Assembly: GCF_036365525.1 (NCBI RefSeq)
Contig: NW_027140807.1
Coordinates: 1,922,001-1,986,000 of the forward strand
Source of the DNA: Heterodontus francisci
Taxonomy: Eukaryota
Direction: 5' to 3'
Length of the DNA stretch: 64,000 bases
Part shown: positions 1-64,000 of the stretch, in pieces
Layout: each line of letters begins with the position of its first letter
Position numbering within the stretch: position 1 is the stretch's first letter
Position numbers and translations under genes: made by a program
Notes under the pieces: model-generated
Seen by the model: only the letters and a program-made list of their open reading frames with translations
Database searches by the model: none
Told to the model about the DNA's origin: nothing

Positions 1-2410
1 GAGGAGTGGGATGAGGTGACTGAGGGGAGTGGGATACAGCGTCTGAGGGTAGTATGATACAGTGACTGAGGGGTGTGATACAGTCACTCAGGGAGTGTGA
101 TACAGTGACTGAGGGGAGTGTGATACACTGACTGAGGTGAGTGGGACACAGTGACGGAGGGGAGTGTGATACACTGACTGAGGTGAGTGGGACACAGTGA
201 CTGAGGGGAGTGTGATACAGTGTCTGAGGTGAGTGGGACACAGTGACTGAGGGGAGTGTGATACAGTGTCTGAGGGTAGTATGATGCAGTCACTGAGGGG
301 AGTGTGATACAGTGACAGAGGGTAGTGTGATACAGTGTCTGAGGGGGATGTGATACAGTGACTGAGGGGAGTGTGATACAGTGACTGAGGGGGATGTGAT
401 ACAGTGACTGAGGGGAGTGTGATACAGTGACTGAGGGGAGTGTGATACAGTGACTGAGGGAGTGTGATACAGTGACTGAGGGGAGTGTGATACAGTGACT
501 GAGGGAGTGTGATACAGTGACTGAGGGGAGTGTGATACAGCGACTGAGGGGAGTGTGATACAGCGACTGAGGGGAGTGTGATACAGTGACTGAGGGGAGT
601 GTGATACAGTCACTGAGGGGAGTGTGATACAGCGACTGAGGGGAGTGTGATACAGTGACTGAGGGAAGTGTGATACAGCGACTGAGGGGAGTGTGATACA
701 GTGACTGAGGGGAGTGTGATGCAGAGACTGAGGGGAGTGTGATACAGTGACTGAGGGGAGTGTGATACAGTGACTGAGGGGGATGTGATACAGTGACTGA
801 GGGGAGTGTGATGCAGAGACTGAGGGGAGTGTGATACAGTGACTGAGGGGAGTGTGATACAGTGACTGAGGGGAGTGTGATGCAGAGACTGAGGGGAGTG
901 TGATACAGTGACTGAGGGGAGTGTGATACAGTGACTGAGGGGAGTGTGATACAGCGACTGAGGGGAGTGTGATACAGTGACTGAGGGGAGTGTGATGCAG
1001 AGACTGAGGGGAGTGTGATACTGTGACTGAGGGGAGTGTGATACAGTGACTGAGGGGGATGTGATACAGTGACAGAGGGTAGTGTGATACAGTCACTGAG
1101 GGGAGTGTGATACAGTGACTGAGGGGAGTGTGATACAGTGACAGAGGGTAGTGTGATACAGTCACTGAGGGGAGTGTGATACAGTGACTGAGGGGAGTGT
1201 GATACAGAGACTGAGGGGAGTGTGATACAGTGACTGAGGGGAGTGTGATACAGAGACTGAGGGGAGTGTGATACAGAGACTGAGGGGAGTGTGATACAGT
1301 GACTGAGGGCAGTGTGATACAGTTACGGAGGGGAGTGTGATACACTGACTGAGGTGAGTGGGACACAGTGTCTGAGGGGGATGCGATACAGTGACAGAGG
1401 GTAGTGTGATACAGTGACTGAGGGGAATGTGATACAGCGACTGAGGGGAGTGTGATACAGCGACTGAGGGGAGTGTGATACAGTGACTGAGGGGAGTGTG
1501 ATACAGTGACAGAGGGTAGTGTGATACAGTGACTCAGGGAGTGTGATACAGTGACTGAGGGGAGTGTGATACAGTGTCTGAGGTTAGTATGATACAATGA
1601 CAGAGGAAGTGTGATACAGTGACAGAGGGGAGTGTGATGCAATGACTGAGGGGTGTGTGATACAGTCACTCAGGGAGTGTGATGCAGTGACTGAGGGGAG
1701 TGTGATACAGTTACGGAGGGGAGAGTGATACACTGACTGAGGGGAGTGGGATACAGTGACTGAAGGGAGTGTGGTACAGTGACTGAGGGGTGTGGGATGC
1801 AGTGACTGAGGGGAGTGTGATACACTGACTGAGGGGAGTGGGATACAGTGACTGAAGGGAGTGTGATATAGTGACTGAGGGGAGTGCGATACAGTGTCTG
1901 AGGGGAGTGTGATACACTGACTGAGGGGAGTGGGATACAGTGACTGAAGGGAGTGTGATACAGTGACTGAGGGGGACTGCGCTACAGTGTCTGAGGGGAG
2001 TGTGAGACACTGTCTGAGGGGAGTGGGATACAGTGACTGAGGGGAGTGTGATACACTGCCTGAGGGGAGTGTGAGACACTGTCTGAGGGGAGTGGGATAC
2101 GGTGAACTGAAGGGTGTGTGATACAGTGACTGGGGGAGTGTGATACAGTGACTGAGTCGAGTGTGATACACTGTCTGAGGAGAGTGGAATGCAGTGACTG
2201 AAGGGAATATAATGCAGTGACTGAGGGGATTGTGATACAGTGAGCTGAAGGGAGTGCGAGACAGCGACTGAGGAGAGTGTGATACAGCGACTGACGGGAG
2301 AGGGATACAGCGACTGAGGAGAGTGTGATACAGTGACTGAGGGGAATGTGATGAAGTGACTGAGGTGAGTGTAATGCAGTGACTGAGGGGTGTGTGATAG
2401 AGACTGAGGG
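1..2410. repeat. 23-bp tandem minisatellite (unit ~GTGTGATACAGTGACTGAGGGGA)
   Basis: About 100 degenerate copies. The long minus-strand ORFs here have a 23-aa (3 x 23 nt) periodicity and are repeat artefacts. Confidence 0.97.
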
Positions 2411-2559
2411 CAGCATGATGCTCAAACTCAGGAATCCGAGGAACAATCGACTAGAGAATCTACTGAGGTTTCATCCACTACCCCAGCGGGCTCTAGAAGC
2501 TAAGGTATCTGCTTTGTGGGGTTATCATCGCAGAATCATGGAATCAAAGACTGGTTACG

Positions 2560-3400
2560 GCACAGAAAGTTTCTGTTCAGCCCATCTTCACTGAGCCAGC
2601 TCTCTGGCAGTGCAACTCACCTACTCCCACTCCTGCCATTTTCCTGTCGCCCTGCAGATTATATCTCCAATGACAATTATCCAATTCCCTTTTGAAAGCC
2701 TCAATTAAACCTGCCTCCAGCACACTCTCATGCAGTGCATTTCAGAACTTAACCACTCACTGTGTGAAAAGGTTTCCCTGTCTCTGTTGTGACTTTTACC
2801 ACTCACCTAAAACCGTTGCTCTCTAGTTCTGGATCCTCCCACCAAGAGGAACAGTTTTTCCCTGACTACTCTGTCCAGTTCCCTCTTGATTATGAACATC
2901 TTGCTCAAATCTCGTCTTAATCGTCTCTTCTCCAGGGAGAACAGCCCCAGCTTCTCCGATCTATTCATGTCACTGACGTCCCTCATCCCGGGAGCCATTC
3001 TGGTAAATCTTCTCTGCACCCTCTCGAATACCTTAACATCCTTCCTAAGTATTGACAGCTCTCTCGACCTGTCTTGCCACCTTCAATGATTTGTGCACAT
3101 GTCCCCCCAGGTCCCACTGCCCCTGCATCTCCTTTAGAATTGTATCCTTTATTTTATATTGCCTCTCGTTCGTCTGACCAAAAATGAATCACTTCACAAT
3201 TCTCTGTGATAAATTTCATTTGCCAGTGTCTGCCCATCCCACCAGCCTGTCTATAATCTCCTGACGTCTATTGCTATCCTCCTCACAGTTCACAATACTT
3301 CCACATTTTGTGTCATCTGCAGATTTTGAAAGTGTGCCCTGTCCGCCCCAGTCGATGTCATTAATATACATCAGGAACAACAGTGGTCTGAGCATTATTA
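2560..3400 (-). mobile_element. CR1-clade LINE 3' fragment (RT C-terminus)
   Basis: Minus ORFs QRRFTRMAPG...KLGLFSLEKRRLR and LLFLMYINDID...SKSADDTK. Confidence 0.9.
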
Positions 3401-3489
3401 GAGAGCAAAACATAGATGCACAGAGAATTAGGAGGGACAGATAACAAAGGAGTCGATAAGAGTATCGTATGAGACGGGGACAGTGTAAG

Positions 3490-3745
3490 AGGAAAGGTGA
3501 TGAGCTGTAAATTCAGTTTAATGTGTGTGTATGTGAATGCAATGAGAGTGGTAAATAAGGTTGTTGAGCTTCAGGCACAGATAGCCACGTGGAAATATGA
3601 TGTTGTGGCAATTACAGGGTCCTGGCTCGAAGAGGGGCAGGACTGGGTAGTGAATATTCCTGACTACAAGGTGTTCAGGAAAGAGAGGGGAGGAAGGAAA
3701 GGAGGAGGGGTATCAGTATTGATTAAGGGGAACATTACAGTGCTG
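3490..3745 (+). mobile_element. CR1 LINE ORF2 endonuclease N-terminal fragment
   Basis: CVYVNA..VVNKVVELQAQIATWKYDVVAIT..W...YKVFRKER...KGGGV matches the start of the intact CR1 ORF2 at 27725. Confidence 0.85.
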
Positions 3746-5082
3746 TTTTCTTTTCTCACTCTTGTTCACACTCATTCCAGATCTCCCTTACTCTTTTCTG
3801 TCTCACACCTGTCGCCTTCCCTCCTTTTCTCTCACTCCTGCTCTCTGTTGTTCTCTGACTCCACTTTCCCCCTGTCGTTTCGCTGATCATTTTGATAATC
3901 TCCTGAGTTTTCTCTGTTAGTTTTTGTTTCTTGTTGGAGTAGTAACTGATTCTGCAGCCGATGATATCTTGTGTCCCCCCTCAGTAAAGGCTGGTATACA
4001 TTGATTCAGTGTGTCGAGGGAGTTAGATTACATACGAGAGGAGGTTCTGTGTTGAAACACTTCTGTCCACTCATCCAGCGTTCTGAATCCCAGTGAAATT
4101 CCTCTTGTCTTTATTTGACCCTCACAGACTCGGGGATTCCGTCTACTCCCGAGGAACCTCCCGACTCCCAGCCTGTTTCTGATGATGGTGGGAAGATTTC
4201 AGATTCTCCACATTTCAGGAATATTAAATCCCTCCTCCTGTCTCAGTCTGGCACAAATATATCAGGACCGAGGGCCTCCAAACAGCTGTGTGATCGTTCT
4301 GTGTAGGGAAACCCATCGTTCTCACTCTCTCTCTCTCTGCCTAGTCTGTGCTGTCAGACAAGAGTTGCAGTCGCTTGTGTTCAGTATGACTGGATACATT
4401 GGGAAACACAGAAACGTAAACGTCCAGAAATTCCTTCAGAAATATCTTTGAGCTTCTATCTCACATCCCTCTCTCTGTAACTCTCAGTTTTATCTCTGTC
4501 TCTCTGTTTCTCCTTTATCTGCCTTTCACACGCATATATAAATATATTTCATTTCTGTACCCGCCTCTCTCCTATGTGGTTCTCAGTTTCTCCAGCTCCC
4601 TCTTTCACCTCACTCTGTCTCCCACTCTCTCTGATGTTCTGTCTCCCTGTCTGTCTCTCTGACTCTCACTTTCTCTCTCTCTGTCTCTCTCACAGATGCT
4701 CTTTGTCTGTCTCTCTGTCTTTGTCTTTGTCAGAGGGACAGAGAGCATCAGAGAGAGAGAGAGAGTGAGAGTGATAGACAGAGACAGAGAAAAGGGCAGT
4801 GAGACCGGAGTAAACACGGAATGCAAATGATCTTGGGAGATGGAACAAGAGGCAACAGAGAAGAGAGTGCAGGATAGAGGATGATAACACAGGGAGGGCA
4901 GATTAGAGACAAGACGAGTTGAGATAGAGAGAATAACAGAGACAGATGAACAAACGAGTGGTTGACAAACTGGAGGAAAGAGAGTTTAAATTAGAGAGGA
5001 GAGATCATTCGAAATACGTCCCGTGCCCTGTGCTAAACTCTGGGTGTGTTCAACCTGTTGATGTTGTGACTGTTGTGTTTAG

Positions 5083-5168
5083 ATACCAAATACAAGAGGA
5101 TTAATGTGAAGATCACTTCAATGACTGATCTGGATGATGAAACTGCAAAGAGAATCGTTGTGGAGAGG
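5083..5168 (+). CDS. Putative penultimate exon of an unidentified gene (DTKYKRINVKITSMTDLDDETAKRIVVER)
   Basis: ttgtgtttag acceptor, GTGAGA donor, open frame. Its phase 0 end joins in frame to the exon at 5873. Confidence 0.55.
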
Positions 5169-5872
5169 GTGAGAGACTGCACTGTATAGAGGAGAAACAC
5201 GGGCGGCAACAGATCCTCCCTCTCACTGTCTGTATTCACTGAATGGGAACTCCAGGTCATTATTTAAACAGCTCTAATTCCCCCTCTGCTTATCTTCTGG
5301 TCCCCCAGATCAGGCTTGTGAGGGGTTGAATGGGCTTCCTCCTGAGCCTGTGTGAAAGGCTGGAGAGGGGGTGAGGGGGCTGAATGGCCTTCTCCTGTTC
5401 CTGTGTAATAACTCGAATGAGGGGCTGAATGGCCTCCTCCTGTTCCTGTGTAACAGACTAGAGGGGATGAATGGCCTCCTCGTTGTACGGTAACCTCTCT
5501 CTGATCTTCCCTCTCACTCTCCCCATTCTCTCTTTATGTCCTTTCTATCTCTGTCTCTTTCTCTGCCTCGCTCACCCACTCTGTATTTCTCTTTCTTTGT
5601 CTTTCTTTCTGTCTGTGTCTGTCTCTCCCTCACTGCATCTCTGACGACCTCTCGCTCTCACGCCCTCTGTTTCTCTACCTCTGTCACAATCCCTGTAGCT
5701 CTCCCACCCTCCCTCTGCATCTCTCCCTCTATCTGAGTATCTTTGCCTCACCCTGTCTCTCACTGTCTTGTCCCCACCCTCTCTCCCGATCTCTGTCTGT
5801 ATGCTCTCTGTCTATTTCTATTCACTCCTCCCCTTGCAGTAATACTCATCGTTTCTCCTCTCTGCGATGCAG

Positions 5873-5968
5873 ATGAAGCACATGTTCCAGGATCAGTGTC
5901 CACACACGAAGCTCGAATTGGATCCAGAAGACGTTCAGTGCTCGGCTAGTGAGCCTGTGGAAGTGTGA
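5873..5968 (+). CDS. Putative terminal exon of the same gene (MKHMFQDQCPHTKLELDPEDVQCSASEPVEV*)
   Basis: Pyrimidine tract plus gcag acceptor; in frame with 5083-5168; TGA at 5966-5968. Confidence 0.5.
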   Translation: MKHMFQDQCPHTKLELDPEDVQCSASEPVEV

Positions 5969-6589
5969 AGGTGTTTGGACATGTCAACAAGCACCCGACA
6001 CGTGTGATCCAGTCTCTGTGTGTTTTACATCCTCACTCAATCACTGTACCATCTTATCTTCACCTTGTTTAACTCAAGGAAATTGTCAGCAAAGGGTTAA
6101 TCTCCGACTAGAAGTATGCTAATGTTATACTGTAATTGGTGTGTCTTTATACCGCAGGGGTGTGGGAGCTTTAAGCTATTGCTTTGTTAAATAGAGAAGT
6201 ACGATCCCATTTGTATACAGTGACCACTGGTCAGCTGAACCCAGACTAACCTGACAGCTCTGGCCACTTTCAGGATGAAGTGATCTCAGGTTTAATGAGG
6301 GAGTTTCTTTAAAGATCTACCATTGAGTAGAGGTCCCTAAGCTTCATGGAGCTGTCAGCACTGAGAACAGAGGCAAGGAAAACAGTTCGTCCTTGTCCAT
6401 GGAGAACCTCAGGGTAGATAACATCTTTTAAATTGAGGGTTCATGCAGAATGGGGGATTGGTTGATGCTGAACTTTGCAGATTCAAAATATATTGAAAAG
6501 GAAAGCTTTCATTGAGTACAAAGCATTTATGTGTGGCATATGTCAAATGTTTAATAACAAAGGAAGGGAGTTATACTGAGCTCAGGAAC

Positions 6590-7160
6590 CTAATGCTGAC
6601 AACACTCCATCTCAATAACACCTCTGTGAATGCTTCCATTGTCTCTGCTCTGCCACACTGCTTGTCTAACATCCAATACTGGATGAGCAGTTATTTTCTC
6701 CTACTAAATATTGGGAAGACTGAAGCCATTGTCTGTGGTCCCCGACACAAATGTCATTCTTGGACCACCGACACCATCTCTGGTACCTGTCTGAAACTGA
6801 TCAAGACAGTTTTCAGCCTTTGTTGTTGTGTTTGACCCCGAGATGAGTTTTCGACCACATATCCACACCATCACCAAGACTGTCCATTTCCACCTCCACA
6901 CCATCTCTCGACACCGCCCCTGCTTCAGCTCATCTGCTGCTGGAACCCTCATCAGTGCCTCTGTTACCTCCAGACTGGACGATACCAATACTCTCCTGGC
7001 CAACCGCACATCCTTCACACTTCCTGATCTTTTACTCATACAAACATTTGCTGCCTGTGTCTTCACTCACTCCGAACCCTGTTCACCCATAACCCCTGGA
7101 ACTATTGCCATTCACTGACTCCCTGCTCCTCTCCAATTTCCCAATATTAACATCCTGATC
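6590..7160 (+). mobile_element. L2-clade LINE RT 3' fragment
   Basis: CLSNIQYWMSSYFLLLNIGKTEAI / FDPEMSFRPHI...LISASVTSRLD motifs. Confidence 0.85.
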
Positions 7161-7680
7161 AGTCTGTTGAACTGTTGTGAAATGACTCATTGGTCACAAC
7201 TCTCTAGTGCAACAATGTAAAACGTCTGCAATAAGTGAACATGGCTGTGTATCTTCCATTGATGGACATTCAAACAAGGAGAGCTGCAGCATGGAAAGGC
7301 CTTTTAACGTGTTTGACTCCCTGACCACCCAGTGTGATTGCAAATCTGATTGTAAACTGTGTGTTTAAAGTTTTATTGCATTCTCTGTCTGCTCAATATA
7401 TCTATGAATATTGAACCTGACCGTCTCAAGAAGCTGATTGATTTTGCTGGAATGGCTTTCCCATCTGATCATGGAAATCCAGTGTTTTTTTGTTCAGGGA
7501 GGGAACACTCACTGTTAAATGATTGCTGAGGGCTGAGATCATAAGGGATGTGACTGTACGTAGTGGGACTGCCCAGCATTCCCCAAACCTTGTGCTACTC
7601 CATTCTATTCTGGTCTGTGCTTCCACCCTGGATAATCCAGCTCATTCAAGGCCTGACAGAGGAAAATGAGAAATCCTGGC

Positions 7681-9285
7681 CTTTCAAAAGGCATTTGATA
7701 CAACTCCACGCATCAGACTTGTGAGCAAACATGTAGCTCTTGGAATACAGAGGACGGTAGCAACATGGATTACGAAATTGGCTGAGTGACAGGAAACAGA
7801 GAATAGTGGTTAATGGATGTTTTTCGGGCTGGAGAAAGGTTTGTAGTGGAGTTCCCCAGGATCAGTGTTGGGACCCTTGCTTTTCCTGATATATATTAAT
7901 GTCAAAGACCTCGGTGTACAGGGCACAATTTCAAAATTTGCAGATGATACGAAACTTGGAAGCATTGTGAACTGTGAGGAGGATAGTGTAGAACTTCACA
8001 AGGACAGAGACAAGTTGGTGGAATGGGCGGACAAGTGACAGATGAGGTTCAATGTGGAGAAATTTGAAGTGATTAATTTTGGTCGCAAGAACATGGAGAG
8101 ACAATATCGAATCGAGGTTACAATTCTAAAGGGGGTGAAGGAGCAGAGAGACCTGTGTGTATCTGTGCATCAGTCATTGAAGATGGCAGGACTGGTTGAG
8201 AGAGTGGTTGATAAAGCATACAGTATCCTGGGCTATATTAATAGGGGCATAGATTACAAGAGCAAGGAAGTTATGTTGAACCCGTATAAGACACTAGTTT
8301 GTCCTCAGCTGGAGTATTGACTCCAATTCTAGGTGTTGCACTTGAGAAAAGATGTGAGGGCATTTGAGAGAGTACAGACGAGATGCACAAGAATGGTTCC
8401 AGGGTTGAGGAATTTCAGTTATGAAGATAGATTGGAGAAGTTAGGACAGTTTTCCTTGGAGACGAGAAGGCTGGGAGGTGATTTGAGAGAGATATTCAAA
8501 ATCATGAGGGGCCTGGACAGAGTAGACACTGTTTCCACTCGTGAAAGGATCGAGAACGAGAGGGCACAGATTTAAAGTATTTGGTAAGAGAAGCAAAAGT
8601 GACATGAGGAAACAAGTTTTCATGCAGCGAGTGGTTAAGCTCTGGAATGCGCTGCTTGAGAACATGGTGGAGGCAGATTCATCTGAAACATTTAAAATAA
8701 AATTAGACAGTTACATAAAATGGAAGAATTTGCAGGGTTCCAGGAAGAGGCCGGGGGAGTGGAACTGAGGGAGTTGCACTTTCAGAGAGCCGGTGCAGAC
8801 ACGATGGGCCGAATGGCCTCCTTCTGCGTGGTCACAGTTCTGTGATTCTACGATTATTAAGAGGAACGTTTGAAGAGGTTGGGCAGATACTCATTGCAGT
8901 TTAGAAAAATGAACCATGTAAGATTCTGACAGGGCTTGACTGGGTAGATGCTGAGTGGATGTTCCTCCTCGTGGGGGAATCTAGAACTTGGGGGCACAAT
9001 TTCAGAATAAGGGGGTCTCCCATTTAAGACGGAGATGCGGAGGATATTTTTCTCTCAGAGAATTGTGAGTCTGTGGAACTCCGTTCCCTGGAGAGCAACG
9101 GAGGCTGGGTCATTGAATATATTCAAGCCTGAGTTTGACAGATTTTGATTCTACAAGGGTGTCATGGTTATAGAGGGCAGAAAGGAAAGTGGAGTTAAAG
9201 CGACAATCAGATCAGCCATGATCTTATAGAATGGCTGAGCAGGTTCGAGGGGCCGAATGGCCTACTCCTTGCTCCCATTTCGTAT
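7681..9285 (+). mobile_element. CR1 LINE 3' fragments (two adjacent copies)
   Basis: MRFNVEKFEVINFGRKN..., RTRGHRFKV..., and 3' tails gggccgaatggcct. Confidence 0.9.
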
Positions 9286-9441
9286 AATCTTACTGACTGC
9301 CCAATTCAATATCGGGGTAGTTAAAGTCTCAAATCATCACATAATTTTTTTCACCCTCAGTTATTTCTTTTCAGCTCTGCTCCTCTGTGTCCTTCCTGCT
9401 CTATGGCAGCTGATAAAATACCTGCAAAGTAAAAATGTTTG

Positions 9442-9633
9442 TCAGAAGATGCTCACAGTCGTAGAACAGTGGACTGTTCATATCAGAGGCACAGATAAGA
9501 TCTCCCACAGGCCACAGGTACACATTCAGCAACATATGCAAACAACAATGAGCAAAGCCAGAGAGCTGGGAGAAGGCTTGTGTAGGCAGTACACACGACA
9601 CTGTGAGGCCCCTGAGCAGATATCAATGTCCCT
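9442..9633 (-). pseudogene. Decayed coding-like exon, copy A, unknown family
   Basis: Paralogous to 12030-12243 with an excess of synonymous differences in the frame LWLxSLLFAYVxExVPV...EILSVPLIxTVHC. Carries a frameshift and an internal TGA. Confidence 0.5.
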
Positions 9634-9699
9634 GCTGCGGCCACCAGTGGTTGAACGATTAAGGTCGGGGTTGCTCAAAAGCCCAGTATTAGAGGAGTG

Positions 9700-10670
9700 C
9701 AGAGATTGCGGGAGGTTGTCGGGGCTGGAGGACGTTACAGAGGGAGGGAGGGATTTAGGTGCAGGTGGAGGTTACAGAAATAGGGAGGGCTCGAGGTGCT
9801 GGAGGTGGTAAAAGATATGGAGGGCTCTAGGGACTGGAGGAGGTTTCAGAGATAGGGGGGCTGTTGGGGCTGGAGGCAGATACAGAGATAGGGAGGGTTT
9901 TCGGGCTGGAGGCTGTTACAGAGTTAGGGAGGGTTACAATGGGTGGAGGAGGTTACAGAGATAGGGACGGTTGTTGAGACTGCAGGAAGTTTCAGATATA
10001 AGGAGGGCTGTCAGGGCTGGAGGAAGTTAAAGAGATATCGAGAGTTGGAGGGACTGAAGGGGGTTACATCGATAGGGAGTGTTGTCGGGCTGGAGGCAGT
10101 TACAGAGATAGGGAGGGTTGCAATAGCTGGAGTAGGTTATTGAGACAAGGGAGGGTTGTAGGTGCTGGAGGACGTTACAGAGGAAGCGAGGGCATTAGGG
10201 GATGGAGGCAGTTACAGAGATAGGGAGGGTTGTAGGAACTGGAGGTGGTTACAGCGATAGAGAATTTGCAGAGACTGGTGGAGGTTACAGAGATAGGGAG
10301 GTTTGCAGAGACTGGTGGAGGTTACAGAGATAGGGAGGGTTGTAGAGACTGGAGGAGGTTACAGAGATAGGGAGGGTTGTAGAGACTGGAGGAGGTTACA
10401 GAGATAGGGAGGGTTGTAGAGACTGGTGGAGGTTACAGAGATAGGGAGGGTTGTAGAGACTGGAGGAGGTTACAGAGATAGGGAGGGTTGTAGAGACTGG
10501 TGGAGGTTACAGAGATAGGGAGGGTTGTAGAGACTGGTGGAGGTTACAGAGATAGGGAGGGTTGCAGAGACTGGTGGAGGTTACAGAGATAGGGAGGGTT
10601 GGAGAGACTGGTGGAGGTTACAGAGATAGGGAGGGTTGTAGAGACTGGTGGAGATTACAGAGATAGGAAG
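9700..10670. repeat. 37-bp tandem repeat (GTTACAGAGATAGGGAGGGTTGTAGAGACTGGAGGAG) expanded within an L2 remnant
   Basis: Clear period of 37 at 10270-10670, degenerate upstream. Reverse-complement copies occur at about 54210-54430. Confidence 0.92.
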
Positions 10671-11140
10671 GGGAAAGGCCATGGGGGGATTTGAGGACAA
10701 GGACGAGAATTTTAAAATGTGGATGTTGCTTGACCGGGAGCCAATGTCGGGCAGCGAGCACAGGAGTGACAGGGGAACGGGACTTGGAGTAGCTGAAGAC
10801 ACAGGCAGAAGAGTTTTAGATTACCTCAGGTTTACAGAAAGTGGGAGAGCATCAGGAGTGTCTTGACATTGTCAAGTCTAGAGCTGACAGAGGCGTGAAT
10901 GAAGGTTTCAGCCGCAGATCAGCTGAAACAGGGGCGAGTTTGGGTGATGTTACAGAGGTGGAAATGGGCAGCGTTAGTGATGGTGCCTACATGAGGTCAG
11001 AAGCCCATTTCGGCATCAAATGTGACACCAGGCTTTCGAACAGACTGGCTTAAACTCAGACTGCTGCCAGGGAGAGGGATAGAGTCAGTAGTTAAAGAGT
11101 GGAGTTTGGAGCAGAAACTGGAAACAATAGCTTCAGTCAT
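10671..11140 (-). mobile_element. L2-clade LINE fragment
   Basis: Reverse-complement similarity to 6590-7160 (TEAIV...VRKPGVTFDAEM). Confidence 0.8.
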
Positions 11141-11715
11141 GAGGGCAGTACTGAGGGAGTGCTGCACTGTCAGAGGGTCTGTACTGAGTGAGTGCTGCAC
11201 TGTCAGAGGGTCTGTACTGAGTGAGTGCTGCACTGTCAGAGGGTCAGTACTGAGGGAGTGCTGCACTGTCAGAGGGTCTGTACTGAGTGAGTGCTGCACT
11301 GTCAGAGGGTCTGTACTGAGTGAGTGCTGCACTGTCAGAGCGGCAGTACTGAGAGAGTGCTGCACTGTCAGAGCGGCAGTACTGAGTGAGTGCTGCACTG
11401 TCAGGATGCCCTCTTTGAGATGTCACATTAAACAGAGACTCCATCCTCTTACTCCCGTGGATATAAACAGTCCCATTGGACTATTTTGAAGAAACACAGG
11501 GGAGTTCTCCCTGGTGTCCTGGCCAATAATTATCCCTCCATCAACGTCATTAAAACAGATTACCTGGTCATTCTCACATTGCTCTTTGTGGGAGCTTGCT
11601 GTGCACAAATCAGCTGCCATGTTTCTGACATTACAACAGTGACGATACTGCAGCAAAACAAGCATTTCATTGGCTGTAAAGCACTTTGGCGGGTCGTCAT
11701 GAGGGTGTTATAAAA
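11141..11715 (+). mobile_element. Deu-domain-type SINE with an internal 33-bp tandem expansion (GTACTGAGGGAGTGCTGCACTGTCAGAGGGTCA)
   Basis: 33-bp repeat at 11141-11405, followed by gagttctccctggtgtcctggccaat...ctggtcatt...gggagcttgctgtgcacaaat, typical of shark DeuSINEs (family recognised from recall). Confidence 0.8.
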
Positions 11716-12029
11716 TATTCCGTCAATAATTCCCTCTTTCTATTTGAAATTGAAATTCCAAGTGAATCGCTGTTTCACCTGGAAGGAGAGTTTGGGGTCC
11801 TGGACGGTTGCTGACATATTGAAGCAATTTATCGTGAGAATGATCTGTCTGGGACAATCAGTGTCCATTTATGATCTAATATACACAGCCTATTGCTCAA
11901 TACTGACACATTACTGATATGGGAGGTATTTATCCTGTGAATATTTTATGTCAGATACTCAGTGTCCATTAATCTGAGAGGATACAGAGCACATTGCCCC
12001 AATATGACCCAGTACTGATGTCGTGCTTG

Positions 12030-12243
12030 TCAGATGAGTCTCACAGACTGAGGACAATGGACTGTTTCGATCAGAGGCACAGAGAGGATCTCCCGAAAAG
12101 GCACCGGTACATATTCAGGGACATAGGCAAACAAGAGTGAAGACAGCCAGAGAGAGAGAGAGAGAGGGAGAGAGCTGTGAGAGTCTCTGTGTAACCAGGA
12201 AACGTGACATTGTGAAGCCTCTGCCCAGCTATCAATGGACCAG
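12030..12243 (-). pseudogene. Decayed coding-like exon, copy B, unknown family
   Basis: GPLIAGQRLHNVTFPGYTETLTAL-(CT microsatellite frameshift)-WLSSLLFAYVPEYVPVPFREILSVPLIETVHCPQSVRLI*; paralog of 9442-9633. Confidence 0.5.
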
Positions 12244-12899
12244 AGACTGACTGCTGGTCACACCCTAACATTGGGACAGTGATGGGACTGCGATGGGCTC
12301 TGTATTTAAATGTCAAGTCAAACATTGCCAAGGGTGTATTTCTCGAAGCATTATTCTGTATATCTGAGGGAGTTATTGACAGGCTATTGTCAAATACTGA
12401 CCCATTACTGATATGGCTGGGATTAATATCAGAACCATAGCAAGGGGCTGATGGATTCAAACATGGAATTCCGGGAAAGATGGGCACAGCTTGTTCCAGG
12501 ATTTCGGAGAGGAAAGGGAGGTTGGAGATGGGACAGTATTTTGTAAGGACAGAAGAGTCAAGGGTTGCTTCTTTTGAAGGAGTCATCGAGTCATTTACGG
12601 CACTGAAGAAGGCCATTCGGAACATCGGGTCCATGCTGGCTCTCCACGGTGCTGTGCAATCAGTGCACTCCCCTGGCTCGATCCCTGTAGCCCTGCAAGT
12701 CTATTTCTCTCAGGTGGCTATCCGACTATATCTTGAAGTCATTGATCATCTCCGCTTCCACCATCCTGTGGGCAGTGAGTTCCAGGTCATTAACACCCTC
12801 AGTGCAAATAAAGTTCTTCCTCATATTTCCCTGCATCTCTTACCCAAACCTTCAACCTCCTGATTGTACCATTAGTTAATGGGAACCGTTTTTCCTTGT

Positions 12900-14520
12900 A
12901 TGAGTTATCTGTACCCGGTACCTTTATTTATGAAGCCCAAGATCCCACATGCTTTCCTAACCAAGCTCTCACGATGTCCTGCCACCTTCAAGGATGTGTG
13001 CACATACACCCCTAGGTCCCTCTGTCCCTGCACACTCTTTACAACTGTGCCATTAAGTATATATTGTCATAATCTTGCACATTTCTGTTAAACCTCCTTT
13101 GTTCTAAGGAGGACAACCCCAGCTTTTTCAACCTAACCTTGCAACTAAAATCCCCCATCACTGGAACCATTCTGGTAAACCTTCTCTGCACACTCTCAAG
13201 GAGCCTCACATCTTTCCTGAAGTGTGGTGACCAGAACTGGACACAACTCTCCATTTGGGGCCTAACCAGAGCTTTATAAAGGTTCAGCATAGCTTCACTG
13301 CTTCTGCACCCGATGCCTTTATTTATGAAGCCCAAGATCCCACATGTTTTCCTAACCACTCTCTCACTATGTCCTGCCACCTTCAAAGATGTGTGCACAT
13401 ACACCCCCAGGTCTATCTGTCCCTGCACACTCTTCACAACTTTGCCATTAAGTATATATTGTCTCTCCCTATTCCTTCTGCTAAAATGCATCACCTCACA
13501 CTTGTCAGAATGAAATTCCATTGGTCACCTTTCTGCCCATTCTACTCGTCTATCCAGGCAGTTCAGATCATCCTCACTGTTTGCTGCACCTCCAGGTTTG
13601 GTGTGGAGAGCAAATTTTGAGATTCTGCTCTGTATTTCAAAATCCAAGTCATTTATATATAGCAGAAAAAGCAGTGGTCCCAGCACTGACCCATGGGGGA
13701 ACACCAGTGACTACCATCCCTCAGTCAAAAAAGCAACCATTTACTACGATTCGCTGTTTCCTGTCCTGACGGCACTTTTTCACCCAAATGAACACTGACC
13801 CTCTCATCCATGAGCCTCAGTTGTGTTAACCAGCATTTTATGGGGCACCTTGTCAAACGCTTTCTTAAAATCCACATAAACAACATCCACCACATTCACT
13901 CCATCGACCTTCTCTGTTGCTTCATCAAAGAATTCAATTAGATTAGTCAATAATGTTCAGCCTTTTGAAAATCCATGCTGGCTACCCTTAATTAAACTCG
14001 AACCTCTCCAACCGTCTATTGATTTTTCTCTGATTATTGTTTCTAGAACCAAACCCATCACTGATGTTAAACTAAGTGGCCTGTAGTTGCTCGGACTGTC
14101 CTTACACCCTTTCTTGAATATGGATTTGCCACTTTGTCATCCTCTGGCACCTCCCCCATAACCAGGGAAGATTTGAAGATGACGGCAAGCCCTTCTTCTC
14201 TCTCTACCCCCCACTTCCTTTCGCAACCTGGGATACAAGTTATCTGAACCAGGTGACTTATCCACCCAAAGCATAGCCAGCCTTTTTAGTACCAGCTCTC
14301 AATTGTTATCCTGTCCATTGCCTCTACTCTCTCTGCTTCTACAGATAATTTTCAGCCTCCAGTTCCTTCGGGAACACTGATACAAAGTTCTCATTTAGGA
14401 TATTAGCTTTGCCCTGTGCCTCAAAGCACATATTACACTCTCCGTCCTTACTTGACCCCTCTTTACCTCTTACTACTCACTTACTATTTACGTGCTGGTA
14501 GAAGATCTTTGAGCCCCTTT
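12900..14520 (-). mobile_element. CR1 LINE RT fragment
   Basis: ORF 13039..13521 MEFHSDKCEVMHF...LVRPQMESCVQFWSPH. Confidence 0.9.
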
Positions 14521-14679
14521 TATGAATCTCCCTCTCCCCTTTCCACATTGAGGCTGAAATGGGCTTTGTTTACAACGATTACATCATGCAGGTCTGATCA
14601 GATACTCGGAGCTTTTGTGAACGAATTCCCATCAACCTCAACAAGTTGTGCAATTTCCCCATTTGTCAGTGTTTTACCC

Positions 14680-15110
14680 CCTTCTGATGTTGTTCAATTT
14701 GTTAGTGTTTTTCCCCTGCTGAAGTTGTTGCTGTATTTATTGTTTTTTTTTCACTGAAGTTGTTGTTGAACCTGTTGGTGTCTTTGCCCAGCTGAAGTTG
14801 CTGCTGCATTGCTTGATGTACTTCCCTAAAGTTGTTGGTGAAGTTGTTGGTGTTTCCCCTGCTGACGTTGTGAGAATATTAGTTGTTTTCTTTACTCCCC
14901 CCTTCCCCTAAAGTTGCAGGATTTGTTGGTGATTGCTTCCTGAAGTTGTTGTTGAATTTGTTGGTGTAATTTTCCTGTTGAAGTTGTTGTGATGTTTGTT
15001 TTTATTTCTCCTGAAGAAGTTGTTGAATTTGTTGGTGTCTTTCTGCTCCTGAAGTTGTTGTATTTGTTGTTCTTTTTCCCCCTCCTGAAGTAGTTGTTGA
15101 ATTCCCCTGT
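14680..15110. repeat. GTT-rich ~33-bp tandem repeat (GAAGTTGTTGTTGAATTTGTTGGTGTTTTTCCT)
   Basis: The same family occurs inverted at 16310-17035 and in the same orientation at 18840-19180. Confidence 0.85.
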
Positions 15111-16309
15111 TCCTCCTGAACATGTTACACTCACCACCCCTCATGACTCAGCTTACACTATAAGTGTATCCCTGAGTGAAATCTCTCTAATGTGCAGGTA
15201 ATATCTGCTTCCAGCGTCTCCCTGGGACCCTGTTCCACAGAGCGACCTCCTGCTCATTGAAATAACCTTTCTGCAGGTTCGTTTCCAGGTCAAATAATTA
15301 AAACATTAAGTAACTATTACAACAAAGAGTATTGTCCCTTTTCCCTCAAGGGGGCTGGAATAGAAAGCGCTGGATGTTGTGTTACTGTTGTATGCAGCTC
15401 GGATTAGACCCCTTCTGGAGAAACCATGTTCAGTTCTGTGCATCAAAACTCAGGAAGGATGTCTCAGCCTTGGAGGTAATGACACCAGGTCTAAAAGGGT
15501 TAAATTAGCTTCACAGTTTGCATGGCCTAATGTCATATTCTCTTAAGTATAGGAGATTAAAGGGTGATCTCATTGAAATATTTAGGATGATTAAAGGATT
15601 CGATGGTGTTAATGGACAGAAACAATTTCCTCTGCTGGGGGAGTCCAGGGCAAGGTGGGGTGGGGCTGTTTAGGAGTGATGTCAGGAAACGCTGGTTCAC
15701 ACAGCAGGAAGTGGAAATCTGGAACTCTCTCCCTCAAAAGCTCTACAGATGGGGGTGTGAGGGGGGTTAATCAGACATTACAAAGCAGAGATTGCTAGAT
15801 TGATGTTAGGTGAGGGTATTAAATGATATGGAACCCAGATGGGCAAATGGAAATAAGTTGTAGATGATCCATGATCTCCCTGAATGGCGGAACAAGCTTG
15901 AATGGGCCGAATGGCCCATTCCTGCTGCCAGGATTTCTCATTTTCCTCTGTCAGGATTTGAGTGAGCTGGATTATCCAGGGTGGAAGCACTGACCAGAAA
16001 AGAATGGAGCAGCACGAGGTTTGGGGAATGCTGGGCAGACCCACCATGCACAGTCACATCCCTTCTGACCCCATCCCTCAGCAATTATTTAAGAGTGAGT
16101 GTTCCCTCCCAGAACAAAAACACTGGATTTCCATGATCAGATGGGAAAGTCATTCCAGCAAAATCAAAACCTTCTTGAGACGGTCATGTTCAGCGTTCAT
16201 AGATGTGTTGAGCAGACAGAGACTGCAATAAAACTTTAAAGACACAGTTTACAATCAGATTTACAATCACACCGGGTGGTCAGGGAGTCAAACACGTTAA
16301 AAACACGTT

Positions 16310-17035
16310 AAACACGGAAAAACACCAAAACATTCAGCAACAACCTCAACAGGAAAAACACCAACAAATTCAACAATAACTTCAGGAGAAAAACAACAAC
16401 ATCGAGAAAAAACACCAATAGATTCAACATCAAATTTAGCAGGAGACAAACAGGAAAAAATACAAAAACAACTGCACCAGAAAAATAACCCACGAACAAG
16501 CTCAGCAATAACTTTAACAGGAGAAAAATAAAGTACGAATAAAATCAACAACAACTTCAACAGGAGAAAAACACCAACAAAGTCAACAACAACTTTAGCA
16601 GGAGAAAAACACCAACAAATTCAACAACAACCTCAAGAGGAAAAGCACCAACAAATTCAACAACAAGAAAAACACCAACAAATTCAACAACAACTTCAGC
16701 AGGAGAAAACAACAACAAATTCAAAACAACAACCTCAACAGGGAAAACACCATCAAATTCAACAACAACTTCAACAGGAAAAACATCAACAAATTCAACA
16801 ACAACTTCAGCAGGAAAAACATCAACAAATTCAACAACAACTTCAGCAGGAGAAAAACACCAACAATTTCAATAACAACCTCAACAGGAAAAACACCAAA
16901 AAATTCAACAACAACCTCAACAGGAAAAAAAGCAACAAATGCAACAACAACTTCAACAGGAAAAACACCAACAAAGTCAACAACAACTTCAGCTGGAGAA
17001 AAAAACAGCAAATTCAACAACAACCTCAGCAGGCT
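16310..17035. repeat. AAC-rich ~33-bp tandem repeat (reverse complement of the 14680-15110 family)
   Basis: Unit AGGAAAAACACCAACAAATTCAACAACAACTTC(A). Confidence 0.9.
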
Positions 17036-18147
17036 CTGCACGTTGTCTGTTCGTGGGATCTTGCCTTGTAGAAACTGGCTGCCACACTTCCTGCATTACA
17101 GCAGTGGCTGTACTTCGAAACAGTCGCAAAGAATATGGGAATAGCAAAACATATGAGATTAGCGAAACTGTGAGATCTTGGGCTTCATAAATAGCGGCAG
17201 AGCCTACAAAATATGGGAAGTTATGCTGAATCTTTATAAAGCTCTAGTTAGGCCACAACTGGACAATTGCATCCAGTTCTGGTCACCACACTTTAGGAAG
17301 GAGGTGAGTTTCCTTGAGAGGGTGCAGAGGAGATTTACCAGAATGGTTCCAGGGATGGGGGGTTTTAGTTACAAGGTTAGGTTGGAAAACCTGGAGAAAA
17401 TGAGATTGAGTGGAGACCTGATAGAGGTGTGCAAGATTGTGACAGGTTTAGATGAGGATCACAAAGAAAAGCTGCTCCTCACCCAGGAGTCAGTTCCCCA
17501 GCTCCACTGACTAGTCCCACAGTGTTGGTGTTCCTGCTCCTCGCTCCAGCTGCAGGGAATTTACAGCACAGAAACAGACCATTCGGCCAGACACGTCCAT
17601 GTAGGCCTTTTTGGTCCACACGAACATCGTTCCACGCCCTCTTCATCTCGCCCCCAGCCGCATCTCCTTCTGTTCCTCTCTCCCTCATGTCCTATGCAGC
17701 TTCCCCATCCCCCCAAGCTTAAATACATCTTGCCTATTCCCCTCAGCCTGTGGTAATGAGTTCCACATTCTCCCCACTCTCTGGGTGAAGATGTTTCTCC
17801 CGAATTCCAAATTGGATTTATTGGTGACTGTCTTATATTGATGACCCCTCCCCCTTTTTCTGGTCTCACCTGCAAATGGAAAAAATCTTCTCCACAATAA
17901 TGTGATCAAAACCCGTTTCATAATCTTAAAGAGCTCTATCAGGTCACTCCTCAGCCTTCTCTTTTCTAGGGAAAAGAGCCCCAGTCTGTTCAGTCTTTTC
18001 CTGATCATTATAACCTCTCAGTTCTGATATCATCCTTGAACATCTTTCTGTGTCTTCTTCATGTCGAAGACATGTTCACACTGCAGTAGATAAACCCAAC
18101 AGGATACAGAGCTGCAGGCTTTTATCTGAAACAGGTGTTTCTGTTGG

Positions 18148-18186
18148 TGTTTTTGTTGAACTGCTCCATCTCTCTGAGTCACTGTG
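18148..18186 (-). other. 23-RSS of V1
   Basis: CACAGTG - 23 bp - ACAAAAACA on the minus strand. Confidence 0.95.
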
Positions 18187-18679
18187 CAGACTCCAGGCAC
18201 AGAAATACAGCGCCGAGCGATTCTCCTGCAGGCTGGAGGACTCCAGGTTGAACTGGGAACCAGTCGGTCGTTTGGCAGTGAAACCCTCCACCGTCCCCTC
18301 TGAGTTCACACTTGGTGTAACTGCGGAGTAAAACATCAGCCGCAGCTCCTTCCCCAGGTCCTGTCTGTACCAGAACATGTAACCGCTACTCTCGCCCTCC
18401 ACACGGCACTCCAGTCCCACTCCCTCCCCAGGAAATCTGGAGACGGCGGTGGGAGTCTGGCGGACCCTCGCTGAGATCGCGCCTGAAGGAAGAGACCGGG
18501 AGAGAAGAAGGTCAGTGAACAGGGACAATCTGGGATGTGAAGAATGAAGGAAGGAGAGAAAGATAGAGAGAAAGAAAATAAGAAAGAGAGCTGTTAACAC
18601 AAACAATGGGGGTGTGGGGTGGAGGTGAGAAAGATCCCTTACTTTGAAATAAGACCATGAGACTCAGTAACAGATACAT
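18187..18679 (-). CDS. TRBV: TCR beta V gene V1, inverted, intact
   Basis: Leader 18679-18643 (MYLLLSLMVLFQ, donor GTAAG). V exon 18482-18187 SAISARVRQTP...LECRV...WYRQ...ALYFCAWSL. Confidence 0.95.
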
Positions 18680-20086
18680 CTTCCACTGGAAGCTTATCCT
18701 GCAATTGGGAAATCAGTGGAAAGAAGAGATTTGAGTCTTGTGAGAAGCCACATGAAGACTCAAGCAAGTGATTCAGGTTTGTCCAACACCTTCCTCCCTG
18801 ATGAGGTACCCACGCCCCTCTCTCTACCATTGGCTGCCAGTAGTTGCTGTTGCATTTGTTGGTATAGATCTGCTGCTGAAGTTGTTGTTGTATTTGTTGT
18901 TGTATTTGCTGGTGCTTTTCTCCGACTGAGGTTGTTGAATTTGTTAGTGTTTGAATCTTCTGCTGATCTGTTGTTGAATTTGTTGGTGTTTGAATCTCCT
19001 GCTGATCTGTTGTTGAATTTGTTGGCGTTGTTTTCCTTTTGAGGTCGTTGTTGTGTTTGTTGGTGTTTTCCCTGCTGACGTTTTTGTTGTACTTGTTTCC
19101 TTCCCTGCTTCAGTTGTTGTTCAATTTGGTTTTTGCATGTTGTTGTATTTTTTGGAGTTTTTTCCCCCCTGCTGAGGTTATTTTCTCTTTTTTAATTCAT
19201 TCATGAGATTTTGGTTGTGGCCAGCATTTATTGTCCATCCCTAATCGTCTAATTGAGAAGGTGGTGCTGAGCTGCCTTCTTGAACCGCTGCAGTCATGTG
19301 GGGTAGGTTGACCCACAGTGCTGTTAGGAAGAGAGTTTCAGGATTTTGACCCAGTGACAGTGAAGAATTTTCACAATGACTGGACTTCAGTGCGGTGAAG
19401 AACTTAACGCTATAACTCCCATTTAGCAGAAGGGGGTGAAATAAAACTGTCTTGGCCCCGAAACAAGGCAGCAGGTTGACGGGTCGCATTGGGTCATAGA
19501 ATCATGCAGGTCAAATCCAGGCCGTTCAGCCCATCGATCCTGGCCTGGCAGCTCGAAAGAGCGACTTCCTCCCATCTTTCTTCGTCTTACCCTATCAACA
19601 GATTCTTCTATTCCTTTCTCACTCATGTATTTATTCAGCTCCCCCTTAACTGCATCGTCTCTATTCGACCTCAACCCATTCCATTTGGTCTGTAATTCCA
19701 CATTCTCACCGCTCCCTGGGTTAAAGAACCTCCTCCTGAATTCCCAATTGGATTTATTAAGGACTACCTTACATTTATGATCCCTTATTTTCATCTTCCC
19801 TGTCCAATTGCTCCCACTCCCTGTTCTTTCTGAATAACCCTGCACTTGATCTTGCAGCTTGTCTGCCTCCTTCCCGACATGACAACAGTGACTGCACGTC
19901 AAAATGTATTTGACTGGTTGAGGCTTGAGTGAAGCAGAGAACTGTCGGGCCGAATGGCGCGGATCTTTGCATTAACTTCCATCTAGTTCTGTGCCACAAG
20001 CGCCAACACGAGTCGAGTAGGAGAATATAACTAATGACTGAAACAGGTTCAGTATCTGACAATGAAACGCCTGCAGAATCAGTGCT

Positions 20087-20119
20087 TGCAGTTGCACCTG
20101 GAGCCACTAGGTGCCAGTG
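20087..20119 (+). promoter_or_regulatory. CTCF-like motif between the divergent V1/V2 promoters
   Basis: TGCAGTTGC-N5-GAGCCACTAGGTGCCAG: upstream module plus a core with one mismatch to CCASYAGRKGGCRS. Confidence 0.5.
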
Positions 20120-20532
20120 TTACTCCACTGTAGCCGCTGCCCAGAACATGCTCAGACAGAGTGAGCTTTACCCACAGCAGCTCCACAGGTCAACTTGGCT
20201 GCTTCTGAAATGTTTCACTTCTCAACTATTTCACAGACACACAAAAAAAAAACGCAGTTGGACTTCATCATGTTTGGTCTTTAATAGTGACCAGAGCACC
20301 CCGGATTCGCCTGAGGCCTCCTTAGCTCAGCCCATGAAATGACCTGTCAACATGTCAACATGTGGGAGCCAATGAACCATCAGGAATTTGCACCCCCTCC
20401 CTCCCCACAATGGGAACATGAAACAGTGGGGAGGAGGAGACAGTAAATGTCACTCAGAACATTGAGATTTTCTGCAATAAACCAGCTCAGTGATTTCACA
20501 CAATGAACACATGGATCTGTCTCCCTCCAGAG

Positions 20533-21422
20533 ATGACTGTGTCTCACCTCTGCGTTGTGTTGCTGGTGTTAAGGGGTAAGGTGGACCTCGACTGGGAGAT
20601 GTCAGTCATCTTCACTGCTCTTTCCCTGTGTGACCCCATTGGGGGTTTACCCCCTTACAAGGCACCGTCACTGTGATTGTTAATTTAGCTGCTCTCTTTC
20701 TCTTTTTGTATCCCTTTCTCTATCTCTCTTTCTCTCTGTCTAACAATAAATGTTCCTCTATGTCTGTCCCTCCCAGTCTCCCTGTCTCTCTGTCTCTCTT
20801 ACTCTCTCTCCCTGTCCTCTTAGCTCCTTCATGTCTGTTGCCGATGTCTAGAATGTTGCTGTTTTTCTCCCTCTGTCTGTGCTTCCCTCTCTCTCTCTCT
20901 CTCTCTGCTTCTCTCCTTTTCTCTCACTCTTTTTCACTCTATGTCTCTCTCTCTCTTTGCAGCTCCCCGTCTCCCACCTCTCCCTTCTTACGAAGAAACA
21001 CGGGACATTTAGGGCACACAGCAGGTCATTCAGCCCATCGTGCCTCTCCCCTCTTCGTGGCCGATGTCAATTTAAACATTGTCCCTGGGTTTATCTCTCT
21101 CTCTCTCTCTCTCTGTTTTACAGATGTGGGGGCCGTGTTGATGCAACAGATTCCCGCTTCCATATCCTATTCCCCAGGCTCTCCAGTCAGTATCCAGTGT
21201 ATTTACACAAAGGCAGATGCTGGCTCCGATATCCACTGGTACCCGTGGCATCCGGACCGTGAGCCCGAGAACCTTTTCTATTCCACCTCTGCCGGAACAG
21301 TCATTCCCTCCAGAGAGGTTGGCGGTTTCACCGCCAGGAGACCCAGCAACACCCATTTTTCCCTGGAGTCCACCAGCCTGTGGGTGAATCAATCAGCCGT
21401 GTATTACTGTGCCTGGAGTCTG
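20533..21422 (+). CDS. TRBV: TCR beta V gene V2, open frame, atypical FR2 (WYPW)
   Basis: Leader 20533-20575 MTVSHLCVVLLVLR (in-frame upstream ATG at 20503), donor GTAAG. V exon 21124-21422 DVGAVLMQQIP...IQCIY...WYPWHPDREP...AVYYCAWSL. Confidence 0.92.
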
Positions 21423-21461
21423 CACAGTGACTCAGAAAGGTGCCAGATTTCAGCAAAAACT
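21423..21461 (+). other. 23-RSS of V2
   Basis: CACAGTG - 23 bp - GCAAAAACT. Confidence 0.95.
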
Positions 21462-21550
21462 CTAAAGGGGGAGGAAAGCACTTGTGGGAGATGAACCCGT
21501 CTGTCTATCTCAGTGTCTTTCTGTCTCTCTGACTATCTGCAGGTTTCTGT

Positions 21551-21696
21551 NNNNNNNNNNNNNNNNNNNNNNNNNNNNNNNNNNNNNNNNNNNNNNNNNN
21601 NNNNNNNNNNNNNNNNNNNNNNNNNNNNNNNNNNNNNNNNNNNNNNNNNNNNNNNNNNNNNNNNNNNNNNNNNNNNNNNNNNNNNNNNNNNNNNNN
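21551..21696. other. Assembly gap (N run)
   Basis: Run of N. Confidence 1.
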
Positions 21697-22161
21697 GGTT
21701 ATTTGCACTATTTATCTATCTATTTACCTTGATTATATATATATTTGTCATCGATTTATCTCTCCGTCTCTCACCTCTCTAAATATGCATCCACCATACA
21801 TCTGACGTTTATCATCTATCTAACACCATTATTTACACCATACCAGTTTAATTATTGATGCATCATGATTTGTATTTTACTGATAGTTTCACCTTCTTGC
21901 TCTCCTTCGACTCAGAGTACATCAATACATTATGAATTATTAAAAATGCTGCAGCAATGTGCTCAGATCCTTCTCGTTCAGGCAGCCTCTACCTGTAAAG
22001 AACAGATTCCGAGGTGGGGTAAATGGGTTCATGGTCCTGTTGAATGAGCTGTCTGTGGTATGTGACAAGAGTTACACATAGCTCCCTATTGTACATGTCC
22101 ACGATGATTCATACAATGCAAAAGTGAGACACCTCCCCAGAGAGGTCTCTCACTGGAACAC

Positions 22162-22175
22162 CTGCCTCCTGGCGG
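22162..22175 (-). promoter_or_regulatory. CTCF-like motif upstream of V3
   Basis: Minus strand CCGCCAGGAGGCAG. Confidence 0.5.
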
Positions 22176-22527
22176 CGGTTTGAGCATCTGTTCAAAACAG
22201 TTAACCCACTTCTTCATGACACTGTCGCTTTTCAAAGTATCTAAGATTTCACCCCAATGTAAAACATAACCCTAGAATTGTCGTTTAGCACAGGGAAAAG
22301 AGCTCCCCAATGCAATACCAATCAGACACAAGCAACGGGAGCCAGATACAGACGGGAAGCAGTTCCTTATTCAAGCTCCTTTCGACCAGGGGGTGTTATT
22401 ATTGTGTCATACCAGAAGTGAGGGGTCAGAAGGAAACCCTGCTTCCAGTGCTGTCATTTCCGCTCTCTGCTTTATCTTCAGCCGCCTGATATTGGTTCAT
22501 GAACAGTTTCAGCCCCCAGTCTGCAGG

Positions 22528-23343
22528 ATGCAGTTAGTCAAACTCTTCCTAATCGTCTGCTCTCTTCTTCCATGTAGGTATTCATCCTTCATAAAGATAC
22601 CTCTGCTAAAATACATGCTGTGTTTTCATTCACTACTAACTTCTATCAAACTAGATTGATACAACATCATTGCAGTCGATTTTCTGTCATTTCTTAAACT
22701 ACATACTTTACTTTCACTGTAAATAATATTTACTTAATGAAATTATTGACTGAATGAAAGTAACTTATATATTCGTGACGCTACTACAGCTATCTTTAAC
22801 CGATAAGTTTGCCCTAATTCTGGGTTAATTTGTCTGTCTCATATCACTTGCTACATTATTTTTCAATCTCTATATCTATCTGTTTATTATCTATATATCT
22901 ACAAATATATCATTTAACTATATATTGTCTGCCTATATAGTTATCCAGTATTATCTACTTATCTGTTTGGATAGTTCTCGTTGGTTATCATATGTCACAA
23001 TATGTTCTAAACATTTTTAACTTTTCTCCTTATTTCTCAAGGCAAAACTCGAGCAGAGGTGATACACCAGTGGCCAACTCTGGTGGTGGTGAATGGAAGT
23101 GAACCAGCAGAATTAAACTGTTCCCGGAATGACAGTAGAAAGAGCATTATGCTGTGGTATCGGCAGTATGCCGGGCAGGGGCTTACCCTAATGGGCTATT
23201 CTTACACTGGAAGCTCACCCATTTACGAAGGAAGATTTGAGGAGGAGGTGAAGATTTTGAGGCCCGAGGAGAGACGATGCAGCCTGAGTGTCCTCAAGGT
23301 TAAGGCTGCGGATGCGGCGGTGTATTACTGTGCAGCCAGGGAG
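22528..23343 (+). CDS. TRBV: TCR beta V gene V3, intact
   Basis: Leader 22528-22573 MQLVKLFLIVCSLLP, donor GTAGGT. V exon 23042-23343 CKTRAEVIHQWP...LNCSR...WYRQYAGQGLTLMGY...DAAVYYCAARE. Confidence 0.95.
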
Positions 23344-23382
23344 CACAGCGCTGCAGACTGCCTTAGTGCCAGTGCAAAAACC
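23344..23382 (+). other. 23-RSS of V3
   Basis: CACAGCG - 23 bp - GCAAAAACC. Confidence 0.95.
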
Positions 23383-23719
23383 AACAGGGTGAACAACACA
23401 ACTGACAGACATGCAGGAGCAGTGACAATGGTTAATGTCTCTCCTTGCCTCACCGGCCGTTTTCCAAGCTGGTGATTCCTGGATTCCTGAACCTTCATCA
23501 AGGGCTGAATGACAGGGACTAGCAAAAGGTCAGAGGAAGAGAGAGAGAAGGAAAGAGAGAGATGTGTCTCAGATCCCCTGCAAAATTTCAAAGTCCTCGT
23601 CTACACCGTTTAATTTCTGGCACTGAGTATGTTAAAACTGAGTCACAGTCTCTGTCCTATACTTGATTAATTAAAAGGTTAATTAATGATCTAAATAAGA
23701 CAGATTGTTAACATCACCA

Positions 23720-24270
23720 TTGTGAAGTGATGGATAGAGTATCAATCATCTACAAGGCACAAGTCAGGAGTGTGATGGAATACTCTCCACTTGCCTGGAT
23801 GATGCAGCTCCAACAACACTCAGGAAGCTCAACACGATCCAGGACATAGCAGCCCGGTTGTTCAGTACCCCATCTACCACCTTCAACACTCACTCCCTTT
23901 ACCACAGTGGCAGCAGTGTGTACCGTCTCCAAGATGCACTGCAGCAAAGCATCGAGTGTCCTTAGACAGCACCTTCCAAACCCACCAACTCTACCACCAG
24001 AAGGACAAGGGCAGTAGACTCATGGGAACACCACCACCTGCAAGTTCCCCTCCAAGCAACACACCATCCTGACTTGGAACTATATCGCCGTTTCTTCACT
24101 GTCACTGGGTCAAAATCATGGAACTCCCTTCCAACAGCACTGTGGGTGCACCTACCCCACATGGACTGCAGTGTTTCAAGAGGTCAGCTCATCACCACCT
24201 TCTCAAGGGCCAACAATTGCTGGTCTTGCGAAAGAAATTCACGTCCCATGAACGAATAAGAAAAAAAAAT
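23720..24270 (+). mobile_element. LINE 3' fragment (CR1-like clade)
   Basis: YKAQVRSVMEYSPLAW... and FTVTGSKSWNSLP motifs, followed by an A-rich tail. Confidence 0.75.
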
Positions 24271-24608
24271 TATAAAAGGTCTTCCAGGACTTCACAGACG
24301 CCCCAAAACAGTTAACAGCCAATTAAGAACTGGAAAATGATAGTCAGATCCTCTGCTACTTCTTCCCTTGCTTTGATTTTTTTTTATTCATTCTGGGGAC
24401 CTGGGTCCCTCTGAGAAGGCCAGTAGTTATTCAACATCACTCATTGCCCTGGAGAAGGTGTGTGTTGCCTTGTAGGTAACTGAAGGGTTTGCTAGGTCAT
24501 TTCAGAGAGCAGTGTACTTAAAACACGGAAGCCAACTGGTGTACAGCACCATGTCATAGGCAGCATAGACAGGCAGATAGATAGCTAGGAAGGCAGACAG
24601 GCAGACAT

Positions 24609-24656
<48 letters not shown>

Positions 24657-24914
24657 CAGACAGATAGATAGAAAGACAGATGTGTAGACAGATTGATAGA
24701 TAAACAGACAGATAGGTAGACAAATAGTCAAATAGATTGTTAGACAGACAGACAGATATGCAGATAGGTAGATATGAAGACAGACAGACAAAAGATAGAA
24801 CATAGAACATAGAACATAGAACATAGAAAAAATACAGCACAGAACAGGCCCTTCGGCCCACGATGTTGTGCCGATCCTTTGTCCTCTGTCAAGGACAATT
24901 TAATCTATACCCCA

Positions 24915-27725
24915 TCATTCTCCTTTATCCATATACCTATCTAAAAGCCGTTTGAAAGTCCCTAAAGTTTCTGACTCAACAACTTCCCCAGGCAAGGCAT
25001 TCCATGCCCCGACCACTCTCTGGGTAAAGAACCTTCCCCTGACATCCCCCTTATATCTCCCACCCTTCACCTTAAATTTATGACCCCTTGTAACGCTTTG
25101 CTCCACCCGGGGAAAAAGTTTCTGACTGTCTACCCTATCTATTCCCCTGATCATCTTATAAACCTCTATCATGTCACCCCTCATCCTTCTCCGTTCTAAT
25201 GAGAAGAGGCCTAGAATGTTCAGCCTTTCCTCGTAAGACTTATTCTCCATTCCAGGCAACATCCTGGTAAATCTCCTCTGCACCCTCTCCAAGGCTTCCA
25301 CATCCTTCCTAAAATGAGGCGACCAGAACGGCACACAGTACTCCAAATGAGGCCTTACCAAGGTCCTGTACAGCTGCATCATCACCTCACGGCTCTTAAA
25401 TTCAATCCCTCTGCTAATGAACGCTAACACCCCATATGCCTTCTTCACAGCCCTATCCACTTGAGTTGCAACTTTCAACGATCTATGCACATAGACCCCA
25501 AGGTCTCTCTGCTCCTCCACATGCCCAAGAACCCTACCGTTAACCCAGTATTTTGCATTCGTGTTTGTCCTTCCAAAATGGACGACCTCACACTTTTCAG
25601 GGTTAAACTCCATCTGCCACTTTTCAGCCCATCACTGCAACCTATCCAAGTCCCTTTGCAGACGACAATAGCCCTCCTCGGTATCCACAACTCCACCAAC
25701 CTTTGTATCATCTGCAAATTTACTGACCCACCCTTCGACTTCCTCATCCAAGTCGTTAATAAAAATCACAAACAGGAGAGGACCCAGAACTGATCCCTGT
25801 GGCACGCCACTGGTAACTGGGCTCCAGGCTGAGTATTTACCATCTAAGACCACTCTCTGCCTTCTATCAGTTAGCCAATTCTTAATCCAACTGGCCACAT
25901 TCCCCACTATCCCATGCCTCCTGACTTTCTCCATAAGTCTACCATGGGGGACCTTATCAAATGCCTTACTAAAATCCATGTACACCACATCCACTGGTTT
26001 ACCCTCATCCACTTGCTTGGTCACCTGCTCAAAGAATTCAATCAGGCTTGTGAGGCAATACCTACCCCTCACAAAACCGTGCTGACTGTCCCGAATCAAG
26101 CAGTGTCTTTCCAGATGCTCAGAAATCCTATCCCTCAGCACCTTTTCCATCAACTTGCCTACCACCGAAGTAAGACTAACTGGCCTGTAATTCCCAGGGT
26201 TGTTCCTATTCCCTTTCTTGAACAGGGGCACAACATTTGCCACCCTCCAATCACCTGGTACCACCCCCGTCAACAGAGAAGATGAAAAGATCATTGCCAG
26301 CGGCTCTGCAATTTCATCCCTTGCTTCCCATAACATCCTTGGATATACCCCGTCAGGCCCGGGAGACTTGTCTATCTTCAAGTTATTCAAAAACCCCAAC
26401 ACATCTTCCCTCCTAACGAGCACTTCCTCGAGCTTACCAGTCTGTTTCACACCGTCCTCTTCAGTAATACACCCCTTCTCATTCGTAAATACCGAAGAGA
26501 AGTACTCATTCAAAACCTCACTTATCTCTTCCGGCTCAACACCCAGTCTCCCGCTATTGTCCTTGACCGGACCTACGGTCCCCCAAGTCATCCTCATATT
26601 TCTGACATACGCGTAAAAGGCCTTGGGGTTTTCTTTTATCCTACCCGCCAAGCATTTTTCATGCCCTCTCTTAGCTCTCCTAATCCCTTTCTTCAGATCC
26701 TTCCTGGCCATCTTGTATCCCTCCAGAGCTATGCCTGTGCCCTTTTTCCTCAACCTTATATACGCATCCTTCTTCTTCCTAACAAGACTCTCAACCTCTC
26801 TTGTCAACCACGGTTCCCTCACATGACCATCCCTTCCCTGTCTGACAGGGACATGCTTATCAATGGCCCCTACTATCTGCTCCTTGAAAAAGTTCCACAT
26901 TTCGACCGTGCCCTTCCCTGCCAGCATATGCTCCCAACTTATGCTCCTCAGTTCCTGCCTGACAGCATCATATCTACCCTTCCCCCAATTGTAAACCTTG
27001 CCCTGTTGCACATACCTATCCCTCTCCATTACCACAGTGAATGCTACAGAATTGTGATCACTATCTCCAAAGTGCTCGCCCACCAACAGCTCTATCACTT
27101 GCCCTGGTTCATTACCTAGTACCAAATCCAATATTGCCTCCCCTCTGGTCGGGCAGTCTACATACTGAGTCAGAAAAGCTTCCTGGACATACTGCACAAA
27201 CACTACCCCATCCAAACTATTCGATCTAAAGAGTTGCCAATCAATATTTGGGAAGTTGAAATCCCCCATAATTACTACCCTGTGACTTCTGCTCCTTTCC
27301 AAAATCTGTTTCCCAATCTGCTCTTCCACCTCCCTGCTGCTATTGGGGGGCCGATAGAAAACTCCCATCAAGGTGACTGCTCCTTTCCTGTTCCTGACCT
27401 CAACCCACAGTGCCTCAGTCGGCAGATCCTCCTCGAAAATTCTTTCAGCAGTTGTTACACTATTTCTAACTAACAATGCCACCCCCCCACCTCTTTTACC
27501 ACCATTCCTAATCTTATGAAAACATCTATAACCAGGTACCTCCAAGAACCATTCCTCCCCCTCACCTATCCACGTTTCAGTGATGGCCACAACATCGTAG
27601 TCCCAAGTGCCCATCCACGCCTTCAATTCACTCACCTTATTCCTGATGCTTCTTGCGTTGAAGTATACGCACTTTAACCCTTCTCCGTGCCCATCTGTCC
27701 TCTGCGACAGTGCTACCTTCCCCAA
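24915..27725 (-). pseudogene. CR1 ORF2 (APE endonuclease + reverse transcriptase) with one in-frame TGA at 25632-25634
   Basis: ORFs 25632..27725 and 24915..25613 are in the same frame (LQ*WAEKWQMEF). Motifs [24 protein letters not shown]. Confidence 0.93.
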
Positions 27726-27805
27726 TACCTCACTACACTCTTTGTCTTTCTGAGTGGACCCACTGGTCCCTGGACTACAAGTCCGGTTCCCATCCCCCTC
27801 CCAAA

Positions 27806-28726
27806 CTAGTTTAAACCCTCCCGAACAGTACTAGCAAACCTCCCTCCCAGGATATTGGTGCCCCTCTGGTTCAGATGCAGCCCGTCCTGTTTGAACAGGT
27901 CCCATCTTCCCCAGAATGCAGTCCAATTATCCAAGAACTGGAAGCCCTCTCTCCTACACCATTCCTGCAGCCACGTGTTCAGCTGTGCTCTCTCCCTATT
28001 CCTAGCCTCACTATCACGTGGCGCCGGCAACAAACCAGAGATAACAACTCTGTCCGTCCGAGCTTTCAGCTTCCAGCCTAACTCCCTAAACTCACTTCTA
28101 ACATCTGTGCCACCCTTCCTTCCTACGTCGTTGGTGCCAATGTGCACCACGACCTCTGGCTGCTCCCCCTCCCCTTTAAGGATCCTGAAGACGCGATCAC
28201 AAACATCACGGACCCTGGCACCAGGTAGGCAACAAACCATCCGTGCGTCTCGCTCGCGCCCACAGAACCGCCTGTCGGTACTCCTCACCATCGAGTCCCC
28301 GATGACTAGTGCTCTCCCATTCTCCCTCCTTCCCTTCTGAGCCACAGTGCAGGACCCCGTGCCAGAGGCCCGTTCACTGCAGCCTGCCCCCGATAGGCCG
28401 TCCCCCCCAACAGTATCTAAAACTGTATACTTGTTGCTGAGGGGAACGACCACAGGAGATCCCTGCACTGACCTCTTCCCACCTCTAACTGTTACCCAGC
28501 TGCCTTTGTTTTGTGGAGTAACGACATCCCTGTAGCTTCTATCTATCACCCCCTCAGCTTCCCGAATGATCCTCAGTTCATCCAGCTCCAGCTCCAGTTC
28601 CCTAACACGGTCTGATAGGAGCTGGAGACGGATGCACTTCCAGCAGGTGAAGTCGGCAGGGTCACCGGAGGTTCCCCTCACCTCGAACATACTGCAGGAG
28701 GAGCACTGCACTCCCCTGGCTGCCAT
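27806..28726 (-). CDS. CR1 ORF1 (N-terminal CxxC..CxxC zinc finger/coiled coil + SGNH esterase)
   Basis: CSSC...CWKC, IGDS, HIGTND and DGLHLN motifs; 306 aa open. Confidence 0.92.
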
Positions 28727-29349
28727 TTCTTTTACTCAATTACCCCTTAATTAAGTACAAATATAGATATTAACAAAAACAGTGAAATAGCTTACCTGTT
28801 CAGTCCTTTTTGGCTAGAGGAGGAGGGTAAAAAGGGTCTCGGGTTAACTCTGCTCCGCACCTTTAAAGAAAATACCTACCCAGGAGTCCTTGCTGCCGTC
28901 CAGCTTCCGGTTCCTCCCGCGCCAAAAGTAACTTGAACACAAGGAAAACAGTAAGTACAACTTTCAAAACACAGCTCCTGGTGCCTTCACTTACCCACCG
29001 AAGAGTCGCTACCTTCTCCTGCTGCTCCGCCGGGAAATGAGATAGGTAGATATGAAGACAGGCAGACGGATTCATACAGATAGAGAGACAAATTGACACA
29101 GATAGACAGACAGACACACAGCCATGCAGATGGATAAATAGAGAGAAAGTTAGACAGATAGCTACAGAGATAGATAGATAGCGATATAGATAAACAGACA
29201 GAGATATTTTTCTCCCTTTCTCCATCTATCTCTATCACTGCCTCTCTTTTACTCTATCTGTTTTTCACCATATCATCCTCTCTGACTCTGTCTCGCACTA
29301 TGTCTCTCACTCATTCCTTGGCACTTTCACACACACTCTATCACTCCAA

Positions 29350-30945
29350 TAGAATCATAGAAAGTTTAAGGAACAGCAAGAGGCCACTTGGCCCATCGTG
29401 TCGGTGGCAGCCGAAAAACAATCCACCTATTCATATCACACCTTCCAGCATTTGGTCCATAGCCCTGCAGATTACCGCACTTGAGGTGCATATCCAGACT
29501 CCTTTGAATGAGTTGAGAGTGTCTGCCTCAACTACCCTTTCAGGCAGCGAGTACCTGACCCCCACTACCCTCTAAGGTTTTCCTTATCTCCCCTCTAATT
29601 CTTCTACCAATCACATTAAATCTCTTCCCCCTCGTCACTGATCTCTCTGCCAAGATGAATAGACCCTTCACCTCCACTCTATCCAGGCCCCTTCAATATT
29701 TTGCACATTTCAAACAGACCTCCCCTCAGCTTTCTCTGTTCCAAGGAGAACAACCCCAGCCTATCCAATCTTTCCGCATAGCTGCATTTTCCAGTTCTGG
29801 CAACATCCTCGTAAATCCCCTCTGTACCCTCTCTAGTGCAATTACATTCTTTCTGTAATGAGGTGACCAGAACTGCACACAGTACTCAAGTTGTGGCCTA
29901 ACCAATGATGTATACAGTTCCAGCATAACCTCCCTGTTCTTGTATTCTATACCTCAGCTAAGAAAGGAACGGATTCCATATGCCTTCTTAACCACCTTAT
30001 CGACCTGTCCTGCTACCTTCAGTGATCTGTGGACATTCACTCCAAGGTCCCTCACTTCCTCTACACTTCTCAGTATTTTCCCATTAATCGTATGTTCCTT
30101 TGCCTTGTTCGACCTCCCCAAATGCATCACCTCACACCTCTCCAAGTTGGATTCCATTTGCCACTCTTCTGCCCATCTGACAAGACCATCAATATCTTCC
30201 TGCAGCCTACAGCTATCCAGCTCGCGATCTACCACAGGGCTAATCCTTGTGTTATCTACATACATTTGGATTAAGCCCCCCTACATTTACATCCAAATCG
30301 TTAATAAAAACCACAAAAATCAGGGAACCCAGTGCTGAGCCCTGTGCAACGCCACTGGGAACAGCCCTCCAGTCGCTAAAACACCCATCAACAATTACCC
30401 TTTGTTTCCTGCCACGAAGCCAATTTTGTATCCACCTTGCTGCATTTCCCTTGATCCCATGGGATTTTGTTTCTTTTGAACCAGTCTGCCATGTGCAGCC
30501 TTTTCAAAAGCCTTGCTAAAATCCAGGTAGACCACTTCAACTGCACTACTCTCGTCTATCTTCCTTGTTACTTCTTCAAAAAATTCGATCAAGTTGATCA
30601 AACAAGATCGTCCCTTAACATATCTATGCTGACTATCCTTGATTAACCCATGCCTTTCTAAGTGACAGTTTATCCTGTCTCCCAGAATAGATTGCCATAA
30701 TTTGCTCATTACTGAGGTCAGACTTACTGGCCTGTAAGTAGTCAGTCTATCCTTCCCTCCCTTTTTAAACGGAGGCACAACATTAACAATTCTCCAATCC
30801 TCCGGCACCACACCTGTGAGGACTGCAAAAAGATGGTCAGACCCTCTGCTATTTCTTCTCTTGCTTCTATTTGCAGCCTAGGATTCATTTCATCCTGCCC
30901 TGGTGATTTATCAACTTTCAAGGATGCTAATCCCATTAATGTTTC
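29350..30945 (-). mobile_element. Degenerate CR1 LINE ORF2 fragment
   Basis: VPEDWRIVNVVP...YRPVSLTS and LVRPQLEYCVQFWSPH. Confidence 0.9.
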
Positions 30946-30959
30946 CTCCCTCAGCTTCG

Positions 30960-31350
30960 CTCCCTTAAACCCAGAGCAACCAGCAGAAAGTGTCTTAGAT
31001 CCGCCGCAAACATGCCATTCAATTTCATCGACGTTTGCTATTTTCCTTCTGTCGCTGAGTTTGTTTAAATTCTGTCACAATCACTGTTCTACATTTGATC
31101 AACTGATTAATGATCTCAACAAGACTGTGCGGCGGTGACTTGTGAAATCAGCAATCAATTATTGAATATAAGACAGTGAACTCATTAATCTGTTCCCCCT
31201 TTTTAGGCAACAAAAGTGTTAAGAATATACTGTTAACCATATAACATCTACACCCACTTTTACTCATGTAGATTTCACTATTCTGCTTTACATCTGTACA
31301 GATACTGGGAGGAAATTAGGACAAAGACTGAATTTGTATCGTTAATTCTG
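30960..31350 (+). pseudogene. Orphan V leader/intron relic A (paralog of the V5 leader), no V exon
   Basis: Aligns to about 34670-35070. Its ATG at 31012 is followed by a 1-nt frameshift, and the donor has changed to GTTTGT. Homology stops before the V exon. Confidence 0.8.
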
Positions 31351-31849
31351 CGGGTAATAATCCTCTGCAGGAGAGGATGAAACACTGAGAAGGAGGATGA
31401 ATTTCGGGAAGTGACTTGAAGAAGCCCACAGCATGGGTTTCACTGGGAAAGTAACAAACACAGCTTGTTGCAGTTGCACCATGCTGCCACTGGTCGGCGC
31501 AGTGGCTCCACGATATTTCGCGCCACCACAGGCTTTGGCGCCGCTGATCAATGAGTCAATTCCTCTGCTTCTGCAATCTTTTCACTTTAAAGGCTAAACG
31601 CAGTTAGATTGCCACTTTACAGTGATGTTATATGAGCCGCCTCCGCTGCCATCGAACTATCCACCTTCTTTTCCTCCACTACTGATTTTAATTTGCAAAA
31701 GGATGTTAATAATCGCCTGTTCTGCACCGTTACCTCTGGAGTCACCCAAAGCAGCTATCGTTGCACCGCCCCTTGTTTTTTTCACCTACCCTCTCCAACA
31801 CCTCGCTACCTTCAGAATTCCCGTCGCCTCGGCATGAAATAAAGCTCAC

Positions 31850-32400
31850 AAAGGGAAGAGAGTGAGATATTTGCAGCAGAGTAGAAAGTGGGGTGGAAGG
31901 AGGGAAATGGAGACAAGAAACAAGTGGAAAGGGGCGGAAGGAAGCAAACAAAAGAATGGGGGACAACATAACAAGTAGGGGCGGGGACCATCTCAATGAC
32001 GTTCTGCACTATGTGAACTACAACTGCCTCTCACCCTTAAACCAGAGTAACCAGCAGAAAGTGTCTCAGATCCACACCAAACATCCCTTTCAACTTCATC
32101 ACCTTTGCTATTTTCCTTCTGGCGCTGAGTAGGTTAAAATTCTGTCCCAATCACTCTTCTACATTTGATCAACCGATTAATGATCTCAATAAAACTGTGA
32201 AATCAGCAATCAATCACTTAATATAAGATAGTGAAGTCTTTAAACTGTTCCCTAGTTTGGGTGCCCAAGTGTTATTAATATGATGTTAACACTTTAATAA
32301 TTCCACCCACTTGCAAGCATGTAGATTCCATTAGTTTATTTCACAGTTTTATCGATCCAGGTTCTTGTAGGAAATTAGGTCAAAGACCTAAATTTCCTAA
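31850..32400 (+). pseudogene. Orphan V promoter/leader/intron relic B (paralog of V5), no V exon
   Basis: Aligns to about 34460-35050, including the GC box. ATG>ATC at 32083; the remainder PFNFITFAIFLLAL and the GTAGGT donor are intact. Confidence 0.8.
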
Positions 32401-32993
32401 AACAAAAACCCTCACAACAGACTGGGCGAATGTGACAGGGGGAAGCAGAGAGACACACTTAGAATACTATAAGATGATGGAACTGATTGATAGGGTAGAT
32501 TTACAGAGGATGTTTCCACAAAGTCAATCCCATCACATACCGATTCGATACAGAGTTAAGCCTATCACATTGGTTAGGTGCAGAGGCAAACCCCTCACCC
32601 AGCAATAAGATGCAGAGTAAAATCTCCCATTCACTGGTTAGATCGGGATGTCAGACAAACAGTGTAACTCCCCTTTCCTCACTCCCTCACATCACTGCTA
32701 TCTCAGAGTGATCCTCTGAGTTGCTGCAGTGTTAAAGTAACACCAGACCCCCCCATCAATGGGAGGACACAGCCCGGCCGATTACTCAGGTCCTGGTTTA
32801 ACCCCGCCCCAGAAAAGTACAGTCCCCTCGTGGGAGACAATGAACAAGTACAAAGAGATTTGCTCCTCCCATACGACCATTTAACAGTGGGGAGGAGGGG
32901 ACAGTAAATCCCACTCAGAACATTGAGATATTCTGCAATAAAACAGCTCAGTGATTTCACATCATGAACACATGGATCTGTCTCCCTCCAGAG

Positions 32994-33387
32994 ATGACTG
33001 TGTCTCACCTCTGGGTTGTGTTGCTGGTGTTAAGGGGTAAGGTGGAACTGAACTGGGAGATGACAGTGATCCTCACTGATCCTTCCCCGAATGTCCCCTT
33101 TGGGGTTTAACCCCCTCCGAGGTTTATTAACACCGTTTGGCTGTGTAGATTCTCTCTGCATCGGTTTATATATCACTCGGTCTCTCTCTCTCTTTTTCTT
33201 CCTATCTTTTTCACACTTTCTCTCTCCCTATCCTCTTTTTTCTTTCTTTTTCTAGTCTGACTCTCCTTTTGTCCGTTTCTCATTCTCCCTGTCCCTGTCT
33301 GCTTTCCTCTCTCTCTCTCTTTCTCTCACTCTTTCCCTTTCTTTGTTCTATGGATTACCCTTGGTTTTACCTTTAACTTTCTGTCAT

Positions 33388-33424
<37 letters not shown>

Positions 33425-33894
33425 GCATGTCTCATTTTCTCTCACTCACTCTTTCTCCCTCTCTATTTTTCTGTCTTTATAACACGAATCTCTCTCTCTC
33501 TGTCTCTCTCTCACACACACTCCCACCTCTCCATTCATTTACCATTTCATGGTGTATCATTCTTAACACCTCTCTGCTCACTTTGTGTTTTCCAGATGTT
33601 GGAGCCGTGCTGATCCAACAGATTCCCCCTTCTATATCCCATTCCCCGGGATCTCCAGTCAGCATCGAGTGTATTTGCACTGAAGCAGCAGCTGACTCGT
33701 ATTTCTACTGGTACCGATGGCACCCTGACAGTGAGCCTCAGGACCTTTTCTATTCTAACTGCATCGACATGGTCACTCCCTCCGGTGAGGTGGACGGTTT
33801 CACCGCCAGGAGACCTGACAGCACTCACTTTTACCTGGAGTCCTCCGGCCTGTGGGAGAATCACTCAGCCGTGTATTAGTGTGCCTGGAGTTTA
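32994..33894 (+). pseudogene. TRBV: TCR beta V pseudogene V4 (paralog of V2) with a single TAG before the second Cys
   Basis: Leader 32994-33036 MTVSHLWVVLLVLR. V exon 33596-33894 ...IECIC...WYRWHP...AVY*CAWSL, with TAG at 33877-33879. Confidence 0.92.
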
Positions 33895-33933
33895 CACAGT
33901 GACTCAGAGAAATACAGCAGTTCAACAAAAACC
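33895..33933 (+). other. 23-RSS of V4 (perfect consensus)
   Basis: CACAGTG - 23 bp - ACAAAAACC. Confidence 0.97.
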
Positions 33934-34720
33934 CCAAAGGAGACAGGAATTAACTGTGGCAGAGTGATCTGTCTCTCTGTCTGCCTGTGAGTCTGTCTGT
34001 CTCCTTGTATGTCTCTTTATCAATCTGTCTATCTAAACACACAACTGTCTGTCTGCATCTGTGCATACATTTCACTCATCCACCTGTCTGCAACCTGTCT
34101 ATCGATCTATCATCCACTAACCTACCTGCCTCTATTCTTTACTTCATGACGTTTGATAAATGATATACCATTCACATCGATTAGTCGACCTACTCTCTGT
34201 AAATGTAGAAGAGTTCAACTCATTTTGAGTTATCAATAATGCCATGTCAATGATTGTCTCGCCTCTCTCTTCACTGTTGCCTCCATATATTAACAAGTAC
34301 ATGAGGAGCGGGGTGAAAAGGGGTTTTAAAGGGCAGAGCTGAAAGGGTGGAAGGAGGAGTGTGGGGAGCCGTTATGCTGTCTGAGGGAAAGGATTGGGAC
34401 AAATCCCCTTCTCCAACACCTCGTTACCTTCAGAGATCACCTGGCTTCGGTGTGAAAGCAAGCTCACAAAGAGATAAGAATGAGGATATTTACAGTGGAG
34501 CAGAAAGTGACGAGGGGGGAGGCAAGGGGAGAGAATAAAGAGGGAAACGGTGGCATAAAGAAGCAAGCAAAAGAATGGGGGACAACTTAAAGGTAGGGGC
34601 GGGGATCATTGCCTTGAGATAACTTCCTCTTATGACGATCCGCTCTGCCAACACCTCATCTCTCTCCCTCCCTTAAAACCCAGAGTAACCAGCAGAAAGT
34701 CTCTCAGATCCACCGCAAAC

Positions 34721-35454
34721 ATGCCTTTCAGTTTCATCCTCTTTGCTATTTCCCTTCTGGCGCTGAGTAGGTTAAAATTCTGTCCCAATCACTCTTCTAC
34801 ATTTGATAATAGAAAGGGATGATTAATGATCTCAATAAAACTGAGCAGCGATTACTTGTTAAATCAGTAATCGATTATTTCATATCAGACAGTGAACTCA
34901 TTCATCTGTCCCCCAGTTCGGGAAGACAAGTGCTATTAATATGATGTTAACTCTTTAATGTTTGCACCCACTTGCAAACTTGTGGATTCCACAATTCTAT
35001 TTTACAGTTGTTACAGATCCAGATGCTTGCAGGAAATTAGGACACAGACTGAATTTCCGTCGTTAATTCGGTGCAACACCGACGTCCATCGTCGCAATTG
35101 TAACTCCATCGATACTAGTTCATTCACTCTAATTTCTCTTTCTAGGTGTTTGCCGGGGTGATGTGATACATCAATGGCCTCAGTCACTGGCTGTTAAACA
35201 ACCAGGACCCGTGGAAATGAACTGTCTGCAGGAAGGAGCAGTTCGCAACAACATGTACTGGTATCGTCAGTCCCCCGGCAGAGGATTCCTGTTAATCGGG
35301 TTTAACTTTCTAAGCAATGAACCTCAGTATGAAGATGGATTTAAGAGCGGATTTGCAATCACGAGGACTCTGGAAAATAAGAAATCCACTCTGACGATCG
35401 AGAGTGTGAACGCCACGGACGAGGCGGTGTATTTCTGTGCAGCTGGTGATGGGA
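34721..35454 (+). CDS. TRBV: TCR beta V gene V5, intact
   Basis: Leader 34721-34766 MPFSFILFAISLLAL, donor GTAGGT. V exon 35146-35454 SVCRGDVIHQWP...MNCLQ...WYRQSPGRG...DEAVYFCAAGDG. Confidence 0.95.
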
Positions 35455-35493
35455 CACAGCGGTTCAGAGTCATTGGCTGCCTTGACAAAAACC
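35455..35493 (+). other. 23-RSS of V5
   Basis: CACAGCG - 23 bp - ACAAAAACC. Confidence 0.95.
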
Positions 35494-36639
35494 CTCACAT
35501 GTCTCCCTTCAAACAGATGCATTTAACCCAGCATTCGGTGAAGAGCAGCCCTGGGTGATCGGATGCGGATCTGCATCTGTTCAGTGACCGTTCGAATCGC
35601 AGAACTCCCATGTTCTAACTCCCCACAACCAGATATATGTAAATGGATGCTGGATAAAAACATTAGGGAGCAGGAAATAGCACCTCATACTGATAGGGCT
35701 GGGTGAAGACATTGTTTATGTTCTTTCATCGGATGTGGGAATAAAATATGAGAATAATCTAACCAGCAATATAAAAACAGATGGTAGGAGCTTTTACATA
35801 AAAAGCAAGAGAGTAGCTAAAGTTGACGTTGGTCCCTTGGAGGTAAAGACAGGAATAATTATCATGGGGAATGGGGAAATGGCAGGGGCATTGAACTAAT
35901 ATTTTGTGCCTGTCTTCACAGTAGAAGACACAAGTTCCATACCAGAAATAGACAGTAATGTGGTGGCTAAGAAGAGTGAGGAAATTAAGGATATTCATAT
36001 CAATTGAGAAAATGTCTTGGAGAAACTTCAGGGCTTAAAATCTGACAAGTCCCCTGGAACAGATGGATTTCATACTTGAGTTCGAAAAGAGATAGCTGCA
36101 GAGAGAGTGGAGGCGATGGCTCTGATTTTCCAGAATTCCTTAGATTCAGAATTTAAATTCTGCCATCTGACCTGGTGGGATTCGAACGCATGTCCCCTGG
36201 AGAATCCGCCTCCCCCCACCCCCTCCACCACCCCCCCCCCCCCCCCACCCGGCCTCTGGATTTCTAGCTCAGTGACATCACAACTACACTGCCATCTGCC
36301 CCAGACTAGTCTGAAACATGGGCCCATCGGGCCGAATAGCCTGAATCTGTGCTGTAAATTCTATCTAATACGATGTCACCAGCGTCACCAGCTGAAGCAA
36401 TGGATAAAAATGAGGAAGATGGAGCAATTGCAAAGCATGTCTTCATGATGCCTATTTTATCAATTGCAATGTGCAAATCGCAGGTGCCTGTAGTTACACG
36501 TTACAGCCAGGAGGTGGGGATGCAGCTCCACCGCAGCCTGAGTCCCACTTGCTTCTGAAAAGACTGAGCAAGCAATGCAGCAGTGAATTGACCCATCCAC
36601 CGAATAGTGCCGGCCATCAAGCACCTAAATATTCTCGTC

Positions 36640-37580
36640 CCATTTTCCAGCATTTGGCCCGTAGTCTTGTATGCTATGGCGTTTCAAGTGCTCATCTAAA
36701 TATTTCTTAAATGTTGTGATGCTTCCTGCCTCTACCACCTCTTTTAGCAGAGCGTTCCAGATTCCAACCACCCTCTGGTTGACACATTTTTTCCTCACAT
36801 CCACTCTAAACCTCCTGCCTCTACCTTAAATCTATGCCCTGGTTATTGCCCCTCCTATAAAGGGAAAAAAATCTTCCTATCTGACCTATCAGTGCACCTC
36901 ATAATCTTGTATACCTCAATCAGGTCCCCCCTCAGCCTCCTCTGCTGGGTATAAAACAACCCGAGCCTTTTCAGTCTCTCATCATAGCTGAAATGTTCCA
37001 TCCCAGGCAACATCCTGGTGAATCTCCTCAAGACCCCCTCCAGTGCAATCACATCTTTCCTTTCGTGTGGTGCCCAGAACTGTACATCCATATCGTCCTG
37101 AAATCTAAGGCTTCCCTCTTCACTATTTACAACGTCAACAATTTTCATGTTGTCTGCGAACTTATATTTAATACCTGCTATATTCACATCAAAATCATTA
37201 ATTTGCACCAGAAACAGCAAGGGCCCAGCACAGATCCCTGTGGTACACCATTGGTCACAGATTATTAGATTAGATTTGATTAGAGTTACAGCACCGAAAC
37301 AGGCCCTTCGGCCCACCGAGTCTGCGCCGACCATCAACCACCCAGGCTCCCACTCGCAAAAACAACCCTCGACCTTTACCCTCTGCCTCCTGCCAATAAG
37401 CCAATTTTGAATCCAATTTACCAAATTGCCCTGGATCCCATGTGCTCTTAGCTTCTTAACCAATCTCTCTTGTGGGGCTTTATCAAAAGCCTTACTGAAT
37501 TCCATGTAGACGACATCAACTACTTACCCCTCATCTACACATCAAGTCACCTCCTCGAAAAATACAATCAAGTTGGTATA
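36640..37580 (-). mobile_element. CR1 LINE RT fragment with internal deletion and a nested tail insertion
   Basis: ORF 36855..37505 FSKAFDKAP...KFADN...RRFTRMLPG. Confidence 0.85.
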
Positions 37581-37854
37581 TATGTCAATCATTCCAATCT
37601 TTATGAACATCCCCAAACCCTGCAATAGATGGGACTTTGCAAGTCAATCTTGTGTCATTCTAATTCCTGCACCCACACAGGTGAAAGAACCACCTTCTTT
37701 GTTGGATACACAAGGGAAGTTCTATTGGTTGACATTGCAATGGAGTCACTTCCACACTGCATCACAAAAGCAGGCTGTGCACCAATAGGACTGCAGTGTG
37801 TGTGAGAGCTGGACCAAGCTGGAAGGTTGAAAGAAGGGTTCACATTCCTGCATC

Positions 37855-38515
37855 ATGCTGTGCACTGTTTACCTCCATCTACTGTTTCTGCTGCTCCCAG
37901 GTTACTGCTTCTACTTGGAGGGAAATTCAGGCCCCAGTTAATCAGCTTTGAGACACAATTCCTGCTGATATCGAAGGGCTCCAATCAGTTAGAGATTTAC
38001 TGGTTTGGTTTTGCTGTTGAGGACAAGTGTCGTTATTTAGCGCCGCTGCAGTTGTGCTCAGCGATTCTGGGTATTAGCACATGACCCTGTGCTGGGGCGT
38101 CAGCGGGCTGATCGACTGTAGTGTGCATTGGGAGGTTTACCATTAAAGCTCTGTCTCTCTCCTCATTGTGTCTGTTCTCTTTGACCCGATCTGTTTCTCT
38201 TGTTCCTCCACAGCCCGGTCCAGGAGCGCTCTCATTACCCAGTGGGGGGACCGGCTGACGGTCGCAGAGGGGAAAACGGCGGAAATGCACTGTTTCCAGA
38301 ATGACACCGACTATACCTACATGTACTGGTATCGCCAGCACAGCGGAGCAGGGTTGCAGCTCATAGTGACCTCGGTTGGTACCTCTGATTCAACGCCTGA
38401 AGACGGTTTCAAGGAGAGATTTAAAGCCACCAGACCTGATCTTAAAACCTGCAGCCTGAAAATACTGAGGGTGGATCAGACTGACAGGGCGGTGTATTAC
38501 TGTGCTGCTAGTGAT
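37855..38515 (+). CDS. TRBV: TCR beta V gene V6, intact, D-proximal
   Basis: Leader 37855-37900 MLCTVYLHLLFLLLP (weak GTTACT donor). V exon 38214-38515 ARSRSALITQW...MHCFQNDTDYTYMYWYRQ...DRAVYYCAASD. Confidence 0.93.
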
Positions 38516-38554
38516 CACAGTGATTCAAACAGGAGCAGGGCTGGGTCAAAAACA
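38516..38554 (+). other. 23-RSS of V6
   Basis: CACAGTG - 23 bp - TCAAAAACA. Confidence 0.93.
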
Positions 38555-39269
38555 TACCACCCTCTTATACTGTGAGTGTTAGAGAGGAAAACTCAAGGAA
38601 GCAGAGCTCATAAAGACAGCTGTTCATTGATGAAACTTTGCAGAGTTTTCCAACAACTTTCAGAGTGTAGAAATAATCCAATAGTTTCTCAGTGCTCCCA
38701 GAGAGACAGCTCAAAATCCAGTTCCACACTTCAGTACTTTCCAAAGCGGATGAAATAATCTGCAAAGAATTGGACAATCATACAGGACAGAGGAGGCAAT
38801 TCGGCCCATCGTTCCTGTGCCAGCACTTCGGAAGATCTACTTATTTCATCCCACTCTCCTGCTCTTTCCTCAATGGGAGGCAGATATTTCCTGTTCAAAT
38901 ATATTTCCCAATCTCCTTTCTAATTTACTGCTGAATTTGCTTCCTCCATCCTTTCAGGCATCGCATTCCTGATCAAAATAACTCAACAAGTTAAAAGAAA
39001 AATCTCTTCGTCTGTGCTGGTATTGTCTGTGTGAGTCTGCATCTCTATCTTTCAGCTTGCAAGCAGCTCTTAAAGTGATAAATAGATGGCTTGGTTCTGC
39101 TGAAAGACAGAACTATCAAAGTTCCGATGGATAGATACATGTTATTGTCTTAGAATATCACCCTGTACCGTTTAAACTGACCATTGTTGTGTTTATCACA
39201 AATTTTACCCAATTTTGATCATCTGGTTAGCAATCAAGTTACTGCCACTTATCATCGACATTCCTCATC

Positions 39270-39930
39270 ACAGAATCAGAGAATTGGTACAGTACAGGAG
39301 GCCATTCGGCCCATCGTGTCAGAACTGGCCCTCCGAATGAGCAATTCACTTAGTCCCATTCCCCCGCCTTCTTCCCGTAACCCTGCACATTCTTCCTTTT
39401 TCATAAGTCCCTTTTGAATGCCCCGATTGAACGTGCCCTCATCATACTCTCTGGGCCTGCACTCCAGACATTGACCACTCGCTGTGTGAATCAATTTTTT
39501 CCTCATGTCACTTTTACTTCTTTTTCCAATTAGTTTAAATCTGTGCCCTCTCATTCTCCATCCTTTCACGATTGGGAGCAGTTTCTCTCTATCTGTTCTG
39601 TCCCGAAACCTCATGATTTTGAATCCCCCTATCAAATCACCTCTCAGCCTTCTCTCCTCCAAGGCAAGTAATCCCAACTTCTCCAATCTATCATCATAAC
39701 TGAGTTCCCTCACCCGTGGAGCCATTCTCCTGAATCTTTCCCTCACTCTCTCCAATTCTTTCATTTCTTTCCTCAAGTGCGGCTCCCAGAACTGGACACA
39801 ATACTCCAGCTGAGGTCGAACTAGTGTCTTATACAAGTTCAACTTATTTCCTTGCTCTTGTACTCTATGCCCCTTTTAATAAAGCCCAGGATACTGTATG
39901 CTTTATTAACTGCTCTCTCAACCTGTCCAG
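39270..39930 (-). mobile_element. CR1 LINE 3' fragment
   Basis: ORF 39276..39842 LYKTLVRPQLEYCVQFW. Confidence 0.9.
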
Positions 39931-40271
39931 CGCCAACCATGAATAATGCTTGTGGTTAATCTGCGTATCAGTATCTTTTTATTGACAAACCGCTAACTTA
40001 TCAATCTCATTTTCAGAAATTATATTCCGATATCCCTAGGTAGAGCAATCCCCACCTTCCTGGAATGCACTGTCTCATAACTGCATTCAGTTCACGTACT
40101 TTGGTCTAACGAAGGCACAGCAGGAATTCCCAGGCGCTGGGGCCGGGATTTCAGCTGAAACTTGGTCCAACTGGTGGAGGGTCCATCGAGCTGACTGAGA
40201 CCGTCACTGGTGTCACAGTGAATCTCAACAATAAGGTTTATCTGGTATCTCTCAGCTCTGTACTCTCTGAA

Positions 40272-43200
40272 TTAAACTGTGTTGGGTTCTATCACTAAGC
40301 TAAACAGGGCACTGGTATGGAAGGCTGCATTCTGAAGAGGCAGGCTTTGGAATGCAGGATTTGCCAGATGCCAAAAAAACCAGGACACCTCGTTCACCTT
40401 CTGGTATCCTTGTAGACCAATAATGTCGTTGTTGATGATCATGGCCTTTGTAACCGTAGTTGTTCTGTTCCAGGACGGGTATTCCAGCAATGATGCACAG
40501 CATAAAGCTGCTGGATTGGCGGAAAGAGCCACCTGGATCATTGATATCCTTTAGGGAAGGAATTTTGCCTCCCACACCCAGTCTGGACTCTCAGTGACTC
40601 CAGACCCCGGCAGCAGTGCTGTTCACCCTTCACTGCCCTGAGGAATGGGCCTAGTAAGCCACGCAGTTGCATTCAAGAAGAAGTCTGCTCAAGAGCGTTT
40701 AGACTTGGGAATAAACGTGGCCCTCGCCAGCCCTCATCCCGTAACAGAACAGAAATAAACCAATTGCGGTGACTTGATCTACAACAGGGCCCAGGCATGA
40801 GGTGTGGAAAGCACCAAAATGTCAGGCCCAAAGTCCCTGTTCCTCCCAAGCAGGCAGCTCTTGGCACATGTCATGTCTCAAATTAATCATCGACTGCATC
40901 CCAAAAAAGTTCCTCACTGAAGGAAATCTATCAAATCTGGATTTGGATGGATCAATACCACGGGGCAAACACAGTCTTAGGGCCCCTATTGAAAAAGGAA
41001 TGACCGGTGTCTCATTGACATACTTCCACATGTCATGGTAAATCTCTTCAACACTGACCTGTTCAGATGATAACCAGCCTGCTCTTGACAGAATTCCCTG
41101 GTGTACCGGGAGGAATTTGTCCCAGGGCAATTCCTACTCCAACACAGCCATATAAGTAGGGTTTGCTTGACTGGAACCCTGTCTGCAGTGAGAATGCACC
41201 CATAGAGATAACAGATAAGGCTCACCGACTCCCAATAGCTTTGTTGTCACGCTTCATATGCCAAAGGGTGGAGAATAGTTTTACTTTTCTTAAATAAAGG
41301 AAATGATGTCAAGTTGTTCCTTTCTGATCTGTCCACATTGTAGCATCACAGAAAGATTCAACACAAAGGAGATCATACCGCCTCTGCTTGCTTTTGTGAA
41401 AATATCTATCCAGTTAGTCCCACTTTCCTGCCCTTTTGCCCTAGTCCTGGAAATCTTCTGCTCCAAGGATCTATCCAATTCCCTTTTGAAAGCTGAATCC
41501 CATTCCACTGCCCTTTCAGGCGATGTGTTCCAGATCATTAATACCCGTCCCACTCAGAATCTTTCTCCTCGTCCCGCTTCTGCTTCTTTTGCCACTGACC
41601 CTAAATCTGCGCCTCCCTGGTTAGCGACCTTCCTGCCACAGAAAACAGCTTCTCCCTGTTCAATTTATCAAAACCCTTCCTGATTTCCAACACAACCTTC
41701 CTCTGGGTCCCTTAACTTTCTCTGCTCTGATTATAATTCATTCCGATCACCTGGAAATTGCACTGAAATCGATAAACTTCCCTTATCAAGATCTGGTTTG
41801 GCCTGTAACTGGCTTCAGGGTTTGCCATGACGAGACTTCATGGTCAAATGAAACACGGGTTAGACCGGAAGAGAAAGATAATATTTTAGACCGTATGTGA
41901 TGACACAATGACCTGACACTGCAAACGCGCAGGAACCACTTACATCAGAACATTAGAAAATAGGAGCAGGAGTAAGCCATTCGGCCCGTCGAAACTGCTC
42001 CTCCACGTAATGTAGATCTTGAGGATCTGCTACCTTTACTCCACTTTCCCGCCATATTCCTACATCCACGGATTCCCTTGGTGCCTAAAATCTATGGATC
42101 TCATGTCTTCAATATTCTCAATGACTGAGAATCCAAAGCTCTCTGAATTCCAAAGAGTCATAACCCTCTGAGTGAAGACATTCCTCCTCATCTAAGTACG
42201 ATAGATGGACCCCTTATCTTGAAGATTCGACTCCTTATTTCTAGGTTCTCTAGCCAGGGGGGAAGCAGCCTCTCAGTGTGTACCATGTCAAACCCGCTCA
42301 TAATCTTGTACGTTTCAAATGGATCACCTCTGATTCCAGACAATAACTGCCCATTCGACTCAATTTCTCCTCATTGGGCAGCCTTCTCCTCCTTGGAACC
42401 AATTGAGTGAACCTTCGTTGCAACCTCCTCTAAGGCAAATACATGCTTCCGTAGATAAGGAGAGCAACACTCTACACAACACTAAAGGTGTGTTGTTACC
42501 AAAGTCCGAACTCGCTGCAGAAAGATTTCCTTACTCTTATGTTTCAAACGCCTTACAATAAAAGCTAACATGCTACTCGCATTCCTAATTCCTTGCTGCA
42601 CATTGATGTAAAATTGCTCTGATTCATATACACGGGTCCCTCTTGCAATATCAATAATGGGAAGAATGTTGTCATTGAAATTACTCACCCTGTTTCTCGA
42701 CCACTTTTGCTGCAACCCCAGATATTTTCAGATTGGACTGAAGTTCCCGAAATCTACAACATTCCGTCATTTCTTTTCTTTAGCTTTTATGAAGTGGAAG
42801 ACTTTTAATGGGCTCCTGACGGTAAGATGTCCTCCAGCCTTTACGGATTCGAGATGCTGTGCACATTTCCAACCTCCATTATGCCAGTGGAGTCGAAAGT
42901 GAGTTCCTTAGCTGATGTGTTCTCTGATGATTGAAGCAAAATTGCAGGGACGCAGATCAGAAGTCTTTTCCACGTGCCAACAAGATAGTAACCCTTTACT
43001 TGCAGGGTCCAAGATCGAGCAGCGTGATAAAACTGCCGGTTGGCACCCTGTCTCGAAATTCCAATGTGAGGTGAATGCACATAACCAGGAATGAATTCCA
43101 ACTGATGCATCTTAGATCCAATAGTGTTAGTGGAGGGGTTGCGGGGGTGGGGAGTTTCGCTCCATTTGTCACGATCTGGTCATCTTTGCACATGGCAATA

Positions 43201-43300
43201 AATAATCCGACATCTCACTGGAAGTAGGTAGCATTGATCATACTCGGACTGCGACTCCTTTACGTCAGATGGATGATCCAAATGATGAATGGTGATGAAA
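40272..43300 (-). pseudogene. Heavily decayed DBH/MOXD-like copper monooxygenase pseudogene (pieces at about 43300-42770, 41870-41751, 41058-40830, 40532-40272)
   Basis: Collinear motifs compared from memory with DBH/MOXD1: GYVHSPHIGIS (GFSYPPHVGLS), STGIMEVG (NAGIMELG), LEDILPSG (LALPPSG), SYRPNQILIRE..SVQFP|G with a GT donor (HYSPHFQEIR..SVHP|G). Many stops and frameshifts. Confidence 0.55.
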
Positions 43301-43310
43301 ATTCCCTCTG

Positions 43311-43329
43311 CGGCCGCCAGAGGGCGCGA
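43311..43329 (+). promoter_or_regulatory. Strong CTCF motif in the V-D intergenic region
   Basis: CGGCCGCCAGAGGGCGCGA. Confidence 0.7.
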
Positions 43330-43405
43330 TCACTCGCTGAATGGAAATTCATTGTCTCTCCATCTGATCGAATCCTATTTGCAGCCACAAGTTCTGCGGA
43401 GAACT

Positions 43406-43419
43406 GCGCCATCTCCTGG
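43406..43419 (-). promoter_or_regulatory. CTCF motif, opposite orientation
   Basis: Minus strand CCAGGAGATGGCGC. Confidence 0.55.
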
Positions 43420-43439
43420 TGGAAACTGAGAATGACCAA

Positions 43440-43745
43440 ACAATCTGTTTTAGTTAAGTTGGTTTAGGGATGTCTATTGCCCCAGATAATCCTCCAGAAT
43501 GCTCCTGTTATTCTCCGAAATAGTGGCTATGGGATCATTCCCGTCTGCAGTCGGGACCTCGTTTTAACATCTCAGCCAAAATAAAGAGAGTACCTCGGTG
43601 CTACACCTCCACACGGTGCAGCACTTTCTCTGTCCTGCACTGGGAGTGTCATCCTAGATTTTATGCTTAAATCATGGTGCGGGGACTTAAACCCACAAAC
43701 CTCTGACTCAGTGCCGAGGTACTCCCCACTAAACCACGGCTGATA
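43440..43745 (-). mobile_element. Deu-type tRNA-derived SINE fragment
   Basis: Reverse-complement similarity to the 11141-11715 SINE, with a tRNA-like head near 43680-43745. Confidence 0.7.
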
Positions 43746-44700
43746 TATAAAGACACATCAGAGGAAGTGGTCAGTCATACAGGGTGCTTTGAGGTTCTCC
43801 CATCTGTAGAGATGATGAATACTGCATGGCATTTTGAAACAACCAGCACTCTGTAGACTAATCAGGAAACCAAGAGTCGGATACACATTTTTTGATGAGG
43901 TAACAGAGAGGGTTAATGAGGGTATTGCGGTTGATGTGGTGTACATGAACTTCAAAAAAAGCGTTTGATAAAGTACTTCATAACAGGCTTGTCAGCAAAG
44001 ATAAAGCCCATGCAATAAAAGGGGCATTATCAACATGGATACAAAGCAACATGGAACAGAGTAGTGGTAAACAGTTGGTGTTCATTCTGAAGGAAGGTAT
44101 ATAGTGGGGTTCTCCAGGGACCACTGCTTGTCTTGATCGATATTAATAACATAGACTTGCGTGTGCAGGGCACATTTGCAAACTTTGCAGCATTGTGAAC
44201 CGTGAGGAGGATGGTGATAGATTTTAAGAGGACGTTACATCAAGCGACAACATACAAGTGCTGAAAACTATAGCAACAGGACGCGAAATCCCGGTCGTGA
44301 CAAATTCGAATCAAATTTTCAGTGAATGCAGAGTTTAATTCGTCTCCCCCCGTGGAAGAAACGTCAAGCGAAACTGCCGACAGAGTCCGTTTCTGGAAGA
44401 CATGTTCCAAGTCCCAAACCTCCTGTTCACAGGTCAGCACGAGCGTGTAATTAAACAGCTGCAGTTTGCATTTATGTAGCGACTTCACCGTCCCGAGATA
44501 AATGGCCCGAAGAGTGTAAATCTGCCAACTATTTGACACAGAGTTACAGCAGAAATTGTTACGAGGTGTGGGCCAAAGCTGGGAAGATTTGGAGGAGAGA
44601 GATGTGGAGGGGGTTTGGGAGGGAATGGCAGACCTGAGGTCGCTGTCAGAGGAAGGAACGGCTGTGAAATGAAGAAGCGATTAGGATTAGTGGAGCAATA

Positions 44701-44714
44701 GCGCCACCTACCGC
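44701..44714 (-). promoter_or_regulatory. CTCF-like motif
   Basis: Minus strand GCGGTAGGTGGCGC(TA). Confidence 0.45.
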
Positions 44715-44747
44715 CCATCGATCACCAATGCAGCTAATTTCGTTAAT

Positions 44748-45560
44748 TCAGTACTGAGGGAGTGCTGCATTGTTGGAGGGTCAGTACTGAGGGAGTGCTG
44801 CACTGTTGGAGAGTCAGTACTGAGGGAGTGCTGCACCATCAGATGGTCAGCACTGAGGGAGTGCTGCACTGTCCGAGGGTCAGTACTGAGGGAGTGCTGC
44901 ATGTCAGAGTGTCAGTACTGAGGGAGTGCTGCACTGTCAGAGGGTTAGTACTGAGGTAATGCTGCACTGTCAGAGGGTCAGTACTGAGGGAGCACTGCAC
45001 TGGCAGAGTGTCTGTACTGAGAGAGTGCTGCATGACAGAGTGTCTGTACTGAGGGATTGCAGCACTGTCAGAGGGTCAGTACTGAGGGAGTGCTGCTCTG
45101 TCACAGTGTCAGTACTGAGGGAGTGCTGCACTGTCAGAGTGTCAGTACTGAGAGAGTGCTGCACTGTCAGAGGGGCAGTACTGAGGGAGTGCTGCACTCT
45201 CAGATGGTCAGTACTGAGGGAGTGCTGCACTGTCAGTGGGTCAGTACTGAGGGAGTGCTGCACTGTCTGAGTGTCAGTACTGAGGGAGTGCTGCACTGTC
45301 AGAGTGTCAGTACTGAGAGAGTGCTGCACTGTCAGATGGTCAGTACTGAGGGAGTGCTGCACTGTCTGAGTGTCCGAACTGAGGGAGTGCTGCACTGTCA
45401 GAGGGTCAGTACTGAGGGAGTGCTGCACTGTCAGAGGGTCAGTACTGAGGGAGTGCTGCACTGTCAGAGGGTCAGTACTGAGGAAGTGATGCACTGTCCG
45501 AGGGTCAGTACTGTGGGAGTGCTGCACTCTCAGACGGTCAGTGCAGAGGGAGTGCTGAAT
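44748..45560. repeat. 33-bp SINE-derived tandem repeat
   Basis: Same unit as 11141-11405; 11-aa periodic ORFs. Confidence 0.95.
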
Positions 45561-46774
45561 TTGCACCTGAGATTTTAAACCAGCGACTGGTCTGCCTTCT
45601 CAGGTGAGACACACTATACCCCTTGGACTGTGTCCTGAGGCAAATCGCAAAGAAACATGCCATTCGGCCCAACACATGCATGCTGGCGTTCATCCTCCAC
45701 ACGAGCTTCCTCGCTCCCGTCTTCATCTCACCCCATCAGTAGATCCTTCCAAATCTCCCCCACCCCCATTTGTTTATCCAGATTCCCTCTTGAATACATC
45801 TCCGCTATTCACCTATCCAACTCCCTACTTCCTCCCACTCTCTGGGTAAAGAGGTTTCTCCTGAATTCCCGATGTTATTTATTAGTGACTATCTTTCTAT
45901 TGATGGTTCGGAGTTCCTGACTCCCCCACAAGTGAAAACATCTTTTGCACGTCAACCCTATCAAAAACTCTTTCATAATCTTAAATCCATCCATCAGATC
46001 ACCCTTCAGCCTTCTCTTTACAGCCCTTCCTGATAATTATAACCTCTCAGTTCTGATATCATCCTTGTCATTACTTTTTTGCCGCTTCTCCTGTATCTCT
46101 ATATCTCTTTAAAATGAATACCAGAACTGTGAAAAGTGCTCGAACTGTGGCCTAAGCTAGATTCAATACAAGTTTAACATGACTTCTCATCGCTCTATAA
46201 TGTCCAGGGAACATTTAGAAGCAGCAATAGATTCCTACTTTGTGCCATGTTTGCAAAAGGACAAAGGGAAATGTACTTACTTTGATGACTCCATAATCGC
46301 CTTTCTTTGAAAATGTTTTGTGTCCATATCCCAATCCTTCATTCAATGTCCGCCTTTATTGTTAGAAATTTTTTGAACCTCTTGAACCCAGAACCTCGCG
46401 TTACCTTCATCTGAAGAGCAAGCAGCATCAGAACCGAACAAAAGAGGAAAACCCTCAATGTTAGAGTTGAGGACCAGGTGCATGGGCGATGGCTGTTGGT
46501 GTGCAGACAGATCAGCTGAAATGATAACAGCACCGCAACAGAACACCTGGGAACTTGCACACCCCTGGTTTGGCAGACCTGGGACTCTCTCAGTGATAGG
46601 TGAAGAGATTGCAGTGTACACGATTTACTGTATACATTAAGTGTGTTCTGTTTGAGGACCCGTAGCCGGTGCTTCCTGAGATCCTGCAGGTTGTGGAGGG
46701 ACAATGCAGGTAAAGAAAAGGGTAAGGAACGGAGGCAGAGATTGGGATAAGGGGTGCAACAGAGGGAAGGAATT

Positions 46775-47119
46775 NNNNNNNNNNNNNNNNNNNNNNNNNN
46801 NNNNNNNNNNNNNNNNNNNNNNNNNNNNNNNNNNNNNNNNNNNNNNNNNNNNNNNNNNNNNNNNNNNNNNNNNNNNNNNNNNNNNNNNNNNNNNNNNNNN
46901 NNNNNNNNNNNNNNNNNNNNNNNNNNNNNNNNNNNNNNNNNNNNNNNNNNNNNNNNNNNNNNNNNNNNNNNNNNNNNNNNNNNNNNNNNNNNNNNNNNNN
47001 NNNNNNNNNNNNNNNNNNNNNNNNNNNNNNNNNNNNNNNNNNNNNNNNNNNNNNNNNNNNNNNNNNNNNNNNNNNNNNNNNNNNNNNNNNNNNNNNNNNN
47101 NNNNNNNNNNNNNNNNNNN
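46775..47119. other. Assembly gap (N run)
   Basis: Run of N. The paralogous position in unit 2 (about 56720-56850) is GA-rich low-complexity DNA. Confidence 1.
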
Positions 47120-47740
47120 GTCTTCCACCTGTTTCTGTGTAACAGACTGGAGAGGGGCTGAATGCCCTCTTCCTGTTCCTGTGGAACAGACTGGAGAGGG
47201 GCTGAATGTCCTCCTCCTGTTCCTGTGTAACAGACTGGAGAGGGGCTGAATGCCCTCCTCCTGTTCCTGTGTAGCAGGCTCTAGAGGGGCTGAATGTCCT
47301 GCTCCTATTCCTGTGCAACAGACTGGAGAGGGGCTGAATGTCCTCCTCCTGTTTCTGTGTAACAGACTGGAGAGGGACTGAATGTCCTCCTCCTGTTTCT
47401 GTGTAACAGACTGGAGAGGGGCTAAATGGCCTCCTCCTGTTCCTGTGAAACACAATGGAGAGGGGCTGAATGTCCTCCTCCTGTTCCTGTGTAGCAGGCT
47501 CTAGAGGGACTGAATGTCCTCCTCCTGTTCCTGCGTAACAGACTGGAGAGGGGCTGAATGCCCACCTCCTGTTCCTGTGTAGCAGGCTCTAGAGGGGCTG
47601 AATGTCCTCCTCCTGTTCCTGCGTAACAGACTGGAGAGGGGCTGAATGCCCTCCTCCTGTTCCTGTGTAGCAGGTTCTAGAGGGGCTGAATGTCCTCCTC
47701 CTGCGAATGTGAAACAGCTTTGAGAGGTTCTGAATGGCCT
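47120..47740. repeat. 44-bp tandem repeat derived from a CR1 3' tail (AGAGGGGCTGAATGTCCTCCTCCTGTTCCTGTGTAACAGACTGG)
   Basis: Period 44. Shorter versions occur at 56845-57030 and 5310-5490. Confidence 0.92.
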
Positions 47741-47855
47741 CGAATTGTGCTCCGAAGGTCTAAGTAAACTTCAGCACCTCAGTCTCAACTGCCGTCACCA
47801 GGTGAAACCCTCGGGAGCCGTTTAAGCGGATAGGAAATGTAAATTTCGTGTTCCG

Positions 47856-47935
47856 CTTTTTTGTATGAGTGTCTATCACCGTGGGGACAGCAGGGACACG
47901 GTGATAAAATCCAATGCAACCTCCGTACAAAAACC
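47856..47935 (+). CDS. TRBD: TCR beta D segment D1 (coding 47884-47896 GGGACAGCAGGGA) with 5' 12-RSS and 3' 23-RSS
   Basis: CTTTTTTGT-12-CACCGTG | D | CACGGTG-23-ACAAAAACC. Open in all 3 frames (GTAG/GQQG/DSR). Confidence 0.97.
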
Positions 47936-48418
47936 TCGTTCAACACACCTGGTGGAGGATCAGCAGAAGAGCAGTGACAACAGAGTAAAGGAGTCAACAT
48001 GGCCCTGGATTATGGCGGGAACAGGGCCGTTTTTATTATAAAGATGTCTCAGAATGGTCCAGCCTTATAACCTGGAATATTCCTCTGGAAAATAGAATAA
48101 CTGTGTCATTTGTGTGGAAACTGGTTACTCTTTAACCTTTAAACCCCACCCTGGTGTCCTGGGACCAATATTGATCCCTCAACCAACATCACAAAGAATG
48201 ATGTGCTCATTAATCTCATTGCTGTTTGATGGGACTTCCTTGGTACAATATCAGTTGCTGCGTCTCCCTGTGTGACTACTTCCTAAACAAACTGCTTCAT
48301 TGGCTGTAAGCTGCTTTCTGTGTCCTGATTGTCTTGACCAGTGCTTCCTAAATGCTGAGCAGGTCACTTTTAGCAATCAGTTTCTGACCGGGTTGATGTA
48401 ACGTGATCTGCTGACGTG

Positions 48419-48469
48419 CTACCAACACACCACTCAACTTCGGGACCGGCACCAAACTGACAGTGATAG
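48419..48469 (+). CDS. TRBJ: J1.1 TNTPLNFGTGTKLTVI
   Basis: GGTTGATGT-12-TGACGTG; FGxG; GTAAG donor. Confidence 0.9.
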
Positions 48470-48710
48470 GTAAGATAATGGGGCGTTTTTCCCCCACTCC
48501 CTTCATGTCCAGCTGTTTGTATTCCAAGCTTATTCCCCCCAACCCTCCGCGGGCGGTTTAAAAAGTCAGGCTGATGACACTGGCCCTTCTTTCTGGTTTG
48601 CAAAGACCAGTCCAATATGACCCTGGCCTCTAAACCACCCCGTCCTGTCTCGTTCAGTTACAAGGGGAACATCTCCCGGGTCTGTTCATGACTGAGTTTA
48701 GAGCATCGTG

Positions 48711-48758
48711 CAAAAGACATAGCTTACTTCGGCGATGGGACCAAGTTGACAGTTTTGG
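48711..48758 (+). CDS. TRBJ: J1.2 KDIAYFGDGTKLTVL
   Basis: TGTTCATGA-12-CATCGTG; GTAAG donor. Confidence 0.9.
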
Positions 48759-49391
48759 GTAAGGTGACTCTGTATTTCTGTTCCTCCTATCGATCAGAAT
48801 CTATATCTAGTTAAAAAATCACCAGGAGTAATGTTCAGATATGAGATACATTAAAGGGTTAACTCATGAGGACTGGTTACTCAGACTAAGCTGACAGTCC
48901 CTCGAATATAGAACATTAAGGGCTGATATAATGGAGGGGTTTGAGGTGTTGGATAGATAGAGAGAGAAACTGCTTTCTCACGTTGGGGAGTGTCCAGAAC
49001 AATTTAAATTATCACCTTTCAGGGGTGATATCAGGAAGCACTTCTTCACACAAAGGGTAGTGGAAATCAGGAACTCTCTCCCCCTCCTTCTCTCCCCAAA
49101 ACAATCTGTTGAGACTGGGGGTCAATTGATAAATTCAAATCCAAGATTGATCGACCTGTGTAAAACAAAAATATTGAGGGTTGCAGAACCAAGGAGGGAT
49201 GATGGAGTTAAGATTCAGATCAACCCTGAAATAACTGAATGGTGGAACAGGCTCGAAGGGCTGAATGGCCACCTCCTGTCCCCATGTTCCTACGACCTGT
49301 ACGGTCATTTACATAATAGGAACTTCAATGGAACAGAATTAACAATCTAAGGGGATTGGGGGGGATTTTGTGACAGCCCCATACCAGTGTG

Positions 49392-49441
49392 CTCCAATAC
49401 CGAAGAATATTTCGGAGATGGGACCAAACTGGTGGTTTTAG
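49392..49441 (+). CDS. TRBJ: J1.3 SNTEEYFGDGTKLVVL
   Basis: GGATTTTGT-13-CAGTGTG; GTGAG donor. Confidence 0.93.
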
Positions 49442-50951
49442 GTGAGTGAATGCATTCCTAATACTGGAAAAGTTGATTCAATTTGGTAATTCACGTGGGA
49501 TGGTCGAGGGGGTGAAAATGTAGAACTTTGGTGAATTAATTTCAATTCTTCAGCTTACAAGGGGAGACCTACAACTGCCGAATTCGTTTCACTGTAGGGA
49601 AGGGGTTTGAGTGGATACATAAGGGAGGGTCGCTAAAAGAAACAGAACAAACAGCAATGTAGATACAAATAGAATGATTGCGCTTGTGAGAGCAAAACAA
49701 GAGGACACAGACAAAGAACGAAAAATGTCAGATTGCATCGTTCAGTATGCAGTTCTGGTCTGCATATTATAAAATAAATGATGTAGAGGCTCTGGATAAG
49801 GTAAAACAAAACAGATTAACAGCTGTGCTGCCCAAACTGGGACGTTGTAACTATTGGGGAAGGTCGGACAGACTGGAACTCCTTTCTCGAGAGCAGTGAA
49901 GTTTGAGGGGTGACCTGGTCGAGGTCTGCACGATTTTGAAAGCGGTTTCGATAGGGTAGACACACCGAAGTTTTTTCCACTTGTGGGGAGACCAGAACGG
50001 GGGGGATCATAAATGTCAGATAGTCAGTAATAAATTCAATAGGGAATTCAGGAGAAATTTCTTTACCCAGACAGTGGTGCGAATGTGGAACTCACAACCA
50101 CAAGGAGTGGGTTTAAAAAAGTAGATTGGATAAAAAAAAAATGGATTAAATGAAGGGGATGAGAGGAGTCTCAATGGAGTGCAAACACTGGAATGGAGCA
50201 GATGGGCTGAATGGCCTGTTTGTGTGTTGTAAATTCTATGTAATTCTATATATTCCCTCTTGGCCTCGAGCAGCAATGGATGAAACCATTTTGAGACACA
50301 CTATTTTCAAGTTACTAATCGAACTGGTGAGCTATCCATATCCAGTGGACAATGAGGTGTCAAGGGCCCCATGAGCTTTCCTCATTCACCAGGATAATAC
50401 CGGTATTAAAAGAGTTTAATTTATGACGATGTGTTGTTTAAAGTAGGGTTGCAGTAAATTGAGAATTGGAGATTCAGGGGTGATCCAATTGATGTGTTTA
50501 AGATAATGATAGGATCTGATATTTCCTCTGGTGTGACGGGTCCAGAACAAGAGAGCAAAACCTTACACTGATAGCTAGACCATTCAGGAATGATGTCAAG
50601 AAGGACTTGTTTACAAAATGCCCTGTGGAATCCAGAAATCTCTCCCACAGAAAGCTGAGGGAGTCAGTCGAAAATTTCAAATGTGTGGTTGATGATTTTT
50701 TGATCGGCAAAGATGCTAAAGGTTATGGAACCAAGAAGGCAGGTCGAAGGCGTTAAGGTACAATTGATTTATAATCTAATTAAATGTCGGAATAAGCACG
50801 AAGGGCTGAATGGTCTACTCCTGTTCCCCAGTTGCTATGTTCCTTTGGACAAAATTTCCTTATACTTGTAGGTTCTCCCTTATTATGAGGGGCTCCTTTG
50901 GAAAAGGACTCAAAGACAGGTGATGTTTTAATACATGAGTTTATCATTGTG

Positions 50952-51001
50952 CTCTGGTGAGATTTATTATTTCGGAGCTGGGACGAAACTCACTGTTTTA
51001 G
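50952..51001 (+). CDS. TRBJ: J1.4 SGEIYYFGAGTKLTVL
   Basis: TGTTTTAAT-12-CATTGTG; GTAAG donor. Confidence 0.93.
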
Positions 51002-51212
51002 GTAAGATTATGTTTGCACATGTAGATATTTATATATGTAAACATCTATTTTCATCTGTAAGTCTTTCTATTTCTTTATCTATCAATGGACCTATCTATT
51101 TGTTGGTCTGTGGATCCATCTGTCTGTCTGTTTGTCCATCTACTTATCTATTTGTCTGTCCATACATCTGTCTACCCATCGTTGTATTTTGGTATTGTTG
51201 TTTAGTTCAGTG

Positions 51213-51269
51213 CGGGCGGGTATACCAACCTGCTACATTTTGGGGACGGGTCCACGTTGACGATTTTGG
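51213..51269 (+). CDS. TRBJ: J1.5 GGYTNLLHFGDGSTLTIL
   Basis: TATTTTGGT-12-TTCAGTG; GTGAG donor. Confidence 0.85.
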
Positions 51270-51613
51270 GTGAGTTCAGTTTCTTTGTTTTCAATGAAGC
51301 AAGGGTCACCTGTAAACATCTTGCAAGAAGGATTGAATGAATAATTGTGAGGGACTTAGAGAAAATCTCCTATTGTCAGGACTGCCACGGTGGATAACTG
51401 ACGAACAGGTCCACATAGAGACGGGGCAGACAGTCTTGGGAATTCTGAGAGCTATAACTGCAAACTGCCTGGTTAGTCCACGAGTTTACATTAACTTACA
51501 GTTAGCTTGCGTTAACCAGAGGCCACTATCAAATATTAAGGAATGGGGCAGTGAATTTCTTTTCTTCCAGAAGAGAGTTGGGGAATGTTTTTGTGTTGTG
51601 AGGTGATGATGTG

Positions 51614-51672
51614 GGAGCAGGGAGTATTCAGCCTTGTGTATTTTGGAGATGGCTCTAAATTAACAGTCCTGG
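51614..51672 (+). CDS. TRBJ: J1.6 EQGVFSLVYFGDGSKLTVL
   Basis: TGTTTTTGT-12-TGATGTG; 1 nt longer than its paralogs; GTAAG donor. Confidence 0.87.
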
Positions 51673-52412
51673 GTAAGTGAGATGTTCGTCAAAATATGTC
51701 TCTTACTAGCATTGCAAACGTCGACTAGTTTAGTCTCTTCAATTTAAAGAAAGGAGAGAGAATGTGAAAACAGGCAAAAGAGTAAGCATTGCATTGAAGA
51801 AGCAAGAATTTAAATAGCTAAATGTAGGAGATTGGAGGAGGGCTGGTGAGAGAGGAATTTACAACCAGAGATCATGGCTGATCTGATGTTGGCCTCGATC
51901 CCTCTTTCCTACCTGTTCTCCATAATCCTTGGCTCTGCTCTCTATCTCAGTTTGAATGCATTCACGGACTCAGCCTCCACAGCGCTGTGGAGTAGGGAAT
52001 TCCAAAGATTCACGACTCCCTGATCGAAGAAATTCCTCCTCCACTCCGTCCTAAATGAGCGACCCCTCATTCTGAAACTGCGCCCTTTAATTCTACAGGG
52101 GAACATCCTCTCAGCATTTACCCTGTCAAGCGCCCTCTGAATCTTAGAATTTCCCAGACCATCATCCCCCATTCTTCTTCACTCCAGATGGAGAGCAAAC
52201 ATCAGACAAAACTGGAGGGAGATGGGAAATTAGATTTAAAACAGTGAAAAAGAGACAGAGACAAGGAGATCAATTGTAACAGAATATAAGATAAAGAGCA
52301 ATAGGGTGGAATAATGAATATAACACAAGGCAAAATGTTCCAACTATGTTCATTAACTATTGTGTATCGAGTTAAAGAAACGCGAGTTCTGATACAAAAG
52401 TGTAACATTGCG

Positions 52413-52464
52413 TCAGGCAACGATGGTTATACTTTTGGGGGTAATTCAAAACTCATGGTTTTAG
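52413..52464 (+). pseudogene. TRBJ: J1.7 SGNDGYTFGGNSKLMVL (probable pseudo-J)
   Basis: Heptamer CATTGCG lacks the invariant GTG; FGGN in place of FGxG; paralog of the intact J2.7. Confidence 0.8.
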
Positions 52465-54696
52465 GTAAGTGAGATAGAATCGAATTAGCTCTTTAAAGGA
52501 AAGTGGAATCAGAGGGATGTCTAGTTGAAATTTAAAATTATTCAAACCTAGTTGTGGATATGAGGACCTTATATATAAACATACACCTTGTATTTGTGTT
52601 CCGGCTTCATGCATTACTTCCGAGCCCCATATGGAATATTTCCTGAAACAAACTAGAGACGTATTGTGCATGTGGAAATCGACATGTGATAAGTACCTTG
52701 GATATCAGAGGTTGAATGGCCTAATCCAGTCCCTAATGTAGCTAAATCGGCGTAATGCGAGTTGATGATAGGAGTGAGGTACAGGGACAAATACGTGACA
52801 ATCAAGAAATTTAGAATAAAGAGTTGAGGAAGCTGGAAAGTACCTTCGTTAAAGAAGGATTGACGAGGAGTTGAGCAAGGGAGTTAAGCTGAACCTCGAT
52901 GAATCGCTGGTTAGGTCCCAGCTGGAGAATTGTGGGTGTCACATGTTAGGATGGATGTCAAGGCCTTAGAGTGGTTGCACGAATGATTTATTCGACTGGT
53001 TCCAGCGATGAGGGTCTTCAGTTGCATCTAGAGACTAGAGCAGAGAAAGTTTAGGGGGGATTTGACAGAGGTGTCCAAAGCAATGAAGGCTTTGGACACA
53101 GTACATGCTCAGAAACAATTTCCAATGCTCGAAGCGTTGGTAAACAAAGGGCACAGAGTTGAGGTAATTGACAAAATAAACAGGGGTGATATGAAGAATA
53201 AAACAATTATGCGGTGTGTTGTTATCTGGAATGCGCTGCCTGAAAGGGTGGTGCAAACAGACTCAATAGTAACTTTCAAAAGGGGGACTGGACAATTACT
53301 TGAAGGGGAAATTATTTCTACTGGTGGATGGGTCAATAAACAAAGGTCAGATATTTAAAATCATTGACAAAAGATCTACAAGGACAATTACTAGATTCCT
53401 TTTCACTCAGAGTTGTCAGAATTTGGGACACTCTAACTGAAGCAGAATGCTGACTCTATGTTTAAATAGAAGTTACAGGAACATAGGATCATCGGTACAC
53501 AGGAGCAGGAGTAGTCCATTCGGCCCCTCGAGTCTGTTCTGCCAATCAATGCGATCATGACTGATCAGTGACCTAACTCCATCTACCCCCATAGCCCCAT
53601 AATCCCTTAATAGCTATGGTTAACAAAAATCTATCAATTTGAGATTTAAAATTGACAATTGTTCCAGCAGAAGAGAGTTCTAAACTTCTACCATCCTTTA
53701 TGTGAAAAGATGTTTTCTAATTTCATGCCTGAAAAGTTCTGGCTCTAATTCTTAAACTCTGTCCCGGAGATCTAGACTGCACAACCAATGGAGATCGTTT
53801 CTCTCCATCTACATCATGCATTCCCCTTAATATCTTGAAAACTTTGCTCAAACCACCCTTTAACCTTCTCTTTTCCAAAGAATAGGAAATGTCGAATCTT
53901 TCCTTGCAATTTAACCCTTGGCGTCCAAGAATCAGTCTGTTTAATCTACACTACACTTCCCCCAAGACCAGCATATCCTTCCTAATGTCTGGTGCCCATA
54001 AATGCTCAGAGGAACTCCAGATGTGGTGTAACCAGGGCTCTGTATAGCTGAAACACGACTTCTACTTCATTCTACCTATTAACTATTTTGCTTTACTCGT
54101 AACTGCTTTCTGAAATAGCCACGCAGTTGTCAAGGGCAACTAGGGATGGGTAACAAATGCTGGCCTTGTCATCGACGCCCACATCCCATGAAGGAGTTTT
54201 TTAAAAGCGCCTCAACCTCCTCCAGCACCCTACAACCCTCCCTATCCCTGTAACCTCCTCCAGTCCCTTACAACCCTCTCTATGTCTGTAACCACCTCCA
54301 GTCCCGACAACCCTCCCTATGTCTATAACTTCCTCCATGCCCCTACATCCCTCCCTATCTCTGTAACCTCTTCCAGCCCCGACAACCCTTCCTATCTCTG
54401 TAACCTCCTCCAGCCTCTACAACTCTCCGAGATCTTTGTGATCCTGAAATTCTGGACTGTCCGATTTCCATCAATCCACCATTGAGAGCTGTGCACTTAA
54501 CCACTCAGCTCTGCACCTTTCTTTCCATCCACCTTGACGATACGAAGATACATGATCCTTTTGCATGTCGGATCCTACTCGAAGGGCTGAACGGTCAATT
54601 TATGCTCTCGTGCTGCTGTCAGCCAATATTCCTGTACTTGTCGGTTCTCCATTGTTGTGAAAGGCTCTCTTGGGATAGAACCACAGAGAGTTGAGA

Positions 54697-54755
54697 GGTT
54701 TTATTCAGGGATCTAGGTTTTGCTCTGCTGAATCGGAACTGGATCTAAGTTTTAG
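54697..54755 (+). pseudogene. TRBJ: J1.8 deleted relic (paralog of J1.4/J2.4)
   Basis: Flanks align to J2.4. The heptamer and coding region carry deletions (…TCGGAACTGGATCTAAG…TTTTAG|GT). Confidence 0.75.
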
Positions 54756-54914
54756 GTAATATCCCATCTACATAAATGTGCAAATATCCATTGTTCGATC
54801 GATCCACAATGTATCTGTGCATCCATCTATGTGTTTAGATATAGATACATTACTTGTTTGAGACTGTACCTGTCTACCCAACGCTGTGTTTTGGTACTGT
54901 TGTTTAGTATAGTG

Positions 54915-54971
54915 TAGGCGGGAACATCCAGACTCTACATTTTGGGGAAGGCTGGACTCTAACAGTTTTGG
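54915..54971 (+). CDS. TRBJ: J1.9 GGNIQTLHFGEGWTLTVL
   Basis: TGTTTTGGT-12-TATAGTG; GTGAG donor. Confidence 0.85.
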
Positions 54972-55492
54972 GTGAGTTACATGTTTATTCGATTAAGCCA
55001 GGATGGCTGGTTTCATATTGCCTGTGTCATGCAGATGTTCTGTCCATGGCTCTGTGCTCCTTTTCTCCAGCAGGAGAGATGAGAATGACAAGGGAAAAAG
55101 GTAGGTAAGGCGGTTTCCCGTTACTTTCGTCAGAACAAGACGATAACTGAACCCCTGCTGTTGACCTTGCTCTGAATCACACGTGAGCCATCTAGCTAAC
55201 CAAACTAATCGGTCCCCATCCTGCATGCACAACTTACTTAATAATTATGACGAACTCCAAGTAAAATTTTCCAGTATTGTCAGAGCTGTATCTGTGGACA
55301 TCTGACTAACTGGTCCATACATTGATGGAGAGCCAGTATTGGGAATGTTTCGAGTTTTAATTGCCAACTACCCCGGTTAGTTTATGAGTTTACTTTGGCC
55401 AATGACACTCAAAGGCCCATATCAAATATTAATGATAGGGACAATGCAAATTAGCAGGACGCTATTGATGAATGTTGTGACATGGTGATGTG

Positions 55493-55550
55493 GGAGCAGG
55501 AAGTAACCATCCATCATATTTTGTAGATGCCACGAAGTTAACGGTCCTGG
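55493..55550 (+). pseudogene. TRBJ: J1.10 GAGSNHPSYFVDATKLTVL (pseudo-J)
   Basis: FVDA in place of FGxG; nonamer deleted relative to J1.6/J2.6. Confidence 0.82.
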
Positions 55551-57142
55551 GTGAGTAGAATATTGGTCGAAGTATATCAGTGGGCTCAATCAGCACTGAA
55601 ACTGTTGGGCAGTTTGCTCCCTTCCGTTTGAAGAAAGGGGAGAGAACATGAAATTTGGAAAAATAAACAGTAAGCATTGCAGTAAAGAAGCAAAGGTTAA
55701 AACAATTAAACATAGAGGAAAGGCGAGGTGGAGAGTGGAAGAAAACTAGGGAGGCAACCATATGCAGAGAGGCACAGATTGGGAGCAAAATACAGACAAA
55801 AATGAACAGGAAAAGTCATTGTTAATTCGTGCTGGGATGCATTTATTGGCCACCCATAATTGCCTTCTGAGTGGTTTGTTAGGCCATGTTTTTATTCTTG
55901 TCATGGGATGTGGGCACCGATGGCAAGGCTAACATTTGTTGCCCATCCCTAATTGCCCTTGAACTGAGTGCTTTGCAATTTCAGAGGGCAGTTAACAGTC
56001 AACTGCATGCTGCAGGTATGGAGTCCCAGATAAGATGGTAGATGGGTTTTTATGACAATCGACGACAGTTTCATGGCACCCTGACAGATTTTTATGAATC
56101 AGCTGAATTTAAATCCCATCTGCGGCCATTTGAATTCACACAACCAGAACACTAGCCCGGGCTGCAGGATTACTAGCCCAGCAACATTATCATTTTGCTG
56201 GCGTCACGCCTGCGTTCAATGTGGTTTAGGTATTTCCACAGTGTTGTTAAGGAAAGAGTTCCTTTTTTGACCCATTTTCTCAGAGGGCGGATTATTCATT
56301 TTCAAACATTGCTCGAATCCCCCCAGAAATGTGTCATCAAGCCAGTGGTGATACTGAACATGAGCCTCCTCTCCCCCCCCACTACACCATCTAAACTTCT
56401 ATTCCTTTCTCCCTCATGTCAGGTGCATGGCGATGGGGGTTGGTGTGCAATGAGATCTGCAGGAATGATAACAGCACCGCGCACATCAACACGACACCTG
56501 GGAAACTTGCACTAGTTTGGCAGACATGGGTCTCTCTGAGTGATAAGATAAGAGATAGCAGTGTGAACGATTTACTGTCTAGAGTAAGTGGCTTCTGTTT
56601 GAGGTCCCGTGGCCGGTATGTCCTGAGGTCCTGCACGTTGTAGAAGAGAGAATGCAGATCATGAAGCGGGTAAGGGATGGGGGAGGGGGAAGGGGAGAAG
56701 GGGTGCAACAGAGAGATGGAATGGAGAGAGAGAAAGAAAGAGAGAAAGCAAGCAAGAAAAAAACCATGAAAGGAAGGAAGGGAGGAAGGATGGAAGGACG
56801 GAAAGAAAGGAAGGAAGGAAGTAGAGGAAAGGAAGGAGGCTTGAGTGGATGAATGGGCCTGTTACTGTGTAAGCAGCTCAAGAGGGGCTGAATGGGCCTC
56901 CTCTTCTTCCTGTGTAACAAGGTCTAGAGGGGCTGAATGGTCTCTTGCTGCACCTGTGTAGCAGGCTGTGAAGGGGCGGAATGGCCACCTCCTGTTCCTG
57001 CTAACAGTTTTGAGACGGAATGAACGGCCTATAATTCTGGTCCAAAGGACTAAAAAACTTTCAGCAGCTCAATCTCAACTGACTTCACCAAGTGAAGCCC
57101 TCGGGAGTCTTTTCAGAGGCAGGGCCTTGCAAAATTCGCGTT

Positions 57143-57222
57143 CTTTTTTGTATGAGTGTCTATCACCGTGGGGACAGGGGGGACACTGTGATAGAATCCA
57201 ATGCAGCCTCCGTACAAAAACC
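57143..57222 (+). CDS. TRBD: TCR beta D segment D2 (coding 57171-57183 GGGACAGGGGGGA) with 5' 12-RSS and 3' 23-RSS
   Basis: CTTTTTTGT-12-CACCGTG | D | CACTGTG-23-ACAAAAACC. The GGGACAGGGGG core is the vertebrate TRBD1 signature. Confidence 0.97.
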
Positions 57223-57704
57223 TCGCTCTACACACCTCGAGGAAGATCAGCAGAAGAGCAGTGGCAACAGAGTAAACGAATAAACATCTCCTCTGGATTA
57301 TGGCGGGAGCTGGGCCCTTTCAATCTTGTAGATGCCTCAGAATGGTCCAGCTTTATAACCTAGAGCATTCCTCTGGAAAAGAGAATAACTGTGTTATTTG
57401 TGTGAAAACTGGTTACTCTTCAACCCCTGAAACACCACCCCGGTGTCTTGGGACCAATATTGATCCCTCAACCAACATCACAATGATCTGCTCATTAATC
57501 TCACTGCTGTTTGATGGGACTTCCTTGGTACAATATCAGTTGCTCTGTCTCCCTGTGGTGACCACTTCCTAAACAAACTGCTTCATTGGCTGTAAGCTGC
57601 TTTGTGCCTCCTGATTGTCTTGACCAGTGCTTCCTAAACGCTGAGCAGCCCACTTGTAGCAAACCGTTTTCGACCGGGTTGATGTAACATGATTTGCTGA
57701 TGTG

Positions 57705-57755
57705 CCCAGACAGCACCACACAATTTCGGGACCGGCACCAAACTGACGGTGTTAG
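57705..57755 (+). CDS. TRBJ: J2.1 QTAPHNFGTGTKLTVL
   Basis: GGTTGATGT-12-TGATGTG; GTAAG donor. Confidence 0.9.
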
Positions 57756-58136
57756 GTAAGATAATGGGGTCTTTTGTTCTCTCTACCTTCATGTGTAGCT
57801 GTGTGCATTCACAGCTTACTGCACCCCCTCCCCCACCACCCCCCCCCCCCCCCCCAACCCCGGACAGTTTAACGAGTTAGTCAGTCGGTTAGATCTGTCT
57901 CATGACCGCAGAGAATTGCGCCTAATTTCCCTCCTGCCACAAGCGTCCGTATGTCACTTTGGCGCGGTATTTCTCTCCCCGGGACGACACTGGCCCTTCC
58001 TTCTGGTTCGCAAAGACCAGTCCAACGGGACACCCGCTTGGTGATGTGTTCCACGGTAAACCGCCCGGCACAGACCCGTTCAGCTGCAAGGGTAACAGTT
58101 CCCGGGCCAGTTCATGACTGGGTTTAGGCCACTGTG

Positions 58137-58184
58137 CAGGAAACATAGCTTACTTCGGCGACGGGACCAAGTTAACAGTTTTCG
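58137..58184 (+). CDS. TRBJ: J2.2 GNIAYFGDGTKLTVF
   Basis: AGTTCATGA-12-CACTGTG; GTAAG donor. Confidence 0.92.
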
Positions 58185-58774
58185 GTAAGGGACTCTGTTC
58201 TTCCTATCAGATCAACATCGAGGTCTATATGCGGTTAAAAAATCGCGGGGAGTAAGTTCAGATATTAGATGCAGAAAGGGGTTAAATCATGAGGACTGGT
58301 TACTCAGACTAAGCTGACAGTCCCTTGAACCTAGATCATTAAGGGTTGATATAATCGAGGTGCTTGAGGTGTTGGATAGAAAGAGAGAAACTGCTTCTTC
58401 AGGTTGGGGGAAATCCAGAACAATTTAAATTCGAGCCGTTCAGGGGTGAGATCAGGAACTCTCCCCGAACCCCCCACAACAAATAAAATACTGTTGAGGC
58501 TGGGGGTCAATTGATAAGTTCAAATCCAAGATTGTTTGATTTTTGTTAAACAGAAGTATTGAGGTTTACAGAAGCAAGGTGGGATGATGGAGTTAAGGTT
58601 CAGAACAACCCTGATCTAACTGAATGGTGGAACAGGTACGAAGGGCTGAATGGCCACCTCCTGTCCCCATGTTCCAACGACCTTTACAGGCCATTGACAC
58701 AGTCAGAACTTCAATGGAACAGACTTAACAATCTAGACTTGAGGGGGATTTTGCGACAGCCCCATACCATTGTG

Positions 58775-58824
58775 TAATGCTGGAGAAGCATATTTCGGAG
58801 ATGGGACCAAACTGGTGGTTTTAG
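58775..58824 (+). CDS. TRBJ: J2.3 NAGEAYFGDGTKLVVL
   Basis: GGATTTTGC-13-CATTGTG; GTGAG donor. Confidence 0.93.
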
Positions 58825-60364
58825 GTGAGTGAATGCATTCCTAATGCTGGAAAAGTTGATTCAATTTGGGAATTCACGTGGGGTGGTCGAGGGAGTGAAA
58901 ATATGGGAATTTGGTGAATTAATTTCGACTCTTGAGCTTACAAAGGGAGACCTACAACTGCTGAATTCATGTCACTGGATGGAAAGGGGTTTGAGTGGAA
59001 CATAAGGGAGGGTCTCTAAAATAAACAGTGCAAACGGCAATTGTAGCTGCAAATGAGAGCAGAACAAGAGGACACAGACACAGAACGAAAACTGTCAGAT
59101 TCAGTTCTTTAGTATGCCGTTCTGTTCTGCATATGATTAAAAAAGCAGAGGCACTGGATAGAGCAAAACAAAACATATTTACAAGTGAGCTCCCAAAACT
59201 GAGAGAATATAACTACAGATAAAGAATGAAGAGGCTGGTGCTGTTTTCTCTAGAAAAGAGAAGGCAGAGAGGATAACCTGATCGAGGTCTTTATGATTAT
59301 GACAGAGGCAAGATGATTCTACTTGTTGGGGAGACCAGAACCAGGGGACCATCAATATAAGACAGTCACTAATAAATCCAATATGGAATTCAGGAGAAGC
59401 CTTTTCAACCAGAGAGTGGCAAGAATGTGGAATTCACTACCACAGGGAGTGGGCTGAGGCAAATAGCAGAGATGTTTTTAAGAGGGAAGCTGGATAAACA
59501 TATGGGGGAGAAAGGAATAAAAGGACCTATTGATGGGGTGAGATGAAGAGGGTGTGAGAAGGATAATGTGGAGCATTTAATCGGCTAGGATGTAGTGGGC
59601 CGAATGGCCTGGTTCGGTGCTGAAGTGTCGATATGATTTGATGTATTCCCCATTAACCTGAAGCGTTTGAATGGATGAGAAATATCAAAAGGGATTTTTA
59701 AAATTTGTGAATGGAGACTGGGTGGAGAATGCACATTGAACGGCCTGGGGAACGTGAGCTGAAAGTCCAGGGCAGATTGCGAATGATCTTTCCTCATTTA
59801 CCAGAATCATGCCGGAATTAAATTGTGGGGGCAGGTTGCTTAGAGATGTTGAGCATTGGAGATTAAGGATTGATCCAACTGATGTGTTTAAGATAATGAG
59901 AGGATTCGATCGGGTAGATAGAGCTGCAATTTACACGGGTGTCAGAGCCCAGAACAAGGGTGAGGGTGGAGAGGAGCATTAGCTTAACATCAAAGCTTGG
60001 CCGTTCAGGGGTGATGCCAGAAAGGACATAACTGAACAAACGGTGGTGGAAATCTGGGCCTCTCTCCCCTATGAAACTGCTGAGGCCACAGGGTCAATTG
60101 TCACTTCCCAATCTGAGAATGATAGAGCCTTGTTAGGAAAAGGGTCTGGAACACAAACAGGCTAATGGGGTTACAATACAGATGATTCATGACCTCACTG
60201 AATGTCAGAACAAGCTCGACGGGCTGAATGGCCTACTCCAGCTACAGTATTTCTATGTTCCTTTGTGCCAATACTCCTGTAGGTTCTTTCTAGTTGTGAA
60301 AGGCTCCTTCAGGACAAGAATCAGAGAGAGGTGAGAGGTTTTGATGCAGGGATTTAGCTTTGTG

Positions 60365-60414
60365 CTCTTCTGATATTTACTACTTCGGAGCTGGTACCAA
60401 GTTAACTGTTTTAG
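60365..60414 (+). CDS. TRBJ: J2.4 SSDIYYFGAGTKLTVL
   Basis: GGTTTTGAT-12-CTTTGTG; GTACGT donor. Confidence 0.92.
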
Positions 60415-60569
60415 GTACGTTACCATCTATATAAACATCTATTGTTCCATCATCCACAATGTATCGGTCTGTGTATCCATCTTTATGTTTATCGATCTAC
60501 GTAGCTACTTTTCTGTCGGTGTATCGGTCTATCCAAAGGTGTGTTTTGGTAATGTTGTTCAGCATAGTG

Positions 60570-60626
60570 CAGGCGGGAGCGACCAGCCTTTACATTTTGG
60601 AGAACGTTCGGCTCTAACAGTATTGG
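60570..60626 (+). CDS. TRBJ: J2.5 GGSDQPLHFGERSALTVL (non-canonical FGER)
   Basis: TGTTTTGGT-12-CATAGTG; GTGAG donor; second Gly replaced by Arg. Confidence 0.8.
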
Positions 60627-61176
60627 GTGAGTTAGACCTTCATTCAATGAAGCCAGGGATGCTGGGTTCATCTTGTCTGTGCAGGCTGGTGGTCATCTGA
60701 TGTACTGGCTCTCTGCTCCTTTTCTCCAGCAGGAGAGAGGAGCATGAATGTGGAGCAGTGTCTATGAGGAGGCTTCCCCTTGCCTTCCCCAGACATGGTG
60801 AGAAATGAACCCGTTCTGTAAGCATTGTTCTAACTGGCACGTTAGCCAACTGAGCTATCTGGTCCCCAACTTGTGTGTAGAAGTTAATTAATAATTATGA
60901 ACAACTCCATGTAAAATCTTCCAGTATTATAAGCACTGTATCTGTGGACATCTAACATATTCACAGATGGATGGATAGACGGTACTGTGAATGTTGCTGG
61001 CTTTAATGGTCAGGCCCCCTCTCCCCCACCTCCCCACCCGGTTATTTTATGCGTGTACTTTGTTGTATGGTCAGCTCATGTTAGTCAAAGGGCAATATCA
61101 AATATTAATGAGATGGACACTGAAAACTGGCAGGGCGCTATTGAGGAATGTTTTCGTGTTGTCACATGATGATGTG

Positions 61177-61234
61177 GGTGCAGGAAATACCCAGCTATCA
61201 TATTTTGGAGACGGCACTAAGTTAACACTCCTGG
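61177..61234 (+). CDS. TRBJ: J2.6 GAGNTQLSYFGDGTKLTLL
   Basis: TGTTTTCGT-12-TGATGTG; GTGAG donor. Confidence 0.92.
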
Positions 61235-61667
61235 GTGAGTGAGATATTTGTTGAAACATATCAGTGGTCTCAGTAATTATTAAAACTGTCGGCCAGTTTG
61301 TCCCCATCAGTTTGAAGAAAGGGGAGAGACCATAAACTTTAGAAAAAAACAAAGAGTAACGAAGCAACAGTTAAAACAACTGAACATAGGGCAATGGCGA
61401 GGTGGAAATGGAGGAAGGTTAGGGAGGCAAACCTTATCTACAGAGAGACAGATTGGGAGCAAAATGCAGGGAAAAGGGGACGGAAAATTAGAGAGACAAA
61501 GATGGGAGAGGTCGAGACAAAGACAAAAGAAATAACAAAAAGAGGTAAAGAGGGAAAGGGCGGGGTAACAAATGCAACCCAATACAAAACGATGCAACTG
61601 CGCTTAATTAACCGGCGTGTAGAGAGTTAAAGATTCCCTAGCTTTGTTACAACTGTGTAACATTGTG

Positions 61668-61719
61668 TCAGGGAACAATGACTATACATTTGGCGATGGC
61701 ACAAACCTCGTGGTTTTAG
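61668..61719 (+). CDS. TRBJ: J2.7 SGNNDYTFGDGTNLVVL
   Basis: AGCTTTGTT-12-CATTGTG; GTAACT donor. Confidence 0.92.
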
Positions 61720-62765
61720 GTAACTGATTAACGTGGCGTCAGTGAGAATCATTCCGCACGGTCTGATATGGTATAGTCTGATTGAAATTTACAAGATTAA
61801 TATATGAAGATAACACTAATCATATTCCCTATTCAGCTGCATCCGTTTCTTAACAATGACCGATTGTGTGTGTGGAAATCAACAAGTGATAGCTGTCTGG
61901 GAAATCAGACTCTGAATGGCCTACCCCTGTCCCGAATGTAACTCTATTGGTTTAATGCGAGGAGTGAGATAGAGAGTGAGCTTGGTCAAAAAAAGGGTCA
62001 AGATGTTTGAAGTGACCAGTTGATGATGCTGGAACGCACCATTATTGGTTAAGAATTCACGAGGTGTTGAGTGAGGAAGTGAGGATTAACATTTACAAAT
62101 CACTGGTAAGGTCCCAGCTGGAGTATTGTGTTCAGTCCTGGGTACCACACTTTATGACAGTTGTCGAGGCCTTAGATTGGGAGCAGAAATGATTCACCAG
62201 AATTGTACCAGAGATGAGGGACCTCAGATAGTTGGAGAGACTGGAGAACAGAAAAGGTTAAATGGAGATTGAATAGAGGTGTTCAAATTAGTGAAGGTTT
62301 TGGATAGAATTAATAATCAGAAACAGTCTCCATTGGTAGATGGGTCGGTAACCAGAGGACACAGGTTTTGAGGCAATTGACATAAAGGACCAGTGGCGGG
62401 ATGAAGAGACATTCTCCCACAGAGGTAGTTACTGGATCGGGAAGGCATATCTGAACTGGTGGTGGAAGTTGGTTCAGTAGAAACTTTCAAAATGGAAATT
62501 GATAGATACTCGAAGGGAAATATACAGGACGATGGTAAAACCTTTCATAAAGCCAGCAGAGGTCCTATGGGCCGAATGGTCTCCCCTTCAGTGATGGATA
62601 TTTCTGATTCTATGACCTTGCTCGTGAGCCACAAATGTAAATTAGGAGATATATAAACTAAGGAGATGTGATCTACAAACGCTTTCGAGGACAGGGTCCA
62701 AGTGTGATATAGACAAGACCTGCACCTCGCCTTGTGAGGTTTTGTTACAAGGGTCTCTCACTGTG

Positions 62766-62815
62766 TTCTGGCAATCAATATTACTTCGGAAGCGGTACCA
62801 AGTTAGTTGTGACAG
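62766..62815 (+). CDS. TRBJ: J2.8 SGNQYYFGSGTKLVVT
   Basis: GGTTTTGTT-12-CACTGTG; GTGAG donor. Confidence 0.94.
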
Positions 62816-63117
62816 GTGAGTCCAGGAATGTTAGGCCAATTCTGAGAATGCATGTTGTCTGAAATGGTCGGAAAGATGTTTAAGGCTCCGGGTTCATTGG
62901 TGAAAGACATTTTTCCAATGCATTTAAGATACAAACAGAGACAGAGAGAGAGAGAAGGAGAAAGACTGATTCTTGAACTGGATATGTGTTTAAAGAAGGG
63001 AAAATTTCTCCCATTTAGCTTACTATGGACAAACAAACAAGAGCTGTATTATTCACTCAAATATTCGGCAACTTTTCAGGGACCAGTCTAGTTTAGTAAC
63101 AGGGCTGAAACACTGTG

Positions 63118-63170
63118 TTCTGGAAGCTACGACTATTTCTTTGGTGACGGGACAAAACTGACTGTGTTGG
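63118..63170 (+). CDS. TRBJ: J2.9 SGSYDYFFGDGTKLTVL
   Basis: Perfect CACTGTG heptamer, weak nonamer; GTGAG donor. Confidence 0.92.
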
Positions 63171-64000
63171 GTGAGTTGGACGTTCTTTGAAAAACAATGA
63201 TTGCAGCTCACGCTGTTTCTGAGTTTCAGTTTGCAACTGAAATGTTGCATTGACAAGTAACAAAAAAATTTCAGGCAGCATTTCCAATGTGCATAAAAGC
63301 CAGAATACATGGAAAATACTAAGATGCACAGGGAAAGACATTTTTTTAATTCGTTCGTGGCATGTGGACCAGAATTTATTGCCCATCCCTAATTGCCCTC
63401 TGAGTGGTTTGCGAGTTCATTTTTTTTCATCAGATATGGGCGTCGCTGGCAAGGCCAAGATTTGTTGGCCAACCCTAATTGCTCTTGGACTGGGTGGTTT
63501 GATGTTTCAGAAGGCAGTTGCGAGTCAACTGAAGTCTGAAGTCACTTCTCTGACAACAGGCGGGATTTTCTGACAATTGACGATAGTTTCATGCAGTTAA
63601 ACCAGACTTTCATTTATCAGTTGAAGTTTAATTCCTCTAGCTACCCTCGGGATTTGAACCAGAACATTACTAGCACAGTAACATTATCACTTTGCAACCA
63701 TCGCCCCTGCACTCAATGGGGTGTAGGTCTTTCCGCAGTCCTGTCAGGGAGGCAGTAGCAGATTTATTAACCGTTTTCTCAGAGGGCAGATTATTTGTTT
63801 CCAAAAAATGCTGTCATCGTTCTTCCCCCAGAATGAGTGAAATAAAACATCATAATTACATTTAATTATATAGAATTTACAGTGTGTAAGCAAACCAGTG
63901 GTGAAACTGCACACGAGCCTCCTCTCACCCTTACTTCATCCAATCTTCTATTCCTTTCTCTCCCATGTCTTTTTCCAACTCACTCCTTGAAAGCATCTCC

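What the first reader, a model, noticed from the sequence alone, without database searches (positions are those of the whole stretch)
46476..63969. Tandem D-J/D-J duplication with no intervening constant region
Seen: unit 1 (46476-56420) and unit 2 (56421-63969) are paralogous. The junction ...CCCTCATGTC|AGGTGCATGG... fuses sequence found after the last J (63969) to sequence found upstream of D1 (46476), and no C exon lies between J1.10 and D2. Known: mammalian TRB repeats whole D-J-C cassettes. Inference: both clusters share one downstream C. The RSSs allow D1-J2, D1-D2 (V-D-D-J, longer CDR3) and secondary V-to-D2J2 replacement of a failed VD1J1 join. J1 transcripts must splice across the whole D2-J2 region.
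Basis: partly seen in the sequence, partly recalled or inferred. Interest (0 to 1): 0.85.

Follow-up and report, generated by a model that had tools for sequence, protein, structure and literature searches.

The report
Shark TCR-beta D-J cluster duplicated without C
In a shark T-cell-receptor beta locus the block holding one D segment and its J segments was copied in tandem long ago without a constant gene between the copies, a layout not found in the papers searched, though it probably works much like the known two-cluster loci.

Summary
Unit 1 (46476-56420) and unit 2 (56421-63969) are colinear paralogs, 73-84% identical. The junction joins the homolog of the unit-2 tail directly to the homolog of the unit-1 head.

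Each unit has an intact D (12-RSS / 13 nt / 23-RSS) followed by J segments. Cluster 1 has 10 J, of which 7 look usable and 3 are dead. Cluster 2 has 9 J, of which 8 are canonical.

No constant exon lies between the clusters:
- J1.10 and D2 are only 1.6 kb apart, most of it homologous to the unit-2 tail and unit-1 head.
- 106 ORF pieces gave no Ig-domain hit, while V exons scored 1e-16 by the same method.
- The first 24 nt of the C exon, read from RNA, are absent from the window.

Independent DNA and RNA contigs bridge the junction. RNA contigs show J2.1 and J2.3 spliced to the same exon, which lies outside the window.

Not shown: that J1 segments are used, or that they splice to that same C. 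The one usable J1 in the stretch examined (J1.9) had almost no RNA cover.

The N gap abuts a minisatellite, lies between colinear blocks, and touches no segment.

Verdict: a real, old, probably functional new variant of a known locus type. Interest is moderate.

The parts
46476..56420 (+). Unit 1: head, N gap, 44-bp minisatellite, D1, ten J segments, tail
   Evidence: Colinear blastn blocks against unit 2 at 73-84% identity
56421..63969 (+). Unit 2: head, short minisatellite, D2, nine J segments, tail
56420..56421 (+). Duplication junction: tail homolog fused to head homolog, 1 nt microhomology. The 3' breakpoint lies inside an interspersed-repeat copy that continues past 63969 in unit 2.
   Evidence: Alignment. 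Bridged by a 1265-nt DNA contig (X3 record 2) and a 934-nt RNA contig (X5 record 10). Many genomic loose ends at 56396-56419.
46775..47119 (.). Assembly gap (N) between colinear blocks, directly abutting the minisatellite. Not filled.
47120..47703 (+). 44-bp minisatellite, 13.3 copies, upstream of D1. About 3 copies lie upstream of D2 at 56858-57000.
   Evidence: TRF and blastn. No match to the CTCF core consensus at 2 mismatches or fewer.
47856..47935 (+). D1 with RSSs: 12-RSS 47856-47883, coding 47884-47896 (GGGACAGCAGGGA), 23-RSS 47897-47935
   Evidence: RSS scan. The 5' RSS is 28/28 identical to that of D2.
57143..57222 (+). D2 with RSSs: 12-RSS 57143-57170, coding 57171-57183 (GGGACAGGGGGGA), 23-RSS 57184-57222
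   Evidence: The core matches the teleost TRBD GGGACAGGGGGC quoted in PMC8656973. Seen in germline form inside an RNA contig.
48391..51672 (+). J1.1-J1.6. Coding: 48419-48469, 48711-48758, 49392-49441, 50952-51001, 51213-51269, 51614-51672. All have a 12-RSS, FGXG, an open frame and a GT donor.
52385..52464 (+). J1.7, probably dead: heptamer CATTGCG, FGGN in place of FGXG
54700..54758 (+). J1.8 relic, J4-like, with 12-nt and 7-nt deletions that remove the heptamer and part of the coding sequence
   Evidence: Alignment
54887..54971 (+). J1.9 (FGEGWTLTVL). Intact by sequence, but almost no RNA contig cover.
   Evidence: X5 depth 0.15 in bin 54850-55049.
55465..55550 (+). J1.10, probably dead: FVDA in place of FGXG, nonamer 2/9
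57677..63170 (+). J2.1-J2.9. Coding: 57705-57755, 58137-58184, 58775-58824, 60365-60414, 60570-60626 (FGER), 61177-61234, 61668-61719, 62766-62815, 63118-63170.
   Evidence: The J2.1 and J2.3 donors carry the same spliced-on sequence in RNA contigs.
54639..55814 (+). Extra J4-J6-like block inside unit 1. It is closer to J2.4-J2.6 than to unit 1's own J1.4-J1.6.
   Evidence: JC distances of 0.22-0.37 against 0.36-0.59; blastn

Best explanation
This is a real, ancient tandem duplication of a TCR-beta D-J cluster that never included a constant gene. It gives the layout V...-D1-(J1 x10)-D2-(J2 x9)-[C outside the window].

Shown:
- The two units are colinear paralogs joined at a clean non-homologous breakpoint.
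- Both D segments keep intact 12/23 RSS pairs.
- 7 of 10 J1 and 8 of 9 J2 keep RSS, open frame, FGXG and a splice donor.
- No C exon lies between the clusters.
- J2.1 and J2.3 are spliced in RNA to one and the same exon, which begins G|CGAAAACGATACG... and continues the J frame as ..L-G-E-N-D-T-I-R-P. That exon is not in the window.

Inferred:
- The C sits downstream of unit 2 and serves both clusters.
- A V-D1-J1 join is transcribed through the remaining J1 segments and the whole D2-J2 cluster, at least 8.4-15.5 kb. The J1 donor then splices to the C acceptor, as upstream TRAJ or IGHJ segments splice over unrearranged downstream J segments.
- D1 can join either J set and D2 only J2. D1-D2-J2 joins are allowed, and so is a second V-to-D2J2 attempt that deletes a failed V-D1-J1.
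For: - Colinear homology and junction.
- D and J anatomy.
- Constraint on the D signals: the D 5' RSS is 28/28 identical and the 3' RSS 36/39. Over the D RSSs and the J1.1-J1.3 segments together, identity is 87% with no gaps. The background is 81.1% identical with 242 gap columns (Fisher p = 0.009). Background JC distance is about 0.22, so the copies are old yet both keep working signals.
- No C between the clusters: Pfam on 10 and then 106 stop-to-stop ORF pieces of 30 aa or more, on both strands of 52.47-57.14 kb plus the unit-2 tail, gave no Ig, C1-set or V-set hit. The same procedure gave V-set at 1.2e-16 for the window's V exons.
- The 24-nt C-exon start has 0 matches in the window at up to 3 mismatches.
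- J1.10 and D2 are 1.6 kb apart, most of it tail and head homology.
- Reads: a DNA contig and an RNA contig bridge the junction. They differ from the window by about 1-2%, so they come from another allele or copy. Loose ends are identical behind 57756 and 58825. RNA depth peaks at J2.1 (1407) and J2.3 (2455).
Against: - The C gene itself was not seen, because the window ends 31 nt after unit 2.
- No direct evidence that any J1 is used. J1.9 had depth 0.15 in the RNA run, and J1.1-J1.6 lay outside the single 6-kb stretch that could be laid.
- Three of ten J1 are dead against none clearly dead in J2, which hints at weaker selection on cluster 1.
- The RNA and DNA contigs are 95-99% alike, not identical. 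Some could come from paralogous TRB cassettes elsewhere in this genome, so expression is not strictly assigned to this copy.
- TRB identity rests on the D core, the J motifs and the RSS geometry. The V exon search against solved structures was not discriminating.
Confidence: 0.68

Rival explanations
1. The duplication is real, but cluster 1 is a little-used or decaying appendage. Most receptors are built from D2-J2, perhaps with D1 joining J2, and the J1 segments are drifting to pseudogenes.
For: - 3 of 10 J1 are dead, against only one non-canonical J2.
- J1.9 has almost no RNA contig cover, while J2.1 and J2.3 reach depths of 1400-2450.
- RNA depth steps up from about 6-7 at 55.1-55.9 kb to about 73-105 from 56.3 kb onward.
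Against: - The D1 RSSs are essentially perfect after about 20% background divergence.
- Seven J1 still have RSS, frame, FGXG and donor.
- J usage within cluster 2 is also very uneven: J2.2 at 71 and J2.5 at 27, against J2.3 at 2455. One silent J1 therefore proves little.
- The RNA run held 0.35 of the sampled words of 48301-58300 against 0.60 for the DNA runs. That suggests it covers more of the stretch than 55-58.3 kb alone, which is a weak inference.
Confidence: 0.2
2. The locus was once D1-J1-C1-D2-J2-C2, as in mammals, and C1 was later deleted.
For: Whole D-J-C duplication is the rule in the described TRB loci.
Against: - The unit-1 tail stays colinear with the unit-2 tail right up to the breakpoint and is then followed at once by the first base of head homology.
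- A later deletion would have to end exactly at the old duplication boundary.
- No C relic was found.
Confidence: 0.07
3. The layout is an assembly artefact: a false join of two cassettes, or a haplotype duplicated in tandem.
For: - The genome holds several TRB cassettes (earlier notes).
- An N gap lies in unit 1.
- The contigs laid are from one sample only.
Against: - The units differ by about 20%, far beyond allelic divergence, so this is neither a collapse nor a haplotig.
- There is no N at the junction.
- There is no shared sequence at the breakpoint that could mislead an overlap assembler.
- Separately assembled DNA and RNA contigs with 1-2% differences bridge it.
Confidence: 0.04

Closest known systems
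Mammalian, axolotl and newt TRB: tandem D-J-C clusters (2 in human and mouse, 3 in ruminants, pig and camel, 5-6 in urodeles)
   Same: - One D with a 12-RSS on the 5' side and a 23-RSS on the 3' side, followed by its own set of J segments.
- Clusters in tandem downstream of the V segments.
- The upstream D can reach the downstream J set, and there is a second chance via D2-J2.
- D1-D2 joins are reported in humans.
   Different: In those loci every cluster carries its own C. Here the duplicated unit stops about 0.8 kb after the last J, and cluster 1 has no C.
Duck, zebrafish, catfish and minifish TRB: V-D-(J)n-C1-(J)n-C2
   Same: These are also partial-cassette duplications, showing that the TRB D-J-C unit need not duplicate as a whole.
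   Different: They are the mirror image: J-C is duplicated without D. Here D-J is duplicated without C.
TRA, IGH and IGK J-C introns
   Same: A join to an upstream J is spliced to C across all unrearranged downstream J segments (established knowledge). This is the mechanism proposed for J1.
   Different: Those introns hold only J segments. Here the intron would also hold a complete, recombination-competent D with both RSSs and probably its own germline transcription.
TRD and IGH multi-D loci (V-D-D-J joins)
   Same: Two D segments in one transcription unit, with RSSs that allow D-D joining.
   Different: In those loci the D segments lie together upstream of one J cluster. Here they are interleaved with J clusters, so D2 cannot use J1.

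Membership tests
TCR-beta (TRB) D-J region | D segment flanked by a 5' 12-RSS and a 3' 23-RSS | tested here: met
   Both D1 and D2. The 3' nonamers are perfect ACAAAAACC.
TCR-beta (TRB) D-J region | G-rich TRBD core GGGACAGGGGG, conserved across vertebrates | tested here: met
   D2 is GGGACAGGGGGGA and D1 is GGGACAGCAGGGA. The catfish and zebrafish TRBD is GGGACAGGGGGC (PMC8656973).
TCR-beta (TRB) D-J region | J segments with a 12-RSS, an FGXG motif and a 3' splice donor in phase 1 | tested here: met
   15 of 19 J segments meet all three.
TCR-beta (TRB) D-J region | Upstream V segments with 23-RSS | tested here: met
   Heptamers at 21423, 23344, 33895, 35455 and 38516, each with a 23-bp spacer. 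V-set at 1.2e-16.
TCR-beta (TRB) D-J region | J segments spliced to a C-beta gene | tested here: inconclusive
   J2.1 and J2.3 are spliced to one exon whose first 24 nt read ..GENDTIRP. That is too short to identify as C-beta, and the exon lies outside the window.
Mammalian-type D-J-C cassette duplication | Each D-J cluster is followed by its own C gene | tested here: not met
   No Ig-domain ORF piece and no C-exon start between J1.10 and D2. The interval is 1.6 kb, most of it tail and head homology.
   Shown for two J2 segments only. J1.9 has no RNA cover, and J1.1-J1.6 were not in the stretch laid.
   The window ends at 64000, and neighbouring sequence could not be read.

The most novel reading that the evidence does not exclude
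D1-J1-D2-J2-C is the standard, old architecture of shark TRB cassettes rather than a one-off. Both clusters would feed one C, and D1-D2 tandem joins would contribute a class of long CDR3-beta loops. This would fit the wide nurse-shark CDR3-beta range of 0-19 residues quoted in PMC5278385. It would be a third way, besides D-J-C and J-C duplication, in which vertebrates expanded TRB junctional diversity.
Probability: 0.25. Interest if true: 0.6.

Novelty: new variant of a known kind. Interest (0 to 1): 0.4.

Why it matters
Every TRB locus in the papers I could search expands the D-J-C region in one of two ways. Either the whole D-J-C unit is copied, or J-C is copied behind a single D. A D-J copy with no C is the missing third form.

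It matters in three ways:
- It shows that in a cartilaginous fish the unit of duplication can be the recombination substrate alone.
- It puts a complete D, with both RSSs and apparently its own transcription, inside what must be the J1-C intron.
- It gives a simple system for asking how cluster choice, D-D joining and secondary V-to-DJ replacement are controlled when the clusters are not separated by a constant gene and its regulatory elements.

The practical consequences for the repertoire are probably modest, because mammals reach the same outcomes with D-J-C pairs.

Tried and rejected
- Automatic J annotation by best-scoring heptamer failed. I replaced it with donor-anchored reading by eye and a scripted check.
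- A first relaxed peptide regex for J segments mostly found the minisatellite.
- The V exon search against solved structures gave mostly antibody and scFv chains. It does not separate V-beta from other V domains.
- The CTCF core consensus gave 7 hits at 2 mismatches or fewer, which is chance level. None fell in the 44-bp minisatellites, so I do not call them CTCF arrays here.
- Pfam on ORF pieces of 45 aa or more in 40.0-44.7 kb found no monooxygenase domain. The 'ghost MOXD' note is not supported by this crude test.
- NAHR between flanking repeats as the duplication mechanism is rejected. There is no homology between 46300-46475 and 56250-56420.
- Findings look-ups for the stretch downstream of the window, and by sequence, returned nothing usable.
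- Literature: no paper on shark TRB genomic organisation was found in the library. The string D-J-D-J-C occurs in 0 papers. PMC3222143 is not held. The statement in the catfish paper that minifish has eight TRBD is contradicted by the minifish paper itself, which gives one D and eight J.
Full report
**What is there.** The window is a shark T-cell-receptor beta-type locus. Earlier notes of this scan call the animal horn shark; I did not verify the species.

V segments with 23-bp-spacer RSSs lie at 21-39 kb, and one inverted V lies near 18.2 kb. Their exons score V-set at 1.2e-16.

Two D segments follow:
- D1, 47884-47896, GGGACAGCAGGGA.
- D2, 57171-57183, GGGACAGGGGGGA.

Each has a 12-RSS upstream and a 23-RSS downstream with a perfect ACAAAAACC nonamer. 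The D2 core is the conserved TRBD sequence. Catfish and zebrafish TRBD is GGGACAGGGGGC (PMC8656973).

**J segments.** An nhmmer profile, donor-anchored reading and a scripted check give ten J after D1 and nine after D2.
- Cluster 1: J1.1-J1.6 and J1.9 have a 12-RSS, an open frame, FGXG and a GT donor in phase 1.
- J1.7 has heptamer CATTGCG and FGGN.
- The J4-like relic at about 54700-54758 has 12-nt and 7-nt deletions.
- J1.10 reads FVDA and its nonamer is 2/9. These three are probably dead.
- Cluster 2: all nine are intact, and only J2.5 (FGER) departs from FGXG.

**The duplication.** blastn of the two units gives one colinear chain at 73-84% identity, running from 46476/56421 to 56420/63969.

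The three-way alignment fixes the junction. Sequence up to 56420 aligns with sequence up to 63969, and sequence from 56421 aligns with sequence from 46476. Neither alignment continues across the breakpoint. One C is shared, so the join was non-homologous.

Positions 56396-56419 belong to an interspersed repeat, shown by many genomic loose ends. In unit 2 this repeat runs on past 63969. By eye, 18 of 30 positions of the loose-end consensus match 63970-64000. In unit 1 the repeat is cut at the junction, as expected if the 3' breakpoint of the duplication fell inside that repeat copy.

**The N gap.** The gap at 46775-47119 lies between two blocks that match unit 2 in the same order and orientation. 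It abuts a 44-bp minisatellite (47120-47703, 13.3 copies). The matching place in unit 2 is about 135 bp of simple repeat. No segment or frame is affected. Only the length of unit 1 and the repeat copy number are uncertain. I did not fill it.

**Unit 1 is not a plain copy.** The block 54639-55814 (J1.8 relic, J1.9, J1.10) is a second J4-J6 set.
- It is closer to J2.4-J2.6 (JC 0.22-0.37) than unit 1's own J1.4-J1.6 is to either (0.36-0.59).
- Unit 1 has no counterpart of J2.8 or J2.9.
- 53176-54639 is unit-1-specific repeat-rich sequence.

At least two further events, such as a block duplication or unequal exchange plus a deletion, followed or preceded the main duplication. I cannot order them.

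**Age and constraint.** In the best-aligned 2.5 kb, background identity is 81.1% with 242 gap columns (JC about 0.22).
- The D 5' RSS is 28/28 identical and the 3' RSS 36/39.
- The RSS and coding features together are 87% identical with no gaps (Fisher p = 0.009).

The copies are therefore old, and the recombination signals of both have been kept. Gene conversion could also contribute to this.

**No constant exon between the clusters.**
- The J1.10 donor (55551) and the D2 12-RSS (57143) are 1.6 kb apart. Most of that interval is tail and head homology plus simple repeats.
- Pfam on the ten largest ORFs, and then on all 106 stop-to-stop ORF pieces of 30 aa or more, gave no Ig-type hit. The pieces covered both strands of 52.47-57.14 kb plus the unit-2 tail. 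The same procedure found the V exons.
- The first 24 nt of the exon that J2 segments splice to has no match in the whole window at up to three mismatches.

**Reads.** One run search and one lay were allowed. The lay covered 54650-60649.
- All runs come from one sample, and their contigs differ from the window by about 1-4%. They represent another allele, another individual or a close paralog, not the assembled haplotype.
- DNA contig X3 record 2 (1265 nt) covers 55978-57236. Contig X5 record 10 (934 nt) covers 56307-57237. Both bridge the junction.
- X5 behaves as RNA from lymphoid tissue. It holds 0.35 of the stretch's words with only 160 M letters. Its depth peaks on J2.1 (1407) and J2.3 (2455), where two sister runs have about 0.
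- Behind the donors at 57756 and 58825, X5 carries the same loose end, CGAAAACGATACGATTAGG. In the J frame this reads ..L-G-E-N-D-T-I-R-P.
- A contig of run X7 holds 41 nt of J2.3 coding sequence flanked on both sides by foreign sequence, as a rearranged VDJ-C message would.
- X5 record 10 contains D2 with both RSSs, so unrearranged D2 is transcribed or DNA is present in the run. Depth rises from about 6-7 at 55.1-55.9 kb to about 73-105 from 56.3 kb. This is compatible with a start of germline transcription upstream of D2, but contigs cannot show starts.
- J1.9 had depth 0.15.

**What is shown and what is inferred.**
- Shown: the duplication, its junction, the intact D and J anatomy, the absence of a C between the clusters, and the splicing of J2 segments to a common exon outside the window.
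- Inferred: that this exon is C-beta exon 1 lying downstream of unit 2, that J1 segments are used, and that they reach the same C by splicing across D2-J2.

The mechanism poses no difficulty. J segments have no acceptor sites, and upstream TRAJ or IGHJ segments routinely splice over unrearranged downstream ones (established knowledge). The 12/23 rule permits D1-J1, D1-J2, D1-D2 and V-D2 joins.

D1-D2 joins and replacement of a V-D1-J1 join by V-to-D2J2 are also possible in mammalian loci (PMC10513440 abstract). They are therefore not special to this layout.

**Comparison with the literature.**
- Mammals, axolotl and newts duplicate whole D-J-C units, and salmonids duplicate whole V-D-J-C loci.
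- Duck, zebrafish, catfish and minifish have one D followed by J-C, J-C.
- I found no description of D-J, D-J, C in TRB, and no paper on shark TRB genomic organisation, in the searchable library. Subscription-journal papers are not covered, so this absence is weak evidence.
- An unverified first-reader note of this scan (s1-871857) reports 'V-D1-Jx9-D2-Jx18-C' on another piece of the same genome. If it is right, the layout is shared by several cassettes and was found before by this scan on other DNA.

**Verdict.** This is a new variant of a known kind of locus, of moderate interest (0.4). The most useful follow-ups are to read the sequence downstream of 64000 and to score J1 usage in RNA.

Noticed in passing
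47120-47703 and 56858-57000: A 44-bp minisatellite lies upstream of both D segments, with 13.3 copies before D1 (abutting the N gap) and about 3 before D2. Earlier notes call similar repeats elsewhere CTCF arrays. Here the core consensus CCASYAGRKGGCRSY has no match in them at 2 mismatches or fewer.
   Followed up: partly
48068-48368 (unit 2: about 57350-57650): The D-to-first-J interval is 87-92% identical between units, above the 81% background and above the J segments themselves. It may be a conserved regulatory element.
   Followed up: no
56307-57237: One RNA contig runs from the unit-1 tail across the junction and through unrearranged D2 with both RSSs. RNA depth is about 10-fold higher from 56.3 kb onward than at 55.1-55.9 kb. 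This may be germline D2 transcription.
   Followed up: partly
54639-55814: A second J4-J6 block in unit 1 is closer to unit 2's J2.4-J2.6 than to unit 1's own J1.4-J1.6. This implies an extra block duplication, an unequal exchange or gene conversion.
   Followed up: partly
44748-45557: A 33-bp tandem repeat with 24.6 copies at 88% match lies between the last V and unit 1.
   Followed up: no
33614-33894: The V segment with a perfect 23-RSS (heptamer at 33895) has TAG in place of the Tyr codon before the conserved Cys (TATTAGTGTGCC). It is probably a pseudogene.
   Followed up: no
18187-18700 (- strand): An inverted V with an open frame ends in ..LYFCAWSL and has a 23-RSS, upstream of the forward V segments.
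   Followed up: no
Short or decayed exons would escape this test.
   Followed up: partly
54650-60649: DNA and RNA contigs of the only available sample differ from the window by about 1-4%. The RNA contig over J2.2 carries 8 variants that the DNA contig lacks. These are alleles or near-identical paralogous cassettes.
   Followed up: no
53032-53355 and 61863-62386: An ORF fragment beginning RLEQRKFRGDLTEV... is shared by both units. From memory it resembles a retroelement tail common in fish genomes. No Pfam match was found.
   Followed up: no
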